Shown here: piece after piece, positions 1 to 61,489 of the stretch | Layout: each line of letters starts with the position of its first letter | Numbering within the stretch: the first letter of the stretch is position 1 | Source of the DNA: a virus | Taxonomy: Duplodnaviria > Caudoviricetes | Reading direction: 5' to 3' (one strand) | DNA: 61,489 nucleotides | IMG/VR virus record: IMGVR_UViG_3300042567_000475 | Span: 1-61,489 of that record | Program-made: the position numbers and the translations under genes | Notes under the pieces: generated by a model | Told to the model about the DNA's origin: nothing | Database searches by the model: none | The model's input: the letters and a program-made list of their open reading frames with translations, nothing else

Positions 1-2
1 AA

Positions 3-245
3 GATGATGATAGTAATGCAGGGTTTATTATAGGGGTCAAGGGTAGAGTATATGAAATAGACATCTCTGATTTCCAATGTGTAGAATATGAAGAAGTATC
101 TATAGGTAGTGGATCATCATATGCATATGGTTCTTTATATACATCTATAGATCTACCCGCAAAAGCCAGGGTAGAGAAAGCAATCCAAGCAGCTACTAAC
201 TATTCCCCTACATGTAAAGCTCCTATAGATATACTATATAAGTAA
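3..245 (+). CDS. C-terminal part of an HslV/proteasome-beta-like Ntn peptidase (5' truncated by window edge; not in ORF track)
   Basis: Frame 3 reads DDDSNAGFIIGVKGRVYEIDISDFQCVEYEEVSIGSGSSYAYGSLY...RVEKAIQAATNYSPTCKAPIDILYK-TAA; the IGSG..YA.G.L motif is typical of HslV/proteasome beta subunits. Confidence 0.7.
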   Translation, partial: DDDSNAGFIIGVKGRVYEIDISDFQCVEYEEVSIGSGSSYAYGSLYTSIDLPAKARVEKAIQAATNYSPTCKAPIDILYK

Positions 246-276
246 TATAAAAAACATTACGAATGAAGCTATTTTC

Positions 277-297
277 CCCTGGAATCCAGGGTTTTTT
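277..297 (+). terminator. Intrinsic terminator
   Basis: CCCTGG-AAT-CCAGGG hairpin followed by TTTTTT, just after the plus-strand peptidase gene. Confidence 0.75.
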
Positions 298-457
298 GTT
301 ATGTTTAAAAGCTTTTCTATACCATATGAGAGAGAATTTGTCAAGTAAATATGGGGGGAATATGATTACGATTGGGTAACAAAATGGCATAATCACCCAT
401 TTCACTCCATTTCTAACCATATTACTCCATATGTCAATAAACTGTAACTCTTTTAGC

Positions 458-691
458 CTATTTATTCTTCCTTGGAGACACATAAAGATAGGGGGAATCT
501 CCTATATCAGAAGGTTTAATATTTCCATACATCTTGGCAATATGTGTCTTATCATGCTTCTTTACTTCTGATAAGATGTATTCTATTACTAGGGAATGAT
601 CATCTATTTCACTCCATACCCGTTTTTCTACATGCAGGCTCCAGTCACATACTGGGCAATCAAAATCTTCTATTTGGGTGTAATCACTCAT
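458..691 (-). CDS. Small hypothetical protein with CxxC
   Basis: 77 aa ORF, CPVC motif, start overlaps the upstream stop. Confidence 0.7.
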   Translation of the reverse strand: MSDYTQIEDFDCPVCDWSLHVEKRVWSEIDDHSLVIEYILSEVKKHDKTHIAKMYGNIKPSDIGDSPYLYVSPRKNK

Positions 692-956
692 TAATAATTC
701 TTTCTATACGTTTGGCAATATCATTAATTTCTATCTGTACCGCCGTGTCTGCCCATCCCCATGCATATGAAGATTCAATAAGAGAAGATAACCCATTGAG
801 GACATATTCCCACTCATTAAGAGAAAGATCAATGGTTACATTGCTAGGAAAAGAATGTGGGTAGGTGTCCATAGGTTGGGGGTTGGTCTCTATTTCACCC
901 GCCGCCGAAATTAAAGACGTATCTAATTCCATATTACAATTCCAACATTTAATCAT
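684..956 (-). CDS. Hypothetical protein (likely start MIKCWNC at 956)
   Basis: ATG at 956 overlaps the stop of the 949-1113 ORF; the ORF-track start at 1025 lies inside that gene. Confidence 0.6.
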   Translation of the reverse strand: MIKCWNCNMELDTSLISAAGEIETNPQPMDTYPHSFPSNVTIDLSLNEWEYVLNGLSSLIESSYAWGWADTAVQIEINDIAKRIERIINE

Positions 957-1113
957 TTTTTTCACCGAAGTCTCTTCTTTTAATTCCTTTAACATATCCA
1001 GCTCTAAAGCCCACTTCATATTCATCGGCCCGAACTTTACGGATAAGAGTACACAAATGACAAAATTTCATGGTTGGATCTGCTTTGTTCATACAGAACT
1101 TATCGTGTTTCAT
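949..1113 (-). CDS. Small Cys/His-rich protein, paralog of 1790-1993 (not in ORF track)
   Basis: MKHDKFCMNKADPTMKFCHLCTLIRKVRADEYEMGFRAGYVKG...; ATGA overlap with the upstream gene. Confidence 0.7.
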   Translation of the reverse strand: MKHDKFCMNKADPTMKFCHLCTLIRKVRADEYEVGFRAGYVKGIKRRDFGEKND

Positions 1114-1403
1114 AACTCTCCAATCCAATCAGAGTTTTGTTCTTTACAGGGGATGCATATCCAGGGAGATGATATTCCTCCTGTACCACAAATGATACAC
1201 GTTTTTGTATAGTGTGTTTCTGCATCTGTGTACCCATCTAAATACCCTTTTGCATATTGAGCTTTTATCTCATAACTATTTTCTTTAGCAATTTCTTTAC
1301 GCCAATAATCCTCAGACTGATTACGAATTGCTTGATCAAATGATCCTAAAAGCATTCCTACTTGTGCATCTACATTTGGATTACGAAAGATATTAAATCT
1401 CAC
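1110..1403 (-). CDS. Hypothetical protein with C-terminal zinc finger
   Basis: CIIC...CIPC, YAKGYLDGY repeat, GTG start with RBS. Confidence 0.7.
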   Translation of the reverse strand: MRFNIFRNPNVDAQVGMLLGSFDQAIRNQSEDYWRKEIAKENSYEIKAQYAKGYLDGYTDAETHYTKTCIICGTGGISSPWICIPCKEQNSDWIGEL

Positions 1404-1409
1404 CTATTC

Positions 1410-1787
1410 CTACCCTCTTACAGCCCGTGAATCGCGTTCTTTAATTACTTTATCAGCACACTCTTGACAATAGCCAAAGTACCAATATTTATGTACGCGA
1501 ATTTCTACATTTTTATCCCAGCCACTAGCACCGCAAAGTTCGCAAGTTTTAGAGGCATTAATTTCTGCTACTGTGACAATATCATCCATAATTTCACGAC
1601 GAATATCACCGTAGGATATTTCAAGGGATTGGTCATAGTAATATCTCAGACCACCAAACTTTTCTTTGATCTGAGAAATTTTATAATCAGGGTCAATATA
1701 CTTTAGTTTCCTATGAGTATCATCAATGATACTCTTCCAACCGTCACTACACTCTAGGCCGTATGGTTCTGGGTAACTCATCTCCAC
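1410..1787 (-). CDS. Conserved phage protein (QIKEKFGGLRYY family) with zinc ribbon
   Basis: GW...QIKEKFGGLRYY...CELCG...CQEC; AGGAG RBS. Confidence 0.75.
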   Translation of the reverse strand: MEMSYPEPYGLECSDGWKSIIDDTHRKLKYIDPDYKISQIKEKFGGLRYYYDQSLEISYGDIRREIMDDIVTVAEINASKTCELCGASGWDKNVEIRVHKYWYFGYCQECADKVIKERDSRAVRG

Positions 1788-1789
1788 TC

Positions 1790-1993
1790 CTATACTCCGT
1801 TAAGTTCTTGTAGTTTTGCTATTGCAGAGTTCCATCCGTCAGAGAACCCTTCATCATAAGTTTTATCTTTTCCATGACTCTTCTTGTCCTTATAATGATC
1901 TCTAACACTATCGATCAAATTACAATAGGCACAATTCTTTCGCTCTTTAATGTGTGGGTTTGGTGTTGGACAAAGACCATCATGCCCCTTCAT
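1790..1993 (-). CDS. Small Cys/His-rich protein
   Basis: HDGLC...CAYCNLIDSVR...YDEGFSDGW. Confidence 0.7.
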   Translation of the reverse strand: MKGHDGLCPTPNPHIKERKNCAYCNLIDSVRDHYKDKKSHGKDKTYDEGFSDGWNSAIAKLQELNGV

Positions 1994-2225
1994 CTTGCAT
2001 CTCTCTATCTCCTATAGTTACAAAATACATAACCTTAGACGATTCTACCATAGCCGTAGAACTTTTTCCTAAAAAAGTATGAGGAATAGACCACCAGCCC
2101 TGGTATCTAACAGGATTATTGCACACATCTTTAATTACAATCGGTTTATTACCCTCAAGATATATCCAAAGGTCAGTAGTCTTATCTTCTTCTAAATAAA
2201 GATTAAGTTCTGCGTAGTCATGCAT
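1980..2225 (-). CDS. Hypothetical protein
   Basis: 81 aa ORF overlapping both neighbours. Confidence 0.6.
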   Translation of the reverse strand: MHDYAELNLYLEEDKTTDLWIYLEGNKPIVIKDVCNNPVRYQGWWSIPHTFLGKSSTAMVESSKVMYFVTIGDREMQDEGA

Positions 2226-2502
2226 TTTTATTCATTCTGTCCCATAAAACATCCATAAGCTCTTCATTGTCTACCTCGCCAGGATTAGAAAGACATTCTG
2301 AGATGAGCTTCCAAATACCCTCGCTTCTCTTGAAGTTCTTTATAGTTCCCTCACGCTCTCCATCAAGGTCATCTGAATAAACAAATACGTAATCCGAATA
2401 GTCAACGTCACCTTTACCATCGTTAGCCAATACAAACTTACCAATTGTTTTTGAATTATCTTCTTCCCCAAAGGGTACAAGATCTACTGTAACTCTAATC
2501 AT
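2218..2502 (-). CDS. Hypothetical phage protein
   Basis: 94 aa, MIRVTVDLVPFG start, AGGAG RBS. Confidence 0.7.
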   Translation of the reverse strand: MIRVTVDLVPFGEEDNSKTIGKFVLANDGKGDVDYSDYVFVYSDDLDGEREGTIKNFKRSEGIWKLISECLSNPGEVDNEELMDVLWDRMNKNA

Positions 2503-2511
2503 AAAGGACTC

Positions 2512-2919
2512 CTAATCCCATAGTTCTGTAAAATGATCTGCTAACCAGTGTACACTAGCTTTGATATCTTTGTCAAGTACCCCGCCAGATTTTTTGACAT
2601 CTTCTTCATCCCAAGCAAGGCCATTGTTTAGATATTGTGTGAAAATTGAAATGTGGTTTAAATAATCAGCATCTCTTCTAATCACCATGGACTCTACATC
2701 AGTGCCATACATGTCGTCATCGTCTTTATAGGCCATTGACACGCCAATTCCACTATCTATATACCATTGTAGAACTCCTGCAAATACTCCTGCTAAATAG
2801 GTGTCTGCGTTCCACATGTCTCTATCACTGTAACCTCGCGTAATGCGTTGATACCACCACTTGGGGGTACGAATGGCATTACGAATACTTCTTTTAATCG
2901 ATAGGTATTCTTTGTTCAT
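2512..2919 (-). CDS. Conserved hypothetical phage protein, probably leaderless
   Basis: QRITRGYSDRDMWN motif; promoter directly upstream. Confidence 0.75.
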   Translation of the reverse strand: MNKEYLSIKRSIRNAIRTPKWWYQRITRGYSDRDMWNADTYLAGVFAGVLQWYIDSGIGVSMAYKDDDDMYGTDVESMVIRRDADYLNHISIFTQYLNNGLAWDEEDVKKSGGVLDKDIKASVHWLADHFTELWD

Positions 2920-2925
2920 GCCTAA

Positions 2926-2954
2926 AGTCTACTCTTCTTTGTTAGATGTGTCAA
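2926..2954 (-). promoter_or_regulatory. Sigma70-type promoter (leaderless)
   Basis: TTGACA-17 nt-TAGACT, ATG 6 nt downstream. Confidence 0.75.
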
Positions 2955-3045
2955 GATACGTTAGTGGAGTAACTTTTCTTTTCTTCCATTTAAGAACCAT
3001 AGAGCCGTCTTTTCCTATTTTCCATTTACCTGAAAACTCCTTCAT
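2929..3045 (-). CDS. 38-aa basic protein (not in ORF track)
   Basis: MKEFSGKWKIGKDGSMVLKWKKRKV...; strong AGGAGG RBS. Confidence 0.6.
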   Translation of the reverse strand: MKEFSGKWKIGKDGSMVLKWKKRKVTPLTYLDTSNKEE

Positions 3046-3106
3046 GTTAACCTCCTGTTAATGTAGTAAAATTACTATAACATACCAAGGTTAACAAATC
3101 TTTTTT

Positions 3107-3253
3107 TTATGAAGCGTTTCTCAGTCCGTTCTTTATAAAATAAGATAGCTCGTTGCAATCATCACACGGATCAATTGAATGTTCACATGCCCAAACTATT
3201 TCTTTAGATATTCTTTCTCTCCAGTAGATTTCTGGATCTCCGTCTTTTCTCAT
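3107..3253 (-). CDS. 48-aa Cys-containing protein (not in ORF track)
   Basis: MRKDGDPEIYWRERISKEIVWACEHSIDPCDDC...; shares E.YWR..I.KE with 1110-1403. Confidence 0.55.
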   Translation of the reverse strand: MRKDGDPEIYWRERISKEIVWACEHSIDPCDDCNELSYFIKNGLRNAS

Positions 3254-3311
3254 AACTACCCCTGAAAAATGATCTCACATAAACATGTGGCAGTTATATT
3301 ATACCTCTTAG

Positions 3312-3377
3312 TTAATCATCATCTTCGTCAATATTCTCAATATTATGGATTAGATATAGATCTTTCATCTTACCCAT
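3312..3377 (-). CDS. 21-aa micro-ORF
   Basis: MGKMKDLYLIHNIENIDEDDD; TAATG coupling with the upstream gene. Confidence 0.45.
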   Translation of the reverse strand: MGKMKDLYLIHNIENIDEDDD

Positions 3378-3685
3378 TATAGATACCCATTTTTCTTCCA
3401 CTCTGAGTAGCCCAAAGAATCTTCAGGAAGAGATTTGTCTTGTACTAGAGGTACTTTGTTTGTTGAATAGGTGACTGATGCTTCCTTATGCTTATCAGTC
3501 TTTGCCTCATGTTCTCTCCGAATTGCCCAATCCAATGCTGATGCAATGCTTTCTGCGGTAGATGTAAAAGCACTTACAATATCTCCAGGGTGATTCTTAC
3601 TACCCTTCTTAAAATAATTCTGTTCATGAAGACTATCCACTACCATTGCAGCAAACTCTTCTGTTGTCATATATAAATTACTCAT
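3377..3685 (-). CDS. Hypothetical protein
   Basis: 102 aa, GGAG RBS. Confidence 0.7.
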   Translation of the reverse strand: MSNLYMTTEEFAAMVVDSLHEQNYFKKGSKNHPGDIVSAFTSTAESIASALDWAIRREHEAKTDKHKEASVTYSTNKVPLVQDKSLPEDSLGYSEWKKNGYL

Positions 3686-3736
3686 TATTCTCCAAGGTTT
3701 AGGTTAGTTGCTATCCGCTAGAAACGCAACTTTCTC

Positions 3737-3919
3737 TCATACAATTTGTGTTTTTTGTGTTTGGGAAAGTGTGTGACATGTGCATCCACATAGTCCATGT
3801 CTAAATTGATAAGGACATGTTTCATGATCTTTTGTCATACACCACCCAGAGGGTTGGGTCATTTGTCTATCTGGTGTATCTTGAAAGAGATTTGCTTCCT
3901 CTTTCCTTCTACTTGTCAT
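3737..3919 (-). CDS. Small Cys/His-rich protein
   Basis: GWC...H..C...C.C.CH. Confidence 0.6.
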   Translation of the reverse strand: MTSRRKEEANLFQDTPDRQMTQPSGWCMTKDHETCPYQFRHGLCGCTCHTLSQTQKTQIV

Positions 3920-3989
3920 TTATGCTATTAAACTTATGCTCAAAGTAGCTGTCGATTCCATCCATCTCATTCTCCTTCTCTAGGTTCAT
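3909..3989 (-). CDS. 26-aa leaderless micro-ORF
   Basis: ATG 6 nt after the -10 box of the 3996-4024 promoter. Confidence 0.45.
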   Translation of the reverse strand: MNLEKENEMDGIDSYFEHKFNSINDK

Positions 3990-3995
3990 ATACAT

Positions 3996-4024
3996 ATAAT
4001 ACTAGGCTGCTTTTAGTTTGTCAA
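3996..4024 (-). promoter_or_regulatory. Sigma70-type promoter (leaderless)
   Basis: TTGACA-17 nt-TATTAT. Confidence 0.7.
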
Positions 4025-4499
4025 TACTTTTAGAGAAAAAATCTTCACTTTTATGAGTAGGCCAATAGTAGTTACACTTGTCACAACAAGAAATAAAACT
4101 ATCAAACATAAACTCTGCATAATATTCTGGATCTTTACGATATAGATTATTACGATGGGATTGATGAATTCTCTTATCTCCCCACCAAGCTGGCATAACT
4201 ATATTGTTTCCACGATTCCAATTGTTGTTATGTATTTCTAATATAGCATTCCAATTTTTATCTGTCTTGATTCCGCGATGAACGCATTCGTCTTTGATTG
4301 CTTTAAGATATGAAAACAGTCCCATATCATAATTTTTCCACATTAGTACTGCTGGATGCCGTACCCAAGCACCTTGGGTTCTACCAGAGGACAATATGTT
4401 ATATATTTGTCTTCCTTCTAATAATTGTTTCAATAGTCTTTTATTATCTAGGACTGATGCTGATTTTATAATATTATCGAACGGAACAAAAGTTTGAAT
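4002..4499 (-). CDS. Pyrimidine-dimer DNA glycosylase (DenV/MSMEG_6728-like); probable ATT start
   Basis: Frame extends to IQTFVPFDNIIKSASVLDNKRLLKQLLE, matching the family N-terminus MQTF.P.....SA..LD.KRL.KQ; also W.RHPAV.MW and H.SHR.NL.RKD..YY. Confidence 0.85.
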   Translation of the reverse strand: MQTFVPFDNIIKSASVLDNKRLLKQLLEGRQIYNILSSGRTQGAWVRHPAVLMWKNYDMGLFSYLKAIKDECVHRGIKTDKNWNAILEIHNNNWNRGNNIVMPAWWGDKRIHQSHRNNLYRKDPEYYAEFMFDSFISCCDKCNYYWPTHKSEDFFSKSIDKLKAA

Positions 4500-4502
4500 G
4501 AT

Positions 4503-4973
4503 CTACTCCTTTGGTTGTAGTGTACGACTATCATATCCTAGTGACTCAATAAAGTCAACAAGTCGATTTATCTCTGTTTCATAATATTTAGATATTTGCA
4601 TTCTTTTTATATTTTCGGACCTGCTTACTGGCTCAAGGTGGCTTGGCTCAATACATAGCTTATTTCTACATAAATGATCCAAGGTGTCGTGACGACCTAT
4701 TTCTTCAATCATTATTTTGTAATAGATACGATGAACTAAATAATTTATATATTTCCATTTGACATTTGGATAGCCACCAGTATCAACATGACCAGTCCAA
4801 ACCAAACATCCATTATCATTTCTTATAGACTTTCTTTCTATTCTTTCTTTTAAGGTTTCTTGAGTTTTGAGTGGCGACAATTCCTTGCTTCTCTTTATTT
4901 GCATTCGGTGACCCGAGCAATAACCGATTGAAGATGATTTTGGCAGTTCGCAATTTTCAAACATACACTTCAT
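4503..4973 (-). CDS. HNH endonuclease
   Basis: N-terminal C..C...C..H finger; CLVWTG...VHR...LDHLCRNKLCIEPSHLE...EN. Confidence 0.9.
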   Translation of the reverse strand: MKCMFENCELPKSSSIGYCSGHRMQIKRSKELSPLKTQETLKERIERKSIRNDNGCLVWTGHVDTGGYPNVKWKYINYLVHRIYYKIMIEEIGRHDTLDHLCRNKLCIEPSHLEPVSRSENIKRMQISKYYETEINRLVDFIESLGYDSRTLQPKE

Positions 4974-4979
4974 TTAACT

Positions 4980-5009
4980 ATTATAGCATATCTTTCAACC
5001 AGCAGTCAA
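4980..5009 (-). promoter_or_regulatory. Promoter with extended -10 (leaderless HNH transcript)
   Basis: TTGACT-18 nt-TATAAT with TG at the extended position, ATG 6 nt downstream. Confidence 0.7.
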
Positions 5010-5194
5010 TCTCTTTCTATAAGATCTAATGGAGTTGGAGCTGTTAGCTTAGTCTGACAGTAAGCACACTCACAGTCAAGTAAATATCCTATAATTTCAT
5101 AATCTTCATCAAACTGAACTTGGACAGTAAATAAATCTGATCCACATTTAACGCACACCCTAGTTGGTATGCCCCTGCAATCTAGCATCATCAA
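5006..5194 (-). CDS. Zinc-ribbon protein
   Basis: RGIPTRVCVKCGS...CAYC...TAPTPLD. Confidence 0.75.
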   Translation of the reverse strand: MMMLDCRGIPTRVCVKCGSDLFTVQVQFDEDYEIIGYLLDCECAYCQTKLTAPTPLDLIERD

Positions 5195-5250
5195 TACCCT
5201 TCGTAATATGATAGAAGAAAATCTTCATCATCATAGTATGACTCGTCCAC
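5191..5250 (-). CDS. 19-aa acidic leaderless micro-ORF
   Basis: GTG start, MDESYYDDEDFLLSYYEGY; its TGA overlaps the next ATG. Confidence 0.4.
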   Translation of the reverse strand: MDESYYDDEDFLLSYYEGY

Positions 5251-5257
5251 TTTTCTA

Positions 5258-5286
5258 ATTTTACAGGAATTATATCTTATTGTCAA
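5258..5286 (-). promoter_or_regulatory. Sigma70-type promoter
   Basis: TTGACA-17 nt-TAAAAT, GTG 7 nt downstream. Confidence 0.7.
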
Positions 5287-5723
5287 GACTGATTTAATAA
5301 ATAAAGGATAGCTCTTTGTAAAGAACTTATTTCATCTTTAAACCCGCCAAGAGATGTATTGCACAAGCTGCACAATAGACCTCTAACTTCTCCTGTGGCA
5401 TGATCATGATCTACAACAAGATCTTTTTTGTTTTGACAGATCCAGCACTTGCCTTCTTGCTCAACAAAGATCTCTGTGTATTTTGCTAATGTTATATTGT
5501 ATTTTCTCTTTAAATACTTTTCTCTTACGGCTTCTGGATCTCTAGCTTTTTCTCTACGCATTCTATCTTTACGTTGTTTGTTGTCACATGCCCTGCACTC
5601 TGGCCTAATTTCTCCAGGTTTAGTAGAATTTTTTGCAAACTCAAGCTCAGAAAGAATTCTTTTACACACATAGCAGTATTTTTCTGTAGGTGCTGGAAAC
5701 AAAACTTCCTGATAGCTTTCCAT
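5283..5723 (-). CDS. Recombination endonuclease VII family nuclease
   Basis: Q.GKCWIC...LVVDHDHATGEVRGLLCSLCN..LG plus N-terminal CxxC/CxxC. Confidence 0.9.
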   Translation of the reverse strand: MESYQEVLFPAPTEKYCYVCKRILSELEFAKNSTKPGEIRPECRACDNKQRKDRMRREKARDPEAVREKYLKRKYNITLAKYTEIFVEQEGKCWICQNKKDLVVDHDHATGEVRGLLCSLCNTSLGGFKDEISSLQRAILYLLNQS

Positions 5724-6517
5724 TACATTAAATTCCTATTTGGAATCTTTCTGTTTTCTACACTAAGCAATTCTCCTCTATGCTGTGCCTGCAAATCTTT
5801 TCTTACCCATGTCATTCCATAGGTATCTTCTAGATTTTCGACACCCTCGCGGCGTTTTAATCTTTCAGCCATGGACTGGAATGTTGGATCATCACTAAGA
5901 TTTAGGTTTGCATTATGAGACCATGGCAAGTCGTAGTAAGCTGGTGCGTTGACTAAAAGCATTCCCGCAGTGTTCCAATGCTCCTCCAACCTAGGACTTG
6001 CATTTATTAATTTTCCAGTGAGGCCGTAAGCAGGAACTGAGACACTAACTAATGGATGATCGACCTCTAGCATTCCACCTATCAGTTCTGGCTGAAGAAT
6101 CATATCTGAATCTACATAAAGAATAGCATCGTAACTAACAACACCTTCTTGTGGTGTTGCTTCTCCCCAATGGTGACCAGACATAACTCTTCTTCTTTGA
6201 GCAAACTCACGAATAAGATTACGACCAGTCTCTATTCTTATCCACCTATTTTGTGATGTTACTTCAGACTGCATATCATTTATAGAGTATGTCCAATAGT
6301 CCCCTGACACCTCCTTAAGGGCATCAATAACTCTTCCGAATGGTTCTAGACCTCTTTCATCCAATTCAAATGATGCAAAAAATTTAGTATTAGGGAACTT
6401 TTCCATAATAGAAAGTCTGTTGTCTAGCCACGACATGTCCTCGTTTTTATCACACTTCCAACCTACAAGTGGTGTTCCAATTACAAAGTGCTTACTGTAA
6501 TCTATTTCCTTAAACAT
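5723..6517 (-). CDS. Putative GT-A fold glycosyltransferase
   Basis: GRN...YDAILYVDSD (DxD)...TAGMLLV...SDD; position in glyco cluster. Confidence 0.65.
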   Translation of the reverse strand: MFKEIDYSKHFVIGTPLVGWKCDKNEDMSWLDNRLSIMEKFPNTKFFASFELDERGLEPFGRVIDALKEVSGDYWTYSINDMQSEVTSQNRWIRIETGRNLIREFAQRRRVMSGHHWGEATPQEGVVSYDAILYVDSDMILQPELIGGMLEVDHPLVSVSVPAYGLTGKLINASPRLEEHWNTAGMLLVNAPAYYDLPWSHNANLNLSDDPTFQSMAERLKRREGVENLEDTYGMTWVRKDLQAQHRGELLSVENRKIPNRNLM

Positions 6518-7118
6518 TTTTGCTCCTATTTCTTATTATCGCTGTAGCTGATAGGGGGCTACTTCTTTCTCCCCGAATAAATATTCCTACTATCTCCATA
6601 TTCTTATCGATGTACTCTTTTTGCTCATCTGTTGAGTAGGGAGAGGTCCATCCATTTACATTAAAACCTTCTAAAAGGTCAAGGGTATTGATATCGTTTG
6701 GTGCAAGAAAATGTTCTCCGCACCATGGAGCATGAAGATCCTCAATGACATATAATTTTGAAAATTTAAAAAGAGTAGAGAAAGAAACTTGCATCATCTG
6801 TGCCGTGTGCCCACCATCATCTAGAATAACGTCATACTCTCCTGTAATGTTGTTAAGCATCTGATCAACATTAAGTTGGTCAACTATTCGTATATCGCAT
6901 CCATTAATCGGAGTACTTGGGTTAATATCCCAACCCTCAGCTATAGAAGCCTTTGGCAACCATTCTCTCCACGCTTTCAATGACGCACCAGACTGTACAC
7001 CTATTTCTAAGAACCTTTTGATGTTTTTGCGATCAAAGTGCTTTTCATAAAAGTTCATGTACTCATGGTAAGTTGATTTATCCGTTCCATACTTTAGTCC
7101 TATTTTATGAAGATTCAT
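6510..7118 (-). CDS. SAM-dependent (sugar O-)methyltransferase
   Basis: KYGTDK...LEIGVQSGASL..W...DVILDDGGH...YVIEDLH, MycE/TylE-like. Confidence 0.85.
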   Translation of the reverse strand: MNLHKIGLKYGTDKSTYHEYMNFYEKHFDRKNIKRFLEIGVQSGASLKAWREWLPKASIAEGWDINPSTPINGCDIRIVDQLNVDQMLNNITGEYDVILDDGGHTAQMMQVSFSTLFKFSKLYVIEDLHAPWCGEHFLAPNDINTLDLLEGFNVNGWTSPYSTDEQKEYIDKNMEIVGIFIRGERSSPLSATAIIRNRSKNV

Positions 7119-7576
7119 TTGACAACATTCACCTGTTCTATGTAGTCAGAGCACACTCCATAAAAAGAATTTGGCATTCTTAAGTCTTTATATTGTTCTC
7201 CGCGTTCTGGTAAAACAACTATGCACTTATCTGATTTTATTTCTTTTCCTGGGTAGGCCCAGATAAAACCCTTACTTGTTAAGACTGCATCATCTTCGTT
7301 GTGGCTAAAGCAATTATAATAGTCGCTTCTTCTACAAAAGTCAAGGGCTAGAAGATTTTTACAATGAATCCATGCATGATCTCTAATACTATTAAGATAG
7401 CGTTCACTAATTTCATATTCAAGCATGTCGTGACCTAGAAATAAAGAGCCTTCCATTAACCACAAATCAATTTCAACATCATAGCCAAGCTCTAAGGCTT
7501 CATTTAAATACTCTGGAGAATTTTCTCTATCTATATTTGGACCGCTAATGTTTCCTCTATGAGAAATCAGTTTCAC
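7115..7576 (-). CDS. Glycerophosphodiester phosphodiesterase-like protein
   Basis: LISHRGN...EN...DVEIDL...LGHD...WIHCKN...GVCSDY; GTG at 7576 overlaps the upstream stop. Confidence 0.8.
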   Translation of the reverse strand: MKLISHRGNISGPNIDRENSPEYLNEALELGYDVEIDLWLMEGSLFLGHDMLEYEISERYLNSIRDHAWIHCKNLLALDFCRRSDYYNCFSHNEDDAVLTSKGFIWAYPGKEIKSDKCIVVLPERGEQYKDLRMPNSFYGVCSDYIEQVNVVK

Positions 7577-8280
7577 TTCTCTACCTGCACCCAAATCCAG
7601 TTTCTGTGATTATCTCCTGGACCTGTTGGTCGAATGTCTGATTTATAATTTTTAAATCCAATCTTATTAACTAGGTCATCGGATAGTTCAGATTCATCAG
7701 TAATGCTTACATCTGCATGACCATTAGTAGTGATAGCATCATAAACATTATCATAGTACCCTGCAGTTTCTGTGTGAGCCTTTCCACCATATCCCATTTG
7801 GAAACAAAGTTTCCCACCTGGCTTAAGAATTCGATAAGCTTCTTTAAGAATGTTAAATCTAATTTCATGCACACAAATATGTTGAAAACAAATAACTGCA
7901 AAGAATACGTCATAAGTATTATCTTTAATCATACTGAGACTGTCTCCAGGTGTGGGGTAAAGGTTTGGCAACTCAATTCCATTATGCTCAATATTAATCT
8001 TAGCTTTATCTAGATTTGTCTGAGCAATATCTACTCCATCAATTCTTCCAAAACGATCATGAAATTCAATAATGTTTCTCCCTGGACCACAGCCATAGTC
8101 TAAGGCTACTAGTCCACTTGTATCAAAGTCTTTAAAAAGGTATGTGTCATAGTCAGGCCAGTCATTATGGGCATCATATGATCCAACAACAGGGTCTCTA
8201 TATGTTAGGGACCATGCTTCTGCATACCCCTCATAATGATCGTTTTGCATCTTTAAATAATCTTTTTTATTTTTCATCAT
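7573..8280 (-). CDS. Class I SAM-dependent methyltransferase
   Basis: LDYGCGPGR...GVDI...FQHI...RILKPGG. Confidence 0.9.
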   Translation of the reverse strand: MMKNKKDYLKMQNDHYEGYAEAWSLTYRDPVVGSYDAHNDWPDYDTYLFKDFDTSGLVALDYGCGPGRNIIEFHDRFGRIDGVDIAQTNLDKAKINIEHNGIELPNLYPTPGDSLSMIKDNTYDVFFAVICFQHICVHEIRFNILKEAYRILKPGGKLCFQMGYGGKAHTETAGYYDNVYDAITTNGHADVSITDESELSDDLVNKIGFKNYKSDIRPTGPGDNHRNWIWVQVEK

Positions 8281-9644
8281 GCCTCTCTGTTATTTTCTAA
8301 AAAGTAATTTAAATCTTCTGGAGTTCCAATGCCCCACATTTTTTCAATAAACTTTGGCCTAATCTTTTTGTTATCACTAACAGCTTCATTAAAAACTGGG
8401 CAAACATAAAACTCATTGTTAGTTCTAATATCCTTATCAATCATTTGCTTTGCATACTTTACATAGTCTGATCCATGCTTCCAGTAATAAACTCCAACTG
8501 TAGCGTTGTCAGATATTGGATTTTTCTCTGCTACCTCTACAATAAAACCGTTGTCATCAAGTCTTGCATAAGACCACTTTGGATGAGTTGCTTTAAAGGT
8601 CATTATTCCTGCATCAACATTAGAAGCTGTGAATGCATACATAGCCTCATTTGCATCCCAGTCCATAACCTGATCTGAGTTTGCAATAACCAATGGCTTG
8701 TCGCTATCAATTAGACTCTCTGCAAGAAGGGTGGTGCAGGCAGCACCCTCTGTTATCCCATCAACCTGAACAATGTCACAACCTGGGGCAATAAGGTTTA
8801 GCACTTGCTTTAAATTATATTTTTCATAATGTTCTTTTTGTACTAAGAAAATGTAATGAGCATCAAGATTAAGATTCTCTACAACCACTTGAATCATTGG
8901 CTTTCCATGTACTTCAATCAGTGGCTTAGGGAAGGTGTATCCAGCCTGAGCAAACCTTGATCCTGCTCCAGCCATAGGAATAAGAACGTTCATCTCTTTA
9001 TTAATCCATGGAATAGTTGCCTGATTCTCAACCTTATCCAGCATGTTTACAAACCTTTCATAGCTTAAATCATCAGAATTCTTTATTGGGTATAGTATAG
9101 CACCAGATGCCTTTGCACCCTCTCTTCCAATGTGAGAATCTTCAACAATTATTGTATCTCTTGGGTGAGCATCTAAGGCCGTCATACATTTCCAATACAT
9201 CTCTGGATAAGGCTTATGATGCCTAACATCTTCATTACTAACAACATAGTCAACAAGGTGAAGCAATCCTAATGAGCTTAATGCTACTCTGACGGTATCT
9301 CTAATGCTGTTGCTTGCCACTGCTATTTTATATTTGCGATCTCTTAACGCAAACATAATTTTGATTGCAGTTACGTTGTATTGAAAGTTCTCTAGCAATG
9401 CTATGGTTTCTTCTTGTTTTTGTTTCCAGATAAAATCATGTTGATCTATTGGCAAACCCTTTTCAATTGTAAGCATTTCAAGCTTTTTCTTTGTACTGAG
9501 TCCGTCATATTTTGCAACATGCTCTTGATAGGTTATGCAGTATTTTGGGGCAACAAGTGCAATAGCATTATTCAATGCATCAAAGTGCAAATCACGAGAA
9601 TCCATTAACACACCATCAAGATCAAAAATAACTAACTTATTCAC
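8277..9644 (-). CDS. HAD phosphatase / sugar nucleotidyltransferase fusion
   Basis: N-terminal FDLDGVL...KPYP...VEDS; C-terminal LIPMAGAGSRF...PKPLI...NSDQ...EK...GTPEDL. Confidence 0.9.
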   Translation of the reverse strand: MNKLVIFDLDGVLMDSRDLHFDALNNAIALVAPKYCITYQEHVAKYDGLSTKKKLEMLTIEKGLPIDQHDFIWKQKQEETIALLENFQYNVTAIKIMFALRDRKYKIAVASNSIRDTVRVALSSLGLLHLVDYVVSNEDVRHHKPYPEMYWKCMTALDAHPRDTIIVEDSHIGREGAKASGAILYPIKNSDDLSYERFVNMLDKVENQATIPWINKEMNVLIPMAGAGSRFAQAGYTFPKPLIEVHGKPMIQVVVENLNLDAHYIFLVQKEHYEKYNLKQVLNLIAPGCDIVQVDGITEGAACTTLLAESLIDSDKPLVIANSDQVMDWDANEAMYAFTASNVDAGIMTFKATHPKWSYARLDDNGFIVEVAEKNPISDNATVGVYYWKHGSDYVKYAKQMIDKDIRTNNEFYVCPVFNEAVSDNKKIRPKFIEKMWGIGTPEDLNYFLENNREA

Positions 9645-10288
9645 TGTTGTGGCCCTGCATGTCTATGCCATTTGTTATGCCTAACAATTGCGTTGCCATT
9701 ACACTTCATTACATATTTATTACGAACCCGCATTGACCACTCCACATCCTCTTCTTCATTCCACACAAGAGATTCATCAAGTGGTTCTTCTAGCAGTACA
9801 TGTTTCTTTACGATAAAAAACCCGCCAGAAATATACATGTATTGTGTTTGTGACCAATCATTATAATTAAGAGACCAAGCTCTTCCATGTCCAGGTTTAT
9901 CCCATAGGGACCAGTCCATAGGATTACGATAACCATTAATTAAATACTGTGGACAAGAACAAATATCCCAGTCTATTCCAAAAGTTTTAAAAGCTTCATA
10001 CCAACCTGGGTCAAAGACATGGTAGTCATGCAGAAGAACTACGTTATCATATCTAGCATTCTGGACTATAATATTTTTCTTACGAGTAATCCACTTTGGT
10101 TTTTGATTTTCATCAAAGTCTATGATACGAATATCTTCTCCATCAATACCGCTTGAGTCTCCACCACCAACAAAGATGATTTCATAGTCAGGGATATTAA
10201 GATTACGAATAGACAGTATTATCTCTTGAAGTCTAGCCTTATCTTCATAGACAGTTATTATTCCAAAGGTAAAAGGTATTTCACTCAA
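9641..10288 (-). CDS. Family 2-like glycosyltransferase
   Basis: FTFGIIT...KKN...VLLHDY...GGFFIVK...LDE...EDVEWS. Confidence 0.8.
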   Translation of the reverse strand: MSEIPFTFGIITVYEDKARLQEIILSIRNLNIPDYEIIFVGGGDSSGIDGEDIRIIDFDENQKPKWITRKKNIIVQNARYDNVVLLHDYHVFDPGWYEAFKTFGIDWDICSCPQYLINGYRNPMDWSLWDKPGHGRAWSLNYNDWSQTQYMYISGGFFIVKKHVLLEEPLDESLVWNEEEDVEWSMRVRNKYVMKCNGNAIVRHNKWHRHAGPQQ

Positions 10289-10563
10289 TCTTCCTCGCTC
10301 TCTAAGAATTCATCAAGATCTTCATATTCCCCATCTGGATCAACCCCAAACAGGCTACAAAGGAATTGCCAAGTTTCTTCAATTAAAGATAGACCCTCTA
10401 GTGTTGGGTCGGCAAGTTTATAGGAGACTGATTGTGCAAGTGGTATTCCAAGGTTGTTGTATGAAATAAAATCTTCAACTTCTGCATCGTCAATGAAGAT
10501 GTTTTTTAAGAAATGCTCTCTGATAAACTCTTCAATGATGTCACACTTCTTTTTAATTTCCAT
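10285..10563 (-). CDS. Acidic hypothetical protein
   Basis: 92 aa, GGGAG RBS, TGTATAAT upstream. Confidence 0.7.
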   Translation of the reverse strand: MEIKKKCDIIEEFIREHFLKNIFIDDAEVEDFISYNNLGIPLAQSVSYKLADPTLEGLSLIEETWQFLCSLFGVDPDGEYEDLDEFLESEED

Positions 10564-10596
10564 AATAGCTCCCTTGTTTATTCTTAATTATACAGT

Positions 10597-10624
10597 AAAG
10601 GGGCAGATCATTTCTGACCTGCCC
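10597..10624 (-). terminator. Intrinsic terminator
   Basis: GGGCAGGTCA-GAAA-TGATCTGCCC hairpin then CTTT. Confidence 0.65.
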
Positions 10625-10630
10625 ACAATA

Positions 10631-10807
10631 CTATCGGTATTTCTTTCTTAGCTGAGGTCTTAGCCCTGCCTTTACCAATGCTTGATATTCAATTGAATAA
10701 ACTTTTTCACTTGAATCCCCTGGCTTTCCTCCTAGAGACTTTCTCAAGTTACTAGAGGCTGCAGTAAAGGACCTTTCCAAACGATCAGCTTCGTCTGGAC
10801 CTACCAC
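10631..10807 (-). CDS. 58-aa basic protein (not in ORF track)
   Basis: GTG overlapping the SSB stop; ends YQALVKAGLRPQLRKKYR; fills the gap up to the terminator. Confidence 0.7.
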   Translation of the reverse strand: MVGPDEADRLERSFTAASSNLRKSLGGKPGDSSEKVYSIEYQALVKAGLRPQLRKKYR

Positions 10808-11199
10808 TACTCACCCCAGGGGTTGTCTATGTCTGGCATGACTTCCGACTTTAATGTTGAGGAAGCATTGTCGCTTCCCCTAGAGATTATTGATGGACCA
10901 ACGTCTGTTGCCTCAATTTCATAAGCGTAACCATTTGTTCCATCTTTACGCTGAAATGATCGGCCCTTTAGCTTTCCATGAACAATGACCCTCTGCCCTT
11001 TCTTAAGTGACACAGAGCCTTCAGCAAGCTTCCTCCAACAAGTAACATCAATGTATGTAGTGTCAGAGTCCTTCCATTCACCGTTAGCATCCTTGATACG
11101 CTCGTTGCTTGCAATCCTAAGCTTAGCAAGCTTATGGCCCCCAGCATCCTTTGTTTCTGGATCTGCTACTAGATTTCCAATTACCGTAATCATACTCAT
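10807..11199 (-). CDS. ssb: Bacterial-type single-stranded DNA-binding protein
   Basis: ITVIGNLVADPE...W...YIDVTCW..LAE...KGQRVIVHG; acidic tail ending NPWGE. Confidence 0.92.
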   Translation of the reverse strand: MSMITVIGNLVADPETKDAGGHKLAKLRIASNERIKDANGEWKDSDTTYIDVTCWRKLAEGSVSLKKGQRVIVHGKLKGRSFQRKDGTNGYAYEIEATDVGPSIISRGSDNASSTLKSEVMPDIDNPWGE

Positions 11200-11495
11200 T
11201 TTAAGAATCCATTTCCTCTAGTTTTTAATTTACTTGGTAGTGTGTCACCAGTATCAATGACTGGCTCTAGTGTAACCTTAACTCCGAAAGAAGTCAAGGC
11301 TTTTCTTATTTTTTCTAAATAAGCTACACAACGAATTCTTTCTGATTCGTTGTAATAGCCCCATTGTGACTCATAGAACCTGACTGCAATGAATCTGTTC
11401 CTTGGGTCAAGATCGTACTCAACTATGTCGATTACGAATTCATGTGGTGGTTTAATTGATCTTACTGCTTTTTGCATAGCCAATGTATAAATCAT
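11196..11495 (-). CDS. Conserved hypothetical protein
   Basis: ATG at 11495 overlaps the whiB stop, GGAG RBS. Confidence 0.65.
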   Translation of the reverse strand: MIYTLAMQKAVRSIKPPHEFVIDIVEYDLDPRNRFIAVRFYESQWGYYNESERIRCVAYLEKIRKALTSFGVKVTLEPVIDTGDTLPSKLKTRGNGFLK

Positions 11496-11782
11496 TTTGT
11501 CTCCATAGTTATAGATGACCAAACATTAAACCATTTGTTCTTGTCTTTATGATTGTTAAACTCTTTTGATATCTTACCTTTTTCAAAGTAAACCCCTCCC
11601 CAGACTCCCCACTCTTGCCTACTAATGGCACTTGCAAGGCACTGTCTTTGTACAGGACAACTTTGACATAAAGAATCTATTGCTTGTCTTAAATCAAGGT
11701 CCTCTTCATATTTATCAAAGAAGAAGTTTGTATCTAAGTTTAAACATTTTGCGTCTAGCTTCCAATCTTTTTTAGGCATCAC
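11492..11782 (-). CDS. whiB: WhiB family Fe-S transcription regulator
   Basis: W...AKC...FF...CQSCPVQRQC...GVWGG; four Cys. Confidence 0.92.
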   Translation of the reverse strand: MMPKKDWKLDAKCLNLDTNFFFDKYEEDLDLRQAIDSLCQSCPVQRQCLASAISRQEWGVWGGVYFEKGKISKEFNNHKDKNKWFNVWSSITMETK

Positions 11783-11991
11783 ATCACCGACTCAGGAAGA
11801 TCCCAACCCTGATCGATGCATGGGTAAACTGTTTTCCTATACCACTGCATCGTTGACTTATCAAAGAATCCTACATGCAAGTACTCTGCATAGTCATCTT
11901 TTACAAGGTGAATTATATCCCACCCATCCCAAGATAAGCTAGAGTTTTTACTTACGATCTCTTCAGCATCATTCTGATTGGATACTATCAT
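11779..11991 (-). CDS. Hypothetical protein
   Basis: 70 aa, LSWDGWDI. Confidence 0.65.
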   Translation of the reverse strand: MIVSNQNDAEEIVSKNSSLSWDGWDIIHLVKDDYAEYLHVGFFDKSTMQWYRKTVYPCIDQGWDLPESVM

Positions 11992-12241
11992 TGTTGAATA
12001 CCTTTCCAGTTATGACATATACAAAATATATCACCAGTAGCTCTAAGGCAAACCATAAGATAAAGCCTATCTGATTGGTAGCAATTCCGTACCACAAGAT
12101 AGTAACCATATGAATGACCCACGCTATTATTAACAGGACGAACTTTTTAATACTTGATTTTTGAAACATTGAAGAGTACACCATTATATATAAAAGTGCA
12201 ACTGCTCCAAAGACTATAAGAGACCAGGTGTTAAGACTCAT
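11969..12241 (-). CDS. Membrane protein (about 3 TM helices)
   Basis: Three hydrophobic stretches. Confidence 0.7.
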   Translation of the reverse strand: MSLNTWSLIVFGAVALLYIMVYSSMFQKSSIKKFVLLIIAWVIHMVTILWYGIATNQIGFILWFALELLVIYFVYVITGKVFNNDSIQSE

Positions 12242-12602
12242 AAATTTCCTCTATTGTATGTATTACTTTCTTTATACCAGAGCTTTTAATAAGCTCGTTG
12301 CAGACACAACATGGTTTACTATTCCTGTCTATACCCTGCCGATTAACCCTTGCAACATAAAGAATGGCTCCTCTAGAATTGCTACCTGCTTCACGCAAGG
12401 CAACTTCCTCAGCATGTCTGGAGCAATGAACCTTGATAAGTTCTTCTGGAATGTTGTGAGGGTGATTCTTAAATCTATTAAATCCTGTACCAACAACACG
12501 ACCAGACTTTACAATGATTGCTCCATGCTTTTTGTTTTCTTCAGATTTTTCAGCAAAGTATCTAGCCATGTTGAGAAATGAAACATCTTTGTTTGATAGC
12601 AT
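12231..12602 (-). CDS. Cytidine/dCMP deaminase-like zinc protein
   Basis: HGAIIV...GFN...HAE...PCCVC. Confidence 0.88.
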   Translation of the reverse strand: MLSNKDVSFLNMARYFAEKSEENKKHGAIIVKSGRVVGTGFNRFKNHPHNIPEELIKVHCSRHAEEVALREAGSNSRGAILYVARVNRQGIDRNSKPCCVCNELIKSSGIKKVIHTIEEIYES

Positions 12603-12949
12603 TATGATCTAAAGATCCCTACTTCAATTCCAGCAAGCTCTGCTTCAGCGGTAATTCGTGAAGGCTTGTCATTTTTATTTGCAAAGTGGGCAAAATAAGA
12701 AACATAAGATATATTCTCAGATATATAACTTGCTGGCAATTTTTTAAAAATAACTTTGAACCCTTTTTGTTTTAGATAATTCTCTGCAGAGTTACAAAAA
12801 GCAGCAGTAAAACTATTAATCTTATGTGGTCCAGCAGACCATACCTCTATAACGTTTTCGTTATTAGGCTGTGAAAGTGCTACACCCATAGCTCTCATGA
12901 ACACTTCGTAGTCTGTGAAACCTTTAGTTCCCTCAACTGCAATAATCAT
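12602..12949 (-). CDS. SLOG/YspA-like protein
   Basis: IIAVEGTKGFTDY start resembles the YspA-type GxRxFxDY motif. Confidence 0.5.
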   Translation of the reverse strand: MIIAVEGTKGFTDYEVFMRAMGVALSQPNNENVIEVWSAGPHKINSFTAAFCNSAENYLKQKGFKVIFKKLPASYISENISYVSYFAHFANKNDKPSRITAEAELAGIEVGIFRS

Positions 12950-12951
12950 TT

Positions 12952-13245
12952 TTATACTTTCTCTAGTCCTGCAATAATTTCCATAATCTCAGACGGTAGC
13001 AAATCAGAGTTGAGTTCGTCAACTTTAGATCCACTATCAACGTCTATTGAGGAGTTCCTATATGGTGCTCTCATAAGACTATCTTTTTGTTTCCAATACG
13101 CCATCTTATTATATACATAGATGGGTATAATGTCAATAGATTCTTCTATCACCTGTTCAGTATTTTTGCATTTAAAAAGAAAAATACTAAAAAGTATAAT
13201 CTGTGTGATAGCAATAGGAATCCATATTAAAAACATGGGGGTCAT
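12952..13245 (-). CDS. Membrane-anchored protein with AYW motif
   Basis: N-terminal TM, KMAYW. Confidence 0.65.
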   Translation of the reverse strand: MTPMFLIWIPIAITQIILFSIFLFKCKNTEQVIEESIDIIPIYVYNKMAYWKQKDSLMRAPYRNSSIDVDSGSKVDELNSDLLPSEIMEIIAGLEKV

Positions 13246-13247
13246 AA

Positions 13248-13682
13248 TTAGCCGTCTTTCATACTGTCAAGGATCATTAACAGTCTATTTAGGTCTCTTT
13301 GAGTCAAAGAATGTGCATCTATTGGCTTGGCATTCTCATTATTGATTTGCCCGTTTACAACTTCTGCTTCGTAAAAAATATTATCATGAACCCAATATGC
13401 TTTTCTTTCTAATATTGCGACACGAATAGTATTTTTTCTTCTTATTCTATCTAGTTGACTTTTTGGAGAGTTGTCATTGAAAATTGCTTCAAGGTCATGA
13501 ATCATTGGTTCCATTCCAATGTTCTTGTTCTGGATGGACATAATTCTATTCGACTCTTGCTTTAGAGCCTTTAAGGATGGATTCAGTCGTGATTTGATCG
13601 TAAACAAAATCATGCTCAAATTTATTACGTTTATTGCTACTATGCTTAACCATGCTTTGTAGATTACTGTGCTGTCCTTCAT
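13248..13682 (-). CDS. AYW-motif protein, paralog of 12952-13245 (start uncertain)
   Basis: RKAYWVHDN.FY.A...G.I; a competing overlapping ORF at 13546-13686 has the better-spaced RBS. Confidence 0.65.
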   Translation of the reverse strand: MKDSTVIYKAWLSIVAINVINLSMILFTIKSRLNPSLKALKQESNRIMSIQNKNIGMEPMIHDLEAIFNDNSPKSQLDRIRRKNTIRVAILERKAYWVHDNIFYEAEVVNGQINNENAKPIDAHSLTQRDLNRLLMILDSMKDG

Positions 13683-13708
13683 CCATTACATCTCCTTTAG
13701 TTAGATAT

Positions 13709-13737
13709 ATAATATCTTTTTTTTACTCTTTTGTCAA
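13709..13737 (-). promoter_or_regulatory. Sigma70-type promoter
   Basis: TTGACA-17 nt-TATTAT followed by AAGGAG. Confidence 0.75.
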
Positions 13738-14109
13738 GTATTTTTCAAAAGAGAATGGTGAATCTATCCAAACATGTTTTTTTGATTCTCTATTAGCTAT
13801 GGCACGAGACCAGGAAAACCCTGCATCTCCACCCCAGGCATCCCACATAATGCGACCATTAGAAGGATTGCTTGTATTATAAAAATCTTTTCCCTTTTTA
13901 TCAACTTCATGACGAGCAAAGAAAGAGTACATTCGTTTTACTGTTGATAGAGACATTGCCCTACCTGCAACAATATCTGAAGCTCTTCCCCAACCAATAG
14001 GGGTTCCAGCACCTGTAGCCTTGCCCTCTTCTTTCCATCTAAGGGCACGCCTTGCTGCTGCTTTCATTCCAGCAGTTGGGCTATAGGTTTCTTCTGCCAT
14101 GCTCTTCAT
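13723..14109 (-). CDS. Conserved phage protein with WGGDAG motif, probably head-associated
   Basis: A.RAL.W...GT..G..RA...TVKRMYSFFARH...I.WDAWGGDAG..W. Confidence 0.75.
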   Translation of the reverse strand: MKSMAEETYSPTAGMKAAARRALRWKEEGKATGAGTPIGWGRASDIVAGRAMSLSTVKRMYSFFARHEVDKKGKDFYNTSNPSNGRIMWDAWGGDAGFSWSRAIANRESKKHVWIDSPFSFEKYLTKE

Positions 14110-15181
14110 TCCTGAAAAGATTTAGTGAGATCGGGGCATTTCCTCTTGTATTAACTCTTTTTGCATGAGCTGGCATATTAGAGAAAATTGAAGAAAGATC
14201 TTCTGGAACTTCTATTTTTTCTGAGCTATCACTTTCGAGTACTGGAGAGTTGTCAACAATCTCTTCTGTATCCCATGCTGAAATAGCTTCTTTAATAAGA
14301 TCAATGTTTTCTATTGACTTACCCATAGCTCTAAGGGTTCCTACCTTGTGACCGACTCTAGTGTCTGTTGGCTTGCCATCTCTGTATAGTCTGATTACTG
14401 CTGCTGGGGCTTCTGGAGTACCTGTAATTGTAAAGTCTGAGTTTGGAACATTATACTTACCATCTCTAATAATTCTTTCTACCTTACCAGTTGCCCTACC
14501 GCCACTTGAGTTCCAGGAAACCATTTGTCCTACACGAACAGAGTCTGCCTTACCCATGTCATCCATGTCGTGGTCCATGTCCATATTATCATTCATATTG
14601 TCATCCATGCTGTCATTCATATTATCATCCATTTCTGTATTTACTAGTCCATCTGGAATGGCTGCTAGTCTACACTTTGAGTTTTCTTGTATTTCAAAAG
14701 AAAGCAGTTTACATCCTAAAGTACCTTCTGCTTTATCATAATGAAAGGCACAGTTTCCACACTTGACGCCTATATTTGCAACTTCATTTTCATTAGGCAA
14801 CTCATATCCAACCCACACACCTGAAGATGCCTTATCGAATGGGCCATACTCTTCAGCGATTCTAATCAAAGAGTTATAAAAAGCTTTCTCTTGTGGAACA
14901 AGAAGATTAAAAAGATCTTCAGGATTCATATGTTCAGCTTTATTTACCATTTCGTAATCAGTAAATCTTTTTTTCTTTTTTGGCTTTATTGCTTGAGGAT
15001 ATTTATTTGGAGTAACTTCATTTGTAATTACTGCCTTGTCAGATTCGGAAGCATACAAAGCTGCCATTTGGTCTTGTGCTGCTGACTGACTAGAATGACA
15101 CCCTTCGATCTCAGTAGTTCCTTGTTTTACTACTGCATACCCAGCGCAACCACCATAGTTTTGCTTAATTTCCCAGGGCAT
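14081..15181 (-). CDS. Multidomain probable head-cargo protein (small N-domain, four-Cys HiPIP-like domain, Tudor/DUF2945-like domain)
   Basis: GYAVVK...GCH....A..QMAALYASE; KCGNCAF...C...C; VGQMVSWNSSGG...G.V. Confidence 0.65.
   Translation of the reverse strand: MPWEIKQNYGGCAGYAVVKQGTTEIEGCHSSQSAAQDQMAALYASESDKAVITNEVTPNKYPQAIKPKKKKRFTDYEMVNKAEHMNPEDLFNLLVPQEKAFYNSLIRIAEEYGPFDKASSGVWVGYELPNENEVANIGVKCGNCAFHYDKAEGTLGCKLLSFEIQENSKCRLAAIPDGLVNTEMDDNMNDSMDDNMNDNMDMDHDMDDMGKADSVRVGQMVSWNSSGGRATGKVERIIRDGKYNVPNSDFTITGTPEAPAAVIRLYRDGKPTDTRVGHKVGTLRAMGKSIENIDLIKEAISAWDTEEIVDNSPVLESDSSEKIEVPEDLSSIFSNMPAHAKRVNTRGNAPISLNLFRNEEHGRRNL
14555..14632 (-). repeat. Degenerate Met/Asp/Asn coding micro-repeat (linker)
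   Basis: MDDNMNDSMDDNMNDNMDMDHDMDDM. Confidence 0.85.
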
Positions 15182-15429
15182 TACTTGCTTACCTCAATGC
15201 ATCCATCTTCACAAATGGTTACATTACCCTCCCAATTGTCCTTGACAAATCTTTCAAACTTTCTGCGCTCTAGCCCACGATTACTATTTATCTTAACGCA
15301 AACTGAGTTATTTTCTGGATGGGTGCCGCAAACTTCCATTCCTTCATAGTCTCTTAACTTATCAATGTTGAGAACCATATCTTCATTAGTTACTTTTGCA
15401 AAATTATTCTTAAAAATTTTATTAAACAT
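15181..15429 (-). CDS. Hypothetical protein, probably leaderless
   Basis: ATG at 15429 is 6 nt after TGGTATAAT (15436-15444). Confidence 0.6.
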   Translation of the reverse strand: MFNKIFKNNFAKVTNEDMVLNIDKLRDYEGMEVCGTHPENNSVCVKINSNRGLERRKFERFVKDNWEGNVTICEDGCIEVSK

Positions 15430-15436
15430 GAGATTA

Positions 15437-16456
15437 TTATACCACCAGAGCGTGGGGTTTTGATTCATTTACACTTAATGGGGAAACTTTAATAGCTTCT
15501 GAATGTATATGTAAGGATGATAGATTATCTACCCCCGAATAAGAACACCCGCTACCCAAGCCTCCCCTGACCTGATCAATAATTGCATTGACAGATCCCT
15601 TGTATGTAATCGTTGTAGAAACACCTTCTGTAACAGAAGACTTTCCTATAAAATCAATTTGAGCTTTATCAGAGGCCATTCCCCTAAAGTGCTTAACAGT
15701 TGTTCCATTTGACTCAAATACTTCTCCTGGTGATTCGTCTGTTCCAGCAAGCATTGATCCCAGCATGACTGCATCTGCTCCCAAAGCAAAAGCTTTTACC
15801 ATGTCTCCACTGTTTCTAATTCCACCATCAGCAACAATTGAACACTGATATTCGTTTTGCAATGCTACTTCAGATATTGAATGAGCAGTAGGAACTCCAT
15901 GACCACTTACTATCCTTGTTGTACATACGCTTCCACCACCTATTCCAACACGAATAGAGTCTGCTCCAACCTCTGCAAGTCTTTTAAATCCGTCGTAAGT
16001 AGCAACATTGCCTGCCATAATATGTGCATCTGGCAGGGCTAATGAAAGTTCTTTAACTGCATTAATTGCATTGTCACTGTGACCATTAGCGGTATCAACT
16101 AAAAATATTCTTACACCTATCTTGTATAAGCTGTCTGCCTGTGATAGAAAGCCATTGTTAGATGCAATGGCTACTCCAAAATTATATTTGTCTTCAATAA
16201 GGTCTTGAGACTTTGCTACTTGTTCTTCATAACTCATATACCTATGAAGTATTCCCAATCCACCCCTGTCAGACATAGCCTTACACATCTCTACATCGCA
16301 GACTGTATCCATTGGTGATGCAATTACTGGTGTATAAAGACTAATTTCTTTTGCCCCATAACCAATTGACATTGTTAATCTTACGTCGTGCCTTGACTTT
16401 ACTGAGCTGTGTTGTGGCACCAAAAGGATGTCATCAAAACAAAGTGATTCTTTCAT
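15437..16456 (-). CDS. IMP dehydrogenase / GMP reductase family protein without CBS domains
   Basis: [35 protein letters not shown], catalytic [24 protein letters not shown]. Confidence 0.93.
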
Positions 16457-16463
16457 TATTCTC

Positions 16464-18248
16464 CTATAGTAATTTGAAGCCTCTTAGATATTCTTCTATC
16501 TCTTCTGTCATTTTAGGTTTAGCTTGTTCCTCTACCAGATCTCTATTTCTATCTGCTTTAAAGGAAGACCATGTGTGAATCTCTACATCTCCAATAGTTT
16601 CTCTTCTTGTCTTGCTGATTGCATTGTATACTGAACCACACATGGCATCAGCTAAGTCCTTAGACTTCTTTCTTGGGTGATCAACTCTATTGTTTGGCAT
16701 GATTCTTAATTCTAATAACTCATCTAGTAAGATATCGATATGTGGCGCAGCAACTCTTTCTTCATAAAAAAGCATTGCCAAGTCTTCATAATGTTTTTTT
16801 GCAACAGATAAAGTTTCTGTATTTATGCTGACCTGTTTTAACTCTTGTTGAATATCAAATGATTGCCAGCGGTCAAAGGTGACCATACCTAAATTAAATC
16901 CATTTCTTTTAAGATTAATAATCCAGTTCTTTACCTCTGAAAGATCTACTGGACCTTCTCTTTTTGGTTCCCACCAAGCTATAGCATCCACCACAACGAA
17001 TGGAACTACCTGTGTGTAGTCATTGAACGACTGGACTTCTACCCATCTTTCAACATGACTGATTGCAACCGCACACTTATCATGCTTCTGTGCAAGGTCT
17101 GCATGGACATAGTAAATGGTATCTGGATTGGGTTTAAAGTTTAAATCAAATCTTCTATTTTGATCTAAAGGATTACGAATAGACAATGATCTTTCTATCT
17201 TCTCTCTAGACTTAAAAAAAGAATCTGTACTGTTTCCTGGCATACATGCAAATCGCATTAGGGCATCAGACGGTTCCTTATAGAAGGCAATCTTAAAGTC
17301 TTCAATATTTCTTGTGGGATTTATTTCCCATGTGGGTCTCTTTAATGCAAACACCCGTGGGTATTTATAGGAAATTATATTATCTTCTTCCCACTCAATT
17401 TCAAAGGTATTTCCTGGAGAGTCCTCTGGTAAGTCTTCATTAAGAATAAACTTATGGCTTCTTATAATAGTTTCTTTTTCTGCAATAGCATCTTCATATG
17501 CATTGCTAATAAAGTCTCCCTTAAATCTAGGAAAGGAAAGAAGAACAACTTTTCCGTAGTCAGGGAATCGTGAATCAACTGAACCACGAAAAGCTTTGTA
17601 AATGTTGTCAGCGGTTTTTGCTTGATCATTTGATGCCGCCGCTGACTGCATAGCGAATCCTGAAATCTCGTCAAGGATAGCCATGAACAGGTTCAAACCT
17701 TCGTGAGACTCTCGTTCTGAATGTCCTGAGTAAACAGTGATAGATTTATCAAACTTAATTGAACCAACTTTTGTATCAAATTTTCCTGCAAACCAGGGAG
17801 AGTTTGCAATCTTCTTTACAAAGTTATCAAAGAATACATTCTTTGCTTGCTCAGCATTGATAGCAATGTTAATAAGGTCAATAGAGTCATCTGGTGGCTT
17901 GCCATAATACATGGCAGGATCTTTAAGAGATAGCAATTTATAAACTACATAGGCTACCCCCACAGTTGCTGTGTGATCTTTTCCGCTACCCTTACCTAGT
18001 TGCTGAATAATCTCAGTCTTAGTATACTTTTTATACTGCTCAGTTCCCTCTTCAAAGCCCATCATCTTTATCAAATCTTCTTTGCGATAGATCTGACTCA
18101 TGCATTCAACAAGTGTGTACTGATACTCTGACAGTGGTGGTAGTCCAAGGAACTGTGGATTAGTAACAAAAGTTTTAACGTCTACTGGTTCTTCATCAAA
18201 GAGGTCATCATCTAACGCATCCATGAAGTCAGAAAAATCAATTGTCAA
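16464..18248 (-). CDS. terL: Terminase large subunit
   Basis: Walker A GKGSGKD, Walker B ILDE, nuclease HADLAQKHD...FDRWQS...DHP...SKDLADA. Confidence 0.9.
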   Translation of the reverse strand: MTIDFSDFMDALDDDLFDEEPVDVKTFVTNPQFLGLPPLSEYQYTLVECMSQIYRKEDLIKMMGFEEGTEQYKKYTKTEIIQQLGKGSGKDHTATVGVAYVVYKLLSLKDPAMYYGKPPDDSIDLINIAINAEQAKNVFFDNFVKKIANSPWFAGKFDTKVGSIKFDKSITVYSGHSERESHEGLNLFMAILDEISGFAMQSAAASNDQAKTADNIYKAFRGSVDSRFPDYGKVVLLSFPRFKGDFISNAYEDAIAEKETIIRSHKFILNEDLPEDSPGNTFEIEWEEDNIISYKYPRVFALKRPTWEINPTRNIEDFKIAFYKEPSDALMRFACMPGNSTDSFFKSREKIERSLSIRNPLDQNRRFDLNFKPNPDTIYYVHADLAQKHDKCAVAISHVERWVEVQSFNDYTQVVPFVVVDAIAWWEPKREGPVDLSEVKNWIINLKRNGFNLGMVTFDRWQSFDIQQELKQVSINTETLSVAKKHYEDLAMLFYEERVAAPHIDILLDELLELRIMPNNRVDHPRKKSKDLADAMCGSVYNAISKTRRETIGDVEIHTWSSFKADRNRDLVEEQAKPKMTEEIEEYLRGFKLL

Positions 18249-18759
18249 GGATAACTACCTCACTAGATTTTGATGCCTCTGATAGTCTTGACATAATTTC
18301 ATTACGAATCTCTGGGTGGTTCTGTGCAACTTCTTTAAGAATGTTAATAAGAATCTCATGCTTACGTTCCATGGTGGCAAGCTCTTCTGCGATTTCTTTG
18401 TTATCAAGCAGTCCTGCTCTTTGCAGCATATCAATACGCTTTGCCTCAATGTCAGTGATTAGTTTAATTGCGGTGGTCTTAGCACCCAAGTTAGATGTTT
18501 GATCTGCAGAGTCAATAACTTCATACGCCTTACGAATAAGGCTTGAGTAATGCTGATCTGCTCCTGCCAAAGCTTCTCTTGCCCTAGCATGGATAGCCTC
18601 ATTGCTACTAGCCATTTGTCGCCAGTCATTAAGCAATGCATTGACACGGGTTCTTGGAATATCTAATTCCATAGAAATCTGTGCGGTGTCAAGACCTTTT
18701 AAATATTCTGTTGCAACAGCGTTTACTTCATCAAGGTGTTTGATTAGGTCGTTTGACAC
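18238..18759 (-). CDS. Probable terminase small subunit
   Basis: N-terminal HTH plus helical region, directly upstream of and overlapping terL. Confidence 0.6.
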   Translation of the reverse strand: MSNDLIKHLDEVNAVATEYLKGLDTAQISMELDIPRTRVNALLNDWRQMASSNEAIHARAREALAGADQHYSSLIRKAYEVIDSADQTSNLGAKTTAIKLITDIEAKRIDMLQRAGLLDNKEIAEELATMERKHEILINILKEVAQNHPEIRNEIMSRLSEASKSSEVVILDN

Positions 18760-19027
18760 GCTGGCCTCTCTTCTTTGGAATATGCTTTACGCGGTCAGGG
18801 TAAAAAGATCTAAAGGCACAGCTTATGCCTCTTTCTAATTCAATACAATCTACCCAAGAGATTCCATTCTTTGGGTTAGTGACATAGTTGAGAAACTTAA
18901 ACTTAACTCCCCAAATACCCTTGACTTTAATCAAATCGCCTTTTGTTATTTCTTTGCCTTCACTTGTCACAAAAGAGTCTTCTCTGTTAAACGGATCGCT
19001 GATTTCAACTTTCTTCCGTCTTCCCAT
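18731..19027 (-). CDS. Small basic SH3/KOW-like protein
   Basis: GDLIKVKG..G..F...WVDC...RSFYPDRVK. Confidence 0.6.
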   Translation of the reverse strand: MGRRKKVEISDPFNREDSFVTSEGKEITKGDLIKVKGIWGVKFKFLNYVTNPKNGISWVDCIELERGISCAFRSFYPDRVKHIPKKRGQRVKRPNQTP

Positions 19028-19358
19028 TGTCTCTCCTAAGCCTAGTATCTTTACTGTCCACTAATTTTAGCACGAGATAGCCTACCAAGTCAAGGATATC
19101 ATTATCTCCTGCATAAGAAGAACCATTCTTTATTCTATTAAGCTTATCATCGATACGAACATCTATCTGATCACCTGGAGGAATCTTTGCAAAAATTTGT
19201 ATTGGATTTAGGGCTGAGTTTCCATAGGCAATATTCTTTTTAAGTAGCAGGTTTGCAACTTCTACACACTGAAGAAGAAGCTCTGGCCCTGCTGGAGCCT
19301 GCTTACTTAACTCAATAAGCTCTCTCATCAAGCCTATCCATTTTTCATCTTCAATCAT
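19005..19358 (-). CDS. Nucleotide-modification-associated domain 1 (DUF1599-like) protein
   Basis: KKN.AYGNS...RIDDKLNRI...DLVGYLVL. Confidence 0.75.
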   Translation of the reverse strand: MIEDEKWIGLMRELIELSKQAPAGPELLLQCVEVANLLLKKNIAYGNSALNPIQIFAKIPPGDQIDVRIDDKLNRIKNGSSYAGDNDILDLVGYLVLKLVDSKDTRLRRDNGKTEES

Positions 19359-19522
19359 CTTCTACCTTTTCTTCCCATTTTTAATCCGAATTTATTTAGA
19401 TAAAGATACACTGTCTGTACTGTGCATCCACATTCTTTTGCAATCTCTTCTGGACTCTTTTTGTCCTGAACATATCTTTTATGAAGCCAACTTTTGCTTT
19501 TATAAAGGTCATACTTAGGCAT
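19355..19522 (-). CDS. Small HTH DNA-binding protein
   Basis: WL.KRY...SPEEIAKECGCTVQTVYLYLNKFG; start moved to ATG 19522. Confidence 0.75.
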   Translation of the reverse strand: MPKYDLYKSKSWLHKRYVQDKKSPEEIAKECGCTVQTVYLYLNKFGLKMGRKGRR

Positions 19523-20108
19523 TGTATAGCATGTTCCATCTGTCGGACACATACCATCCCACACCAATTGCATCAGCAACATCGTCATCCGTAATCTTCA
19601 CCTTAAAGTTTTTGTTTACAGAGTCGATAGTTCTTTGCTTTCTTGTCTTTCTTTCTTCGCCTTTATACCAAGACTTTGACTTGCCTGGATTCTTTCTAAC
19701 TATCTCCTGCTTTTCTGATATTGATAAAAGCTTTGTTCCTATATAATTTTGCCATTGCATAGGAGTGATAGTCTTAATGTTTTTAATCCCCGCTACTTGT
19801 GCTGCTCCAAGGATCGCTCCCTGCACAAGAGACAGTTGCATTGCCGTCTTTGGGCTATTGCTATAAATAGCAGACTCAATGACAAGCGCATCTGCATTAA
19901 CCATCTTAAAAAGCTGTATCGCTTTTTTACAGGCATCCCCTGATTTATAGAGAGCATCTGTACCATTAAATCTAATCTTGCCATACTTAACCAACTTTCC
20001 GTTTGTAAAATAAGAAAAGGCAAGAGAGTTTGTTGATGCATCCACAGCAATGATTGTTTGTGGTTTTATGTTGTCTTCAAGAGCCTGTCTAATTTTGTTC
20101 GTAGTCAA
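19515..20108 (-). CDS. ruvC: RuvC-like Holliday junction resolvase
   Basis: IAVDAST...VIE...QGAI...P.QW...DDDVADAIG. Confidence 0.85.
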   Translation of the reverse strand: MTTNKIRQALEDNIKPQTIIAVDASTNSLAFSYFTNGKLVKYGKIRFNGTDALYKSGDACKKAIQLFKMVNADALVIESAIYSNSPKTAMQLSLVQGAILGAAQVAGIKNIKTITPMQWQNYIGTKLLSISEKQEIVRKNPGKSKSWYKGEERKTRKQRTIDSVNKNFKVKITDDDVADAIGVGWYVSDRWNMLYNA

Positions 20109-20400
20109 AGTAATTCTTTAGCTCCCTCATAAAAATTTTCATTTTTGATTGGTGTACCAAGCAGTTGTCACAGATGCCTGAATCATTGTAAATGCTTAGG
20201 AGGGTATTACACCCTCCTCCACACTTCTTTTCTTTTCCCTTGCGATTTTTTCTTTTTTGAAGATGATATCTTTCTAGGATCTTTTCCTTGCTTGCTTCCT
20301 GCCTGCATTCAGAGTTGCAATAAATTTGTTTTGTTGTGTTTGGCGAGAACTGTTTATCGCACCACTTGCAGTAAAGCATTTTAGAAGAGTCCTTTCTCAT
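20089..20400 (-). CDS. Zinc-finger protein
   Basis: CKWC...YCNSEC...C...C...CDNC. Confidence 0.75.
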   Translation of the reverse strand: MRKDSSKMLYCKWCDKQFSPNTTKQIYCNSECRQEASKEKILERYHLQKRKNRKGKEKKCGGGCNTLLSIYNDSGICDNCLVHQSKMKIFMRELKNYFDYEQN

Positions 20401-21241
20401 CCTTTCGACGCGCTATCTTGATATCTCCGACAGGTGCATCCTTACACGCCTGCTGTATGGGACAGTTTTGACATATTTTTATGTCATTGCTTCTAAAGGG
20501 AACCTCTGGAAGCTTTCTGTCTTTCCATGCAGCATGAACATCTCTCATCCAATCAAACAGATAATCAACAAAATCTACATGATTTTGAGTAATGTTCACT
20601 GGTACTGCTAGTAGTTCATGAGTATTTTTATTCTCATATAATATTATACCGTTTTTCTTCTTATAGATTTTCATATAAATTAGAAGCTGCACGATATGAT
20701 ATGTACTAGCCTTCTTAGATCTCTTATGCCTATCAAAAGAATCATGGTTGGTTGTCTTAATTTCCACCACATACTCTGTATTATTCCAATTGATAAAACT
20801 ATCTGTGTAACCAAAGATAGGTGGGTCCTCATTAATTGTCTTTCTTTCGTTATCAATTAAGATACCAGAATCTTCTAATGCTTTTTGAATACGAGCGTGC
20901 CTATCTGAACCACTATCCATGTTAGTGATAACCTTGCCACTCTTGTACTCATAAAATTCTGCACCATCAAATGCTAGATACCAATACCTTGGGCATACGC
21001 CATGATTCCACACCAATGTTGATGGAGCGAAAGTTTTCTTCTGCATGTGCTTTGGAACATTGTCTTTACGATAGCCTTCTTCTATGGCCTCAACAAGTCC
21101 AGAAAGGGGGCCAGAGTCCTGGAACTCTGACTCGTCTTGCATCTCTGTTTGCCACGCAGTTTCTAACTCTTCAAACTTTTCCACATCCTTTAGCACACTC
21201 TTGCTCTTTTTTAGAATCTTACTTACAATTGTTTTAGCCAT
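20381..21241 (-). CDS. Cas4-like PD-(D/E)XK exonuclease
   Basis: PS...CPR...H...GYTD...EIKT...QL.IY...CQNCP....C. Confidence 0.85.
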   Translation of the reverse strand: MAKTIVSKILKKSKSVLKDVEKFEELETAWQTEMQDESEFQDSGPLSGLVEAIEEGYRKDNVPKHMQKKTFAPSTLVWNHGVCPRYWYLAFDGAEFYEYKSGKVITNMDSGSDRHARIQKALEDSGILIDNERKTINEDPPIFGYTDSFINWNNTEYVVEIKTTNHDSFDRHKRSKKASTYHIVQLLIYMKIYKKKNGIILYENKNTHELLAVPVNITQNHVDFVDYLFDWMRDVHAAWKDRKLPEVPFRSNDIKICQNCPIQQACKDAPVGDIKIARRKDEKGLF

Positions 21242-21242
21242 G

Positions 21243-21548
21243 TCACACCTTCACTAGATATTTTAGAGATGCAACAATCTTATCAAGTTCTGCTGCAGTT
21301 GTGTAATAGATATTTTTCTTTGCTGTATTTCCTTTTTCTACGTTAGTCATCCACCTGGCTTGCAAAGCTAGTTTTGCTGCAATTGCTTGCATACGAACAA
21401 TTTCTACAGATGCAACGGCAAGGGGAATGTCTGGCTTTAGAATTAGCTTGGTTATAAACTCTAGTGCTTTAGTAAGTTCTTCATCTTCCATGAACTCTGC
21501 AATATTATATAAATCATTAATCTCTTGTAGCGTACTCTTATCCGTCAC
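21243..21548 (-). CDS. Conserved helical hypothetical protein
   Basis: 101 aa, coupled to neighbours. Confidence 0.7.
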   Translation of the reverse strand: MTDKSTLQEINDLYNIAEFMEDEELTKALEFITKLILKPDIPLAVASVEIVRMQAIAAKLALQARWMTNVEKGNTAKKNIYYTTAAELDKIVASLKYLVKV

Positions 21549-21843
21549 TTTTCTCTCTTATCTCTCGTAGTTCTTCGAATTCATTCCACTCAATTATAGC
21601 AAGTCTTGTCTTGTGTGTGTCTCCAAGAACAATCATGAGGACTGGTGACTTTTCTGGATCTGTCTTTAATGTGTCTGTACATATCTTTGCCCATACATCA
21701 CGATTTATAGAAAATGATTTAGAGTATTCCTTTACATCAACTATGTACCTGTCAAGGCTTCCGTCAGCTTTTTGTATCTTTCCCCTACCAGAGTTCTTGT
21801 GTGGGGTCGCACCTATTCTTCTAAGTTCAGCACGCTCGCTCAT
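21538..21843 (-). CDS. Small PD-(D/E)XK nuclease / Hjc-like resolvase
   Basis: E...NSGRG..KADG...VDVKE. Confidence 0.7.
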   Translation of the reverse strand: MSERAELRRIGATPHKNSGRGKIQKADGSLDRYIVDVKEYSKSFSINRDVWAKICTDTLKTDPEKSPVLMIVLGDTHKTRLAIIEWNEFEELREIREKSDG

Positions 21844-22052
21844 TAGTAACCCCTGTCTCTTTTTATGTTGACGGTAGAGACAGTATCACAGTCTTTACAC
21901 TTCCATGTAATATCAAGAACGGCTGGGTAGAATCTTGCTGTTGATATTTTTTGCTGACAACTTTGACAAGAAAATTCTCCATGCATCACTTCATACTTAG
22001 AGTAGCTTGACAAGTTCTTCTGCTTTCTCTGGGTTCTCCCTAAGCCACTCAA
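21843..22052 (-). CDS. Zinc-ribbon protein (start uncertain)
   Basis: CQSC...WKCKDC. Confidence 0.65.
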   Translation of the reverse strand: MSGLGRTQRKQKNLSSYSKYEVMHGEFSCQSCQQKISTARFYPAVLDITWKCKDCDTVSTVNIKRDRGY

Positions 22053-23004
22053 TCACCTTTGCACGCCCCTGGAACCTCTCTCCAAGGACGGTATACCATG
22101 CTCCACCCTTTTCAACCTTACCAAGTTGCTCTGCAACGTCTAGGACTTCTGCAATATTGTCCACGCCAATATTATCGCCGTCAAAGTAGAAATCATACTG
22201 ACCGCTGATAAAAGCGGGTCCAGTCTTATTGAAGTCCACATTCCATGTAACACTTCTTCCAATTTTCTTTTCAATTAATTTATCTCCTGTTGCTATCTTG
22301 TCTTTGATTGCTTGGTTTTCTGATTCACTAGACCAAAGTTTTACAATGGTGCTAGAGAAAAACTTAACAGCGTGACCACCAGTTGGAGCGTGGCTGACAT
22401 ACATAGCCCCAATTTGATTTCTTTGTTGAGATATAAGAATCAAAAGGGTTTGCTTTGTCTGGTTGTTTGCATAGTTAAGCATCTTCACGGCATTAGTCAT
22501 GTCTCGTGCTTCTGCACCAATTTGCTTTGTGTTCTCAAGTTGCTTTAGTTCTGAGCTATCCTTTTCAAAGTAGATTGCTGGAAGAAGGGCAGAGATAGAA
22601 TCTACAACAATTATGTCTGCTCCTGCTGACATAAGCTGTGTAGCAACATCTACCATATCATTGACAGTTCTGGCCTGAGAGTAGATTAATTTCTCTGGAT
22701 CTGCCCCCAGCTTCTTTGCCCAGTCTGGATCAAACGATTGTTCTGCATCTATCCAAGCACAGATCTTTCCTTCTTTCTGAGCCTCACCAATCATCTGTAA
22801 ACAAAAGGATGATTTTCCTGCTGACTTGTTTCCCCAGATAAGTATTTGACGACCATATGCAAGACCACCTTTTAGTGCATTGTTTAGTCCAATGCTTGGA
22901 GTCTTTTGCTTATGTACTTCAATTCCTGATGCTGATGTAATTTTCTTTCTAAGCTTTGGATCTAACTGAGAAAGAACTGATTCCATATTAATAGTATCTG
23001 ACAT
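21997..23004 (-). CDS. recA: RecA/UvsX-like recombinase
   Basis: GNKSAGKS, WIDAE, VVDSISAL, IGAEAR, GGHAVKF, KGGAWY, FQG. Confidence 0.95.
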   Translation of the reverse strand: MSDTINMESVLSQLDPKLRKKITSASGIEVHKQKTPSIGLNNALKGGLAYGRQILIWGNKSAGKSSFCLQMIGEAQKEGKICAWIDAEQSFDPDWAKKLGADPEKLIYSQARTVNDMVDVATQLMSAGADIIVVDSISALLPAIYFEKDSSELKQLENTKQIGAEARDMTNAVKMLNYANNQTKQTLLILISQQRNQIGAMYVSHAPTGGHAVKFFSSTIVKLWSSESENQAIKDKIATGDKLIEKKIGRSVTWNVDFNKTGPAFISGQYDFYFDGDNIGVDNIAEVLDVAEQLGKVEKGGAWYTVLGERFQGRAKVIEWLRENPEKAEELVKLL

Positions 23005-23330
23005 TATGCCAGTACCCCATGCATTCTTTCTCTTTCTGTATTATATTTTACTTTTTCAACTAAAGACTCTTCGATGGATTTGTTAGTATAACCATCACGA
23101 ACAAGTCCAGCCCATAAATCTAGGGTACGAATTATAATGTCTGACAACTCTTTGACTACACTATCGCCACCCTCCTCTTTACGCATTGCTTCTAAGACCT
23201 CTGTGGCCTCTGAATGAATCATTGCAATCTGCTTCATATAAAAGATCAGACCGTTATTTGCTTCCCAGAAGCCTTTGTCAATAGCATTGCTATGAATCTC
23301 AAATGCTAACTCATCTATACCGTATGTCAT
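23004..23330 (-). CDS. MazG-like NTP pyrophosphohydrolase
   Basis: KGFW...HSEATEVLEA.RK...ELSDIIIR.LD...K..YN..R. Confidence 0.85.
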   Translation of the reverse strand: MTYGIDELAFEIHSNAIDKGFWEANNGLIFYMKQIAMIHSEATEVLEAMRKEEGGDSVVKELSDIIIRTLDLWAGLVRDGYTNKSIEESLVEKVKYNTERERMHGVLA

Positions 23331-26300
23331 TTACTTATCTCCTTTACTGTTATCGTTCCATCTTTAAGTTCGTTCATTAAAAGCTTTTGAATACTTCCTG
23401 GTTCGCATTTCATGTAGGCTTCAGCAAACATAGTCGGAAAGACAACGACAGGAATTAGATTACGATCATAATCTGCAAGAACCATATGAGCCATTCTCTT
23501 TCCTGCTTTTGTTACTCTAGGGTTAAAAGATAGCACAAAATACTCATTTTGTCCATATGGCAAGGTCTTGTAGTTTAAGAACTTTGTCAATGGTGACTTT
23601 ACTTTATCAGCATCTTCTACCTGTAAAAAATCTGCTATTCGATTACTTGCTGAAAGAATTATGTATGTCTTTCCTACTTCTATTTTGCTATCTTCTTCAT
23701 CAAAGATTCCTACCATACCCGTCTTGTCCATAAACTCTACACGACACCACCCCTTGCCACGCTTTATCTTTTTAGCCATTCCCATAACAATATGACTCTT
23801 GGACTCATCATAGTCTTCAGTGTTGTCAATATATGCATAGTAATGGGAGGGAATGTTCATAGAGAACTCTGGAAGGTTTAAGTATTCGTAGAGGTTATCC
23901 CTAACAGTATCCTCATTTCGTGGATGATCTGGAAAGGTTAGTGCTCCAATTGCATCCAAAGCTTCTATTGCCCTTGAGTTTATTCCGCTACCCTTTTTAA
24001 AAGCAATATCTCTTACTTCTTGGTAGGAGTTAAATGGCCTATTAGCCATAATCTTTGAAGCAACTCCATCAGATATCCACTTGATTGCTGACAAACCAAA
24101 CCTAATACCTTTGCCTTCTATCTTAAAGTCTATATCAGATTCATTAATGTGAGGAAGCTTTAAGCTAATATTCATACGCTTTGCCTCAATAAGATACTCT
24201 GTTCTAGCATCCTTATCCTTCTCATTCTTAAGAATTGCAAACATAAACTCTGTAGGATAATAAAACTTTAGCCACGCTGTCCAATAGGAAAGCATTGAAT
24301 AGGCTACGGCGTGAGACTTGTTAAAAGAATATCCTGCGTGAGCCTCAAAGTCATGCCATAGATTTTGTGCTTGGAATGGACTTATATATGCTGATGCATT
24401 AGAGACAAACTTATCTTTAAACTGATCAAACTCTGTTGCATCCTTTTTCTTTCCAATAATCTTTCGAACCTTGTCTGCTTCTACCATTGTCATTCCACCA
24501 AGAGTTGTGCAAGCCTGCATGACCTGCTCCTGATAAAGAACGCAGCCATATGTATCTTTAAGGTGTTGATTCATTAGTGGATGAATATATTCTATGGTAT
24601 TCTTTCCATGCTTGCGAGCCATATACTCTTTACCAATGGTATTCATTGCACCTGGCCTAACCAGTGCGTTTGATGCTACTAACTCCTCAAATGTTCTGAC
24701 ACCCATCTTAACAATAAGATTTGTATATGGCGTTGCCTCACATTGAAAGACTCCCTTTGTGTGACCATCTGAAAGCATTTGATAAACATGCTTATCCTTC
24801 ATGTCAAGTTCTTTTAGATTTATATCTAATCCATAACGAGACTTGATACTGTTTAGCGTATCATTGATTACTGTTAGTGTCTTTAGACCAAGTGCATCAA
24901 TTTTAATTAGACCGATATCGGCTGCCTCTTCCATGTCAATTCCAACAACAGGGATGCGCTCCTTAGTGGAAGGGCTTATTCTAGTTTCAAGTGGAGCGTA
25001 ATTAAAAATTGGTTCCTTGGCTGTAACGATTCCAGCAGCATGAATGCCTGTTCCACGAATTCGACCTCTTAGTTGTTCGCCATACTTTTCAACCTCTGGG
25101 TACTTATCACGGAACCACTTAGTTGATGATGATCGACAGTAGTCTTCCCATGTATCAACAAGCTTAAGTACTTTATTAACATCTGGAAGAGGAACGTTAA
25201 GGATACGAGAAACGTCACGAACTACACCCTTGTCCTTAAACTGCAAGAATGTTGCAATAGATGCGACATGCTTATATTCCTTCTCAAGGTACTCTTTTAC
25301 CTCGTCACGCCGTGAATCCTGAATGTCTGTGTCAATATCTGGAAAGTCATTTCTATCTGGGTTAATGAATCGGAAGAACAGTAGGCCGTGTTCAATTGGA
25401 TCAACCTCTGTAATTTCAAGAGCATAGCAGACAAGAGATCCTGCTGCAGAACCACGACCTGGACCAATGAGAATACCCTGACTCTTTGCCCACGCAATCA
25501 TATTGTGAACCACAAGGAAGTATGGAGCAAAGTCTTTATCTTGAATAACTTCTAACTCTTCTTTGATACGATCAAGGTATTCTTCTTTTTTGTCTAAGCC
25601 TCTAAGCTTTAGACCAGCCATTACTAGGCTACGCAATTCTTTTTGAGGATGATCTACCTTTATTGGTAGAAGGTTTAGGTTGCTTTTAATTTCATATTCT
25701 TCTACCTTGTCTGCAATCTCAAGGGTATTGGTATAGATACTTTCATCTGTGACACCCTCTGCATCCATAGCACTCTTCATTTCATCATAAGAAAGAAGGT
25801 GGATATCAAATGATCTAAAGCTCATCATTCTATCTGCACCATATAGATAGTCAAGTCTTTCCATCATGTCTTTGTATGATGTTGACTTCTCATATGAAAC
25901 GTCTTTTTGAAGCTTTGCATGTGTATTAAGAGCCAGCATCATCTCTTGCACTACCTTCTGATCTGGTGTGCAATGATGACAGTCTGGAGTAGTTATGCAC
26001 TTTGCTCCTGCTTCTTGAGCAAGATTATAAAGCTCCATATTCATGCCAGCAACATTGTGTGGCATAAGTTCTACATAAAAATCATCTTCAAATCTATCTT
26101 TAAACCATTTAATGTGTTGCTTTGCTACTGCATACTCGTCTAACTCAATAGCTTTATTGATGAGACCAGACATGCAGGCAGTGGATACTATAAGACCTTC
26201 GCCATACTTATCAAGAACTTCAAAGTCTATGCGTGGTTTCCTATAGAATCCCTCTGTCCAGCCTATCTCGTTCAGCTTGTTCAAGTTCTGTAAACCAATT

Positions 26301-26599
26301 TGATTCTTGGCAAGGATTACAATATGATTATAGATAAGGTCAAGGGGGTTTTCCCTTTCATTCTTATCTCGTTTATCAAATCTATCAGCGGTAATATAAC
26401 CTTCGATACCAAGGATTGGCTTTATACCCTGCTCTTTTGCAGCACGATACATAGGTCTGTGACCAGACAGCACCCCATGGTCTGTAATTGCAATGGCAGG
26501 CATCTCTAGAGTTTTTGCACGAAATGCATACTCCTCTGGAGTTGATACACCATCCATTAGACTAAAATGGGAATGAACATGAAGCGGAACGTAATTCAA
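23327..26599 (-). CDS. dnaE: DNA polymerase III alpha subunit
   Basis: PHP LHVHS.FS..DG, AITDHG; GRGSAAGSL, PDIDTD, HAAG, KID.LGL, GVFQ, YSFNKSHA; TTG at 26599 follows the SSB stop; no intein. Confidence 0.96.
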   Translation of the reverse strand: MNYVPLHVHSHFSLMDGVSTPEEYAFRAKTLEMPAIAITDHGVLSGHRPMYRAAKEQGIKPILGIEGYITADRFDKRDKNERENPLDLIYNHIVILAKNQIGLQNLNKLNEIGWTEGFYRKPRIDFEVLDKYGEGLIVSTACMSGLINKAIELDEYAVAKQHIKWFKDRFEDDFYVELMPHNVAGMNMELYNLAQEAGAKCITTPDCHHCTPDQKVVQEMMLALNTHAKLQKDVSYEKSTSYKDMMERLDYLYGADRMMSFRSFDIHLLSYDEMKSAMDAEGVTDESIYTNTLEIADKVEEYEIKSNLNLLPIKVDHPQKELRSLVMAGLKLRGLDKKEEYLDRIKEELEVIQDKDFAPYFLVVHNMIAWAKSQGILIGPGRGSAAGSLVCYALEITEVDPIEHGLLFFRFINPDRNDFPDIDTDIQDSRRDEVKEYLEKEYKHVASIATFLQFKDKGVVRDVSRILNVPLPDVNKVLKLVDTWEDYCRSSSTKWFRDKYPEVEKYGEQLRGRIRGTGIHAAGIVTAKEPIFNYAPLETRISPSTKERIPVVGIDMEEAADIGLIKIDALGLKTLTVINDTLNSIKSRYGLDINLKELDMKDKHVYQMLSDGHTKGVFQCEATPYTNLIVKMGVRTFEELVASNALVRPGAMNTIGKEYMARKHGKNTIEYIHPLMNQHLKDTYGCVLYQEQVMQACTTLGGMTMVEADKVRKIIGKKKDATEFDQFKDKFVSNASAYISPFQAQNLWHDFEAHAGYSFNKSHAVAYSMLSYWTAWLKFYYPTEFMFAILKNEKDKDARTEYLIEAKRMNISLKLPHINESDIDFKIEGKGIRFGLSAIKWISDGVASKIMANRPFNSYQEVRDIAFKKGSGINSRAIEALDAIGALTFPDHPRNEDTVRDNLYEYLNLPEFSMNIPSHYYAYIDNTEDYDESKSHIVMGMAKKIKRGKGWCRVEFMDKTGMVGIFDEEDSKIEVGKTYIILSASNRIADFLQVEDADKVKSPLTKFLNYKTLPYGQNEYFVLSFNPRVTKAGKRMAHMVLADYDRNLIPVVVFPTMFAEAYMKCEPGSIQKLLMNELKDGTITVKEISK

Positions 26600-26603
26600 G
26601 TTA

Positions 26604-27257
26604 TTACCAATCCACACTAGTAGATGTAGTGGGATCGTCAAAACCTAAATAAAATGACTCTTGATCGGCGTAAGGAACCTTTCTAATCGCAGATTCCAAT
26701 GGTAGTACTTCGTGGCCCGACCAGTCAAACTCTTCCGTATCTGTTGCTCCTGGAATAAGAATATAGTTTGTCTCTGTTCCTTTTCCATTTCTTTTTAGCT
26801 TCCATACCATATTCGTAATGCCTTCTGATTCCATAGCATATTCACGAACAGTACTAAATGTTGCAGACTTTGCAACACCCATGCTCCATACGGCTACATA
26901 TGGATCTTCCATTCCGTCATCAACTAAAACATTGATGTAGAATCTTAGACGACCAGCCCAGCCAGCCTTGGGGTCTTTACGGTGCATCTCTTCTGCCCAG
27001 TCACGACCTTCTGAATCCATAGTATCTAGAGCCTTACGGCGATAGTCCTTTGGATTTGTGTGCTCTTTGACTACAATGGCTAGGCCATTCTTTTCGTTGT
27101 AGTGCTTAGAGTCTTCATCAAGTTCATTAACAAACCTGATCTTTACGCTCTGACCATCTTCTAGCTTTAGCCAGCGTACTCGTGGTCCTGATGCTGAATT
27201 TCCACGAGGCTTGTCTAGTGCCTCATTAATGTCTTTGAGACCTTTAATTATACTCAC
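26604..27257 (-). CDS. Phage-type (gp32-like) ssDNA-binding protein
   Basis: WLKL.DGQSVKIRF...R.GKGTETNY; acidic tail ending DW; between primase and DnaE. Confidence 0.65.
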   Translation of the reverse strand: MSIIKGLKDINEALDKPRGNSASGPRVRWLKLEDGQSVKIRFVNELDEDSKHYNEKNGLAIVVKEHTNPKDYRRKALDTMDSEGRDWAEEMHRKDPKAGWAGRLRFYINVLVDDGMEDPYVAVWSMGVAKSATFSTVREYAMESEGITNMVWKLKRNGKGTETNYILIPGATDTEEFDWSGHEVLPLESAIRKVPYADQESFYLGFDDPTTSTSVDW

Positions 27258-27282
27258 TTTTATTCTCCTTATATAGTAGTTG

Positions 27283-28233
27283 CTACTGTAAAATGTAGCT
27301 TATTTCATCGTCAAACTCTGAGACAAACTCTGATATTCTTTTATCATCCATGTCAGAAACATCTTTAACATCAGATGGTAGGTTTCCTATCACAAGTGAA
27401 TGACCAAGGGATGACTTCATCTTTTCCTGCATACCCTTGCCAGCCTCATCATTGTCGGATATTAGTATTATACTATTAAAATACTTTTTAAGCAACTCTT
27501 TCTGTCGCTTATTTACAGATGCCCCTAATGTGGCAACCGCATGAGCACCTACCTGCTCAAGTCTTATTGCATCAAATGATGACTCAACTACAAAAACTTT
27601 ATCATATCTCTTAGCTCTTGATATGTTAAACATTGTCTTACTTCTTGGAAGTCCTGGACTATTCTTAAAATCTTTTCCTTCAATTGACCTAGCAACAAAG
27701 CCGACTAGCATTCCATCTGGAGCCTGTATTGGAATGGTTATCATATCTTGCTTTTCAGAGTAGCCAATGAGGTACTTCTCTACGCTTGCCTTCTGTATTC
27801 CCCTACCCTTTAAATATCCTGCAGCCCTTGAAGAAGACAATGCATTTTTGTTTAAAGCACCTATTAGTTCACTGTTGAATTCAATAAACTCATCTTCTTT
27901 GTCAAGTATCTTTGACAGGTCATCAAGGATGTTTGACTCTTGCTGCTTTGAATGTATCATTCTTGCTGCCTCAAAAAAACTTCTTTTTGTTGCAAACATT
28001 ACGAACTCTGTTAGGGATTTAGATTCTTGACAGCCAAAGCAGTAAAACTGACCAGTCTCTTTAGAAACTTCTGCTGCTGGTGTTCTATAATTATTATGGT
28101 AGGGACAGTAAATGATAAAGTCAGTCTCTACTTCATACTCTACATTTACTCCACTGGACAGGAGGACTCTTTTGACTTGCTCTTCTGAGTAGGTCGTAAA
28201 ATCGCTTTGTTTTTGTCTATCCCTGATAAGCAT
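27283..28233 (-). CDS. dnaG: DNA primase
   Basis: CPYH...CFGC zinc finger; YLKGRGI; TOPRIM VESSFDA...DNDEAG...KDV. Confidence 0.92.
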   Translation of the reverse strand: MLIRDRQKQSDFTTYSEEQVKRVLLSSGVNVEYEVETDFIIYCPYHNNYRTPAAEVSKETGQFYCFGCQESKSLTEFVMFATKRSFFEAARMIHSKQQESNILDDLSKILDKEDEFIEFNSELIGALNKNALSSSRAAGYLKGRGIQKASVEKYLIGYSEKQDMITIPIQAPDGMLVGFVARSIEGKDFKNSPGLPRSKTMFNISRAKRYDKVFVVESSFDAIRLEQVGAHAVATLGASVNKRQKELLKKYFNSIILISDNDEAGKGMQEKMKSSLGHSLVIGNLPSDVKDVSDMDDKRISEFVSEFDDEISYILQ

Positions 28234-28469
28234 TGAGCTTTCCTCTTTCCAACGAATACTCCATAAACTGATAGGATGAATTTAAAACTTTTGCCAGTAT
28301 ACTCTACTGAAAAGTCTGGGTCAACATCATATCTAATGACATAACCTTTGTTTTGCATTATAACTTTTAAAAGATCTATGTACTGCTCTTTAATTCTTGG
28401 AATGGTGGCTTCATCATATATCTCTCCGTCTATCTCAAATCTTTTAATATTCTTATGTAGAAACACCAT
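28146..28469 (-). CDS. Conserved hypothetical protein, probably leaderless
   Basis: ATG 6 nt after TATAAT (28476-28481). Confidence 0.7.
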   Translation of the reverse strand: MVFLHKNIKRFEIDGEIYDEATIPRIKEQYIDLLKVIMQNKGYVIRYDVDPDFSVEYTGKSFKFILSVYGVFVGKRKAQCLSGIDKNKAILRPTQKSKSKESSCPVE

Positions 28470-28494
28470 ACACTAATTATACTATTTTAATTTA

Positions 28495-29715
28495 TTAAAG
28501 ATCTTCCATATCCTTGTATAAGAATCTTCCACTATCAAAGTCAATTTGAACTAAAAACTCTCCTAAGTACCCGTGGCGATTCTTTCTAAATACGCACTCA
28601 AGAATATCTGAGGAGGGTTGGCGACCAAGGGCAAGAACCCAGTCAGCATCATATGCTAGTTGCTTAGACCATGCTACTTGACCAAGTGCAGGAACAGTAT
28701 TCATGTTTGTGGCATCATCTGGTGTAGCAGAAGCAATTGCAACAATAGGAACCTGCTCACTAATAGCAAGAATCTTTAACTCACGACTAATGTTTTTAAT
28801 TTTAACAGTTTCGTTATCAGTTGGACTATTTGATTGCATAAGCTGAATGTAGTCTACAAATACAATGTCTGGAGAGTACTGATCAATCTTTCCTCTCAGT
28901 ACTGCTGGACTTACTTCTCCAAGACCATCATTAGAAACAATCTGGAAAGAAGGCATGTTCTTTAGGTATGTACTTCCCCACCGCTCAAACTCTTCAATAT
29001 CAACATCTCCAGCACTCATCTTTCGATGAGAGAACCTTCCATCTGCCATGATAGTGTAGACACGATTACGAACTTCGCTCTCCGTCATTTCTAGAGAAAC
29101 TACAAGTGGCTTCTTTCCGTTCTTCCATGCCTGAACAGCCATGAACAATGCTAACCAAGACTTACCAATTGCTGGGTATGCAAGAAGAATACCAAACTGA
29201 CCTGGCATAATCCCTGCTGGAAGATAGTTGTCAAAGCCAGCAAGACCTGTCTTGATTCCATGAGACCCTAGCCTTGCCATTTCCTCTATGTGCTTAAAGT
29301 ATTCAATAGCACCTTCAAGATCAACTGCATCAATGTCACGAATTTCAGCAGTAGTTCTTTTTAGCTCTGATGTTTTTGATATAAGTTTATCCAGAGCATC
29401 CACTGGCTTGTTATCATTAAGCAATGCTGCACTAGACTTAAGAATATCTTTAAGAGAGAAATCAAGAACACTTGACCTTAACTCATCAAGGTGATGCTTA
29501 GTTGCCCCCACCTCTGCAATAGGCTCAAAGTCTCTAAACTTTTCTACTACCAAAGACACTGGTGGCAGCGTGGTGTTTTGTTCAGCATAGTCACGAACAA
29601 AGTGCCAGATATCTTTATGCGTTCTAAACAAAGAGTCTGGGTTTGCTTGTAACAGAACATGAATCTGCTTGTCATTAAGTACAGCAGACAGTACCTTTGC
29701 CTCTAAGTCTTGCAT
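28495..29715 (-). CDS. dnaB: DnaB-like replicative helicase
   Basis: Walker A AYPAIGKS, SLEM, FVDYIQLM, ISRELK, DAD, KNRHG. Confidence 0.93.
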   Translation of the reverse strand: MQDLEAKVLSAVLNDKQIHVLLQANPDSLFRTHKDIWHFVRDYAEQNTTLPPVSLVVEKFRDFEPIAEVGATKHHLDELRSSVLDFSLKDILKSSAALLNDNKPVDALDKLISKTSELKRTTAEIRDIDAVDLEGAIEYFKHIEEMARLGSHGIKTGLAGFDNYLPAGIMPGQFGILLAYPAIGKSWLALFMAVQAWKNGKKPLVVSLEMTESEVRNRVYTIMADGRFSHRKMSAGDVDIEEFERWGSTYLKNMPSFQIVSNDGLGEVSPAVLRGKIDQYSPDIVFVDYIQLMQSNSPTDNETVKIKNISRELKILAISEQVPIVAIASATPDDATNMNTVPALGQVAWSKQLAYDADWVLALGRQPSSDILECVFRKNRHGYLGEFLVQIDFDSGRFLYKDMEDL

Positions 29716-30020
29716 CAACCCTCCAACCATTTTTTTGCGCCAGCCCTAAGCTTTTTACGCAATTCCCGATCTTCACTGTCTTGTCGTCTAGATTGTATTA
29801 CTTTTTCAGAGTTATAAGAAAACCATGTCCAATCTGGACTTGCAGATACAGAAAAATAATACTCTATTGCTTCTACGCATTGATCATATCCATATGAATC
29901 GATCATTGCATCGGCAGCCCATTGCTGAGAAAAAAGATTAATATCTTGATTCTTGCCTGACTCCTGAAGCTTTTTCTTGAACTTATCCATAAGTGCAAAA
30001 CGCAGCTTCTTGTCAGCCAT
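29715..30020 (-). CDS. Hypothetical protein (helicase-adjacent)
   Basis: 101 aa, coupled to dnaB. Confidence 0.7.
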   Translation of the reverse strand: MADKKLRFALMDKFKKKLQESGKNQDINLFSQQWAADAMIDSYGYDQCVEAIEYYFSVSASPDWTWFSYNSEKVIQSRRQDSEDRELRKKLRAGAKKWLEG

Positions 30021-30226
30021 TATGACTCGTCAAGTTCCTTCTTGGCATCAGATACTTTCTGAATGACCTGAGCCTCAACAAAATTATATACCCTGTCCAT
30101 GGCTGCTTCTTTTTCTTCACCTTCACGAACAAAGTCTGTACATCCAAGATCTACACGCAAACTCTGAAAGTTTCCAAGGTTTAGTGTGTACCCAAGGTTA
30201 ACCGTAACGCTTGTGTTATTTGACAT
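30020..30226 (-). CDS. Conserved small phage protein
   Basis: V.LGYTLNLGNFQSLRVD; AGGAG before ATG 30226. Confidence 0.7.
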   Translation of the reverse strand: MSNNTSVTVNLGYTLNLGNFQSLRVDLGCTDFVREGEEKEAAMDRVYNFVEAQVIQKVSDAKKELDES

Positions 30227-30234
30227 ATTTACTC

Positions 30235-30774
30235 CTAATAGGTATCTTCCTGCCATACAGGAATGAATCGACCATCTTTTGTTTTTGCATAAAGCATTAG
30301 TGCATCACCCATCTTACCACGCAGCTCTTGCTCTGTCAATACATGATTGTTTGTTATCTTTCCATCTTTTCTTGGTCTTCCTCTATGCAAGGAACCCATG
30401 ACTCTTCTAATTTCAAAAACATCATCTTCTGAATAGTAAGATTTTTTTGTAAACATTCTCTCACCACCAGGAAGGATGCCCATAGGGGGTCTAATAAGAC
30501 CTCTATGTATATATCTGTACAATTGCATGTTACTTCTATTTAAAAGCCTTGAGGTGTTTGAAAATGTATAAGCTCTTTTCCGATGTTTCTTAAAATCAGA
30601 AAGCAACATTGTCTGCTCTTTTGCTTCGGTTATATTATATAGATAGACGATGTTTGATCCACGGTTTGATGTTATCAGACGCATTAGGTTTTTGTCAAGA
30701 AAAAATATAACTGCGCTAGCTTTTATGACCCGTTGATTATTATCGTCCTGGCCTTCTCTGCCTTTTCTAACCAT
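30235..30774 (-). CDS. MerR-like HTH protein with AT-hook
   Basis: YT...LLNRS...RY...GLI..P...YYSEDD; RGRPRK. Confidence 0.65.
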   Translation of the reverse strand: MVRKGREGQDDNNQRVIKASAVIFFLDKNLMRLITSNRGSNIVYLYNITEAKEQTMLLSDFKKHRKRAYTFSNTSRLLNRSNMQLYRYIHRGLIRPPMGILPGGERMFTKKSYYSEDDVFEIRRVMGSLHRGRPRKDGKITNNHVLTEQELRGKMGDALMLYAKTKDGRFIPVWQEDTY

Positions 30775-30923
30775 TGAATTGAATTCCCAAACTTAGATGG
30801 TGGATGGAACATCTTTCTAAATCCACAATTTATACAAAAAATTTCTAGATGGTCGTGTGAGCTATGAACCCGATCAACAAAAACTTTTCCCCTGCATTTT
30901 TTACAACTTAAAGAATTACTCAT
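30723..30923 (-). CDS. Zinc-ribbon protein
   Basis: CKKCRGKVFVDR...FCINCG. Confidence 0.75.
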   Translation of the reverse strand: MSNSLSCKKCRGKVFVDRVHSSHDHLEIFCINCGFRKMFHPPSKFGNSIQWLEKAEKARTIIINGS

Positions 30924-30931
30924 TTAGAGAA

Positions 30932-30940
30932 ATTATATCA
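30932..30940 (-). promoter_or_regulatory. Extended -10 element TGATATAAT heading the replication block
   Basis: Identical 9-mer also at 31392, 49955 and 53599. Confidence 0.65.
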
Positions 30941-30946
30941 CAGGGA

Positions 30947-31375
30947 TTACAATATGGAGAATCCAACAGCGATAAGATTAACAAAGATATCTAAGCTACC
31001 ACCCGTATTGAAAGTTACCCTAAAAGTACAACTTGATGTTGAGATGTTTTTTAATACAACAACTGCGTCATCTCCAACGCTAGAGGAGGCTCCAGAAACA
31101 ATTGTAGCTGTTACGACTGGGTTGCCACTAAAAGGAGGGTATGAGACTGTGTAGTCTACAACGTCCCCATCTGTCTTGTTTGTACTAGAAAAAACATTGA
31201 CAGTCTTAGCAAAAATTTTTATATCTGCTGTTTTTGTGTTTAGGTCATTGACAGTAGAAAAGGCTGAACTTCTATCCCCTACTAAAGTAGTAAGCTGATT
31301 AACTTGTCCAGCTATCTGAGATATATAATCTACATCTAATGGCTGACCTCTATTTGGTGTTGCTAATATTCCCAC
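30947..31375 (-). CDS. Small tail-associated beta-rich protein (H-type lectin-like C-terminus)
   Basis: F...PVVTAT...NISTSSCTF...IAVG; end of tail operon. Confidence 0.55.
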   Translation of the reverse strand: MGILATPNRGQPLDVDYISQIAGQVNQLTTLVGDRSSAFSTVNDLNTKTADIKIFAKTVNVFSSTNKTDGDVVDYTVSYPPFSGNPVVTATIVSGASSSVGDDAVVVLKNISTSSCTFRVTFNTGGSLDIFVNLIAVGFSIL

Positions 31376-31397
31376 AAAATCTCCTCGTTAAATTATA

Positions 31398-32177
31398 TCA
31401 TGGAACAAAAACAATGTTGTCAGTAGCAAACAAAACAGATCCACTTACCTTTTCTACAACATTTGGATACCCGCCAATTTCTGGAGGTTTTATAAAATTA
31501 ATATTTGATCCAGGGGTATAAACGCTAAAATTAGAAGAACTATCTATTCTTGATACCTTTTTTATTCCTGAAAATAAAGAGTAGTCAATTTCTGATCCGT
31601 AAGTAATTTGATTGTTAAAACTTATATTAACATAATCTCCAACAGATAGGGAGTGTGATCTTGCTAAAAAGTATTGGAGGTAGTTGCTAGTTCTGCTTAC
31701 GCCATCTATATTAATTGGTGTATTTGAAACAATAGGGTACTCTGGAAGTTTTACCATTAATTGCAATCCATAATAGGAGAGGCTATTAAATGACACAAGA
31801 TCCATAGGTTTTTTTGCTATGGTTAAAGAGTTAGTGCTTTTTCTTCCTAGATATTGAATTGCATCATAAGAATATAATGTTGCAAAAGTTCCTTCTGTTA
31901 TAGTTTTTAAAATATATCTAACATAAACATCAAAGTTTTGATTGATGTCGGAACTATACCAAAAGGCATCTACCCTATTATTTCCTTCTGAATAAGCATT
32001 ATAAGATGCTGAAGCAGAAGAAAAGTTTATCTGCTCTAGTGCTCTCTTAACCTCACCAATTACTGACCAATCAGAGTATAAGTTTTTATTTCTATTTAAA
32101 ACCCTATATCTTAGTTTGTTGGTTAAGTCTGTAGAAAGGTCTGGTAAATCAGATTTTGCAATAACAACCTTTGGCAT
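31398..32177 (-). CDS. Minor tail protein
   Basis: LRYRV...N.YSDWS; beta-rich; H.LSVGDYV.I domain. Confidence 0.6.
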   Translation of the reverse strand: MPKVVIAKSDLPDLSTDLTNKLRYRVLNRNKNLYSDWSVIGEVKRALEQINFSSASASYNAYSEGNNRVDAFWYSSDINQNFDVYVRYILKTITEGTFATLYSYDAIQYLGRKSTNSLTIAKKPMDLVSFNSLSYYGLQLMVKLPEYPIVSNTPINIDGVSRTSNYLQYFLARSHSLSVGDYVNISFNNQITYGSEIDYSLFSGIKKVSRIDSSSNFSVYTPGSNINFIKPPEIGGYPNVVEKVSGSVLFATDNIVFVP

Positions 32178-33580
32178 TAGACAATGTTCACCCCGAACCT
32201 ATATTCTATATACCCCTGAGAGTTTTCTGTTTTCTCAATTGGTTGAGCAGCGTCATAAGAATTTTTTAATTTTGAATAAGCAACCATGCCATACAGTGGA
32301 TTCTCTGTGTTTTCATTGTCTAATCTTATTCCATCAAAAGCTACATAAGATCCGTCGTAGTTGGAAGCACTGTTTAGTGTCTGAGCATAAATTTTTAATC
32401 CGTCAACACGAGCCCAACTAAAATCTGCTCCTGTACTAAAGTCTTTAATTTGTTTTGAAATAACAACATATCTTGATGCAGATAGTTCACCAGAGGTTAG
32501 GAGCTCTGTTGCTGTTGCAATCTGACCACTTATACTGTCAAGGAAATCAAATCTTAATCTAGTTTTTGCAGGAGGACTTTCTGCATCTATATTTTTAGAT
32601 AATACGCTTAGCGCAAACTTTATATAATCCTCTGGAGAGTTTTTGCTAGCATTCAATCTTAATGACGTAGTAAAAATATGTTTTTGTACACTAGAGAACT
32701 CCATGGAGTCGTTGGAAAAAGTTGTCATATTTCCTGGAACAACTAGGCATCTATCATAAAGTCTGGAGTTTTCATATCTAGTTTTTCTTTCATAAAAAGT
32801 AAAAGCTTCATTGTTAGAATTAATGAATAATGCATAAGCAGCAGAACCCGTTACTGGATCTAGGAATGTTGCAGAGCTAACGTTTCCAGATGTATCTGCA
32901 ATGCTATCTGTTACAAGACTTATTGCGTTATCACTTTCTACTAATGATGCAGAAATATTTTTATAAACCCAACCTTCTGTTGTTAAGAAACCAGAAATAA
33001 TTCTGCTATCGTAGTTAAGGGCTAAGCTATTGTTTGAGGATGGATATAGGGCAATCTCAGTCATTTGATATCTTTGGTCTGATGGTAGTTGACCTTTAAA
33101 AACAATTCTTTCTCTATCGTATGATGCTGTTCCTGTGTCAGAAGCACTAGCACTCCAGCTTGCTGGGGTAGCCGATGCAGAAGTAAATGTTTGAGAATAG
33201 GTTATTTGATTTGATGTTGTAGTATCAACTACATAAATGCCTTCTTTAATATCATTTGAAGTATTGGAGAGGCTAAAATCTATGGTTACTGAATCCCCCA
33301 ACTTCATACCGTGGGGTCCAGCTAAATCAACTGTAACTACGCCATTGGTTTGTTGCCAGGAATCTATGTCAATAACAATGTTGTCACTAACTAGTCCACG
33401 AGAAGTCACTGGAATCCTAAAAGCCTCAAAATCCATTGATTGTTTTGTAGTGGATGACTGATCTGTCTCATCTAAATCTAAGGGAGTGGCTCCAACTCCT
33501 ACTGAAATATAAGCTGCATACTCAGGAGATTGCCCCAAAAGATATTTAGTTATGATATTGTTTCCCTTATTAGTAATCAT
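32177..33580 (-). CDS. Minor tail / baseplate protein
   Basis: MITNKG...YISVGVG...FE.FR start; HG...GDSV domain; tail-operon position. Confidence 0.65.
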   Translation of the reverse strand: MITNKGNNIITKYLLGQSPEYAAYISVGVGATPLDLDETDQSSTTKQSMDFEAFRIPVTSRGLVSDNIVIDIDSWQQTNGVVTVDLAGPHGMKLGDSVTIDFSLSNTSNDIKEGIYVVDTTTSNQITYSQTFTSASATPASWSASASDTGTASYDRERIVFKGQLPSDQRYQMTEIALYPSSNNSLALNYDSRIISGFLTTEGWVYKNISASLVESDNAISLVTDSIADTSGNVSSATFLDPVTGSAAYALFINSNNEAFTFYERKTRYENSRLYDRCLVVPGNMTTFSNDSMEFSSVQKHIFTTSLRLNASKNSPEDYIKFALSVLSKNIDAESPPAKTRLRFDFLDSISGQIATATELLTSGELSASRYVVISKQIKDFSTGADFSWARVDGLKIYAQTLNSASNYDGSYVAFDGIRLDNENTENPLYGMVAYSKLKNSYDAAQPIEKTENSQGYIEYRFGVNIV

Positions 33581-34031
33581 TTTCCCTCACACTATTAATT
33601 TTACCATCTGTTTCAATTTGTAGTTCAACAAATTCTGTTTCTTTTATATTTTCAAATTCAATTACAAGATTGTCTCCATCAAAATAAACGTTTGTCAAAA
33701 GGTTGCTTGGTGGAAGCAACTCATTACTTGAATAGAATTTATCTTGGGGTATTTTACTAACTAATTTAATTGAAAACTGATCAAAAATAGATTTGTAAGA
33801 TGCTTTGTTTATAAGTATAAATGATGGGTCAAAGTCAATTGCTATCTTTTTTAAATTTATTATTGTAGAATATGACAGGTTTATTCCAGAAATAGTGTCG
33901 TGCCTAACTAGGTTTATTAAACTTGTTCCTCCAATATCTTGAAAAAGAAATTGTTCTATTTCTGCTACGCTCACAGATTGAGAGCTTATGTTTACAATAT
34001 CTCTTGATGGAATCTTTATTGCATCTGTCAT
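33570..34031 (-). CDS. Minor tail protein
   Basis: Tail-operon position, LFQDIGG. Confidence 0.55.
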   Translation of the reverse strand: MTDAIKIPSRDIVNISSQSVSVAEIEQFLFQDIGGTSLINLVRHDTISGINLSYSTIINLKKIAIDFDPSFILINKASYKSIFDQFSIKLVSKIPQDKFYSSNELLPPSNLLTNVYFDGDNLVIEFENIKETEFVELQIETDGKINSVRENDY

Positions 34032-37000
34032 ATTATTTCAACCACCTTAATTGATTGGCCTGGGCCGTCCAAGGATCTTGAATATGATATATCCTGAACG
34101 ACAAACCTAGTCTCTGGATCAACATATTCTATTTCACCTGGCATCATATAGTCTATTGTAACAATGTCTCCAAGTTGCAAATGGGGCATTGGAAAGGTAT
34201 TGATAACTATTTCTCTTCTGGGTTCCATAGTCTTCTCTATTAACCATCCCATTAAACTATTTGCATCATCTTCTGATTGAATATACATAGACTCTAAGCT
34301 AAACTCTTTTAGCCCGTATCTAGATCTGCTTGCTTTAATTTTATTATATTTTTGCAGACTAATGTTGGGAGAAGTAATTTCGTTACCTTGGTAAGAGGGG
34401 TCTGAATAATTAGAAAGTTTGTTAAAGTATTTATCTACAGATAAAACTTGTGTTGTATTCTGAGTAAAAGTTATCCCCAAGATCCTTAAATAATTTCCCG
34501 TAGTTTCGTCTAAGACAATTGCCTTGTCTGATGAATTAAATATTAAAAATTCTGATTCATACGCCCCTCCGTAAAATTTAGAAACTGTGTAGCCTCTATC
34601 GTTAGAAAATGTTTTAGCAATTTTTGAATAAAAAGAAGGGTAGGCTAGGTCATATTTAATGTTAAAATGGGCACACTCCCTCATGATTGTTCCAAACTCT
34701 TCAAAGTAAACTTTGTATTGAGTATTTGTATCTGGACTAATGCCTGTTAGGTATGTCGATTGAACCATTCCAGATATTGCGTATTTTCTAAGAAACTCAC
34801 TGGTAGATATCCCATTCTCATCAAAGACATTATTGGTTTGAGATATTTGACTATTTGTATTTTTAGCAACAAGGTCATCTAGTGCATACATGTTTTCAAA
34901 CATACAATGAGAGCTTCCTCTAACGAATAGAGCCATGGATGTGTTGATCGGTAATGGGCTTGTGTCATTAACTATTTGAATAAGTATGTTGTTTATGTAT
35001 AAATAAAATCTTATTCCTCCCCCACTTAAAGATTCATATTCAATTGATAAGTCATAAACTGTAGACTCTTCAGTAGTAGCGATTCTGTCTTGACCAACAA
35101 AAAATCCAGAGTCAACAAGGATGTTTGACAACCCTCCCCAAAGTTTTATAGGGGTAGCTGGAGAATTAGCGGTGTCTCCAACTTTCACATTTTTATTTAC
35201 TTTGTAAAATATTATATTATGCAGTGTTGAATTTATTTCTTCAGAATCATCTGCCAGAATATAGCTATCTATGTTTGTTTCATTTAGTGATGCAATCTCA
35301 AAATAATACCCGCTACCATTAGTTGGGTCTACCATAATACCCATTCCTCCAGAACTTGCATTTACACCAAATGAGCTTGGATTGCTTGGTGATTGCAAAG
35401 AAAAATAGTTACTTGATCCATTTGAGATTTGTCCAGAGTTTCTATTGACTTTTCCAATGATCCTCATCCTGGTTCCAAAACTTCTAAAAGAAAAATTAGT
35501 AGAGAGGTCCTTGTAAACATAAGAGACAAGATCTCTTGGGCTGGGAACAACTGGGTCTGATGCTGGACCAGTAATGACAAGTGCAGAAGATTGAACTGCC
35601 CCAGAGTCTGTTACTAAAAGATTATTTACTTCACCCTCAGCAAAAACTTTTGAAGACATGAAGTTTTTTATTATTCCATTTCTTTTAGACTTTCTAGCAA
35701 CAGTATTTATTTCTGCTAGCTCAACTCTCTGTGTAGTGCTTATCACTGGATTAACTATGCTTGCCGTAGGCTTGTTAGAAAAAATAAGATCTGAATACAT
35801 TTTTAAACCGTAGGTATTATCGTTGTCTGACCAATAGGGGTTAAGACCTGCGGAATGAAAAGTTATTTCTGTTCCAAATTGATTTCTTCCATGAACCCTT
35901 ACATCTCCATTTTTTAATATTGCAGACTCATTTACATTTTCATAGTATGGCTCAGAGTATATTCTTACCCTACCCGTTGGAAACATCTTTCCATTAAAGG
36001 CTAGGCTGCCAAAGTACTTCTGATACTCTTGGTTGCTTGATATCCAAACTACTGGTTCAGCGGAAGATGGGACAGAGTATTCAACGGCATCAAATCTAAT
36101 AATTTCTCCATTGGCGTATAAGTAACCTTGAAATCTTGGAAGCCAGTAAACGCTTTCTCCAAAATCAATAATGTTGTTAACCACTTGACGATTTGCAACA
36201 TAAGGAGCACTTGCACTAATGGGGTTGTTTAATGCCATGGCTCCCAGGGCGTAGCCACTTGAGACCTTGTTAGCTTCGTTAATAGTCTTGGTTTCATCAG
36301 TTGCTGCAACCTCCCACAAAAGAACTGGCTTATACTTATAAACTCTTTCGGAATCTAGTTTTAGCATTGAAGATAGGCTAGAAACTTCTCTTTGAATATA
36401 TCTGATGGTGTACATGATTTGTCCACTATTGATAATTCTTGTTTGATTATCTGAGATGGATTCAATGTTTGCAATCGTGTCATCGTTACCTAAAAGAATC
36501 ATGTCGGTTTCTCTATCGGTAGCATCTGGGAATAGAAACTCTTTTGACATAACGATAAAATTATTGTATTCATCAAAGAACATTGCAGTTTGTGTAGCAA
36601 CAGCCAGTCTTTGTAAGATCTCTGCAACGCTTACATTTGGTTCTACAAAAAAGAACGGAAGAATCGGGTCGTTTGCTGATGTAATATTTCTAAAAGAGTA
36701 ATTACTAAATCCTATATAATCTAGCATTGTAGATATGGCATAAGTTAGAGTAGTTTCTTGGGTAAGAACACTTGGAGCATTTGTTGTTTCTAATCTAAAA
36801 AATAAATCTCTTAGGGGAATAGATATTGTTGAGTCTCCCCCAGATGGTCTTGGAAATTCTTCTGCATAAAAAGTTTTAATGGGAACATATTTATCATACC
36901 CGTTTACATTTAAAATTGTTTCGTATATAACAAACTTGGTATTTTGTCTTGCGTATTCAGATACAATACTTCCCGTCAAACCATTAAAGATATTAGCTTC

Positions 37001-38323
37001 TGTAAAAATGTTATTAAAGTTTGCAATGCTAATTGCTCCATTTGAAACTGAAAGAGATCCTACAGGAAGGCCCATGCTTTGATTTGCAATAGATTTTGTT
37101 ATGTCAAATGACTCTGTATAATTTGAAAGGTTTACTACTAGTCTGGGAGATATTTCTATAACATCTAATGAAGAATCTGAAGAGTTCATTGTTTTTACAA
37201 CCACTCTAATCCCCCTTATTTGTTCAAACTCTGTAAAAAAATTCTCTCCATTAACTGTGTAGTAGATTGGATCTGATGGCTCTGTTACTGTTCCATTAGT
37301 CTTAACGATAGTTTCTTCATATAAGGACCATCCATAACTAACACTAGAGGTAGTCCATTCTGAACCGTCCCATATTTTTAATACACCTTGTGGGTTTGAG
37401 TCATCATCAACAATATATGCATAGCCCACAAGAGATCCCTGGTTGGGAAGCAAGGATGTAGTTGTTCTTCCAAGATAAGTAAATGTTGTAGCAAATCCTA
37501 GTGGGACTTTGATTCCATAAAAAATTTCTAAGTGACCATCTTTGGGAATTATTGGAGAGTCGTCTAGTCTTAAAGAGTTTTCATTAAACTCAATTGCATC
37601 TACCCAAGAGCTTCCCTTTAGTACTTGTATTTTAAATCTTTGTGGAACTGTAGCGTTTGAGTATGCAAAGAGAGGGTCTTCAATTACTAAGTCCCCTGAA
37701 GTTCTCATGCTGCCAAGGTTAACTGATCCTACGTTTGTTTGAATCTTTACAACAATTCTATTTGCATTTACAGGATTCTTATAAACAATAAATGGACAGG
37801 CATCATCAATACCATACCCATCTATCCCGATAGCAGCGGGAGTTGAAATTCCTCTCTCTGTTCCATTTTCTGTTCTGTAAGAACTCCAATATTTAAAGTA
37901 ATCATTACGAGAGGGCATGTAGTATCTTGGCCTATCGCCAGATCTAACATTGTCAATATATGATCCCGCTAAAAATCTTGCTTTATTTATTCCAGACCTT
38001 GGTCTAAATGGAAGAAGGCAGTCTCCCAGAGAGTAGTACAAGTCTTTTGTTTTATCTACAACAGAAAAATTTTCATCTTCAGTATCTGAGTACTCTTTGT
38101 ATGAAAGCTCAGCTTCTGTATAGTAGTCTCCAGTATCAAACTCATCGTATGTAGATATTGCTTCCAGGAACTTTGCTTCTGTCCCAAATGGGCGGTAGCG
38201 ATAGTTTCCAACTCTAGAAACATTATCTAAATCATTTAAATTAAACTCAGCTAAGATGAGAGAGGATATCTTTAATGAGTGACTATTGGAAAACGCATCT
38301 TGTAGGTCTGAGTCCTCAAACAT
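34028..38323 (-). CDS. Large tail-tip / hub protein
   Basis: 1431 aa, second gene after TMP; FFDEY, C-terminal YG...IQ...A...P.LQLGDIV. Confidence 0.75.
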   Translation of the reverse strand: MFEDSDLQDAFSNSHSLKISSLILAEFNLNDLDNVSRVGNYRYRPFGTEAKFLEAISTYDEFDTGDYYTEAELSYKEYSDTEDENFSVVDKTKDLYYSLGDCLLPFRPRSGINKARFLAGSYIDNVRSGDRPRYYMPSRNDYFKYWSSYRTENGTERGISTPAAIGIDGYGIDDACPFIVYKNPVNANRIVVKIQTNVGSVNLGSMRTSGDLVIEDPLFAYSNATVPQRFKIQVLKGSSWVDAIEFNENSLRLDDSPIIPKDGHLEIFYGIKVPLGFATTFTYLGRTTTSLLPNQGSLVGYAYIVDDDSNPQGVLKIWDGSEWTTSSVSYGWSLYEETIVKTNGTVTEPSDPIYYTVNGENFFTEFEQIRGIRVVVKTMNSSDSSLDVIEISPRLVVNLSNYTESFDITKSIANQSMGLPVGSLSVSNGAISIANFNNIFTEANIFNGLTGSIVSEYARQNTKFVIYETILNVNGYDKYVPIKTFYAEEFPRPSGGDSTISIPLRDLFFRLETTNAPSVLTQETTLTYAISTMLDYIGFSNYSFRNITSANDPILPFFFVEPNVSVAEILQRLAVATQTAMFFDEYNNFIVMSKEFLFPDATDRETDMILLGNDDTIANIESISDNQTRIINSGQIMYTIRYIQREVSSLSSMLKLDSERVYKYKPVLLWEVAATDETKTINEANKVSSGYALGAMALNNPISASAPYVANRQVVNNIIDFGESVYWLPRFQGYLYANGEIIRFDAVEYSVPSSAEPVVWISSNQEYQKYFGSLAFNGKMFPTGRVRIYSEPYYENVNESAILKNGDVRVHGRNQFGTEITFHSAGLNPYWSDNDNTYGLKMYSDLIFSNKPTASIVNPVISTTQRVELAEINTVARKSKRNGIIKNFMSSKVFAEGEVNNLLVTDSGAVQSSALVITGPASDPVVPSPRDLVSYVYKDLSTNFSFRSFGTRMRIIGKVNRNSGQISNGSSNYFSLQSPSNPSSFGVNASSGGMGIMVDPTNGSGYYFEIASLNETNIDSYILADDSEEINSTLHNIIFYKVNKNVKVGDTANSPATPIKLWGGLSNILVDSGFFVGQDRIATTEESTVYDLSIEYESLSGGGIRFYLYINNILIQIVNDTSPLPINTSMALFVRGSSHCMFENMYALDDLVAKNTNSQISQTNNVFDENGISTSEFLRKYAISGMVQSTYLTGISPDTNTQYKVYFEEFGTIMRECAHFNIKYDLAYPSFYSKIAKTFSNDRGYTVSKFYGGAYESEFLIFNSSDKAIVLDETTGNYLRILGITFTQNTTQVLSVDKYFNKLSNYSDPSYQGNEITSPNISLQKYNKIKASRSRYGLKEFSLESMYIQSEDDANSLMGWLIEKTMEPRREIVINTFPMPHLQLGDIVTIDYMMPGEIEYVDPETRFVVQDISYSRSLDGPGQSIKVVEII

Positions 38324-38904
38324 TAAACTTCCTCAAGACTAACAGATATATCCCACATGTCATAATTTGTTCCGCCACGTTTAATTACGTCATGGTCAAA
38401 TGAGGAAAAGAATACCTGTAAAACTTGATTATATTCTGCTAAATGACCATAGGTATTTTCAGTAAACTCATTGTATTTATCATATGCAAGAAGAATATAA
38501 AACGATCCTGTATGATTTTCATACCAATTTACAATGTCTACGCCTCCAGCTCCTAAGTCTGCTGTGAAATCTTCTACATTGTTGGTCAATACGCCAAGAT
38601 CAGAAAATGTTGCAGATGCGGAAAATGCACGGGAAGGCAAAAGATTCCATGAAAAAGAAAGTCTCTGTTTATCTGCTATGTGATAAGATCTCATAGTTCC
38701 ATTAATCATTCTTTTTTTGTTCTCTATTCTTTCACAAGATATAGAAATCTCTGATCTATTGTGGTCAGAAAGAATTATAAAGTCTTCAAATTCTGTGCCA
38801 ACTGGAACAAACTTTCCATTGCTTTTTTCATATGCATCAGCCCAGACAATTGCTTGGGGTCTTGAATAAGCAGATCTTCCAGCCATATATAAACTATTAG
38901 CCAC
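38323..38904 (-). CDS. Distal tail protein-like
   Basis: Directly after TMP; RMINGTMR...SW...ISVSLEEV. Confidence 0.65.
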   Translation of the reverse strand: MANSLYMAGRSAYSRPQAIVWADAYEKSNGKFVPVGTEFEDFIILSDHNRSEISISCERIENKKRMINGTMRSYHIADKQRLSFSWNLLPSRAFSASATFSDLGVLTNNVEDFTADLGAGGVDIVNWYENHTGSFYILLAYDKYNEFTENTYGHLAEYNQVLQVFFSSFDHDVIKRGGTNYDMWDISVSLEEV

Positions 38905-41900
38905 GGATGTTATTACTCCTTATACCTTTATTTTCAGTCATTTTAATCTTTTGCATCACGGCGTTTGCTACATCATTTGCATCCATGTCGGAGCCATTTA
39001 ACGTTACGTTTACATTATAATTATACATTGATCCAGACTTTTCTGTTTTATTAGAAGAATTGAAAGAGTTAGTTTTCATAGTTGGGAAGACTTGACCATT
39101 TAGTAATTCTAGTAAAGGTCCATATTGTTCTGCAACTCTTTTTCTTACAACAAATTCCCCTGGGGTGAGCAGAGCTGGAACCTTGTCTGTCATTCCTCTT
39201 CCAGGAACGATAGATCCATATGCATATTTTTTAGCTGATCCTCCATACATCATTCCTGGAGCACGTTCTGTAGATCCTTTGTAATTTACCATTCCACCTA
39301 TAGCATAATTAGAAATAAAACCACCAAAAGCTCTGTTTGCTGCTCTTGCTTTTGCTGCATTTGCTGCTGCTCTTACTGCTGCTGCTGCATCTGCTGCCCT
39401 ATCTGCTGCTGATGGTCCTGCTACTCTTTTTGCCGCTGCTTCCGCTGCTGCTCTTGCCCTGTCTGCTGCTGCCGCTGCTGCTGCTTTTGCTCTTTGTGCT
39501 TCTGCTTCATTTGCTTTTGCTTGCGCTGCTGCTCTCGCTTTTGCTGCATTTGCTGCTGCTTCCGCTGCTGCTCTTGCTGCTGCTGCATCTCTTACTGCTG
39601 CTGCTGCATCTGCTGCCCTATCTGCTGCTGATGGTCCTGCTACTCTTTTTGCCGCTGCTTCCGCTGCTGCTCTTGCTGCTGCTGCCAATCTTGCTGCATC
39701 TGCCAATCTTTGTGATTGATCTGCTGTTGGTGTTGGTGCTGATGGTGCTGATGGTGTTAATGTTTTTACTGGTGGTATATTAACAGAATTCGATCCCCCT
39801 CCACCGCTACCGCCGAGGTACCCGCCACCAGTGGTTAGGGCTGGACCAGCTGGATTTAAAAGCATCCCGCTTTGACCAATAGGGTAAGGGTCGGGTGCTG
39901 GCTCTGCTGGTGTTGCTTCTGTCTCCCCAGCATTATCTCCTGGAATAGTTTTGTTTAAACGATCTTGATCCTTTTGGAGATCTTTTAATTTAACTCTAAG
40001 ATTTTCTAGCGCCTCTGCAGCGTTATTATATTTTGTTGCAAGCCTATCGGCTTCATTATTTATTTGTATTTGCAAGTCATATATTTTATTTTCAGCAGGT
40101 AGTATTTTAGTACTTTGAATTATATAAATCTCATCTTGAATTACTCTTTGTCTCATCTGAAGATCTTCAATATCTTTATTAATCTTTTTCTTTTGCTTTT
40201 CTATTTCAAGAATTTTATTTTGAATGTTTTGAGTTGCTTTTTCTTTTTGAGACTCAAGAGCAGATCTTGCCTCTTCTCTACTTTGTCTGGCAAGTTCTTG
40301 TGACATTCCCAAAGCACCTTGGGCTGCAGCAGCAACGTCACCACGGGAAAGTGCTTGAGCAACATCAAGTTGCCCCTGCTTAAGTTTTGCAATATTTTCT
40401 TCTCTGTTATATATTTCATCAAGAGCTTCAATTTGAGCATCATATGCTTCAGAAGTTTTATCAGATAGTTCTTGAAGCTTTTCTATTTGATCGTCAAGGG
40501 GTTCAAGTTCTCTTTGCTTAAGTTCAATGTTTCTACCAATTATATCAACTTCTTGTTGTTTTCCTCTAACAATCTTTTCTTGCCCGTCAATAATTTTTTG
40601 CTGAGCTTCAACCAGATCTTCAAGAGGTTTAACTATCTCAATCTCTTCAATCTGACGTTGAACATCTTTTATTTCCATAAGGTTGTCGCGTTTTTCTTGT
40701 TCAAGTCTGCCTGGATCTCTAGCATATTCTGCTGCTTTTAATTTATTATAAGCATCTGTAAGGAGTTCTACCTTTCCAGTAGCATCCCCTGCTTTTAATC
40801 CCGCTGCTGCCAGTGCAGCAGCTAACTCTGGAGTTTTTCCTTCATTAATAAAACCTAGTTCTGCAACTAATAATGATGTTTGAGTTTTCATGTCAGTAAT
40901 AGACCCTGAAATTTTTTGAGCTTGATTGATTATAGGAGCATCTCTTTCTGCTGCTTCTCTCGCTTCTTTAAAAGCTTGTAATTTTTGATTAATCTCCCTT
41001 TTTTCTTCTTTACTTGTTCCTTTATCTTTTAGTTTTCTTCTTAGCTGTTGAGCATAAAGAAGATCTTCATCAGAAATGAGTTCTCTAATAGCATTTATGT
41101 CATCTTCATATAGACCCTTGTCTGCTAATTTTTTATTGTATTGTGAAGAAAGAGCAGTTTTTTTAGACTCTTGAACCAATGCTTGTGGAGTTAATGCAGC
41201 CATTGCTGCGGCGTCTGAAATCTTTGTTTTTTGGTAATCAGCATATGCTGCCTTGACTTTTTCAAGTCCACCCTTGATAAGTTTTAGTCCTGCTGCACCT
41301 TGAGACCTTAAATATTCTAAAAATTCAGGTGCAAATGGGCCAGCTATAAAGTTTTTAAATCCTTTTTCATTTTGAAGATTTGATATACCTTTAAAGGTTT
41401 CCCCTGATAATTTTGCTTGTTCTTTAAGTTGTTGGGCTATTGACTTTTCTCCACCGCCACTACTACCTGAGCTAGATCCAGAGCCAGGAATTGGTGCAAC
41501 AGTTGCCTCTACTAATGCTTTTTCTGTACCTATTTGACTTTGCAAAGATGCAATTCTTTTCAAAATTATTTGTCTTGATTCTGCATCTGTCGCAGTTTTT
41601 AGTGCTGCCATTGCACTGTTTAATTGCATAACAAGTGATAAATTTTTAACTTCATATCCCATTCTTATTTCAATCATTTGTTCTTGAACAACTGGATCTA
41701 ATTTATCAAAGTTTTTAAATTGTTCTCTTAGTCCAGCTATCGCATTTGCTGCTGCTTCTTGTGGAGTTCCTCCTGCTATATTTTTTCCACTATAAGCAAC
41801 AGCAATATCTATCATTGCTTTTTTTCTAATTTCTGAATTACCACTTTCTAAGTCTTTCATGGCTTTGTTAAGTTTTATAACATTTTTTGATACTTGCTCT

Positions 41901-44900
41901 GGAGTAAGTGGTTTTCCTTCTGCGTCAAGGGTTAGAAATTCCATTGCTGCAGTCATATTAATATTTGGATTAAGATTTTCAATAATTTTCCATTGATCTT
42001 TTAATGTTTTTGCAGCAGCACCAAATTTTAATAAATCTGCTGGGTCTGTTGTGTCAATTTTCAAACCCTTTATCATTTCATCTGGCAAAGACATAATATC
42101 TTCCTGCGCTATGGTTAACTTTGTAATTGATGAAATCATTTCTGCTGGAGTATTTTCTCCTTCAGTTTGAATTACATATCTAATTACTTTTTCAACTACC
42201 CCACCTTCTGCTGCTCTAGCAAAAGCTTTGTTGATTTTTTCTGATCCATCTACTTCTCTAACTGCTTTTCCATAGGCATCACTTTTTTGAATTGCGACTG
42301 CCTGCTCTACTCCAACTGATCCTGAAAGAGATTGAAGTCCGAATGCAATGTCTGTTCGTCTTCTTTCTTGTTCTTCAGGAGAAATAATATTTCTTCCTGT
42401 ATCTCCAGTCTGTATTCCAGCAGACTTAAGCGTTTCTATACCAGTTTTTAGAAGATTTTCTGGTAAGGATGCAATATAATTTTCAATTAAAGCTGTATTT
42501 CCTCCAGCTGCTTCAAATTCCTTACCTATTGTAACAACATCACTTGACTGTCCCTTTGTAATTCCTGGAATATTTTGTGCAAACGTAATAAATTGTGCAG
42601 TAGCAATACTTGCTCCATCTCGCAATGCCTTAAGTGCATCAACGTTGTACATAATTTCTTGACCAAATTGAGCAGCTTGTTCAGCAGTCATGTCTCCAGC
42701 AAGTACGGATGCTTTAATTGCCTCATTTAGTCCCTCAAGATCGACCTCTCTTGCAAGATCTTGTGCTTCTTTTGATTCTTCAACTAAGGAGGTTTGTTGT
42801 GTAGAATCAAGTTCACCAAAAGATTTATCAAATTGTACATCTGCTTGTTGCTTAACAAATTCTTTTTGATAAGCTGATTGTGAGGGCGTTATTACATCTA
42901 CCATCCCCAATGCCGCCCCCACTAGGTTTCCACTAAGTAGGCTTAATGCAGGCCTCAAATAATCTTTTGATTCGCTAAAGCCAAGGGAAGATGTTCCAAT
43001 GTTTGTTGAATTAGTAATTGCACCTACCTGATCTTCTGTATAGCCTGCTGCAACCATTTGTTGATCCAGAGCTTGTCTTGCGGCACCTTGTTCAGCAGCA
43101 TTGCTAACAGATTTTTTAATAACATTTGTGTATTGTTCTTGAGCCGTTCTTGCTTCTGTTATTGCAGTATGATATTCGTTCCAACCAATTGTTCCTTCTG
43201 CGTATTGCTGTTCGGCAACTCCAATTACATTTCCATAATCTTGAATTATTTGTGTGGCTGCCCCTATAGCTCTACCAGCGGTTTCATTTGAAAGGCTTGC
43301 TTCCCCACTTGATACTGCAAGTTTTGCAAGAGAACCATCGGCATCAACTGCCGCTTTACGCATATCAGCAATTTCTTTTATAGCAGAAGTTCCAGTTTTT
43401 TGTCCTGATATAGATGAAACAGCTTGATTTGAAAGAACAGAGTCTCCAAGTTTTAATCCTACTGCTTTAGCAAAAGTAGTTGCTGCTTTCTGATCCATCA
43501 TTCCAGATGCTATTGCTGTCTTTAAATAATCTGATAGTTTTTGGAATCTTTCAGCAGATGTTGAATTTTGAAGATCTTCAATAAACTTTTGTCCAGCACC
43601 AGATTCAAATACCCCAGAGAATTCATTTGCGATTGTTGCTTCTTCTTCTGAAGAAATTCCCATTACTGCTTTTTGTCTGGCTTGTGCAGGAGTTTCTGTT
43701 CCTAGTACTTGTGCCATTGTATTTAATGCATTTGCAGTAGCACCAATATTTGCTCCAAACTCCGCTGCTTTAGTGGCAGCATCATCTACACTCTTTCTCC
43801 AAATATATAATCCAGCACCTACTGCTGCTAAAGCTGCTGCTACTGCTGCTGCTGGAAGTGCAATTGCAGCAAGTGGTGCTAGCATTGGTCCAAGCATTGG
43901 TAGCATACTGCCCATGCTAAGAGCCATTCCTCCAGCATTCATGGCTGCCCCTAGTCCTGCATTTGATTCACCAACAGAGCCTGCACCCATCATTAAGGCT
44001 CCACCAGCCATTCCTATGCCCATGGAAGCTCCCATGCCCTTCATTCCACCCATAGATTGAAGACCTCTACCAATGGCTGAGTTTGCTTTATTTTCTTTTC
44101 CAAATCCAAGTGTTCTTGAAGAAAATCCTCTTTGTCTTGTAGTTGTTGTTCTTCTAATTGCTATGGCACGACCAATTTCTCTTCCAATTGTTTTATCATC
44201 CATAGCATTTCTACCCAATACTGCGTCTGACTGATATTCATATATTGGGGAACCTTTTTGTGCAAGAGCCTTTGCCTTTTCTGGATCTTTAATTGGCTTT
44301 CCATCTGCACCAAATCCAATGATATCTCCACCTTCTGCATATCCCATTAAAGTTCCATTATTAACAGAGCGTAGTAAATCTAAATTCTTTTTTGTAGCAT
44401 CTTTATTGATAACAAATTCACCTGGAGTAAGTACTGCTGGTACTGTGTCTTTATTCCCTACCCCTGGAACTATGTTTCTAGATGTTTTTGTTGAATCAAA
44501 TATTTCTCCACCAATATTTCTCATCTGAGGAAGAATGCCACCCATGTTAAGTTTTGATACAACATTTGGATAAGATACTTCTCTTCCTCTTCCCCAGTTA
44601 ACAAAGGCAGCCATATTTTCAGATTCATCATAAAGTCGATCTAAGTCGGGCTTTGCTTTATCGCGGGAAACTTCTCCTCTAACAATTGCCATTCTTATTT
44701 TTTTAATTTCTTCTTTTGCCTTGTCGTATCTTGCTTGAGCTTCTTCTCTTTCTACAATTCTAGTTTTTGGCCTTCCCGTTAGTCTTGCACCTAAAAGGGC
44801 AACCTCTTTTTCGTCAAGGATTTCATTACTTGCTGCTGGATTATTTATTCTTTGTTCATCTCTGGGAACAATTCTTCCGCTTACATCAAAGTATTTTTCT

Positions 44901-47900
44901 CCCTTCTTTATAGAAGTTTTATAAATTGTAGGAATATTTGATTCTTGTAAATCATCAATAATCTTTTGATGACCAGCAATAAATTCTTGATCTCTTTTAA
45001 TTCTTTCTTCAAGTTTTTTCTTGTTGGCTTTCCAAATAACACCACCAGATGCTTGAATTTCTTCTGGAGTTAGTCTTAAACCTAATGCCCCATTTTCTTG
45101 ATTAAATGGAGACCATGTTTTCAAAGGGTGTGGACCATCTGGCCCCAAAGATCTTAACCAATCTATATCTCTTTTCATTCCTTGACTTCTTTGAGCAATT
45201 TGGAATTTTGAGTTATTCATTTTGTCAAATAATCTAGAGCTTTCTATAAATCTTCCAACACCCTTACCTGTTGACCAGCTAGAGACTTCCTTTAAAGTTC
45301 CTCCGCTTATTGGGTCAACAGATCCTCTTGTTATGTCTATCTTTTTTCTAGATGTAGACAATCCTCTTTTTATGTTTGCTGGGATGTTTTGCAACATGTC
45401 ATCTCTATTTGATTGACTAATAGATGTTGTCATTCTTGAGAACCATTCAACAATGTTTGCTGGGATGCGGCCTCTTGCACCTCTTGCTGCATTTGCTGCT
45501 GCAGCAATTCCTCCTCCTCCTAGCATTGAAATCATTCCACCCATATTAAGTTGGGACGATTCTGACATAACGTATCTTCCTGATGATTTTCCAGTGCTCT
45601 TTAATCTTGATGTTCCTTGCATTCTTAAAGAGTCGTATAGTTTTTCAGGAAGATTTCTTTTTAAAATATCTGTAAAGATATTATCAAATTCTCCTGGTTT
45701 AAGAGGTGTTTCGCCTATACTTCCAAATATATTTCGTGCATCATTGTATGATCTTTCTATTGCTGGAATAGATATTGTGTCTGGTATACCTAGTCTTCTT
45801 GCAGCTTCCAGCTGCAAAGAAAATGGATGAGCAGGAGTGTTTGCAAGATCGTTATAGATATCTTCTCCAGTTATCTTTCCAAAAGAAGGTCCACCTTTAA
45901 GACCTTGATTAACTCTTGGTGATTGCCAAATCATTAACCCTGGATGATAAGTTCTTTCATCATCAATTTTAATTCCCTTGGCAACGTGACCTCTTTGCAA
46001 AAATTCTGCAGACAACATGCTTTCGTCCAAAACATCTCTTCCAAGGCTAGAGCTTGAACCCATTATTCTTTTTCTATCATTTTTTTGCAATCCCCCTCCC
46101 GTACCCGTCAACCAACCTGGAAGCAAGCCCCGTGAACTTCCCGACAATCTTTGAAAGTTTTTCATTAACATTCCTATATTGGCATACTGTACTCCAGGAA
46201 TCATTCCACCCTTGTTTGCATGAGTGGCTTGACCAGATCCTCTTAGACCTGCATAATCAAGAACTCCTTCAGGTCTTCCTAGATTTCCAGCTTCTCTTCC
46301 TGCAAGGTTTCCAATATTTATCTGTCTACCATCCATGTCAACATAAAGATCTTTTTTATTTTTTCCTGATGAATATTGAATTCCTCTAGCATCTAGGGTT
46401 TGTTTTATTAGTGGCAAAGATGCATTTGCATTTACAGCATCTCCTTGAAGCACATCCCTTATAAAATCATTTCTTCTTGTTTTGGGAAATCCAGCAGAGT
46501 CTAAATATTTTCTTACAGCATTACGAGAGGCTTTTTCAAATCTTCCGTTAGTAATACCTGTCATTGGAAGTTTTAAGATTTCTTCTTTATAAATTCTGTC
46601 AAAAACATTTCTATCTAATTTTGCACCCAAATAACTGTCTAGCTGTTTTGCCAATGGGGAATAAACATCTGGTGTATTCAATTCTTTAAGAAGATTATCT
46701 CTTGTTAAATCCCCTCTCATCATAGCTAGGTTTGAGTCTTGAGACATTCTAAAAGTTAGGTTTCCACGAGTTTTTAATCCAAGCTGTTCTGGACTAAACC
46801 CAAGTCTTTCAACAGCAAATCTTAAAGTGTCTACCCTTACATTTTGTCCTTTTTGATATTTTCCAGTTAAAGTATTGTATAGGTCTTGTGAGCTTCTTGA
46901 GGATGCTGCGTTTGATGCTTGAGTTTTTCTAGTCCCCCCTCTACCGCCCATTGCAATTGGAATAGTTGCTGCCTCTTGTCTTTGAGTCTGTACTCTTGCC
47001 ATAACTCTTTGCATTGCAGCGGTCATACCTGCCCCACCACCAGTATTCAACATAGAGACTGGCTTTCCACTATTAATGGCATGAAGCAAAGAGAAGTTTT
47101 CCTGTGTGGCCTTTTTGTTTACTACAAACTCTCCAGGTGTTAGAACTGCTGGGACGGTATCTCTATTTCCAACCCCTGGAATAGTGCCTCCACTGTTTCT
47201 TGCAACTATTGGAAGAGGTCTGCCTGCAAGATTTGACGATCCTCCTCTAGCCCTAGTCATTGCTGCGCCAGGAATTGCAAATGCTCCTCCTGCGACTGAA
47301 GCTTTTGAGGCGTCCATCATTCTTGCAGCAAGAATTTGATAAGAAGCTGCTAATTCATCAACTGCTGTACTTGCTACTCCAGCAGCTAAAGGCTGGTCTC
47401 TTAATGCCATATTTACAAACTCAGTGGATTGTCCCAATTGCATTGCAGCGTTTGCTGCGTCCATTTCTGCAAGACTCATGTATTTTAATGTTTGACTTAC
47501 TGCCTGAATTGAACCAGATATTCCACCTTTTGTAAATCCCTTAAAGGCTACTCCAATAACATTTCCAAATTTAATAAGAGTTCCTGTTAGGTTCATTAAC
47601 AAACCTAAAAACATAGTTCCTGCTGGGATTAAAATACCAGTAATTACTGTTCCAAATCCAATAAACTTTTTAGCAAAGTCTGGTAAAGAATTAAATTTTT
47701 CTACTAGGCTTCCTAGAAATTCAAGAACAGGAATAGCTAGTTGAGTAAACATTTCTCCAATTGGAGCTATGGCAAGCTTTAGTCTTTCCATTGCTGCGAC
47801 AAATTTTGTTGCAGAAGAATCTTCAATAGCACCAAGTTCTTTTGTAGCAGAAGCAGCAAGTTGTGCTGCTGACAATGCAGCAGTATCCATAACTCGTGAA

Positions 47901-49258
47901 GCTTGAGATCCATCCTTAATAATATTATTAAACAAAGCTCCAAGTCTTGCATACTGGTATTTTCCAAATACCTTTTCAAGTGCTTGTTGTTTTCCAAATT
48001 CATCTAGAGTAGCTAATGCTCTAGCAAAACCTTGAACAGTTCCCATAAGATCTCCGCGATTTGCGTCAACAATTGCATTGATATTTATACCAAGTTCGCC
48101 TAGCTTTTCTACTGCTCTGTTTGTTGGGTTAATCAAAGAGGCAAGACCAGATTTTAATGCGTTTGCTCCTTGAGCAGCAGAAACACCGCCTTCCTGCATA
48201 GCAGCAAGCATTGCAGCCATGTCTTCTACAGATCCACCAAGACCTTTAATAACTGGAGCAACTCTTGGAATAGCCTGTGCAAGATCTTGCAGGGTAACAA
48301 CTGTTTGGTTTTCTACCATGTTCAAAAAGTTAATTGTTTTTGTTAAATCTTTACTCTGTAGACCAAAGGCTGTTTGCAAAGCTATTGTTGTTTCAAGTGC
48401 TTCACTTTGTTCCATTTGACCAAGTGTTGCAAGTCTAGTTGCTTCTCTGGTTGCATCAATAAGATCTGCGCCCTGGGAACCAGCAGCGGCAGCTTGAGCA
48501 GCCAGACCAATAGTATCTTTTACTGCAATTCCATACTTTGTATATTCTTTTGCCAATTCCTTAACAGCTTCAAGGTTTGCTTCCATCTCTTCTGGTGGTG
48601 TAAAAGCATCTCCATAAACTTTTCTAAAGTTAATTGTTTCTTTTTCAATTTCTCTAAATACTTTTCCAGATGTGGCTGCAAAAATTGTAAGTGGTACTGT
48701 AAAGCCAACCATAAGCTGACGACCAGCCCACTGAGTATTCTTACCAAAATTAATCATTGATGTCGTTGATTGGGTAAGCATTGCTCTATGAATTGCTAAT
48801 TTTTGTGCTGAAACTGCTGCTTGAGAATTAAAGGCTTGAAGAGGTCTAATTGCAAGTGACTCTCTAAATCCATTTGCTGCTGAACCAGTGGCTATAAATT
48901 GAGTTTCTAATGCTGATGCACGGGCATTTGCCAATGATAGGACTGCTGCTGCTTCATTGCTACCCTTTTTAAATCTTGCGTTAAAGAATTGACCTATTGT
49001 TCCTTGTCCCTTTTGAAGAGTCTTGTCTAGTCTAGAGGCAGCGGTTTGCATCCTTACTGTTTCTGCACTAAATAATCCTCCAGCATTAACCATCTCAGAA
49101 AGCTCTGATGCAAGATTTTTTGCTGCGCTAGCTTGAACTCTATTGTTAGTATTTAAAGCTGACTGAAATGAGTTTATCTGAGCCTGAAGCTGCCTAAGAC
49201 TTTGAGCAGCGTCACTAGTATTGATGTTGACATCAATATTAACTCTAGTATTTGCCAC
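38897..49258 (-). CDS. Tape measure protein, 3453 aa, with internal enzyme-like cassette
   Basis: Follows tail chaperones; N-terminal TP901-type core, TM segments, coiled coils; three PGEFV modules. Confidence 0.93.
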   Translation of the reverse strand: MANTRVNIDVNINTSDAAQSLRQLQAQINSFQSALNTNNRVQASAAKNLASELSEMVNAGGLFSAETVRMQTAASRLDKTLQKGQGTIGQFFNARFKKGSNEAAAVLSLANARASALETQFIATGSAANGFRESLAIRPLQAFNSQAAVSAQKLAIHRAMLTQSTTSMINFGKNTQWAGRQLMVGFTVPLTIFAATSGKVFREIEKETINFRKVYGDAFTPPEEMEANLEAVKELAKEYTKYGIAVKDTIGLAAQAAAAGSQGADLIDATREATRLATLGQMEQSEALETTIALQTAFGLQSKDLTKTINFLNMVENQTVVTLQDLAQAIPRVAPVIKGLGGSVEDMAAMLAAMQEGGVSAAQGANALKSGLASLINPTNRAVEKLGELGININAIVDANRGDLMGTVQGFARALATLDEFGKQQALEKVFGKYQYARLGALFNNIIKDGSQASRVMDTAALSAAQLAASATKELGAIEDSSATKFVAAMERLKLAIAPIGEMFTQLAIPVLEFLGSLVEKFNSLPDFAKKFIGFGTVITGILIPAGTMFLGLLMNLTGTLIKFGNVIGVAFKGFTKGGISGSIQAVSQTLKYMSLAEMDAANAAMQLGQSTEFVNMALRDQPLAAGVASTAVDELAASYQILAARMMDASKASVAGGAFAIPGAAMTRARGGSSNLAGRPLPIVARNSGGTIPGVGNRDTVPAVLTPGEFVVNKKATQENFSLLHAINSGKPVSMLNTGGGAGMTAAMQRVMARVQTQRQEAATIPIAMGGRGGTRKTQASNAASSRSSQDLYNTLTGKYQKGQNVRVDTLRFAVERLGFSPEQLGLKTRGNLTFRMSQDSNLAMMRGDLTRDNLLKELNTPDVYSPLAKQLDSYLGAKLDRNVFDRIYKEEILKLPMTGITNGRFEKASRNAVRKYLDSAGFPKTRRNDFIRDVLQGDAVNANASLPLIKQTLDARGIQYSSGKNKKDLYVDMDGRQINIGNLAGREAGNLGRPEGVLDYAGLRGSGQATHANKGGMIPGVQYANIGMLMKNFQRLSGSSRGLLPGWLTGTGGGLQKNDRKRIMGSSSSLGRDVLDESMLSAEFLQRGHVAKGIKIDDERTYHPGLMIWQSPRVNQGLKGGPSFGKITGEDIYNDLANTPAHPFSLQLEAARRLGIPDTISIPAIERSYNDARNIFGSIGETPLKPGEFDNIFTDILKRNLPEKLYDSLRMQGTSRLKSTGKSSGRYVMSESSQLNMGGMISMLGGGGIAAAANAARGARGRIPANIVEWFSRMTTSISQSNRDDMLQNIPANIKRGLSTSRKKIDITRGSVDPISGGTLKEVSSWSTGKGVGRFIESSRLFDKMNNSKFQIAQRSQGMKRDIDWLRSLGPDGPHPLKTWSPFNQENGALGLRLTPEEIQASGGVIWKANKKKLEERIKRDQEFIAGHQKIIDDLQESNIPTIYKTSIKKGEKYFDVSGRIVPRDEQRINNPAASNEILDEKEVALLGARLTGRPKTRIVEREEAQARYDKAKEEIKKIRMAIVRGEVSRDKAKPDLDRLYDESENMAAFVNWGRGREVSYPNVVSKLNMGGILPQMRNIGGEIFDSTKTSRNIVPGVGNKDTVPAVLTPGEFVINKDATKKNLDLLRSVNNGTLMGYAEGGDIIGFGADGKPIKDPEKAKALAQKGSPIYEYQSDAVLGRNAMDDKTIGREIGRAIAIRRTTTTRQRGFSSRTLGFGKENKANSAIGRGLQSMGGMKGMGASMGIGMAGGALMMGAGSVGESNAGLGAAMNAGGMALSMGSMLPMLGPMLAPLAAIALPAAAVAAALAAVGAGLYIWRKSVDDAATKAAEFGANIGATANALNTMAQVLGTETPAQARQKAVMGISSEEEATIANEFSGVFESGAGQKFIEDLQNSTSAERFQKLSDYLKTAIASGMMDQKAATTFAKAVGLKLGDSVLSNQAVSSISGQKTGTSAIKEIADMRKAAVDADGSLAKLAVSSGEASLSNETAGRAIGAATQIIQDYGNVIGVAEQQYAEGTIGWNEYHTAITEARTAQEQYTNVIKKSVSNAAEQGAARQALDQQMVAAGYTEDQVGAITNSTNIGTSSLGFSESKDYLRPALSLLSGNLVGAALGMVDVITPSQSAYQKEFVKQQADVQFDKSFGELDSTQQTSLVEESKEAQDLAREVDLEGLNEAIKASVLAGDMTAEQAAQFGQEIMYNVDALKALRDGASIATAQFITFAQNIPGITKGQSSDVVTIGKEFEAAGGNTALIENYIASLPENLLKTGIETLKSAGIQTGDTGRNIISPEEQERRRTDIAFGLQSLSGSVGVEQAVAIQKSDAYGKAVREVDGSEKINKAFARAAEGGVVEKVIRYVIQTEGENTPAEMISSITKLTIAQEDIMSLPDEMIKGLKIDTTDPADLLKFGAAAKTLKDQWKIIENLNPNINMTAAMEFLTLDAEGKPLTPEQVSKNVIKLNKAMKDLESGNSEIRKKAMIDIAVAYSGKNIAGGTPQEAAANAIAGLREQFKNFDKLDPVVQEQMIEIRMGYEVKNLSLVMQLNSAMAALKTATDAESRQIILKRIASLQSQIGTEKALVEATVAPIPGSGSSSGSSGGGEKSIAQQLKEQAKLSGETFKGISNLQNEKGFKNFIAGPFAPEFLEYLRSQGAAGLKLIKGGLEKVKAAYADYQKTKISDAAAMAALTPQALVQESKKTALSSQYNKKLADKGLYEDDINAIRELISDEDLLYAQQLRRKLKDKGTSKEEKREINQKLQAFKEAREAAERDAPIINQAQKISGSITDMKTQTSLLVAELGFINEGKTPELAAALAAAGLKAGDATGKVELLTDAYNKLKAAEYARDPGRLEQEKRDNLMEIKDVQRQIEEIEIVKPLEDLVEAQQKIIDGQEKIVRGKQQEVDIIGRNIELKQRELEPLDDQIEKLQELSDKTSEAYDAQIEALDEIYNREENIAKLKQGQLDVAQALSRGDVAAAAQGALGMSQELARQSREEARSALESQKEKATQNIQNKILEIEKQKKKINKDIEDLQMRQRVIQDEIYIIQSTKILPAENKIYDLQIQINNEADRLATKYNNAAEALENLRVKLKDLQKDQDRLNKTIPGDNAGETEATPAEPAPDPYPIGQSGMLLNPAGPALTTGGGYLGGSGGGGSNSVNIPPVKTLTPSAPSAPTPTADQSQRLADAARLAAAARAAAEAAAKRVAGPSAADRAADAAAAVRDAAAARAAAEAAANAAKARAAAQAKANEAEAQRAKAAAAAAADRARAAAEAAAKRVAGPSAADRAADAAAAVRAAANAAKARAANRAFGGFISNYAIGGMVNYKGSTERAPGMMYGGSAKKYAYGSIVPGRGMTDKVPALLTPGEFVVRKRVAEQYGPLLELLNGQVFPTMKTNSFNSSNKTEKSGSMYNYNVNVTLNGSDMDANDVANAVMQKIKMTENKGIRSNNIRG
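39371..39676. repeat. Two identical 87-bp direct repeats (39371-39457, 39590-39676) in an Ala-rich GCT/GCA tract
   Basis: Both encode ARAAAEAAAKRVAGPSAADRAADAAAAVR. Confidence 0.9.
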
Positions 49259-49259
49259 T

Positions 49260-49631
49260 TTAAATTACCTCATAGTCAAGTCCTGCGCCAATTCCGAATC
49301 CAGTTCTTGAGGCATTTTTGCCACGAAGAGTAGTTATGTCCTTTGGATCGTTTGACGCGCCCTTGCTATTAGCCTTTGCTTTTATTTTTTCCCATGTGTC
49401 CATGGCATTGGATTTTGATTTATCAATATCTACACCTTGAATTGCTGCAAAGAATTTCTTGTTTTCATAATCTTCTTGATTCTTTGCTTCAAGGATTGCG
49501 ACTAGTTCTGGCATTGATAAATTATCCTCCAATTCTTGGTAATCTTTCCAGTGTCCCAGAAGGAATACCCTTGATTCTAGTACGACGAGATCTAGCTCTA
49601 GCCAGCTAGAGCCGCCGCCAGTGCGTTTGGG
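49260..49631 (-). CDS. Tail assembly chaperone, -1 frameshift extension (gpT-like)
   Basis: Frame opens exactly at the slippery site and continues ...WLELDLVVLESRVFLLGHWKDYQELEDNLSMPEL. Confidence 0.85.
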   Translation of the reverse strand, partial: PKRTGGGSSWLELDLVVLESRVFLLGHWKDYQELEDNLSMPELVAILEAKNQEDYENKKFFAAIQGVDIDKSKSNAMDTWEKIKAKANSKGASNDPKDITTLRGKNASRTGFGIGAGLDYEVI

Positions 49632-49927
49632 TCATTCAACTTAATACCAGATGCTACTTCAATAATTTTGTACACCGTTGGTAGATCAATGACCTCTTCT
49701 AGCTTTTCTTTTGTTGCGTAATCCTCGTTGTACTGCTTCATTGCAATTACTGCACAATCAAGAAGCAGGTCCATTGACTTAATGTTGTCAGATGCAATAT
49801 CTTCATCACCAATCTTCTGGAACTCCTTCATAAAGTCACGAAGAAGTGTAATCTTTAGTGGTCGCATCTTGATGTTTACTCCATCAATTAGCTCTACTTC
49901 TACTGTTTCATATACGCTCGTTGCCAT
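49598..49927 (-). CDS. Tail assembly chaperone (gpG-like)
   Basis: Between major tail protein and TMP. Confidence 0.85.
   Translation of the reverse strand: MATSVYETVEVELIDGVNIKMRPLKITLLRDFMKEFQKIGDEDIASDNIKSMDLLLDCAVIAMKQYNEDYATKEKLEEVIDLPTVYKIIEVASGIKLNDPNALAAALAG
49625..49631 (-). other. -1 ribosomal slippery heptamer C CCA AAC
   Basis: X XXY YYZ in the correct phase near the end of the chaperone gene, with a downstream hairpin at 49595-49612. Confidence 0.85.
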
Positions 49928-49972
49928 TATAATCCTTTCTGGGGTTATATATAAATTATATCATAGGCATGT

Positions 49973-50016
49973 AAAAACTTAGCCCGTCCAACCTTTTGGC
50001 TGAACGGGACTAAGTA
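49973..50016 (-). terminator. Intrinsic terminator after major tail gene
   Basis: ACTTAGTCCCGTTCAGCC-AAAA-GGTTGGACGGGCTAAGT then TTTT. Confidence 0.8.
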
Positions 50017-50045
50017 TATATTATTTAGTTTTTATTAAATTGTTA

Positions 50046-50729
50046 TTACGGACCTAGTACGCGGTCTACGATCTTGCCGTATGAACCATTTGATGCTGGT
50101 AGAAGACGGAAAGATACCTCGAACATTGTTGGCTCGTCACGTTTTGCTGAAGCCGTTACACTCTCAATTGAGAGGGCACGGTGAGCAACATAAACACGCT
50201 CAACGCTGTCTGCACCTGTAGCTGCTGGATCGCCAGATCCTGGACCTACAGCTATAATTGCACGTTCTAGTGGAACCTCACCAAGATTACCAGATTGAAT
50301 AACCATTGATTTCTCATCTGGATCATTGTCATCATAGTCTGCATCAGAACCTGCTGTTGCTACTACTAGATTTTCTAGAGTACCTTCAGCAAATGCTGTT
50401 ACTAGGTTGACCTGCATACCCTGCTTGTATAGACGAGCTACGTCAAGGAGCTGATCTACCTGAACCTCACCGAAGTCTGGCTGGAACTGAATTTCTAGAC
50501 CGTTCATAGTAAAGCCTACGTTTCTCCAGTTGGCAGAAGCTCCCGCTGCTGACAATGAATCTGCGTAACGTGTTCCATCAACGAATGCTGGAATATCAGA
50601 TGCTCCTGCTCCATCAAATGCGTATACTGCTGGTGTTGAACCTTCAACATACTTAAGTGAAGATGATCTTGCTACGAAGATCTGAGCTGCACCTACGATA
50701 ATATTTCTTGAATCACCTAAAGTTGCCAT
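50046..50729 (-). CDS. Major tail protein
   Basis: NIIVGAAQ.F...W.NVGFT..G...VDQ; position; followed by terminator. Confidence 0.85.
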   Translation of the reverse strand: MATLGDSRNIIVGAAQIFVARSSSLKYVEGSTPAVYAFDGAGASDIPAFVDGTRYADSLSAAGASANWRNVGFTMNGLEIQFQPDFGEVQVDQLLDVARLYKQGMQVNLVTAFAEGTLENLVVATAGSDADYDDNDPDEKSMVIQSGNLGEVPLERAIIAVGPGSGDPAATGADSVERVYVAHRALSIESVTASAKRDEPTMFEVSFRLLPASNGSYGKIVDRVLGP

Positions 50730-50832
50730 ATTTTTATTTCACCCCTTATTTCTTTTTTTTTATTTGTATTACATTTATTGCCTTTGTTGCTTGGCGTGGG
50801 GCGTTTCCTCATCTTTATTATAGTGGCATAAT

Positions 50833-51351
50833 TTAGCCATTATTATAGATGTTTGTAGTGTGATAGTCATATTTTATAACGACATTGGTTGAAAATGTTT
50901 TTTGAAGCCCCAGGGTTTCTGTGCTATTGCCTACATAATTAACTTGAGAAGCATTTATGCAATGAAAGTTTATTTTGTTATTCTGTATAGTTTGACCAGC
51001 AAATTGATTTACATCAAATGCCGTTCTATCTTCTCTATCTGCAACATTAATAATAAAATCTCTCCAATAAAAGATCTCTTCTAGACTTGCCCCTCTTATT
51101 GAATACATCATCTGGGCACACTTGACTGGATAAAAATACTTATTGTTTACTCTTCCTTTCATAAAAGAGTCATATATGATGTAAGGTTTAGGTCCCCATT
51201 TTGCATCCCCTGATTTATTATCTGAAACAGGAAAAATTGGAGTGACCCCTGAATATGTTGAAAAAGAAAATCCAGGAACATTAGCTGCCCCGTTAAGCTC
51301 AAATTGTTTCCATATATATTTATTTATTATTGGCTCTACTAGATTACTCAT
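50833..51351 (-). CDS. Probable tail terminator protein
   Basis: PIFP...PYIIYD; position before major tail. Confidence 0.6.
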   Translation of the reverse strand: MSNLVEPIINKYIWKQFELNGAANVPGFSFSTYSGVTPIFPVSDNKSGDAKWGPKPYIIYDSFMKGRVNNKYFYPVKCAQMMYSIRGASLEEIFYWRDFIINVADREDRTAFDVNQFAGQTIQNNKINFHCINASQVNYVGNSTETLGLQKTFSTNVVIKYDYHTTNIYNNG

Positions 51352-52033
51352 AGTCTTCTCCTGGGGAATTTATTATCCAACTTAGAGCTGATTGTCTGCC
51401 AATAGATGAGGCTCTTTTTGATTTTACTGCAGAGTTAAATCCTGACTCAAACTCTCTTGACTTTGTAAAATAATCATAAAATCTTATAGACCTTAGATAT
51501 ACTTGATCAAAGTAATTGTTATAAAACTCTTCAAAGGCTCTAACAAAAGATCCTCTAACTTCTTCCCCTCCAGGATTTTCTATTACAATTGGTCCAGTCC
51601 TAAAAAATTCTTCACCGTCAATTTGAAAGAATAATGCTTGAGCACTTACTTCATTTACCTGAACAGCTATGCCTTCTTCCATTATCTCTGCTTTGTCAAA
51701 GAAAGGCTCTGATCCATTTTCTGGAATGCTTGTTGATGACAAAAAATTTGATGAAACCTGGACTTTCTTTCCAGAAAGAACTTTTTTTAATTCTACTAGC
51801 CTTGCTCCAGGGTCTCCAACCTGCCCCCACTCATATACATGATGAAGCATTCCTGGGTTTGTTCTAGCAAGAACATCAAGGTATTGATAAAAAGCAGAGA
51901 TGCTTGTGCTAGCCAACTTGCTTGCTACATATGACTCTTTGGCTTTAGTTTCTTTTATGAATCCCTCTGAATAATCAACTACATTGTTTAATACCTTCAT
52001 AGCTTCTTTAGAATTTATTTTTATAGTATACAA
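51344..52033 (-). CDS. Neck / tail-completion protein
   Basis: LHHVYEW...F..KA.IME.G; position. Confidence 0.55.
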   Translation of the reverse strand: MYTIKINSKEAMKVLNNVVDYSEGFIKETKAKESYVASKLASTSISAFYQYLDVLARTNPGMLHHVYEWGQVGDPGARLVELKKVLSGKKVQVSSNFLSSTSIPENGSEPFFDKAEIMEEGIAVQVNEVSAQALFFQIDGEEFFRTGPIVIENPGGEEVRGSFVRAFEEFYNNYFDQVYLRSIRFYDYFTKSREFESGFNSAVKSKRASSIGRQSALSWIINSPGEDYE

Positions 52034-52467
52034 GACTGATCATCTGCCCGTCTTAGAAAAATTCTATACCCAAAAAAATTATGGAATGGATCAAACATGG
52101 GCTCTACATTTCCTATTTCAAAAACAGTTGGCTCATCTAAAATTTCAAACCAAACAACTTTTCCGCTTGGGTCTTTTATATTTGTTATTAAAATTTCTGT
52201 TATGGAATAAGAAATATCGTCGCTTGATTTTAATATTTCATCTGCTGTTCTAAAGTCTAGTTTATAAGAATACTCAATAAACTTTTCTGAACTAATAGCA
52301 TTTGCAATAGCAGAGTCTGGTCTTTCTTTTATGGCTGAGCAATTAATTACTCTATCAAAAGACCAAGTGTTTACCATTTCCCCAAATGAACTTTGCTCAG
52401 CGGTAGAGTAATATATATCTGCTGTCATTGGATACATGAGATCTGACAAGTTTCCATTAGGCAACAT
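52021..52467 (-). CDS. Probable head-tail stopper
   Basis: Position and size; beta-rich. Confidence 0.55.
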   Translation of the reverse strand: MLPNGNLSDLMYPMTADIYYSTAEQSSFGEMVNTWSFDRVINCSAIKERPDSAIANAISSEKFIEYSYKLDFRTADEILKSSDDISYSITEILITNIKDPSGKVVWFEILDEPTVFEIGNVEPMFDPFHNFFGYRIFLRRADDQSCIL

Positions 52468-53336
52468 TAGATTACCCCTGGTCGAATTCTATTCTTATAT
52501 CTTATTAGTAGTTTGTCTACAATCAAGTTTCCTGTACCCGCAGAAGATCCTGCTGCAAACTTAATCTTAAATTCTTTGTTATCAAACTCAGTTATGTTTC
52601 TACTAAAGTACCTTGTATTTCCTTGAACTAAATCTTGCATCAGCATTTCACAAGCCTCTTCAATATCTGATGGAATAACTTGATATCCAAAGCTGGCATC
52701 AAGTAGGTAGTCAAATCCAGGAGAGAATGTTACTGCATAGTTTCTATCTCTCCACACCTTGGTGTATTCAACTTTATTCTGAATTTCATCTTCAAGTACA
52801 ATTGAGCTTTTGTCTATGCTTATCTTATATTGTTCATATGAGTCATCATCTTTTATATAAATAACTTCATTGTTCTCCCACATTTGATAAAGAACAACAA
52901 TTCTTTCATCAATGGGTAAATAGTCTATTCCCATTCCAATAACTTCTTTTAGTTTACGAACGAATTGAAAAGACCCTACCTCAGCCTCAATAATTCTTCT
53001 CGCTACTTTCTCTGCTTCTACAGCTTGACCAGTAGTAATTCCAAGTTTTGTTTTTACCGTTGTAAGATCGCAATAGGGCTTTACAATATCTATGCCTGCG
53101 GATAGAACAAGGTTGTTTGATGGGTCATATACGTTTGCAAAAAGATTTACAGAATAGACAAGGTATTTGGAGTTTAATGTAAACCTTGCAACCTTTGAAG
53201 CATTAGATGTTGCTGATGCAGAAAAAGATTCTCCTGTAAATAAGTCTTCATACTGCATAACATATTGTAAAGATGCAGATGGCATTACGAGATCAATATA
53301 AATTGATGTTGTTTCTGGTAGTCTAAGAATTTCCAT
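52467..53336 (-). CDS. Head-tail adaptor
   Basis: PYC...AE..AR.II...GY..IP.DI..A...TGN..VD.LL..Y. Confidence 0.7.
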   Translation of the reverse strand: MEILRLPETTSIYIDLVMPSASLQYVMQYEDLFTGESFSASATSNASKVARFTLNSKYLVYSVNLFANVYDPSNNLVLSAGIDIVKPYCDLTTVKTKLGITTGQAVEAEKVARRIIEAEVGSFQFVRKLKEVIGMGIDYLPIDERIVVLYQMWENNEVIYIKDDDSYEQYKISIDKSSIVLEDEIQNKVEYTKVWRDRNYAVTFSPGFDYLLDASFGYQVIPSDIEEACEMLMQDLVQGNTRYFSRNITEFDNKEFKIKFAAGSSAGTGNLIVDKLLIRYKNRIRPGVI

Positions 53337-53338
53337 TT

Positions 53339-53581
53339 TTATACCTCAAAAGCTGAGGCAACTTCTTGCGGAGTTGCTTGCCTTACCTTATCTGAAATTT
53401 TTAACCACTCTTCAGCTTTATCAGAATCTACGATAGTGTAGCCATTATTTAGTCTTCCAAGAGATGGGTGGAAAATGGAATTAGGAGCAAAGAGCGCAAC
53501 TTTAACTGGATCTGTTTGTGTTTTTTGTATTTTAGATTGTGTGTTTTTTACAGATACCTTTTTTGTGGGACTTGATTCCAT
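53339..53581 (-). CDS. Small head-associated protein
   Basis: AGGAGG RBS; GYTIV...WL...VR.ATP.EVA. Confidence 0.65.
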   Translation of the reverse strand: MESSPTKKVSVKNTQSKIQKTQTDPVKVALFAPNSIFHPSLGRLNNGYTIVDSDKAEEWLKISDKVRQATPQEVASAFEV

Positions 53582-53624
53582 AATTCCTCCTATCATTTAT
53601 TATATCATCTCAATAAATGCTTAA

Positions 53625-53648
53625 GAGGGGAGCCAATCGACTCCCCTC
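53625..53648 (-). terminator. Hairpin/terminator after capsid gene
   Basis: GAGGGGAG-TCGATTGG-CTCCCCTC then AT-rich tail. Confidence 0.7.
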
Positions 53649-53666
53649 CGCTGCATTTAGAAACAA

Positions 53667-54668
53667 TTATGACTTTTCGCCGTAAGCTACTGCGTCTGTT
53701 TCTTCGATCTGCACACCAAAACGAACGAACACTGTATATTCTACTGTGTCTTTCTTTGGCTTGAACTCGCGGTGGACTGTAACATCTCTCTGGAATCCCC
53801 AAATTCTGTTTTCTGGGAATGTTAGTGAGACATAATCATCTGGCATGTAAGGAACTTCCATGATGGGTAGTCCAAGAACGCGGTACTGTAGTGGAGCACC
53901 GACAATCTGTGGAACGCTACCGTCAACAATTCTTTCTACAATTCTTTCGGAATTGAAGTTGCCTGTTTGGGCAAGACTGTTAAGTAGGCTTGAGATTGTT
54001 GGTGAACCTGCATAGAACTTCATTGCAGATCTTGAACCACGGTACTTGCGTGGCATGGCTAGGACAATATCTTGTAGATCCTGTACGGTCCATGCTGAAC
54101 CGCTGGAAGTGACAGATGCTGCCTGGTTTCCTGCGGCTTCTTTTGCATAGAAGCCCTGCATAATCTTCAAGAAGTTGTTTGTTCCTGAACCTGTACCGTT
54201 AATTGCAAGATCTTCAAGATCGTTTGCAAATGCGCGAGTCATAGAGCGAACTAGGTGATCTTCAAGCTGGGCACCCTCGATATTATCTTCGAGTGCTTCA
54301 GTTGCAACTTCCCAGTCTAGTCTAATCTTCTTTGTTACGATCTCTACTTTAGTGAATGCTACGTCTGCGTTTGTGTATGTACCATCAGCCTGATTTGCTG
54401 CACGGATTACACGCTCGCCTACATTTAGCTTCTCTAGTTCTGCAGTGTTAGAACGCATAGTTACTCTACGACCATCTAGAGCTAAAACTTGCTGCTCCCA
54501 GATGTATTCGATGAACTGGCGGGACTGCTCAGGATTGAGAATACCACCATCATCAGTTGTGCTACCAACGACACCCAAATCACCTGCTGCGGGATTTGTA
54601 ATTGCGCCAATACCACCAGAGACTACTACGCCTGCGTCTGCTGATTTTTCTAAAATTTCTTCTGACAT
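53667..54668 (-). CDS. Major capsid protein (HK97 fold)
   Basis: AGGAGGTG RBS before MSEEILEKS; GGILNPEQ..QFI, EALEDNIEG, DLEDLAINGT. Confidence 0.9.
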   Translation of the reverse strand: MSEEILEKSADAGVVVSGGIGAITNPAAGDLGVVGSTTDDGGILNPEQSRQFIEYIWEQQVLALDGRRVTMRSNTAELEKLNVGERVIRAANQADGTYTNADVAFTKVEIVTKKIRLDWEVATEALEDNIEGAQLEDHLVRSMTRAFANDLEDLAINGTGSGTNNFLKIMQGFYAKEAAGNQAASVTSSGSAWTVQDLQDIVLAMPRKYRGSRSAMKFYAGSPTISSLLNSLAQTGNFNSERIVERIVDGSVPQIVGAPLQYRVLGLPIMEVPYMPDDYVSLTFPENRIWGFQRDVTVHREFKPKKDTVEYTVFVRFGVQIEETDAVAYGEKS

Positions 54669-54691
54669 TTTACTTTTCACCTCCTGTTTTA

Positions 54692-56059
54692 TTACCGATA
54701 TAAGTCGGCGGAATTGAGGAAACGACCGCCCCACATCGATTTACTTATTTTTTCTCCCTGTACGATCCCGCCAAGATCGCCAGACTTGCGAACAGCCGTG
54801 TCTTCCTCTATCGCGGATACACGCTGTCCAAACTCTTCAACATTGCCTTTAACAACCTTTACCTCTTGTGAAACGTTATTAACTGAGCCAGTAAGTTCCC
54901 CTACCTTATCTGCAATGCTTTTTACTGCTGCTGCTAGATCTGCTACTGCAACAACTACTGAATCCTTGATTTCATCTACAGATTTCGCCAAGTCTTCATC
55001 GCTGTCTGCAGGAGTTGTGGATGTCTCTACAGCTTCTTCTACAGCTTCCTCGTCAGCAGACTTTTCAACAATCTCTTCGACTGCCTCTTCTACTGCTGCT
55101 TCTTCAATAACTTCTTCAATTGCCTCTTCAACTGCTTCTTCAATCTCTTCGACTTCTTCGGCGAGTTCTTCTGCAACTTCTTCAGCTACTTCTTCAGACT
55201 TTGTTACTAAGTCTTCTGCTGGATCTGTACTCTTATTTCTATTTAGAATTCCCACATTAATCCCCTCCTTTTCATTGTTGTCAGCAATTGACTTGGCTAC
55301 TTCGTCAACCGCCATTGTTATATCAGATTGTTCATCTGAAACTTTTACAGTATAGCTCTTTATAAGATTTCCGATTGTTTCTGCTTTAGAAGTATCGCTG
55401 CTTTCTACAAAACCAATATTTGTCATGTGTCTATCGCAGCTTGGGCAAGAATATTGTGACTTCTCGCTAATAATAACCATTTCGCTTGAGTTGCACCAGT
55501 AAACATTCTCTAGGTAGTTTTTCTCAAGGATGTCTGCTCCGTTAAACTTTTGTACAGAAACAACGTTTGAGTCAGGGTTCGCTGGATTATCAACAAGTGA
55601 AAGCTCAAAAAGATCATAATCTTTAATCATTCTAATTGGATTATCCATTCCTTTAGTATAAATATCTTCTGTATCATTAATTTTTCCGCCAATAGAAAAT
55701 CCTGTAAGAATTCTTTCTGTTACCTTGTGCCAGGTATCTTGAGCACCTTTGGATACATATACATCAACAAAGATGCCATTATGAATTTCTCCGCTTTCTT
55801 TGTCAAAGTATTTATCTCTTTTAAAAGAAACTACTTTTCCTACTGCTAGGGGTGTGTGTTGCTCTCTTACATTACCCCTAAAACTGTCAAAAGCTTTTTC
55901 TGAGGCTTCAATAGAAACAATGTCTCCCTGCTTGTCAACAACATCTGTTGTCGCCCAACCAGAAACAATTCTTTTTTCTGCGTCTATCTTTTGGATAGGC
56001 ATAAGAATTGAAATGTTTTCGCCGCTTGTATTCCAAAAGGCTTTTTCTAATGAATTCAT
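54692..56059 (-). CDS. Prohead protease fused to zinc ribbon and acidic scaffold
   Basis: GWAT...DKQGD...REQH...GKV...GFSIGG...ELSLVDNPANP; CPSC; Glu/Ala-rich C-half. Confidence 0.88.
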   Translation of the reverse strand: MNSLEKAFWNTSGENISILMPIQKIDAEKRIVSGWATTDVVDKQGDIVSIEASEKAFDSFRGNVREQHTPLAVGKVVSFKRDKYFDKESGEIHNGIFVDVYVSKGAQDTWHKVTERILTGFSIGGKINDTEDIYTKGMDNPIRMIKDYDLFELSLVDNPANPDSNVVSVQKFNGADILEKNYLENVYWCNSSEMVIISEKSQYSCPSCDRHMTNIGFVESSDTSKAETIGNLIKSYTVKVSDEQSDITMAVDEVAKSIADNNEKEGINVGILNRNKSTDPAEDLVTKSEEVAEEVAEELAEEVEEIEEAVEEAIEEVIEEAAVEEAVEEIVEKSADEEAVEEAVETSTTPADSDEDLAKSVDEIKDSVVVAVADLAAAVKSIADKVGELTGSVNNVSQEVKVVKGNVEEFGQRVSAIEEDTAVRKSGDLGGIVQGEKISKSMWGGRFLNSADLYR

Positions 56060-56110
56060 CTTGTCACCATTGTATCGTTATAATTTAGTAATTTTATCAC
56101 ATTTTATATA

Positions 56111-57664
56111 TTATTGCGTTGTACGACCTTCTCCACCAGCATTTCTTCCTGTTGGAGAATTTGGACCATCTGTTGCATTATTTTGTCTTTCTGTGTCGCG
56201 TGATCTTTGGGTAGTATTCTCTGCTCTTTGCTGAGCAGTTAATTGAAGTGGATCTTGTCCACCCTGTCTCATTGGCAATCCAAGCCTCATTCTAACTTCA
56301 TTTGGAACAACAACCTGGGCCTTAAGATATCTTTCATCAATCTGACTCTGTGTATTTTCATCTGTAAGAGTAAGTTCGTTTAGTTTAAGATCAAACATAT
56401 CTGTTTTTTCTTTTACAATTTTATTAAGAACCTTCTCCAACATTCTTTGGGCTGGCCTTGATACCTGTTCTTTAAATGTTCTATCATTTGCTAGTGCCGC
56501 CGCAATAGACATTCCTTGTCCACCACCAACTTTTGAAATAGGAACCTGATGAGACATTAAGATATCATTTGTATTTGATACATGATACTTTTGGAAAGAT
56601 CCGTCCTGAATACCATTTTCAATTGGCTCCATTTTAAACTCAACTTTATTATCAGGTGAGTCTGCAGGAAGTGGTAGGAAAAGAGTTCTATGATTCTGTC
56701 CACGCAATCCAGACTGCATGAACCTAAATAGTTTTTCCTCTGACTCTGCACTAAGTCTTGCTCCCTTGAGGGTAACAATATAACGAGGAACTGCTTTATT
56801 CTCAAAGTAATCAATGTTATATCTGCTAGCTAATTGATCTCCAACAATAGCCATTGATGATGATAAAGCGTCTGGGATACCATAGTAGCTATTTCTAGGT
56901 GTGTACTTCTTAAAATGAATAAGCTCGTTTGGTCTTGGATCATTGGTAATATTGTTTGGAGTTTTTTTGTCTTGAAAGTTTTTAAAGAATACTGTTTTTT
57001 GATTAACTATTTGAACGTATCCATCTCTTAATCTACGAACACGGATTGTTGTCGCAGGAATATGTCCAAGGTAACCAATTTCTCCAGTTACAGTTCTACC
57101 AACTTCCATGTAACCATTCCCTGTTGCTTCATAGTCTGTCCAAACTTTTTCTAAAACATGGGTAAAGGTATCTTCATCATTGCGAGATTCAAGCCAGTCC
57201 ATTAAATCTTTTTTAGCACGCTCAATTTTTCTATGCGCTCTTCGCAACTGATCATCTGTGTCTGCATCTTCAAGTCTATCCATTACAGCTTCTGTAATGT
57301 CAAAGCCGTATCCAAGTCCTACAATATTTGCTACCTTGGCATTGATTGATGAGTGGTTTGCAAAAGAGCTATCAAAAAATGTAGCTAACTCGTCAAGGTT
57401 ATAGGGTGGAATAACAACATCAAAAAGTCCATACGCTGTTGTAATATCTTGTAAAGGAAGTAACTGCTTTGATTTTGTATCTTGTTCGCCTGTCCAAACT
57501 TTGGTCATTCTTGATACACGGCGTTTAAAGTTTGCATCTAAACCATCATACTTTTTTACTTGATCAACTTCTGCATTGAATTCGTCATAAGACTCTTTCT
57601 TCGTAGAACTCTTATCTAGATTGTCAATCTTTGCACGGTACTCTATTTCATTATCCATTGCCAT
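56111..57664 (-). CDS. Portal protein
   Basis: TGNGYMEV.R, IPATTIR, ELIHFK, YYGIPD, YFEN.AVP, NEVR..LGL. Confidence 0.92.
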   Translation of the reverse strand: MAMDNEIEYRAKIDNLDKSSTKKESYDEFNAEVDQVKKYDGLDANFKRRVSRMTKVWTGEQDTKSKQLLPLQDITTAYGLFDVVIPPYNLDELATFFDSSFANHSSINAKVANIVGLGYGFDITEAVMDRLEDADTDDQLRRAHRKIERAKKDLMDWLESRNDEDTFTHVLEKVWTDYEATGNGYMEVGRTVTGEIGYLGHIPATTIRVRRLRDGYVQIVNQKTVFFKNFQDKKTPNNITNDPRPNELIHFKKYTPRNSYYGIPDALSSSMAIVGDQLASRYNIDYFENKAVPRYIVTLKGARLSAESEEKLFRFMQSGLRGQNHRTLFLPLPADSPDNKVEFKMEPIENGIQDGSFQKYHVSNTNDILMSHQVPISKVGGGQGMSIAAALANDRTFKEQVSRPAQRMLEKVLNKIVKEKTDMFDLKLNELTLTDENTQSQIDERYLKAQVVVPNEVRMRLGLPMRQGGQDPLQLTAQQRAENTTQRSRDTERQNNATDGPNSPTGRNAGGEGRTTQ

Positions 57665-57998
57665 ACCTCTTAATTCCCTTTGATGCATCCATCCAAGCTC
57701 CAATATCGGTTTCAGAAGGGATTAGTCCATCCTTCATTCTATCGAGCTGTTCTGAATGCTCTTCATCTGTAAGTCTTCTTTGTCCTGCGCGAAAGACGGC
57801 TTCTCCTTCTGGAAAACCGTAGTACGCTGCTGCTTTTCTAATTTTAGACATTGCCTCAATATCCCCACGACGAGATGGAATATTCATAGTGTTTCCTTCT
57901 CCATCTGTCACAATCTTTCCTTCAGGTGTTTGCCAGACGTAGATTCCGTCGTTGCCTTGTTTTTCTATGACAGTTATTTTGGGTTTTGGCATGTTCAT
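57651..57998 (-). CDS. Conserved hypothetical protein upstream of portal, probably leaderless
   Basis: ATG 7 nt after TGGTACAAT (58006-58014). Confidence 0.7.
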   Translation of the reverse strand: MNMPKPKITVIEKQGNDGIYVWQTPEGKIVTDGEGNTMNIPSRRGDIEAMSKIRKAAAYYGFPEGEAVFRAGQRRLTDEEHSEQLDRMKDGLIPSETDIGAWMDASKGIKRYGNG

Positions 57999-58037
57999 GA
58001 CAACCATTGTACCATAATTTGCCTGACTTACTTAATT

Positions 58038-59987
58038 TTAGGCAACTGCTGAGCCGAAATCAACTATCTCGCAAACCCCCGCCGTACAACTTAGCTCTTG
58101 ACTACCAGTAGTTGTATCAACTGTTTCATAAAGACTAAGAACTGACCAATCAATTGTTGTTGGCATCTCACTTAAAGACTTCTCATATTCTTCTTTTGTT
58201 ATTTCTTGATATGGAGCCTGCTTGTATGTATGCTCTGAAGATGGTAAGAATGAAACTCCTCCAACACTATCAAAGTTATCGTATACCCATGACCCAACTC
58301 TTAGCCACTCATCCTCACGAACATTAATTGTTACTGAAGGATTATGTTCTGTCCAGTGCTTACGATATGTTTTCCACATTTCAAGATGATCAATTGCAGT
58401 AAGATCTTTAGTGAGTACTGAATTTTTTGGAGCCTTAATTGGAAAATAAAAAACGGTAGTATCTTCTGGCTTCATTACATCTGGTTCATTTGGAATACCA
58501 GCATCTTTAAGAAATGATGTTAGTGGATCTTTATTATCTCCACGAACTGATCGCAAGTAGTATTCTGAGTACCAAGGATGAATGCCAGAGGATACCCCAG
58601 TCAACTGAGAAACTGTTCCAGAAGGCTTAACGCATGTAATAGATAGGGATGGATTGATTCCAAGCTTCTCTGCTTCTTGGCTATTAGTCAAAACAGATTC
58701 TTCTCTTAGTGAATCCAAGATTCCTGGAAGATCTTTGTTATTTGTTGACGTAATTTTATTTCCATATATTCCTGTCAAAGATACTCCAAGAAGCCTTTCT
58801 TCTTCGCAGTTATCCTTCCATGTCTTTCTAATGTATTTAAAGTTTGTCAATGTTGATTGCCATGTTCCAAGGATTGTTGCTAAACGAACTTTTTCAGCTA
58901 AATCCTCTACCTTGTCATCTGCTTCAATAACTACCTCAGTTAAATTGCAAAACTCATTTGGACGCAGAAGAATTTCTCCACATGGATTTGTACCCATTAC
59001 CTTTGATGAGTCACGGCGACCAAACTTGTCAACGTGCTTGCGAACACTCTCTATGTTATAGATTCCACGTTCACCAGATTTTGACTCGTATAGGTTTCTC
59101 CACTCTCTTAAAAATTGAGCGGTATTTGGTTTAATATTATAAACCGCTGAGTTATTAGCTAATGCACGCTGACCGTTATCTTCCCACCACTGTCCTGACT
59201 TTGCTTTAGCCATTTCAAAATCATCAAGATTAGAAAGAGAGATTAGTGCAGAACGTCGTACTCCTCCAACAACTACAACCTCTCCAATCTTACACATTAG
59301 GTCATGCGCCTCAATTGATTTAATTCTTCTTCCAGCAGAGTTGCGGAAAATATCAATAGTAAATCTAAATAGAGAATCAAGTGGATCTGGGCCAGATGCT
59401 CTTCCACCAAAAGTCTTTAGGCGTGCTCCTGCTGGCCTAACTTTAGTTAGATCCCACTTTGGAATTTGTCCTTGATAAAGAAGTGCAATAAGTTCTTTGT
59501 ATGATTTTGCCCATCCTAATTTTGAATCATCTACTACAATAACTGTGTCTGTCTTGTAGAGTTCTTCTGCAACAACGGGAAGTAGGCTCATGTATTTTTG
59601 TTCAACAGAGAATCCAACTCCAGTACCGTTCATTAAAATATACATTGCTTCATCAAAGGCTCTAGGACTATCCACTGCAATAAATGAGCAGTTGTAAGCT
59701 GCAATATGGTCTCTGTCAAGAGCTGGTCCTGCGGTCATCAAAGCACGCATAGAAGGCATGATCTTATGATTAATAACTGCATTACGAATCTCTTCAAAAG
59801 TCTTGTCGTTTTCGCTGTAACCATGGTTTGTTACCAAATGGTTTTTCATGAAAGACATGTAACGATCTACTGTCTCTACCCAAGTCTCTCTTCTGTTCTC
59901 TGATTCAATCCAGCGAGCGTATCTGCTGATGTGGATAAAGTTTCTGTAAAAGTCTTTGATAGACCCGTGATCGTTAATAAGTGACAA
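58038..59987 (-). CDS. nrdJ: Class II (adenosylcobalamin) ribonucleotide reductase
   Basis: PSMRALM, YNCSF, GGVRRSA, TNPCGEI, TCVKPSGTVSQL, C-terminal CTAGVC. Confidence 0.93.
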   Translation of the reverse strand: MSLINDHGSIKDFYRNFIHISRYARWIESENRRETWVETVDRYMSFMKNHLVTNHGYSENDKTFEEIRNAVINHKIMPSMRALMTAGPALDRDHIAAYNCSFIAVDSPRAFDEAMYILMNGTGVGFSVEQKYMSLLPVVAEELYKTDTVIVVDDSKLGWAKSYKELIALLYQGQIPKWDLTKVRPAGARLKTFGGRASGPDPLDSLFRFTIDIFRNSAGRRIKSIEAHDLMCKIGEVVVVGGVRRSALISLSNLDDFEMAKAKSGQWWEDNGQRALANNSAVYNIKPNTAQFLREWRNLYESKSGERGIYNIESVRKHVDKFGRRDSSKVMGTNPCGEILLRPNEFCNLTEVVIEADDKVEDLAEKVRLATILGTWQSTLTNFKYIRKTWKDNCEEERLLGVSLTGIYGNKITSTNNKDLPGILDSLREESVLTNSQEAEKLGINPSLSITCVKPSGTVSQLTGVSSGIHPWYSEYYLRSVRGDNKDPLTSFLKDAGIPNEPDVMKPEDTTVFYFPIKAPKNSVLTKDLTAIDHLEMWKTYRKHWTEHNPSVTINVREDEWLRVGSWVYDNFDSVGGVSFLPSSEHTYKQAPYQEITKEEYEKSLSEMPTTIDWSVLSLYETVDTTTGSQELSCTAGVCEIVDFGSAVA

Positions 59988-60025
59988 TTAAAAACACTTC
60001 CTCTGTTAGAATTATATGTAAGGTC

Positions 60026-60054
60026 AATTCTACCAGACAAAGACAAAGGAGTCA
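60026..60054 (-). promoter_or_regulatory. Promoter for nrdJ
   Basis: TTGACT-17 nt-TAGAAT with TG extension; overlaps the RBS of the divergent gene. Confidence 0.7.
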
Positions 60055-60056
60055 AA

Positions 60057-60272
60057 ATGAAGTTAACAGTCAAAGACATTCACACATATAACAATTTGGT
60101 AAGGAGGGGCAAGGCAACGCCTCTTGGAAATGCTAGTCAAATTTTAATTCCAAGGGAACTTGATAATGAAGAAGTTGTGCTGTATGATATTGCCAGTGGA
60201 GATGTAATTCACCCAGGGACTAATATGATAGAAAATATTAAGTCAGTTATTGACAAAGCACTATCTAGTTGA
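60057..60272 (+). CDS. Small hypothetical protein, divergent from nrdJ
   Basis: AAGGAG RBS, 71 aa. Confidence 0.7.
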   Translation: MKLTVKDIHTYNNLVRRGKATPLGNASQILIPRELDNEEVVLYDIASGDVIHPGTNMIENIKSVIDKALSS

Positions 60273-60395
60273 TACCATAACAGGGTGGAGGGAGGGAATA
60301 GATCTAATCTATAAACAAAATAGATAGGTTTTTCCCCTAAGAATAGAACATAAAGGACCACAAACTTGACAATTCATACCTTTTGATGTTATGCT
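60250..60395 (+). promoter_or_regulatory. Two tandem sigma70-type promoters
   Basis: TTGACA-17-TACCAT at 60250 and TTGACA-18-TATGCT at 60366. Confidence 0.7.
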
Positions 60396-60431
60396 AGATA
60401 GGTTGTTGCCGCCGCACAAGGAGGAAAACAG

Positions 60432-60962
60432 ATGAAAACAAAACTGCTAGGAGGTGTATTAGTTATGACGATGGTTCTTTCTGGATCTACAAACTTGGCT
60501 AATGCTACCAACGAACAGGTGTATGCTAAGTCTGCACCGAGCACGGCGGAGGCTATTCAGCCTGTCGTAAAAGTTACAAAGGTTGAAAAGCCAAAGAATA
60601 AGATATGTAAGAACTGGTTGGTGAAACATCTTCACAAACATGGATTCCGTGGCGAAAACTTACGCGAAGCGTGGGCAATTGTTATGAGAGAATCTGGTGG
60701 AAATGAAAAGACAATTTCATCAACCAATGATTATGGAATGTTCCAGTTTAACCACTATGCACATAAAGACGCATCGTGGTGGGACTCAAAGAAATTGCTT
60801 ACAAGAGATTACAATACTCAAATCGCATATAAGAAATCCAAAGGTGGAAAGACATGGTATATGTGGGATATTGATGGTCATGGTAAATGGAAGGCAGAGT
60901 GGTCACCTCGCTCTATCTATGAAAGATATGTAAGCTGGTACAACAAGTACCCATGCAAATAA
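60432..60962 (+). CDS. Secreted lytic transglycosylase (SLT/Rpf-like lysozyme fold)
   Basis: Signal peptide ending ANA; AWAIVMRESGGN...DYGMFQFN; AAGGAGG RBS. Confidence 0.85.
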   Translation: MKTKLLGGVLVMTMVLSGSTNLANATNEQVYAKSAPSTAEAIQPVVKVTKVEKPKNKICKNWLVKHLHKHGFRGENLREAWAIVMRESGGNEKTISSTNDYGMFQFNHYAHKDASWWDSKKLLTRDYNTQIAYKKSKGGKTWYMWDIDGHGKWKAEWSPRSIYERYVSWYNKYPCK

Positions 60963-60974
60963 AATAAAATAGTT

Positions 60975-61042
60975 AAACCCCCTATCGGAAAACAACCAAA
61001 GAAAATAATTTGGTGGCAATGACAATTCGGTAGGGGGTTTTT
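60975..61042. terminator. Long, possibly bidirectional stem-loop between convergent genes
   Basis: AAACCCCCTATCG...CGGTAGGGGGTTT with inner ACCAAA/TTTGGT stem. Confidence 0.7.
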
Positions 61043-61043
61043 A

Positions 61044-61489
61044 CTATAGGTCTCTGATTTGATGCATTACTTCATTCCAGTCTTTACCGCGAACTTCCAT
61101 AGACTGATACTTTTTAATATTTTCCATATTTCTCTCAACGTCTTCTTTACGAACCTTTGGGTCTAGAAGCTCTTCTAAGTGGCCTATCCACTCTCTTTCA
61201 TTGTTTGCTACTCTTCCAATACCCTGCTCTTCTAAAATGGCGTACTCAGGGCTGTAAGAGGCAACCCATGGCACACCAGCAGCACTATACTCAAGCCCCT
61301 TGATTCCAGACTTTGCATAATTAAATCTTACATTGTTAAGAGGAACAAGACCAATATCAATTTTTCTAAAAAGTTCTGGGTAATAGTGAATTGGCTTCAT
61401 TGGCTCTTTTGTTGTTTTTACTGATTTTGGTATTCCAAGTTGATTAGAAGCCACAGGAGCATTAATAACATTTCCAGAATGATGAAAGG
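61044..61489 (-). CDS. GT-B (family 4-like) glycosyltransferase, 5' truncated
   Basis: DIGLVPL...FN.AKS.IK.LEY.AAGVP.VAS. Confidence 0.85.
   Translation of the reverse strand, partial: FHHSGNVINAPVASNQLGIPKSVKTTKEPMKPIHYYPELFRKIDIGLVPLNNVRFNYAKSGIKGLEYSAAGVPWVASYSPEYAILEEQGIGRVANNEREWIGHLEELLDPKVRKEDVERNMENIKKYQSMEVRGKDWNEVMHQIRDL

Follow-up and report, generated by a model that had tools for sequence, protein, structure and literature searches.

The window analysed here, a stretch of 61,489 nucleotides (positions 1 to 61,489 of IMG/VR virus record IMGVR_UViG_3300042567_000475, from an uncultured virus; Duplodnaviria, Caudoviricetes), encodes a 3453-aa protein in which short motifs of the form N-x-G-G or YA-x-GG recur. 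Are these motifs sites at which the protein is cut to release its domains, as a first-pass annotation proposed, or do they serve another end? The protein is a TP901-type tape measure protein (TMP). It matched PF10145 (E 6.7e-29, 101.6 bits, cut-off 33.2) and TIGR01760 (E 1.9e-33, 115.9 bits, cut-off 28.8) above their curated cut-offs, and 11 of the 12 PHROG families that it matched carry a tape measure annotation. The gene lies in a siphophage tail module: the minus-strand order is portal, prohead protease, capsid, adaptor, an Ig-domain protein, two small ORFs, and the TMP, followed downstream by a 193-aa ORF and a 1431-aa minor tail protein. The Ig-domain protein is likely the major tail protein, and the two small ORFs may, by position only, encode tail chaperones.

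38897..49258, minus strand: TMP gene, 3453 aa plus stop (ORF list and translation, PF10145, TIGR01760, PHROG)
47636..48664, minus strand: TP901-type TMP core region, aa 199-541 (TIGR01760; PF10145 at aa 235-432)

All twelve motif strings listed by the first-pass annotation were located in the translation of this single TMP.

aa 687-691 (47186-47200), minus strand: RNSGG
aa 737-741, minus strand: LNTGG
aa 1014-1018, minus strand: ANKGG
aa 1024-1028, minus strand: YANIG
aa 1237-1241 and aa 1570-1574, minus strand: LNMGG, two copies
aa 1580-1584, minus strand: RNIGG
aa 1640-1644, minus strand: YAEGG
aa 3310-3313, minus strand: AFGG
aa 3318-3322, minus strand: YAIGG
aa 3337-3340, minus strand: MYGG
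aa 3345-3349, minus strand: YAYGS

A glycine-rich, low-complexity sequence might contain N-x-G-G by chance, and the composition of the TMP (9.2% Gly, 13.8% Ala) fits that explanation, as does the modest enrichment of GG alone (42 versus 29 expected; 42 was reached in 13 of 2000 shuffles of the TMP sequence). The same 2000 shuffles, however, never reached the count of N.GG (8 observed, 1.53 +/- 1.22 expected), that of [NA].GG.[ILVMFY] (11 versus 1.29), or that of N.GG within aa 660-1700 alone (6 versus 0.73). In addition, the N and G residues of the motifs were invariant or nearly so in 13 aligned TMPs, with varying cargo between them, and across 199 unique copies of a module described below the motifs stood at fixed offsets from its core (-15 to -11 and +34 to +38). 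Shuffles, residue invariance, and fixed offsets together effectively refute the chance explanation, to which we attach almost no credence.

The junction motif proved longer than first noted, reading (K/R)-(F/Y/L)-(A/N)-x-G-G-x-(V/I)-P-G, and all of the strings appear to be copies of one conserved junction element. This element occurs in three settings: alone at domain borders, in tandem at a 9-residue spacing, and at both edges of a module of about 55 aa. The close pairs reported earlier are present at 1571/1581 and 3310/3319, and among 220 giant TMPs the spacing between consecutive motifs peaked sharply at 9 aa (159 pairs were exactly 9 aa apart and 324 were 8-12 aa apart). In giant TMPs, motifs were denser in the cargo zone (3.35 per 1000 aa) and at the C-end (3.02) than in the coiled coil (0.58) or the N-terminal part (0.98); 71 of 75 TMPs were counted, the other four having fewer than two cores. 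In AlphaFold2 (AF2) models, every motif lies in a segment with pLDDT under 50 that separates or adjoins better-predicted parts, and the junctions are predicted to be flexible. Low pLDDT may instead stem from shallow alignments or from a fold adopted only within the assembled tail, and not from true flexibility.

The module, for which Pfam has no model, has a VPAxLTPGEFV core; in this TMP, the three PGEFV sequences begin at aa 702, 1606, and 3360.

47036..47200, minus strand: module 1, with RNSGG, VPAVLTPGEFV core (aa 702), and LNTGG (module profile E 4.1e-29)
44327..44476, minus strand: module 2, with VPAVLTPGEFV core (aa 1606) and downstream edge YAEGG (aa 1640-1644; E 7.8e-29)
39083..39226, minus strand: module 3, aa 3345-3392, with YAYGS edge and VPALLTPGEFV core (E 7.6e-27)

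At the edges of module 1, N688, G690, G691, N738, G740, and G741 were invariant or nearly so in the 13 aligned TMPs. A profile of the module matched 27,207 protein clusters, mostly giant TMPs, which reach 7,872 aa and carry as many as 11 copies; weak copies are also found in lambda gpH and in the JBD30 TMP. The first-pass annotation suggested that the PGEFV module is the recognition or processing unit; this is not supported. AF2 models it, at low confidence, as a small hairpin plus a helix (two short strands plus a helix in module 3), which makes it too small for a peptidase, and the equivalent region of JBD30 is regarded by the authors of that work as an anchoring hook. They predict a two-helix plus hairpin "hook" at residues 1022-1066, proposed to anchor the TMP to the baseplate. 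They do not treat this region as a signal for processing, although they speculate on a cut at R1066 from a peptide-cutter prediction. Our module profile matched the JBD30 TMP at 1019-1070 (E 8e-8), flanked by FASGG (aa 1020) and HATGG (aa 1082).

This correspondence with the JBD30 hook favors an explanation in which the junction elements and modules have a structural role and are not cut. The TMP would then remain a single chain, or at most undergo one C-terminal cut that has nothing to do with the motif. As short strand-turn repeats, the elements might keep the three (or six) TMP chains in register before and after each globular insert; as hooks, they might tether the TMP to the hub, the tube, or the distal tail protein. 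The tandem 9-residue spacing, and the occurrence of as many as 11 modules in one protein, are more suggestive of a structural repeat than of a protease site, and the conserved span of about 10 residues per motif exceeds a typical protease site. AF2, however, gave no confident monomer fold for the module or motifs. We regard a purely structural role as possible but doubtful. It is compatible with cleavage, and the two are not mutually exclusive.

The first-pass annotation placed the motifs at the borders of cassette domains, and homology breakpoints agree. We compared the TMP with 14 relatives by BLASTP and took the endpoints of HSPs of at least 200 aa inside aa 700-1660 as breakpoints; 22 of 28 fell within 12 aa of a motif, versus 4.3 expected, with the relatives interrelated and the endpoints therefore not independent.

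46220..47035, minus strand: cargo cassette 1, aa 742-1013 (breakpoints at aa 741 and aa 1021-1037)
46175..46219, minus strand: stand-alone junction motif ANKGGMIPGVQYANIG, aa 1014-1028 (translation)
45551..46174, minus strand: cargo cassette 2, aa 1029-1236
45536..45550, minus strand: stand-alone junction motif LNMGG, aa 1237-1241, then a Gly/Ala-rich stretch
44552..45535, minus strand: cargo cassette 3, aa 1242-1569
44507..44551, minus strand: paired junction motifs LNMGG (aa 1570-1574) and RNIGG (aa 1580-1584)

The matches of seven homologues stop at the ANKGGMIPGVQYANIG junction, in which N1015, K1016, and G1017 are conserved in the 13 TMPs, and those of four begin at aa 1238-1249, next to the LNMGG in which G1240 is invariant and G1241 nearly so. 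Another seven HSP endpoints lie at aa 1571-1582, at the paired LNMGG/RNIGG junction. Relatives P0004 and P0006 carry unrelated sequence in place of cassette 2 but retain cassettes 1 and 3 (70-86% identity), the block at aa 1238-1582 that contains cassette 3 being common to all three TMPs at 81-85% identity; P0007 and P0008 switch sequence at aa 741. Cassette 1 includes a folded helical domain (about aa 787-994; pLDDT 66-90 for that part only) with no clear fold match in the PDB (best Z 5.6), and cassette 2 had pLDDT 33-54. Pfam scan and fold search revealed no lytic domain among the cargo cassettes. Comparable arrangements were seen elsewhere: relative P0039 has a Pfam-defined ADP-ribosyltransferase domain (aa 657-806) between RYARGG (aa 647) and KYALGG (aa 825), and in the TMP of Gordonia phage Yeezy YAQGG and a module directly follow an SLT domain. 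ADP-ribosyltransferase domains form part of the TMP cargo in some relatives.

This exchange of blocks among relatives, with breakpoints clustered at motifs, could mean that the motifs are mere conserved ends of mobile cassettes, linkers that survive since recombination is viable only there, with no role in processing or docking. Against this, conservation at the level of residues extends across TMPs without common cargo, out to lambda, JBD30, and T5, which points to selection on the peptide itself. Moreover, DNA identity among the three module copies is only 61-70% across 117 nt, and a 5-residue motif spans just 15 nt; both would be poor substrates for homologous recombination. We therefore find this explanation quite improbable. 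Since the motifs are real, conserved, and located at the borders of exchangeable domains, the part of the first-pass claim that makes them functional junctions is sound. Its other part, that the protein is cut there, is suggested by analogy with T5 pb2, lambda gpH, and TP901-1 Tal; the accompanying premise that many TMPs are proteolytically matured was an overstatement.

Phage T5 pb2 (1219 aa) matures to pb2* plus the 92-residue pb2C. The cut is reported after R1127 on the basis of two intact masses (121,683 and 9,702 Da). Its position is disputed, with earlier MALDI data pointing to a cut C-terminal of V1148 +/- 1, 20 residues downstream. pb2 contained only one match to our regular expression, and this match started at A1128, the residue after the reported R1127 cut. 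An HMM built from 79 stand-alone motifs likewise had its only T5 hit at 1125-1134 (E 0.003-0.012), whereas with an ungapped motif PSSM the site was not significant (44 of 300 shuffles scored as high). R1127, A1128, and G1131 are invariant in the C-ends of six Demerecviridae TMPs, down to 34% identity, giving an invariant R-A-x-G/S-G junction among T5-like phages. The sequence after the reported cut, A-E-G-G-M-M-Y-P-G-V, is close to N-K-G-G-M-I-P-G-V of the window, and the ANKGGMIPGVQYANIG junction resembles T5 AEGGMMYPGVSY. A purely structural role leaves unexplained both the coincidence of the motif with the reported cut and the invariant R-A junction, although the 42-43 residues just upstream of the cut, which dock between hub subunits after opening, fit that role. 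The two TMPs differ in other respects. Their overall sequence similarity is negligible, and pb2 has a single such site, without the VPAxLTPGEFV module or the multi-cassette region of the window TMP. The T5 cut also lies N-terminal of the A in A-x-G-G and not after GG, which, like the dispute over its position, weakens the case for cleavage.

In lambda, gpH is processed to gpH* and gpHC by a cut placed at about aa 690-730, in a glycine-rich stretch just upstream of the module and not mapped to the residue; its catalyst is unknown. We found FATGG at 733, GEFV at 754, and YATGG at 778 in gpH, and the module profile hit aa 750-776 (E 4e-4, single-sequence search). The order of elements is thus the same as in the window TMP: a hydrophobic and glycine-rich stretch, FATGG, a divergent module, YATGG, and a hub-binding C-terminal helix. 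Lambda gpH belongs to another TMP family (PF06791/PF09718), however, and has a single module without cargo. The best lambda hit of the stand-alone-motif HMM was GGMIPMFRG at 105-113 (E 0.001). This copy must be uncut, since gpH and gpH* have a common N-terminus, and it favors a structural role. Cutting at YATGG 778 would divide the fragment of about 14 kDa in two, and no such division is reported, so the motif is not sufficient for cleavage.

In both T5 and lambda, the cut region lies beside a hydrophobic stretch. In T5 pb2, the cut near the C-end divides such a stretch from a small enzymatic/plug fragment, which exits on its own. Three features of the window TMP bear on this comparison.

43784..44056, minus strand: Gly/Met/Ala-rich hydrophobic stretch after module 2, about aa 1735-1825 (read from the translation)
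39212..39331, minus strand: C-terminal motif cluster AFGG, YAIGG, MYGG, YAYGS, aa 3310-3349
38900..39082, minus strand: C-terminal tail with terminal helix at about aa 3427-3447, aa 3393-3453 (AF2)

The stretch at about aa 1735-1825 is of the same kind as those beside the T5 and lambda cut regions; a further hydrophobic stretch was read from the translation at about aa 540-600. The A-x-G-G motif that accompanies a cut region near a hydrophobic stretch in T5 and lambda has its counterpart in the stand-alone motifs and in the cluster at aa 3310-3349, a region with 53-93% identity among close relatives and pLDDT mostly below 50. The terminal helix corresponds to residues 138-158 of a 164-aa AF2 model (pLDDT up to 81). 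By position it may be equivalent to the C-terminal plug helix of the T5 and lambda TMPs, and the window TMP had no match to Pfam TMP_C.

On these analogies, we consider maturation cleavage at some of the junctions a real possibility, short of probable but the likeliest of the explanations considered, with the C-terminal cluster the best candidate. The junctions would then mark the points of TMP cutting, either while the tail assembles or afterwards, in line with the processing reported for T5 pb2 and lambda gpH. By analogy with T5, each cut would follow a basic or aromatic residue and immediately precede (A/N)-x-G-G, and would not lie after GG. It would detach from the rod the C-terminal plug and perhaps also some of the cargo domains, allowing separate exit from the tail at infection. 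Release of every cassette seems unlikely. The cutting agent would most likely be a host or assembly-triggered activity. A GG-directed system, of the double-glycine leader/C39 or the JAB-type isopeptidase kind, would be expected to encode its peptidase with the substrate; lambda gpK carries JAB and NlpC/P60 domains. A Pfam search found no peptidase domain within the TMP, and among 24 neighbouring ORFs it returned only the prohead S78 protease and no tail protease, in a record that is about 52% complete and has many ORFs without a family.

Two known types of self-processing differ from the window TMP in defining features. TP901-1 Tal, of a lactococcal phage, supports cleavage by analogy: it is processed at a glycine-rich motif containing N-S-G-G before its catalytic domain; processing removes that domain and is blocked by G-to-R changes. 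Tal is, however, a tail-tip protein and not a TMP, has a longer glycine run without the V/I-P-G tail, and lacks the module. Its site is of the G-G-G-N-S-G-G-G type, directly before a lytic domain, whereas the window motifs have two glycines followed by hydrophobic residues and proline. For MARTX-type autoprocessing, no internal cysteine protease domain was detected in the 3453-aa TMP by Pfam at E up to 1.

As a whole, the TMP may have a polyprotein-like layout, with, in order, the TP901 core, module 1, three exchangeable cargo cassettes, module 2, the hydrophobic stretch, a long coiled coil, the motif cluster, module 3, and the C-terminal plug helix. The junction element would be the punctuation of this layout. 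Rhs and CdiA polymorphic toxins bear demarcation motifs. MARTX toxins, as described in PMC3153235, have a long carrier with exchangeable effector domains released at short conserved junctions. The likeness to the window TMP is one of concept, an exchangeable domain array with short conserved junctions, with release in the TMP being putative; unlike in MARTX toxins, the carrier is a virion tail component. A bolder proposal, which we judge distinctly unlikely, is that (K/R)-(F/Y)-(A/N)-x-G-G-x-(V/I)-P is a general TMP maturation signal, from T5 and lambda to giant TMPs. Giant TMPs would be true polyproteins, cut at every junction after tail assembly into separate cargo proteins that are fired into the host ahead of the DNA, and the VPAxLTPGEFV module would dock the cutting activity. 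If so, these TMPs would be the phage-tail counterpart of autoprocessing multi-effector toxins.

The motif-bearing feature lies wholly within a single ORF that encodes a TP901-type tape measure protein (TMP) of the phage tail. PF10145 matched aa 235-432 (Pfam, E 6.7e-29) and TIGR01760 matched aa 199-541 (NCBIfam, E 1.9e-33), and 11 of the 12 PHROG families matched by the protein are annotated as TMPs. The gene belongs to a siphophage structural block that runs portal, S78-type prohead protease, capsid, adaptor, Ig-domain tail protein, two small ORFs, and TMP, followed by a 193-aa ORF and a 1431-aa minor tail protein. The uncultured IMG/VR virus record, 61,489 bases long, is estimated to be 52% complete, and no close relative was found in the GenBank phage collection. 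The only GenBank phage match of the 10.4-kb TMP gene was a 72-nt core stretch, which showed 87-95% DNA identity to the TMP genes in 57 records of Streptomyces phages; this DNA conservation is unusually high, given the ~38% GC of the record compared with actinophages.

Features of the record (window positions)
15437-16456: IMP dehydrogenase/GMP reductase-family protein
20381-21241: PD-(D/E)XK nuclease
21997-23004: RecA-like protein, in the region 14081-23004
23327-26641: family-B-like DNA polymerase
34028-38904 and 49260-50729: tail genes
38897-49258, minus strand: TMP, 3453 aa
39338-39742 (TMP aa ~3173-3307): Ala-rich repeat region adjoining the C-terminal motif cluster on its upstream side, with a ~147-nt unit present twice (39338-39484 and 39557-39703, 82% identity, 219 nt apart) and numerous 9-18-nt sub-repeats
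43784-44056 (TMP aa ~1735-1825): long Gly/Met/Ala-rich hydrophobic stretch immediately after module 2, apparently similar in kind to the membrane-inserting stretch near the T5 and lambda cut regions
48688-48759 (TMP aa ~167-191): 72-nt stretch shared with Streptomyces phages

All of the glycine motif strings listed in the first-pass annotation were present in the TMP where it had placed them, and its three PGEFV cores were confirmed, starting at aa 702, 1606, and 3360. The motifs are far more frequent than composition predicts. N.GG occurred 8 times versus 1.53 +/- 1.22 expected, and [NA].GG.[ILVMFY] occurred 11 times versus 1.29 expected, with none of 2000 shuffles reaching the observed count in either case. 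In aa 660-1700 alone, shuffled on its own composition, N.GG was found 6 times versus 0.73 expected.

The motif extends beyond N-x-G-G and belongs to a module. When 199 unique copies of the module, drawn from 75 TMPs, were stacked on the core, the consensus was (M/Y/F)-(A/N)-x-G-G-x-V-P-G-x-G-N-T-D-T-V-P-A-M-L-T-P-G-E-F-V-x-N-K, followed by a helix-like L-L-x-A-I-N-x-G and by a second edge, (Y/F)-x-x-G-G, at +34 to +38 from the core. This stack indicates that RNSGG, LNTGG, YAEGG, and YAYGS are merely the two edges of the module. The remaining strings are stand-alone copies with the consensus (R/A/K)-N-K-G-G-M-I-P-G-V-Q (n=79 unique). In a set of 220 giant TMPs, the motif took the general form (K/R) at -2, (F/Y/L) at -1, (A/N), x, G, G, x, (V/I), P, G, with 1975 A-class and 814 N-class unique contexts. 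Asn cyclisation was rejected as a mechanism because most copies have A in place of N. The close pairing seen in the window TMP recurs in the same 220 proteins, where neighboring copies sharply favor a 9-residue spacing (159 consecutive pairs at distance 9 and 324 at 8-12).

That the motifs mark cassette borders was borne out by comparing the window TMP by BLASTP with its 14 closest TMPs, which revealed mosaicism in blocks. Two relatives (P0004 and P0006) match at 70-86% identity over aa 1-1025/1104 and again over aa 1238-1582, with different sequence between; in two others (P0007 and P0008) the switch comes at aa 741, and the N-terminal match of seven more stops at aa 1021-1037. Among HSPs of at least 200 aa with endpoints inside aa 700-1660, 22 of 28 endpoints lay within 12 aa of a motif versus 4.3 expected, a result for which the binomial figure overstates independence because the relatives are kin to one another. 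The breakpoints delimit three cassettes, at aa 742-1013, 1029-1236, and 1242-1569. Alignment of 13 TMPs showed N688, G690/691, N738, G740/741, N1015, K1016, G1017, and G1240/1241 to be invariant or nearly so, while the cargo differed among these same proteins. With 74 other giant TMPs (1993-4984 aa) from a word-index search as the comparison set, motif density per 1000 aa was highest in the cargo zone (3.35) and near the C-end (3.02), whereas the coiled coil had 0.58 and the N-terminal part 0.98, as measured on 71 of the 75 TMPs after leaving out four with fewer than two cores. In P0039, one of these relatives, RYARGG (aa 647) and KYALGG (aa 825) stand on either side of a Pfam ADP-ribosyltransferase domain (aa 657-806). 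The motifs are genuine junction elements, conserved in a TMP that is laid out like a polyprotein.

An AF2 model of aa 640-1260 (13 sequences) had a mean pLDDT of 51.7; cargo 1 (~aa 787-994) alone was confident (66-90), and values for module 1, as well as for the LNTGG, ANKGG, and LNMGG motifs, fell below 50. In a model of the last 164 aa (36 sequences; mean pLDDT 56.6), module 3 formed two short strands and a helix, a terminal helix spanned ~aa 3427-3447, and the motif cluster was mostly below 50. A PDB sequence search with aa 660-1700 gave no matches at E up to 10, NCBIfam gave no relevant match in the cassette region or C-end, and Foldseek against PDB with the 621-aa model, mostly of low confidence, gave none at E up to 0.001. 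The best Z in a wide VIA-align search was only 5.6, under the meaningful level of the tool, leaving cargo 1 without an assigned fold; with no usable ESM Atlas match either, no recognizable fold or family emerged for it from Foldseek, VIA-align, or ESM Atlas. Module 1 plus cargo 1 searched against viral contigs hit 12 loci, in each of which the module alone matched, and the three shorter proteins with cargo were all fragments on short contigs. ADP-ribosyltransferase exoenzyme domains (PF03496) occur as cargo between modules or motifs in P0031 (aa 798-953) and P0039, and other giant TMP relatives gave a LysM match (PF01476) and, in P0091, an EF-hand match.

The module is widespread. With a profile built from 21 copies, 27,207 cluster representatives were matched at an E cut-off of 0.001, 7,955 when the cut-off was 1e-10, and 1,368 when it was 1e-30. 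The best matches were proteins as long as 7,872 aa, carrying as many as 11 copies. No Pfam model for the module was found; PF10145 was present in 10 of 12 module-bearing proteins scanned, and among known TMPs, PF09718 spans aa 627-701 in lambda and PF24165 the last 36 residues in T5. Phages whose TMPs carry the module include those of Gordonia, Nodularia, Ralstonia, and Synechococcus. TMPs in the Gordonia phage Yeezy/BaxterFox group have two or three modules, and in that of Yeezy one copy immediately follows an SLT lysozyme-like domain. Weaker copies occur in lambda gpH (aa 750-776, E 4e-4 from a single sequence), between FATGG at 733 and YATGG at 778, and in the JBD30 TMP (aa 1019-1070, E 8e-8), where FASGG and HATGG lie on either side. 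The largest module-bearing proteins (P0079-P0102; 7,794-7,872 aa) have 9-11 modules, often ~1000-1250 aa apart; were they helical throughout, their tails would exceed a micrometer in length, or the TMPs would not be acting as simple rulers. No paper that presents the motif or the module as a signal for TMP processing was found in a literature collection that is incomplete and not searchable by motif, which is weak evidence that such a signal is unpublished. The terms cleav-, glycine, proteoly-, and processing are absent from the TP901-1 TMP dissection paper (PMC5099701).

C-terminal processing of TMPs is an already known kind of event. Linares et al. place the T5 pb2 cut after R1127, between a hydrophobic stretch and a small C-terminal fragment that is expelled first (PMC10038345). 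The assignment was based on intact masses (PMC11937500) and is disputed, since older MALDI work indicated V1148 +/- 1 and, as Ayala et al. pointed out, R1127 is also a tryptic site (PMC11937520). In our translation, pb2 continues after R1127 as A-E-G-G-M-M-Y-P-G-V. The motif regex matched pb2 once in 1219 residues, at A1128, and an HMM of the 79 stand-alone motifs had its sole T5 match at 1125-1134 (E 0.003-0.012); the top score of an ungapped PSSM of these motifs, at 1129/1128, was not significant (44/300 shuffles). Both proposed cut positions lie at the motif or at most 21 residues past its start, although the T5 cut precedes A-x-G-G and does not follow GG. R1127, A1128, and G1131 show no variation among six TMP C-ends from Demerecviridae, even where identity drops to 34%. 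The alignment of these C-ends also contains G-E-x-G-x-E-(V/L)-(V/I)-T-P, 14 residues downstream of R-A-x-G/S-G and invariant or nearly so, which in T5 overlaps a stretch termed a metallopeptidase motif in the literature (PMC10038345).

For lambda gpH, calculated masses for a cut at 716-730 (78-79 kDa plus 13-14 kDa) agree with the placement of its cut. The best match of the stand-alone-motif HMM in gpH was GGMIPMFRG at 105-113 (E 0.001), at the start of the N-terminal hydrophobic segment and remote from the known processing region. This copy is uncut, since gpH and its processed form gpH* have a common N-terminus (PMC12617516), and no cut is reported at YATGG 778; lambda copies lacking a known cut indicate that the motif alone is not sufficient for cleavage. 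Processing of TP901-1 Tal takes place at a glycine-rich motif that includes N-S-G-G, ahead of its catalytic domain, and is blocked by G-to-R changes (PMC11409707).

The first-pass annotation read the motifs as cut sites releasing each domain. By analogy with T5 and lambda, cleavage is plausible at some junctions, and we tentatively suggest, at somewhat short of an even chance, that the motifs define maturation cut regions there, most likely at the C-terminal cluster adjoining module 3. Release of every cassette is unlikely. The main rival, which we regard as possible yet doubtful, is that the elements serve as a structural clamp or hook and stay uncut. Tandem copies set 9 residues apart, and the large number of copies in one protein, suit a structural repeat as well as a cleavage signal, and the JBD30 authors interpret the module region as a hook anchoring the TMP in the baseplate, while speculating on a cut at R1066 (PMC11445458). 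Cleavage and a clamp or hook can coexist. The module had also been proposed as a recognition or processing unit; it is too small to be an enzyme, which makes a processing role unlikely, and it may instead serve in recognition or docking. The catalyst of lambda TMP processing is unknown (PMC12617516). Pfam found no peptidase domain within the window TMP and none besides the prohead protease among 24 neighboring ORFs. A possible lead is lambda gpK, which has JAB/NlpC-P60 domains. The prohead protease was itself rejected as the cutter by inference from timing, because the lambda cut happens in tails before head joining (PMC12617516).

The same short consensus occurs at the reported T5 site, beside the lambda cut region, and at every cassette border of one giant TMP. 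It offers a concrete, mutation-testable hypothesis, drawn by analogy, for the open question of TMP cutting. If the junctions are not cut, the motif would still be useful as a domain-boundary marker for TMP annotation or engineering. If they are cut, giant TMPs would be vehicles delivering several independent proteins, predicted ADP-ribosyltransferases included, and views of tail length, ejection, and early host takeover in long-tailed phages would need to be revised.

Follow-up and report, generated by a model that had tools for sequence, protein, structure and literature searches.

The tape measure gene and its layout

The locus described here raises the question of what a tape measure protein (TMP) carries between two copies of a repeated module, and whether these contents are destined for the host cell. 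Our window, i.e., the whole stretch of DNA analyzed (61,489 nucleotides), is viral record IMGVR_UViG_3300042567_000475, which is about 52% complete. Its preliminary description had named a TMP and proposed that this protein holds a swappable cassette of injected enzymes. The assignment as a TMP was borne out: the protein contains PF10145 (PhageMin_Tail) at aa 235-432 (E 6.7e-29; 101.6 bits against a Pfam cut-off of 33.2), a match also found in the record search; it matches 11 PHROG tape measure families; and its gene lies among tail genes, in the order portal, protease, capsid protein, Ig-domain tube-like protein, two small ORFs, TMP, 193-aa ORF, and 1431-aa minor tail protein. The last of these matches phrog_10359 (minor tail protein) with an E value of 1.6e-52, and position only suggests that the 193-aa ORF encodes Dit. 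The two small ORFs are, from their position, putative tail assembly chaperones. We conclude that the product of 38897..49258 is a giant modular TMP of an uncultured siphophage. The gene, its neighbors, and the parts of the protein outside the variable bay are as follows:

49260..49927, minus strand: two small ORFs (109 and 90 aa) 5' of the TMP gene; PHROG matches to unknown-function families only
38897..49258, minus strand: TMP gene, 3453 aa, GTG start, single ORF (translation)
47219..49258, minus strand: conserved N-terminal core, aa 1-680, with PF10145 at nt 47963-48556
47588-47665, minus strand: hydrophobic, membrane-like segment 1, aa 532-557 (Kyte-Doolittle scan)
43799..43906, minus strand: hydrophobic, membrane-like segment 2, aa 1785-1820 (Kyte-Doolittle scan)
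39959..43711, minus strand: putative ruler part, aa 1850-3100, long, acidic, and rich in helix (composition; net charge -35)
39269..39958, minus strand: Pro/Gly-rich, then Ala-rich low-complexity stretch, aa 3100-3330 (sequence, composition)
39098..39217, minus strand: PGEFV module copy 3, aa 3348-3387
38900..39097, minus strand: C-terminal 66 aa, 99% nucleotide identity to relative L001
34028..38904, minus strand: two tail tip genes 3' of the TMP gene, one putatively for Dit (193 aa, from position) and one Tal-like (1431 aa, PHROG)

From its N terminus onward, the protein runs from the core (aa 1-680) through a hypervariable bay (aa 742-1572), a membrane-like segment, and a putative helical ruler of about 1300 aa to PGEFV copy 3 and a short C-terminal segment, the proposed plug. 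The bay consists of three cassettes, A, B, and C, split by N-x-G-G-(M/I)-I-P joints, and a joint-flanked PGEFV module closes each end. The core is common to 79 of the 123 proteins collected and shows a dN/dS of 0.23 (dS 0.54) relative to L001; for the ruler part (aa 1850-3100), nucleotide identity to L001 is 91% and dN/dS is 0.36. A Gly/Met-rich stretch is visible in the sequence just N-terminal to the hydrophobic segment at aa 1785-1820, and degenerate tandem repeats at 39338-39685 encode part of the low-complexity stretch at aa 3100-3330. By likeness to the Douge, T5, and lambda structures, the C-terminal 66 aa would plug the Dit/Tal hub.

Repeated modules and glycine joints delimit the bay

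Between the core and the second hydrophobic segment, we distinguish the following features, given in the direction of translation:

47024..47203, minus strand: PGEFV copy 1, aa 687-731 (nt 47066-47200), with flanking joints GG690 and GG740
46223..47026, minus strand: cassette A, aa 745-1012, orphan compact domain with a folded core at about aa 785-1010
46184..46222, minus strand: joint A/B, aa 1013-1025, H-A-N-K-G-G-M-I-P-G-V-Q-Y
45551..46183, minus strand: cassette B, aa 1026-1236, orphan segment, weakly modeled
45509..45550, minus strand: joint B/C, aa 1237-1250, L-N-M-G-G-M-I-S-M-L-G-G-G-G
44552..45508, minus strand: cassette C, aa 1251-1569, orphan segment
44312..44551, minus strand: double joint GG1573/GG1583, PGEFV copy 2, aa 1591-1635 (nt 44354-44488), and joint GG1643

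The PGEFV module is about 45 aa long, and copies 1 and 2 (E 7.6e-18 in BLASTP) lie where they had originally been noticed. The claim that they are near-identical in protein holds for a 27-aa core (22/27 residues) but not over the full 45 aa, of which 28 (62%) are identical. Their divergence at synonymous sites was confirmed: 18 of the 28 identical residues differ in codon, and nucleotide identity is 89/135. Because so many shared residues use different codons, the copies are apparently old and maintained by selection. A third copy, at aa 3348-3387, had been missed; it is 50-51% identical to copies 1 and 2. The module is therefore not a simple bracket of one cassette, even though copies 1 and 2 do stand at the two ends of the bay.

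Every cassette edge carries a joint with the consensus given above, GG being found at aa 690, 740, 1017, 1240, 1573, 1583, 1643, and 3321. At joint A/B, all 18 aligned relatives share residues H, A, N, K, G, G, and I, and two related proteins, P0003 and P0005, match our TMP up to this peptide and diverge after it. At joint B/C, DNA similarity to L001 restarts at aa 1238, within the joint. Overall, 83 of 121 BLAST segment ends fell within 20 aa of a joint, compared to 22% expected, although these ends are not independent events. We conclude that the short joints, not the two long modules alone, are the real cassette boundaries. The initial idea of a cassette swappable via conserved flanks thus stands insofar as flanks are kept while cargo varies, but exchange takes place at short GG joints at every edge rather than at just two long flanks.

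Such joints might also be cleavage sites. The TMP would then be a polyprotein, cut at the GG joints by a phage or host protease or by itself, with A, B, and C free in the tail lumen and injected separately, a reading that we hold to be possible if somewhat doubtful. Within the region, no other peptides are conserved as strongly as the joints. Moreover, T5 pb2 is cut into pb2* and pb2C, and the 92-residue length of pb2C places this cut about 2 residues before G-G-M-M-Y-P-G-V-S-Y (aa 1130), which by eye resembles the G-G-M-I-P-G-V-Q-Y of joint A/B. Lambda gpH is cut in a Gly-rich region near residue 690, and its single PGEFV-like module and joints lie at about aa 733-790. However, the T5 site was placed only indirectly in this way, and our ungapped joint profile did not distinguish it from chance (118 of 500 shuffles reached its score), while the lambda cut is described as unmapped. 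Conservation of the joints would fit flexible, recombination-tolerant linkers or docking peptides equally well.

Cassettes are exchanged among related phages

Comparison of 81 related TMPs revealed first bays of 242-2847 aa falling into 50 architecture groups, and cassettes were present in a mosaic pattern among proteins whose cores are 78-84% identical. Cargo number and type thus vary between conserved flanks, the pattern that the preliminary description had proposed to look for. For example, P0003 and P0005 share A and C with our TMP but differ in the middle cassette; P0006 and P0007 are without A; and in P0010 and P0012-P0018, A is present and C is absent. At the DNA level, identity to L001 is 81% over aa 1-741, 92% over aa 1238-1644, and 91% over aa 1774-3393, whereas cassettes A and B cannot be aligned to it; the breaks fall at GG740, GG1240, and GG1643. 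dS relative to L001 is 0.54 for the core, 0.20 for C, and 0.12 for the rod, and since it differs between blocks, the blocks of the TMP have different histories. These alignments show that cassettes are acquired, lost, and replaced in related phages without a change of reading frame, and precisely at the joints.

One could argue that the cassettes are neutral spacers that add ruler length and drift freely, which would agree with the wide variation in bay length and with the control of tail length by TMP length described in earlier work (PMC12617516, PMC10770324). We consider this most improbable. Cassette C has a dN/dS of 0.19 relative to L001, as low as that of the core, and for A, a fold is confidently predicted and 24 alignment columns are invariant even though the relatives include some of only 37% identity. 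On these substitution patterns, the cassettes are shown to be under purifying selection.

Other phages also have the architecture that bears these cassettes. The PGEFV module was found at 278 places in TMPs from 200 cultured-phage records and in at least 636 IMG/VR stretches. All 120 giant TMPs listed have 2-8 copies, the query used to select them having itself contained the module. A profile search of the PDB detected two copies in the Douge TMP gp16, at aa 973-1017 (E 0.0026) and aa 1421-1461 (E 0.0081). Lambda gpH was not among the PDB-wide matches at E ≤ 1; in a one-sequence search, its aa 752-777 scored weakly (9.5 bits) against a module HMM of 437 instances, and a PGEFV-like pattern with F-A-T-G-G and Y-A-T-G-G joints is visible by eye at about aa 733-790.

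Nature of the cassettes

The limits of the three segments (aa 745-1012, 1026-1236, and 1251-1569) agree with those first reported. In the preliminary description, they were three basic, globular domains unlike the ruler helix. Their basic charge was confirmed, with a net charge of +15, +6, and +15 for A, B, and C, respectively, compared to -35 for the helical rod. Cassette A also conforms to this picture: the AlphaFold2 model (19-row alignment; mean pLDDT 78.9, with blocks at about 85-97 over model residues 51-260) confidently predicts a compact alpha/beta domain with a core pLDDT of about 90, unlike a ruler helix. A conserved polar patch is formed by N904, E908, K909, R912, N913, and Y918 (numbering of the alignment). 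B and C, on the other hand, fold poorly. The model of B plus C has a pLDDT of 48, B reaches 52-84 over aa 1105-1204 only, and the second half of C is predicted as long helical hairpins. As the confidently modeled part of C, these hairpins may be no more than ruler-like. Among the collected proteins, A is present in 17/123 and C in 8/123, and relatives of B occur in 10/123, some directly after module 1.

Two of the segments had further been described as nuclease-like paralogs and the third as resembling an ADP-ribosyltransferase (ART), so that the cassettes would be injected enzymes. Their basic charge speaks for this, as does the precedent of P23-45 gp96, a TMP that carries an enzyme (PMC10770324). 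We nevertheless rate this explanation as very unlikely. A Pfam scan of A, B, and C at E ≤ 10 yielded only chance-level rows and no family. Self-BLAST of the TMP (150-aa tiles, E ≤ 0.01) showed no similarity between A and B, returning only module pairs and one weak unrelated pair, so the proposed paralogy was not detected. A fold search with A in solved and viral predicted structures gave no match (best Foldseek E values 0.078 and 0.055; best VIA Z score 4.8), and the structure matches of B plus C were generic helical hairpins only (Z up to 8.3). Neither a nuclease nor an ART was among the fold matches, by which B and the first half of C were barely covered. ART folds are beta-rich, whereas C is modeled, with low confidence, as mostly alpha-helical. 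The structural comparison once suggested as a check has thus separated A from ruler helix but has matched no enzyme fold, with B and C at low confidence.

A scan of the TMPs of 22 relatives likewise gave no Pfam family fitting the cassettes and no toxin family. When the passenger domains were searched with HMMER in 1.84 billion representatives, only 10 proteins were matched at E ≤ 0.001. Six are giant TMPs (2,406-3,725 aa), and four are shorter (72-1,041 aa), among them P0121 with its TMP core; we read all four shorter ones as TMP fragments, the basis for this having been seen for P0121 only. True effector and toxin domains usually occur in other delivery systems too. That the passenger domains were not found outside TMPs therefore favors TMP-specific structural or host-contact modules.

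Proposed role

We consider it fairly probable that the protein is a modular TMP whose joint-bounded passenger cassettes are carried in the virion and act at DNA entry. The TMP would fill the tail tube and leave it before the DNA does, entering the cell envelope; the cassettes would thus travel in the virion and be released at the start of infection. Since related phages swap them at glycine joints, the proteins that the tail may bring into the host could differ from phage to phage. Most likely, the cassettes are accessory proteins acting at DNA entry rather than recognizable enzymes. As candidate roles, we propose that they bind or shield the DNA end as it enters, since the cassettes are basic, that they counter defenses, or that they engage host envelope proteins. 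The tail-tube lumen is about 4 nm wide. In folded form, three domains of 25-35 kDa each, present in three to six copies, would not fit into such a lumen, so that the cassettes would have to pass the tube unfolded or extended. The joints may double as maturation cut sites, in analogy to the cuts that release pb2C in T5 and that fall in the Gly-rich region of gpH in lambda, this being the weakest step of the model.

A different role is conceivable for the same ejected protein. Instead of effectors, the cassettes could be its envelope-facing host-contact or channel parts, docking on inner-membrane or periplasmic proteins for DNA entry or building a trans-envelope conduit, and they would then vary because hosts and TMP-sensing defenses vary. 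Consistent with this, the bay sits between the hydrophobic segments at aa 532-557 and aa 1785-1820, the passenger domains were found in TMPs only, and part of C is modeled as a helical hairpin. The TMPs of lambda and other phages are described as acting together with ManYZ and as being bound by the SNIPE defense, and both dependence on ManYZ and susceptibility to SNIPE correlate with a variable region of the TMP. In addition, gpH* forms the periplasmic channel (PMC12617516, bioRxiv 10.1101/2022.09.20.507954). However, A is compact and globular, with its conserved polar patch and no obvious channel element; replacement by unrelated cassettes in phages that are 92% identical in nucleotides exceeds the point and segment changes of ManYZ and SNIPE escape; and the N-proximal bay parallels the cytoplasm-acting polymerase of P23-45 gp96 (PMC10770324). 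On balance, we regard this role as rather unlikely and favor accessory passengers acting at DNA entry.

Comparison with known systems

In MuF, Rhs, and CdiA polymorphic toxins and in polyvalent proteins, a conserved delivery part is joined to variable payloads. Here, in contrast, the payloads are internal and multiple and do not include a recognized toxin domain, and among the neighboring genes, which are tail genes, no immunity gene stands out. Membership in the polymorphic toxins is thus unsupported, and no TMP case was among the papers listed in our searches on these toxins and on polyvalent proteins.

Several TMPs are known to have non-ruler functional segments used at infection. These include mycobacteriophage TM4 Tmp (PMC1796659) and the metallopeptidase of T5 pb2, both with recognizable muralytic motifs; none was found by Pfam scan in our TMP. 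Lambda gpH (gpH* plus gpHC) and T5 pb2 (pb2* plus pb2C, the latter of 92 residues) are expelled before the DNA and cleaved during maturation near a glycine-rich stretch, in lambda near residue 690 by a mechanism given as unknown (PMC12617516, bioRxiv 10.1101/2022.09.20.507954). Lambda gpH resembles our TMP in its one weak PGEFV-like module and x-A-T-G-G joints, and T5 pb2 in the joint-like peptide at its cut, by eye only. However, they carry at most one module and lack both a variable bay and an array of several cassettes, and they are cleaved where our joints are candidate sites. Douge gp16 (PDB 8ZDO; PMC13033339) is the only solved-structure entry that matched the module profile, with its two internal copies, but 8ZDO resolves residues 1658-1699 only.

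Sle1-type effectors of actinobacterial contractile injection systems (PMC13277306) share a TMP-derived modular scaffold, exchangeable domains, and loading into the tube. They belong to bacterial contractile nanomachines and are described as having a C-terminal functional domain, whereas ours is a phage virion protein. A similar system is that of Thermus phage P23-45, whose gp96 is a 5002-aa TMP with a virion RNA polymerase (vRNAP) at residues 327-1124 (PMC10770324). Both are giant TMPs with an N-proximal non-ruler domain that enters, or in our case would enter, the host with the tail contents, and its presence varies among relatives. gp96 is a single fusion with a proven RNA polymerase, whereas the TMP described here has three orphan cassettes without recognizable activity, repeated joints, and exchange between close relatives.

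Layout of the tape measure protein

The segments under study lie within one ORF whose product is identified as a tape measure protein (TMP) by PF10145, which matches aa 235-432 (E 6.7e-29), and by 11 PHROG tape measure families, which match within the first ~790 residues. Its parts are as follows.

Features of the TMP gene and its product
38897-49258, minus strand: TMP ORF, 3453 aa
aa 1-680, minus: conserved core, including a hydrophobic segment at aa 532-557
aa 687-731 (47066-47200), minus: PGEFV module, copy 1
aa 745-1012, minus: cassette A, after module 1
between cassettes A and B, minus: joint A/B
aa 1026-1236, minus: cassette B
between cassettes B and C, minus: joint B/C
aa 1251-1569, minus: cassette C
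between cassette C and module 2, minus: double joint
aa 1591-1635 (44354-44488), minus: PGEFV module, copy 2
after module 2, minus: Gly/Met-rich stretch, then a hydrophobic segment at aa 1785-1820
after the second hydrophobic segment, minus: acidic ruler, ~1300 aa
between ruler and module 3, minus: Ala-rich low-complexity stretch with degenerate tandem repeats
aa 3348-3387, minus: PGEFV module, copy 3, near the TMP C-terminus
after module 3, minus: C-terminal tail, 66 aa

Each segment edge carries a joint, the short peptide N-x-G-G-(M/I)-I-P, with its GG at aa 690, 740, 1017, 1240, 1573, 1583, 1643 and 3321. The PGEFV module is itself a mini-cassette with a joint on either side. The three cassettes between modules 1 and 2 are basic, as proposed in the preliminary description (net charge +15, +6 and +15 for A, B and C), and the ruler carries a net charge of -35. 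The DNA encoding the Ala-rich stretch (~aa 3190-3310, 39338-39685, minus) is made up of degenerate tandem repeats, 15-39 nt in period and with 60-75% matches, and the stretch includes a near-duplicate peptide block.

The preliminary description had also reported two near-identical module copies, diverged at synonymous sites, on either side of the cassettes. The repeat is present where it had been placed, and the synonymous divergence was borne out; near-identity holds for the 27-aa module core (22 of 27 residues identical) and was overstated for the full 45 aa, over which copies 1 and 2 share 62% identity (E 7.6e-18). The third copy, 50-51% identical to the other two, had been overlooked. Since codons differ at 18 of the 28 residues shared by copies 1 and 2, with 89 of 135 nucleotides identical, we regard the copies as old duplicates that have been kept by protein-level selection.

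The surrounding record is linear (61,489 bases) and ~52% complete according to CheckV, with every long ORF on the minus strand. PHROG scans detected ribonucleotide reductase, portal, head protease, capsid protein, an Ig-domain tube-like protein and minor tail proteins, as well as replication genes encoding a DnaE-type polymerase, primase, helicase and recombinase. The polymerase (phrog_405, 1104 aa, 23327-26641, minus) lies close to the primase, the DnaB-like helicase and the UvsX-like recombinase. Two small ORFs of 109 and 90 aa (49260-49927, minus) sit immediately upstream of the TMP gene, the usual position of tail assembly chaperones, and their PHROG matches are to families of unknown function only. 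The sole terminase-like ORF in the window (16464-18248, minus, 594 aa; weak PHROG matches, E 1e-13) is ~38 kb from the portal gene, which adjoins the ribonucleotide reductase gene (region 56111-59987, minus, for this neighbourhood), a terminase/portal layout that is unusual for a siphophage in a record that is only about half complete.

Cassettes are exchanged at the joints

A word-indexed search with aa 680-1700, a query that itself contains the module, retrieved 466 giant proteins. All of the 120 listed carried between two and eight module copies (two in 11 proteins, three in 59, four in 15, five in 19, six in 9, seven in 4 and eight in 3). Among 123 collected proteins, the core was found in 79, cassette A in 17, B in 10 and C in 8, and the cassette combinations varied independently. 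Two proteins (P0003 and P0005) have A and C around an unrelated middle cassette, three (P0006, P0007 and P0008) are without A, eight (P0010 and P0012-P0018) have A without C, and in four (P0042, P0045, P0046 and P0057) a B-like cassette directly follows module 1. The relatives' sequences run parallel as far as a joint and diverge immediately beyond it. Ends of BLAST segments fell within 20 aa of a joint in 83 of 121 cases, compared to 22% expected, although these ends are not independent events.

The same breaks were seen in DNA. Compared with the close relative L001, the gene consists of well-conserved blocks interrupted at GG740, GG1240 and GG1643, and cassettes A and B could not be aligned to the L001 DNA at all.

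Nucleotide identity between the window and L001, by TMP residues
aa 1-741: 81%
aa 1238-1644: 92%
aa 1774-3393: 91%
aa 3389-3454: 99%

Synonymous divergence from L001 was likewise unequal, with dS of 0.54 in the core, 0.20 in cassette C and 0.12 in the ruler, and the blocks thus appear to have separate histories. In a census confined to TMPs whose module 1 lies at aa 600-760 (81 proteins), the first bay, that is, the hypervariable region between modules (aa 742-1572 in the window), ranged from 242 to 2847 aa (median 687) and fell into 50 architecture groups. The earlier proposal that the flanks are kept while the cargo varies was therefore confirmed by the relatives' mosaics, the L001 breaks and the bay lengths, and by these alignments exchange occurs at every joint. 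The architecture is real and well supported.

Downstream of the bay, the region from module 2 to the Gly/Met-rich stretch (aa 1650-1773, given as 44159-44311, minus) is replaced as well in the 91-92% identical L001, and may form a second small variable slot. In precomputed Pfam lists, five of the larger relatives (P0024, P0028, P0030, P0034 and P0070; 4.6-5.5 kaa, 6-8 modules) have matches to EF-hands; in P0070, the only one of the five that was scanned, the match (aa 3240-3258) is under the Pfam cut-off.

Identity of the cassettes

The preliminary description had seen two nuclease-like paralogs and an ADP-ribosyltransferase (ART)-like domain in the bay. Self-BLAST detected no similarity between cassettes A and B and hence no paralogy of the first two segments. 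Pfam matched the whole TMP with PF10145 only, returned chance-level rows for six separate pieces (E 0.05-4.2), and found PF10145 alone above the cut-off in 22 relatives. A PDB sequence search with the whole TMP gave no match; the best PDB rows obtained with a profile from one of our alignments (A4), a designed coiled coil (E 0.024) and the HAD phosphatase 2hx1 (E 0.045), were insignificant.

When aa 732-1600 were searched with HMMER against 1.84 billion cluster representatives, only 10 proteins were found at E <= 0.001. Six of these are giant TMPs of 2,406-3,725 aa, and we read the other four (72-1,041 aa, among them P0121, which has the TMP core) as putative fragments. Searching cultured phages by tblastn with aa 680-1700 matched four Gordonia records only, covering 18% of the query, and single-sequence scans of IMG/VR with cassettes A and B gave no match.

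Cassette A was modeled from a 19-row alignment whose placement had been checked. The predicted structure is a compact alpha/beta fold with a mean pLDDT of 78.9 and blocks of ~85-97 over model residues 51-260. Foldseek found nothing at E <= 0.001 in PDB (best E 0.078) or BFVD (best E 0.055), and comparison with 48,161 chains using the fold comparison tool VIA yielded a best Z of 4.8, with none reaching 5. HAD-type hydrolases made up 10 of 50 VIA rows (Z 3.4-4.5), matching a helical bundle only, which we take for a common arrangement and not for a lead. Because its model is confident and compact and matches no fold or Pfam family, cassette A is a real orphan domain. It has 24 invariant columns across relatives with identities as low as 37%.

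The model of B and C folded together was poor (pLDDT 48.2, pTM 0.27), its better parts being aa 1105-1204 and helical hairpins at ~aa 1344-1444 and 1504-1554. With this low-confidence model, the best Foldseek E was 1.4, and VIA returned generic helical hairpins only (Z up to 8.3, model residues 309-420); the B-like fragment P0123 from ESM Atlas gave scores of at most 0.89, with low recognition and no lead. Nothing in these predictions, which chiefly cover A and the second half of C, supports a nuclease or ADP-ribosyltransferase identity: the labels found no Pfam family, no fold match for A and only generic hairpins in B+C. That the cassettes are classical enzymes is a reading that nothing in the present data favors.

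Cassette C is evidently under purifying selection, its dN/dS against L001 being 0.19, compared to 0.23 for the core and 0.36 for the ruler. Judged from sequence comparison, where the evidence is clean, the bay shows compact, selected domains that are found only in TMPs and that close relatives reshuffle at fixed joints.

Possible role of the cassettes

TMPs are usually seen as rulers that also aid opening of the envelope, with a few exceptions that bear muralytic motifs or, in one case, a virion RNA polymerase. Already published are muralytic motifs embedded in TMPs (PMC1796659), one virion polymerase within a TMP (PMC10770324) and, in contractile injection systems, modular effectors derived from TMPs (PMC13277306); our searches of open-access PMC and bioRxiv turned up no account of a phage TMP with a bay of swappable cassettes bounded by joints.

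Work on tail proteins describes TMPs as filling the tail tube and exiting before the DNA, and the lambda product gpH* as a periplasmic channel (PMC12617516; bioRxiv 10.1101/2022.09.20.507954). Gp96 of phage P23-45 is similarly described as a TMP with an enzyme in its N-proximal part that is used in the cytoplasm (PMC10770324). Because TMPs leave ahead of the DNA and gp96 provides such a precedent, we infer that the cassettes would be carried in the tail and released as infection begins. Their basic charge and N-proximal position, beside the DNA end, suggest a role at DNA entry. Alternatively, they might be envelope or host-contact modules, a reading consistent with reports that TMPs cooperate with ManYZ and that the SNIPE defence binds TMPs.

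If cassettes released from the tail do reach the inside of the cell, siphophages would use their tails to bring in a protein payload that can change, ahead of all phage gene expression. This would bear on the encounter between phages and first-line defences; it would also provide new folds and a naturally occurring design by which tails can be loaded with cargo. A bolder and rather doubtful extension is that processing takes place at the GG joints, with the PGEFV modules serving in docking or packing; giant TMPs would then be a general, recombination-programmable polyprotein platform, with which many uncultured siphophages fill the tail lumen with unknown protein families that are injected before the DNA. 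Were this so, cassettes such as A would constitute a store of new proteins that act early, in anti-defence or in DNA piloting.

Modules and joints in known phages

The module is widespread. With copy 2 as the query, tblastn matched 278 places in 200 cultured-phage records, including Gordonia (89), Mycobacterium (42), Klebsiella (10), Nodularia (9) and Salmonella (9). A tape measure annotation lay under 21 of the 25 matches listed, the others being endolysin (two), a hypothetical protein (one) and an unannotated record (one). At least 636 stretches in IMG/VR contain the module. Its sole match in PDB is gp16 of mycobacteriophage Douge, with two internal copies, in a chain of which only residues 1658-1699 are resolved (PMC13033339).

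In phage lambda, a module HMM built from 437 instances matched gpH weakly in a one-sequence search (9.5 bits, aa 752-777), and by eye a whole unit can be seen between F-A-T-G-G and Y-A-T-G-G (~aa 733-790), within gpHC. Lambda was not among the PDB-wide matches to the module profile at E <= 1. The best lambda match to the joint profile is F-G-G-M-I-P-M-F at gpH aa 103-112, near the N-terminus and outside gpHC, with a score of 2.5 that was reached by none of 500 shuffles.

Maturation is described as cleaving both lambda gpH and T5 pb2, with the lambda site and catalyst unknown, and T5 pb2C as having 92 residues (PMC12617516; bioRxiv 10.1101/2022.09.20.507954). Given this length, the T5 cut would fall some two residues ahead of G-G-M-M-Y-P-G-V-S-Y at aa 1130. 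Against T5 pb2, the ungapped joint profile scored not above chance (equaled in 118 of 500 shuffles); by look, the T5 peptide resembles joint A/B of the window. Cutting at the joints might be what frees the cassettes. The joints bear on the old question of where and how lambda gpH and T5 pb2 are cut, for which they offer a conserved peptide as a target for mutation.
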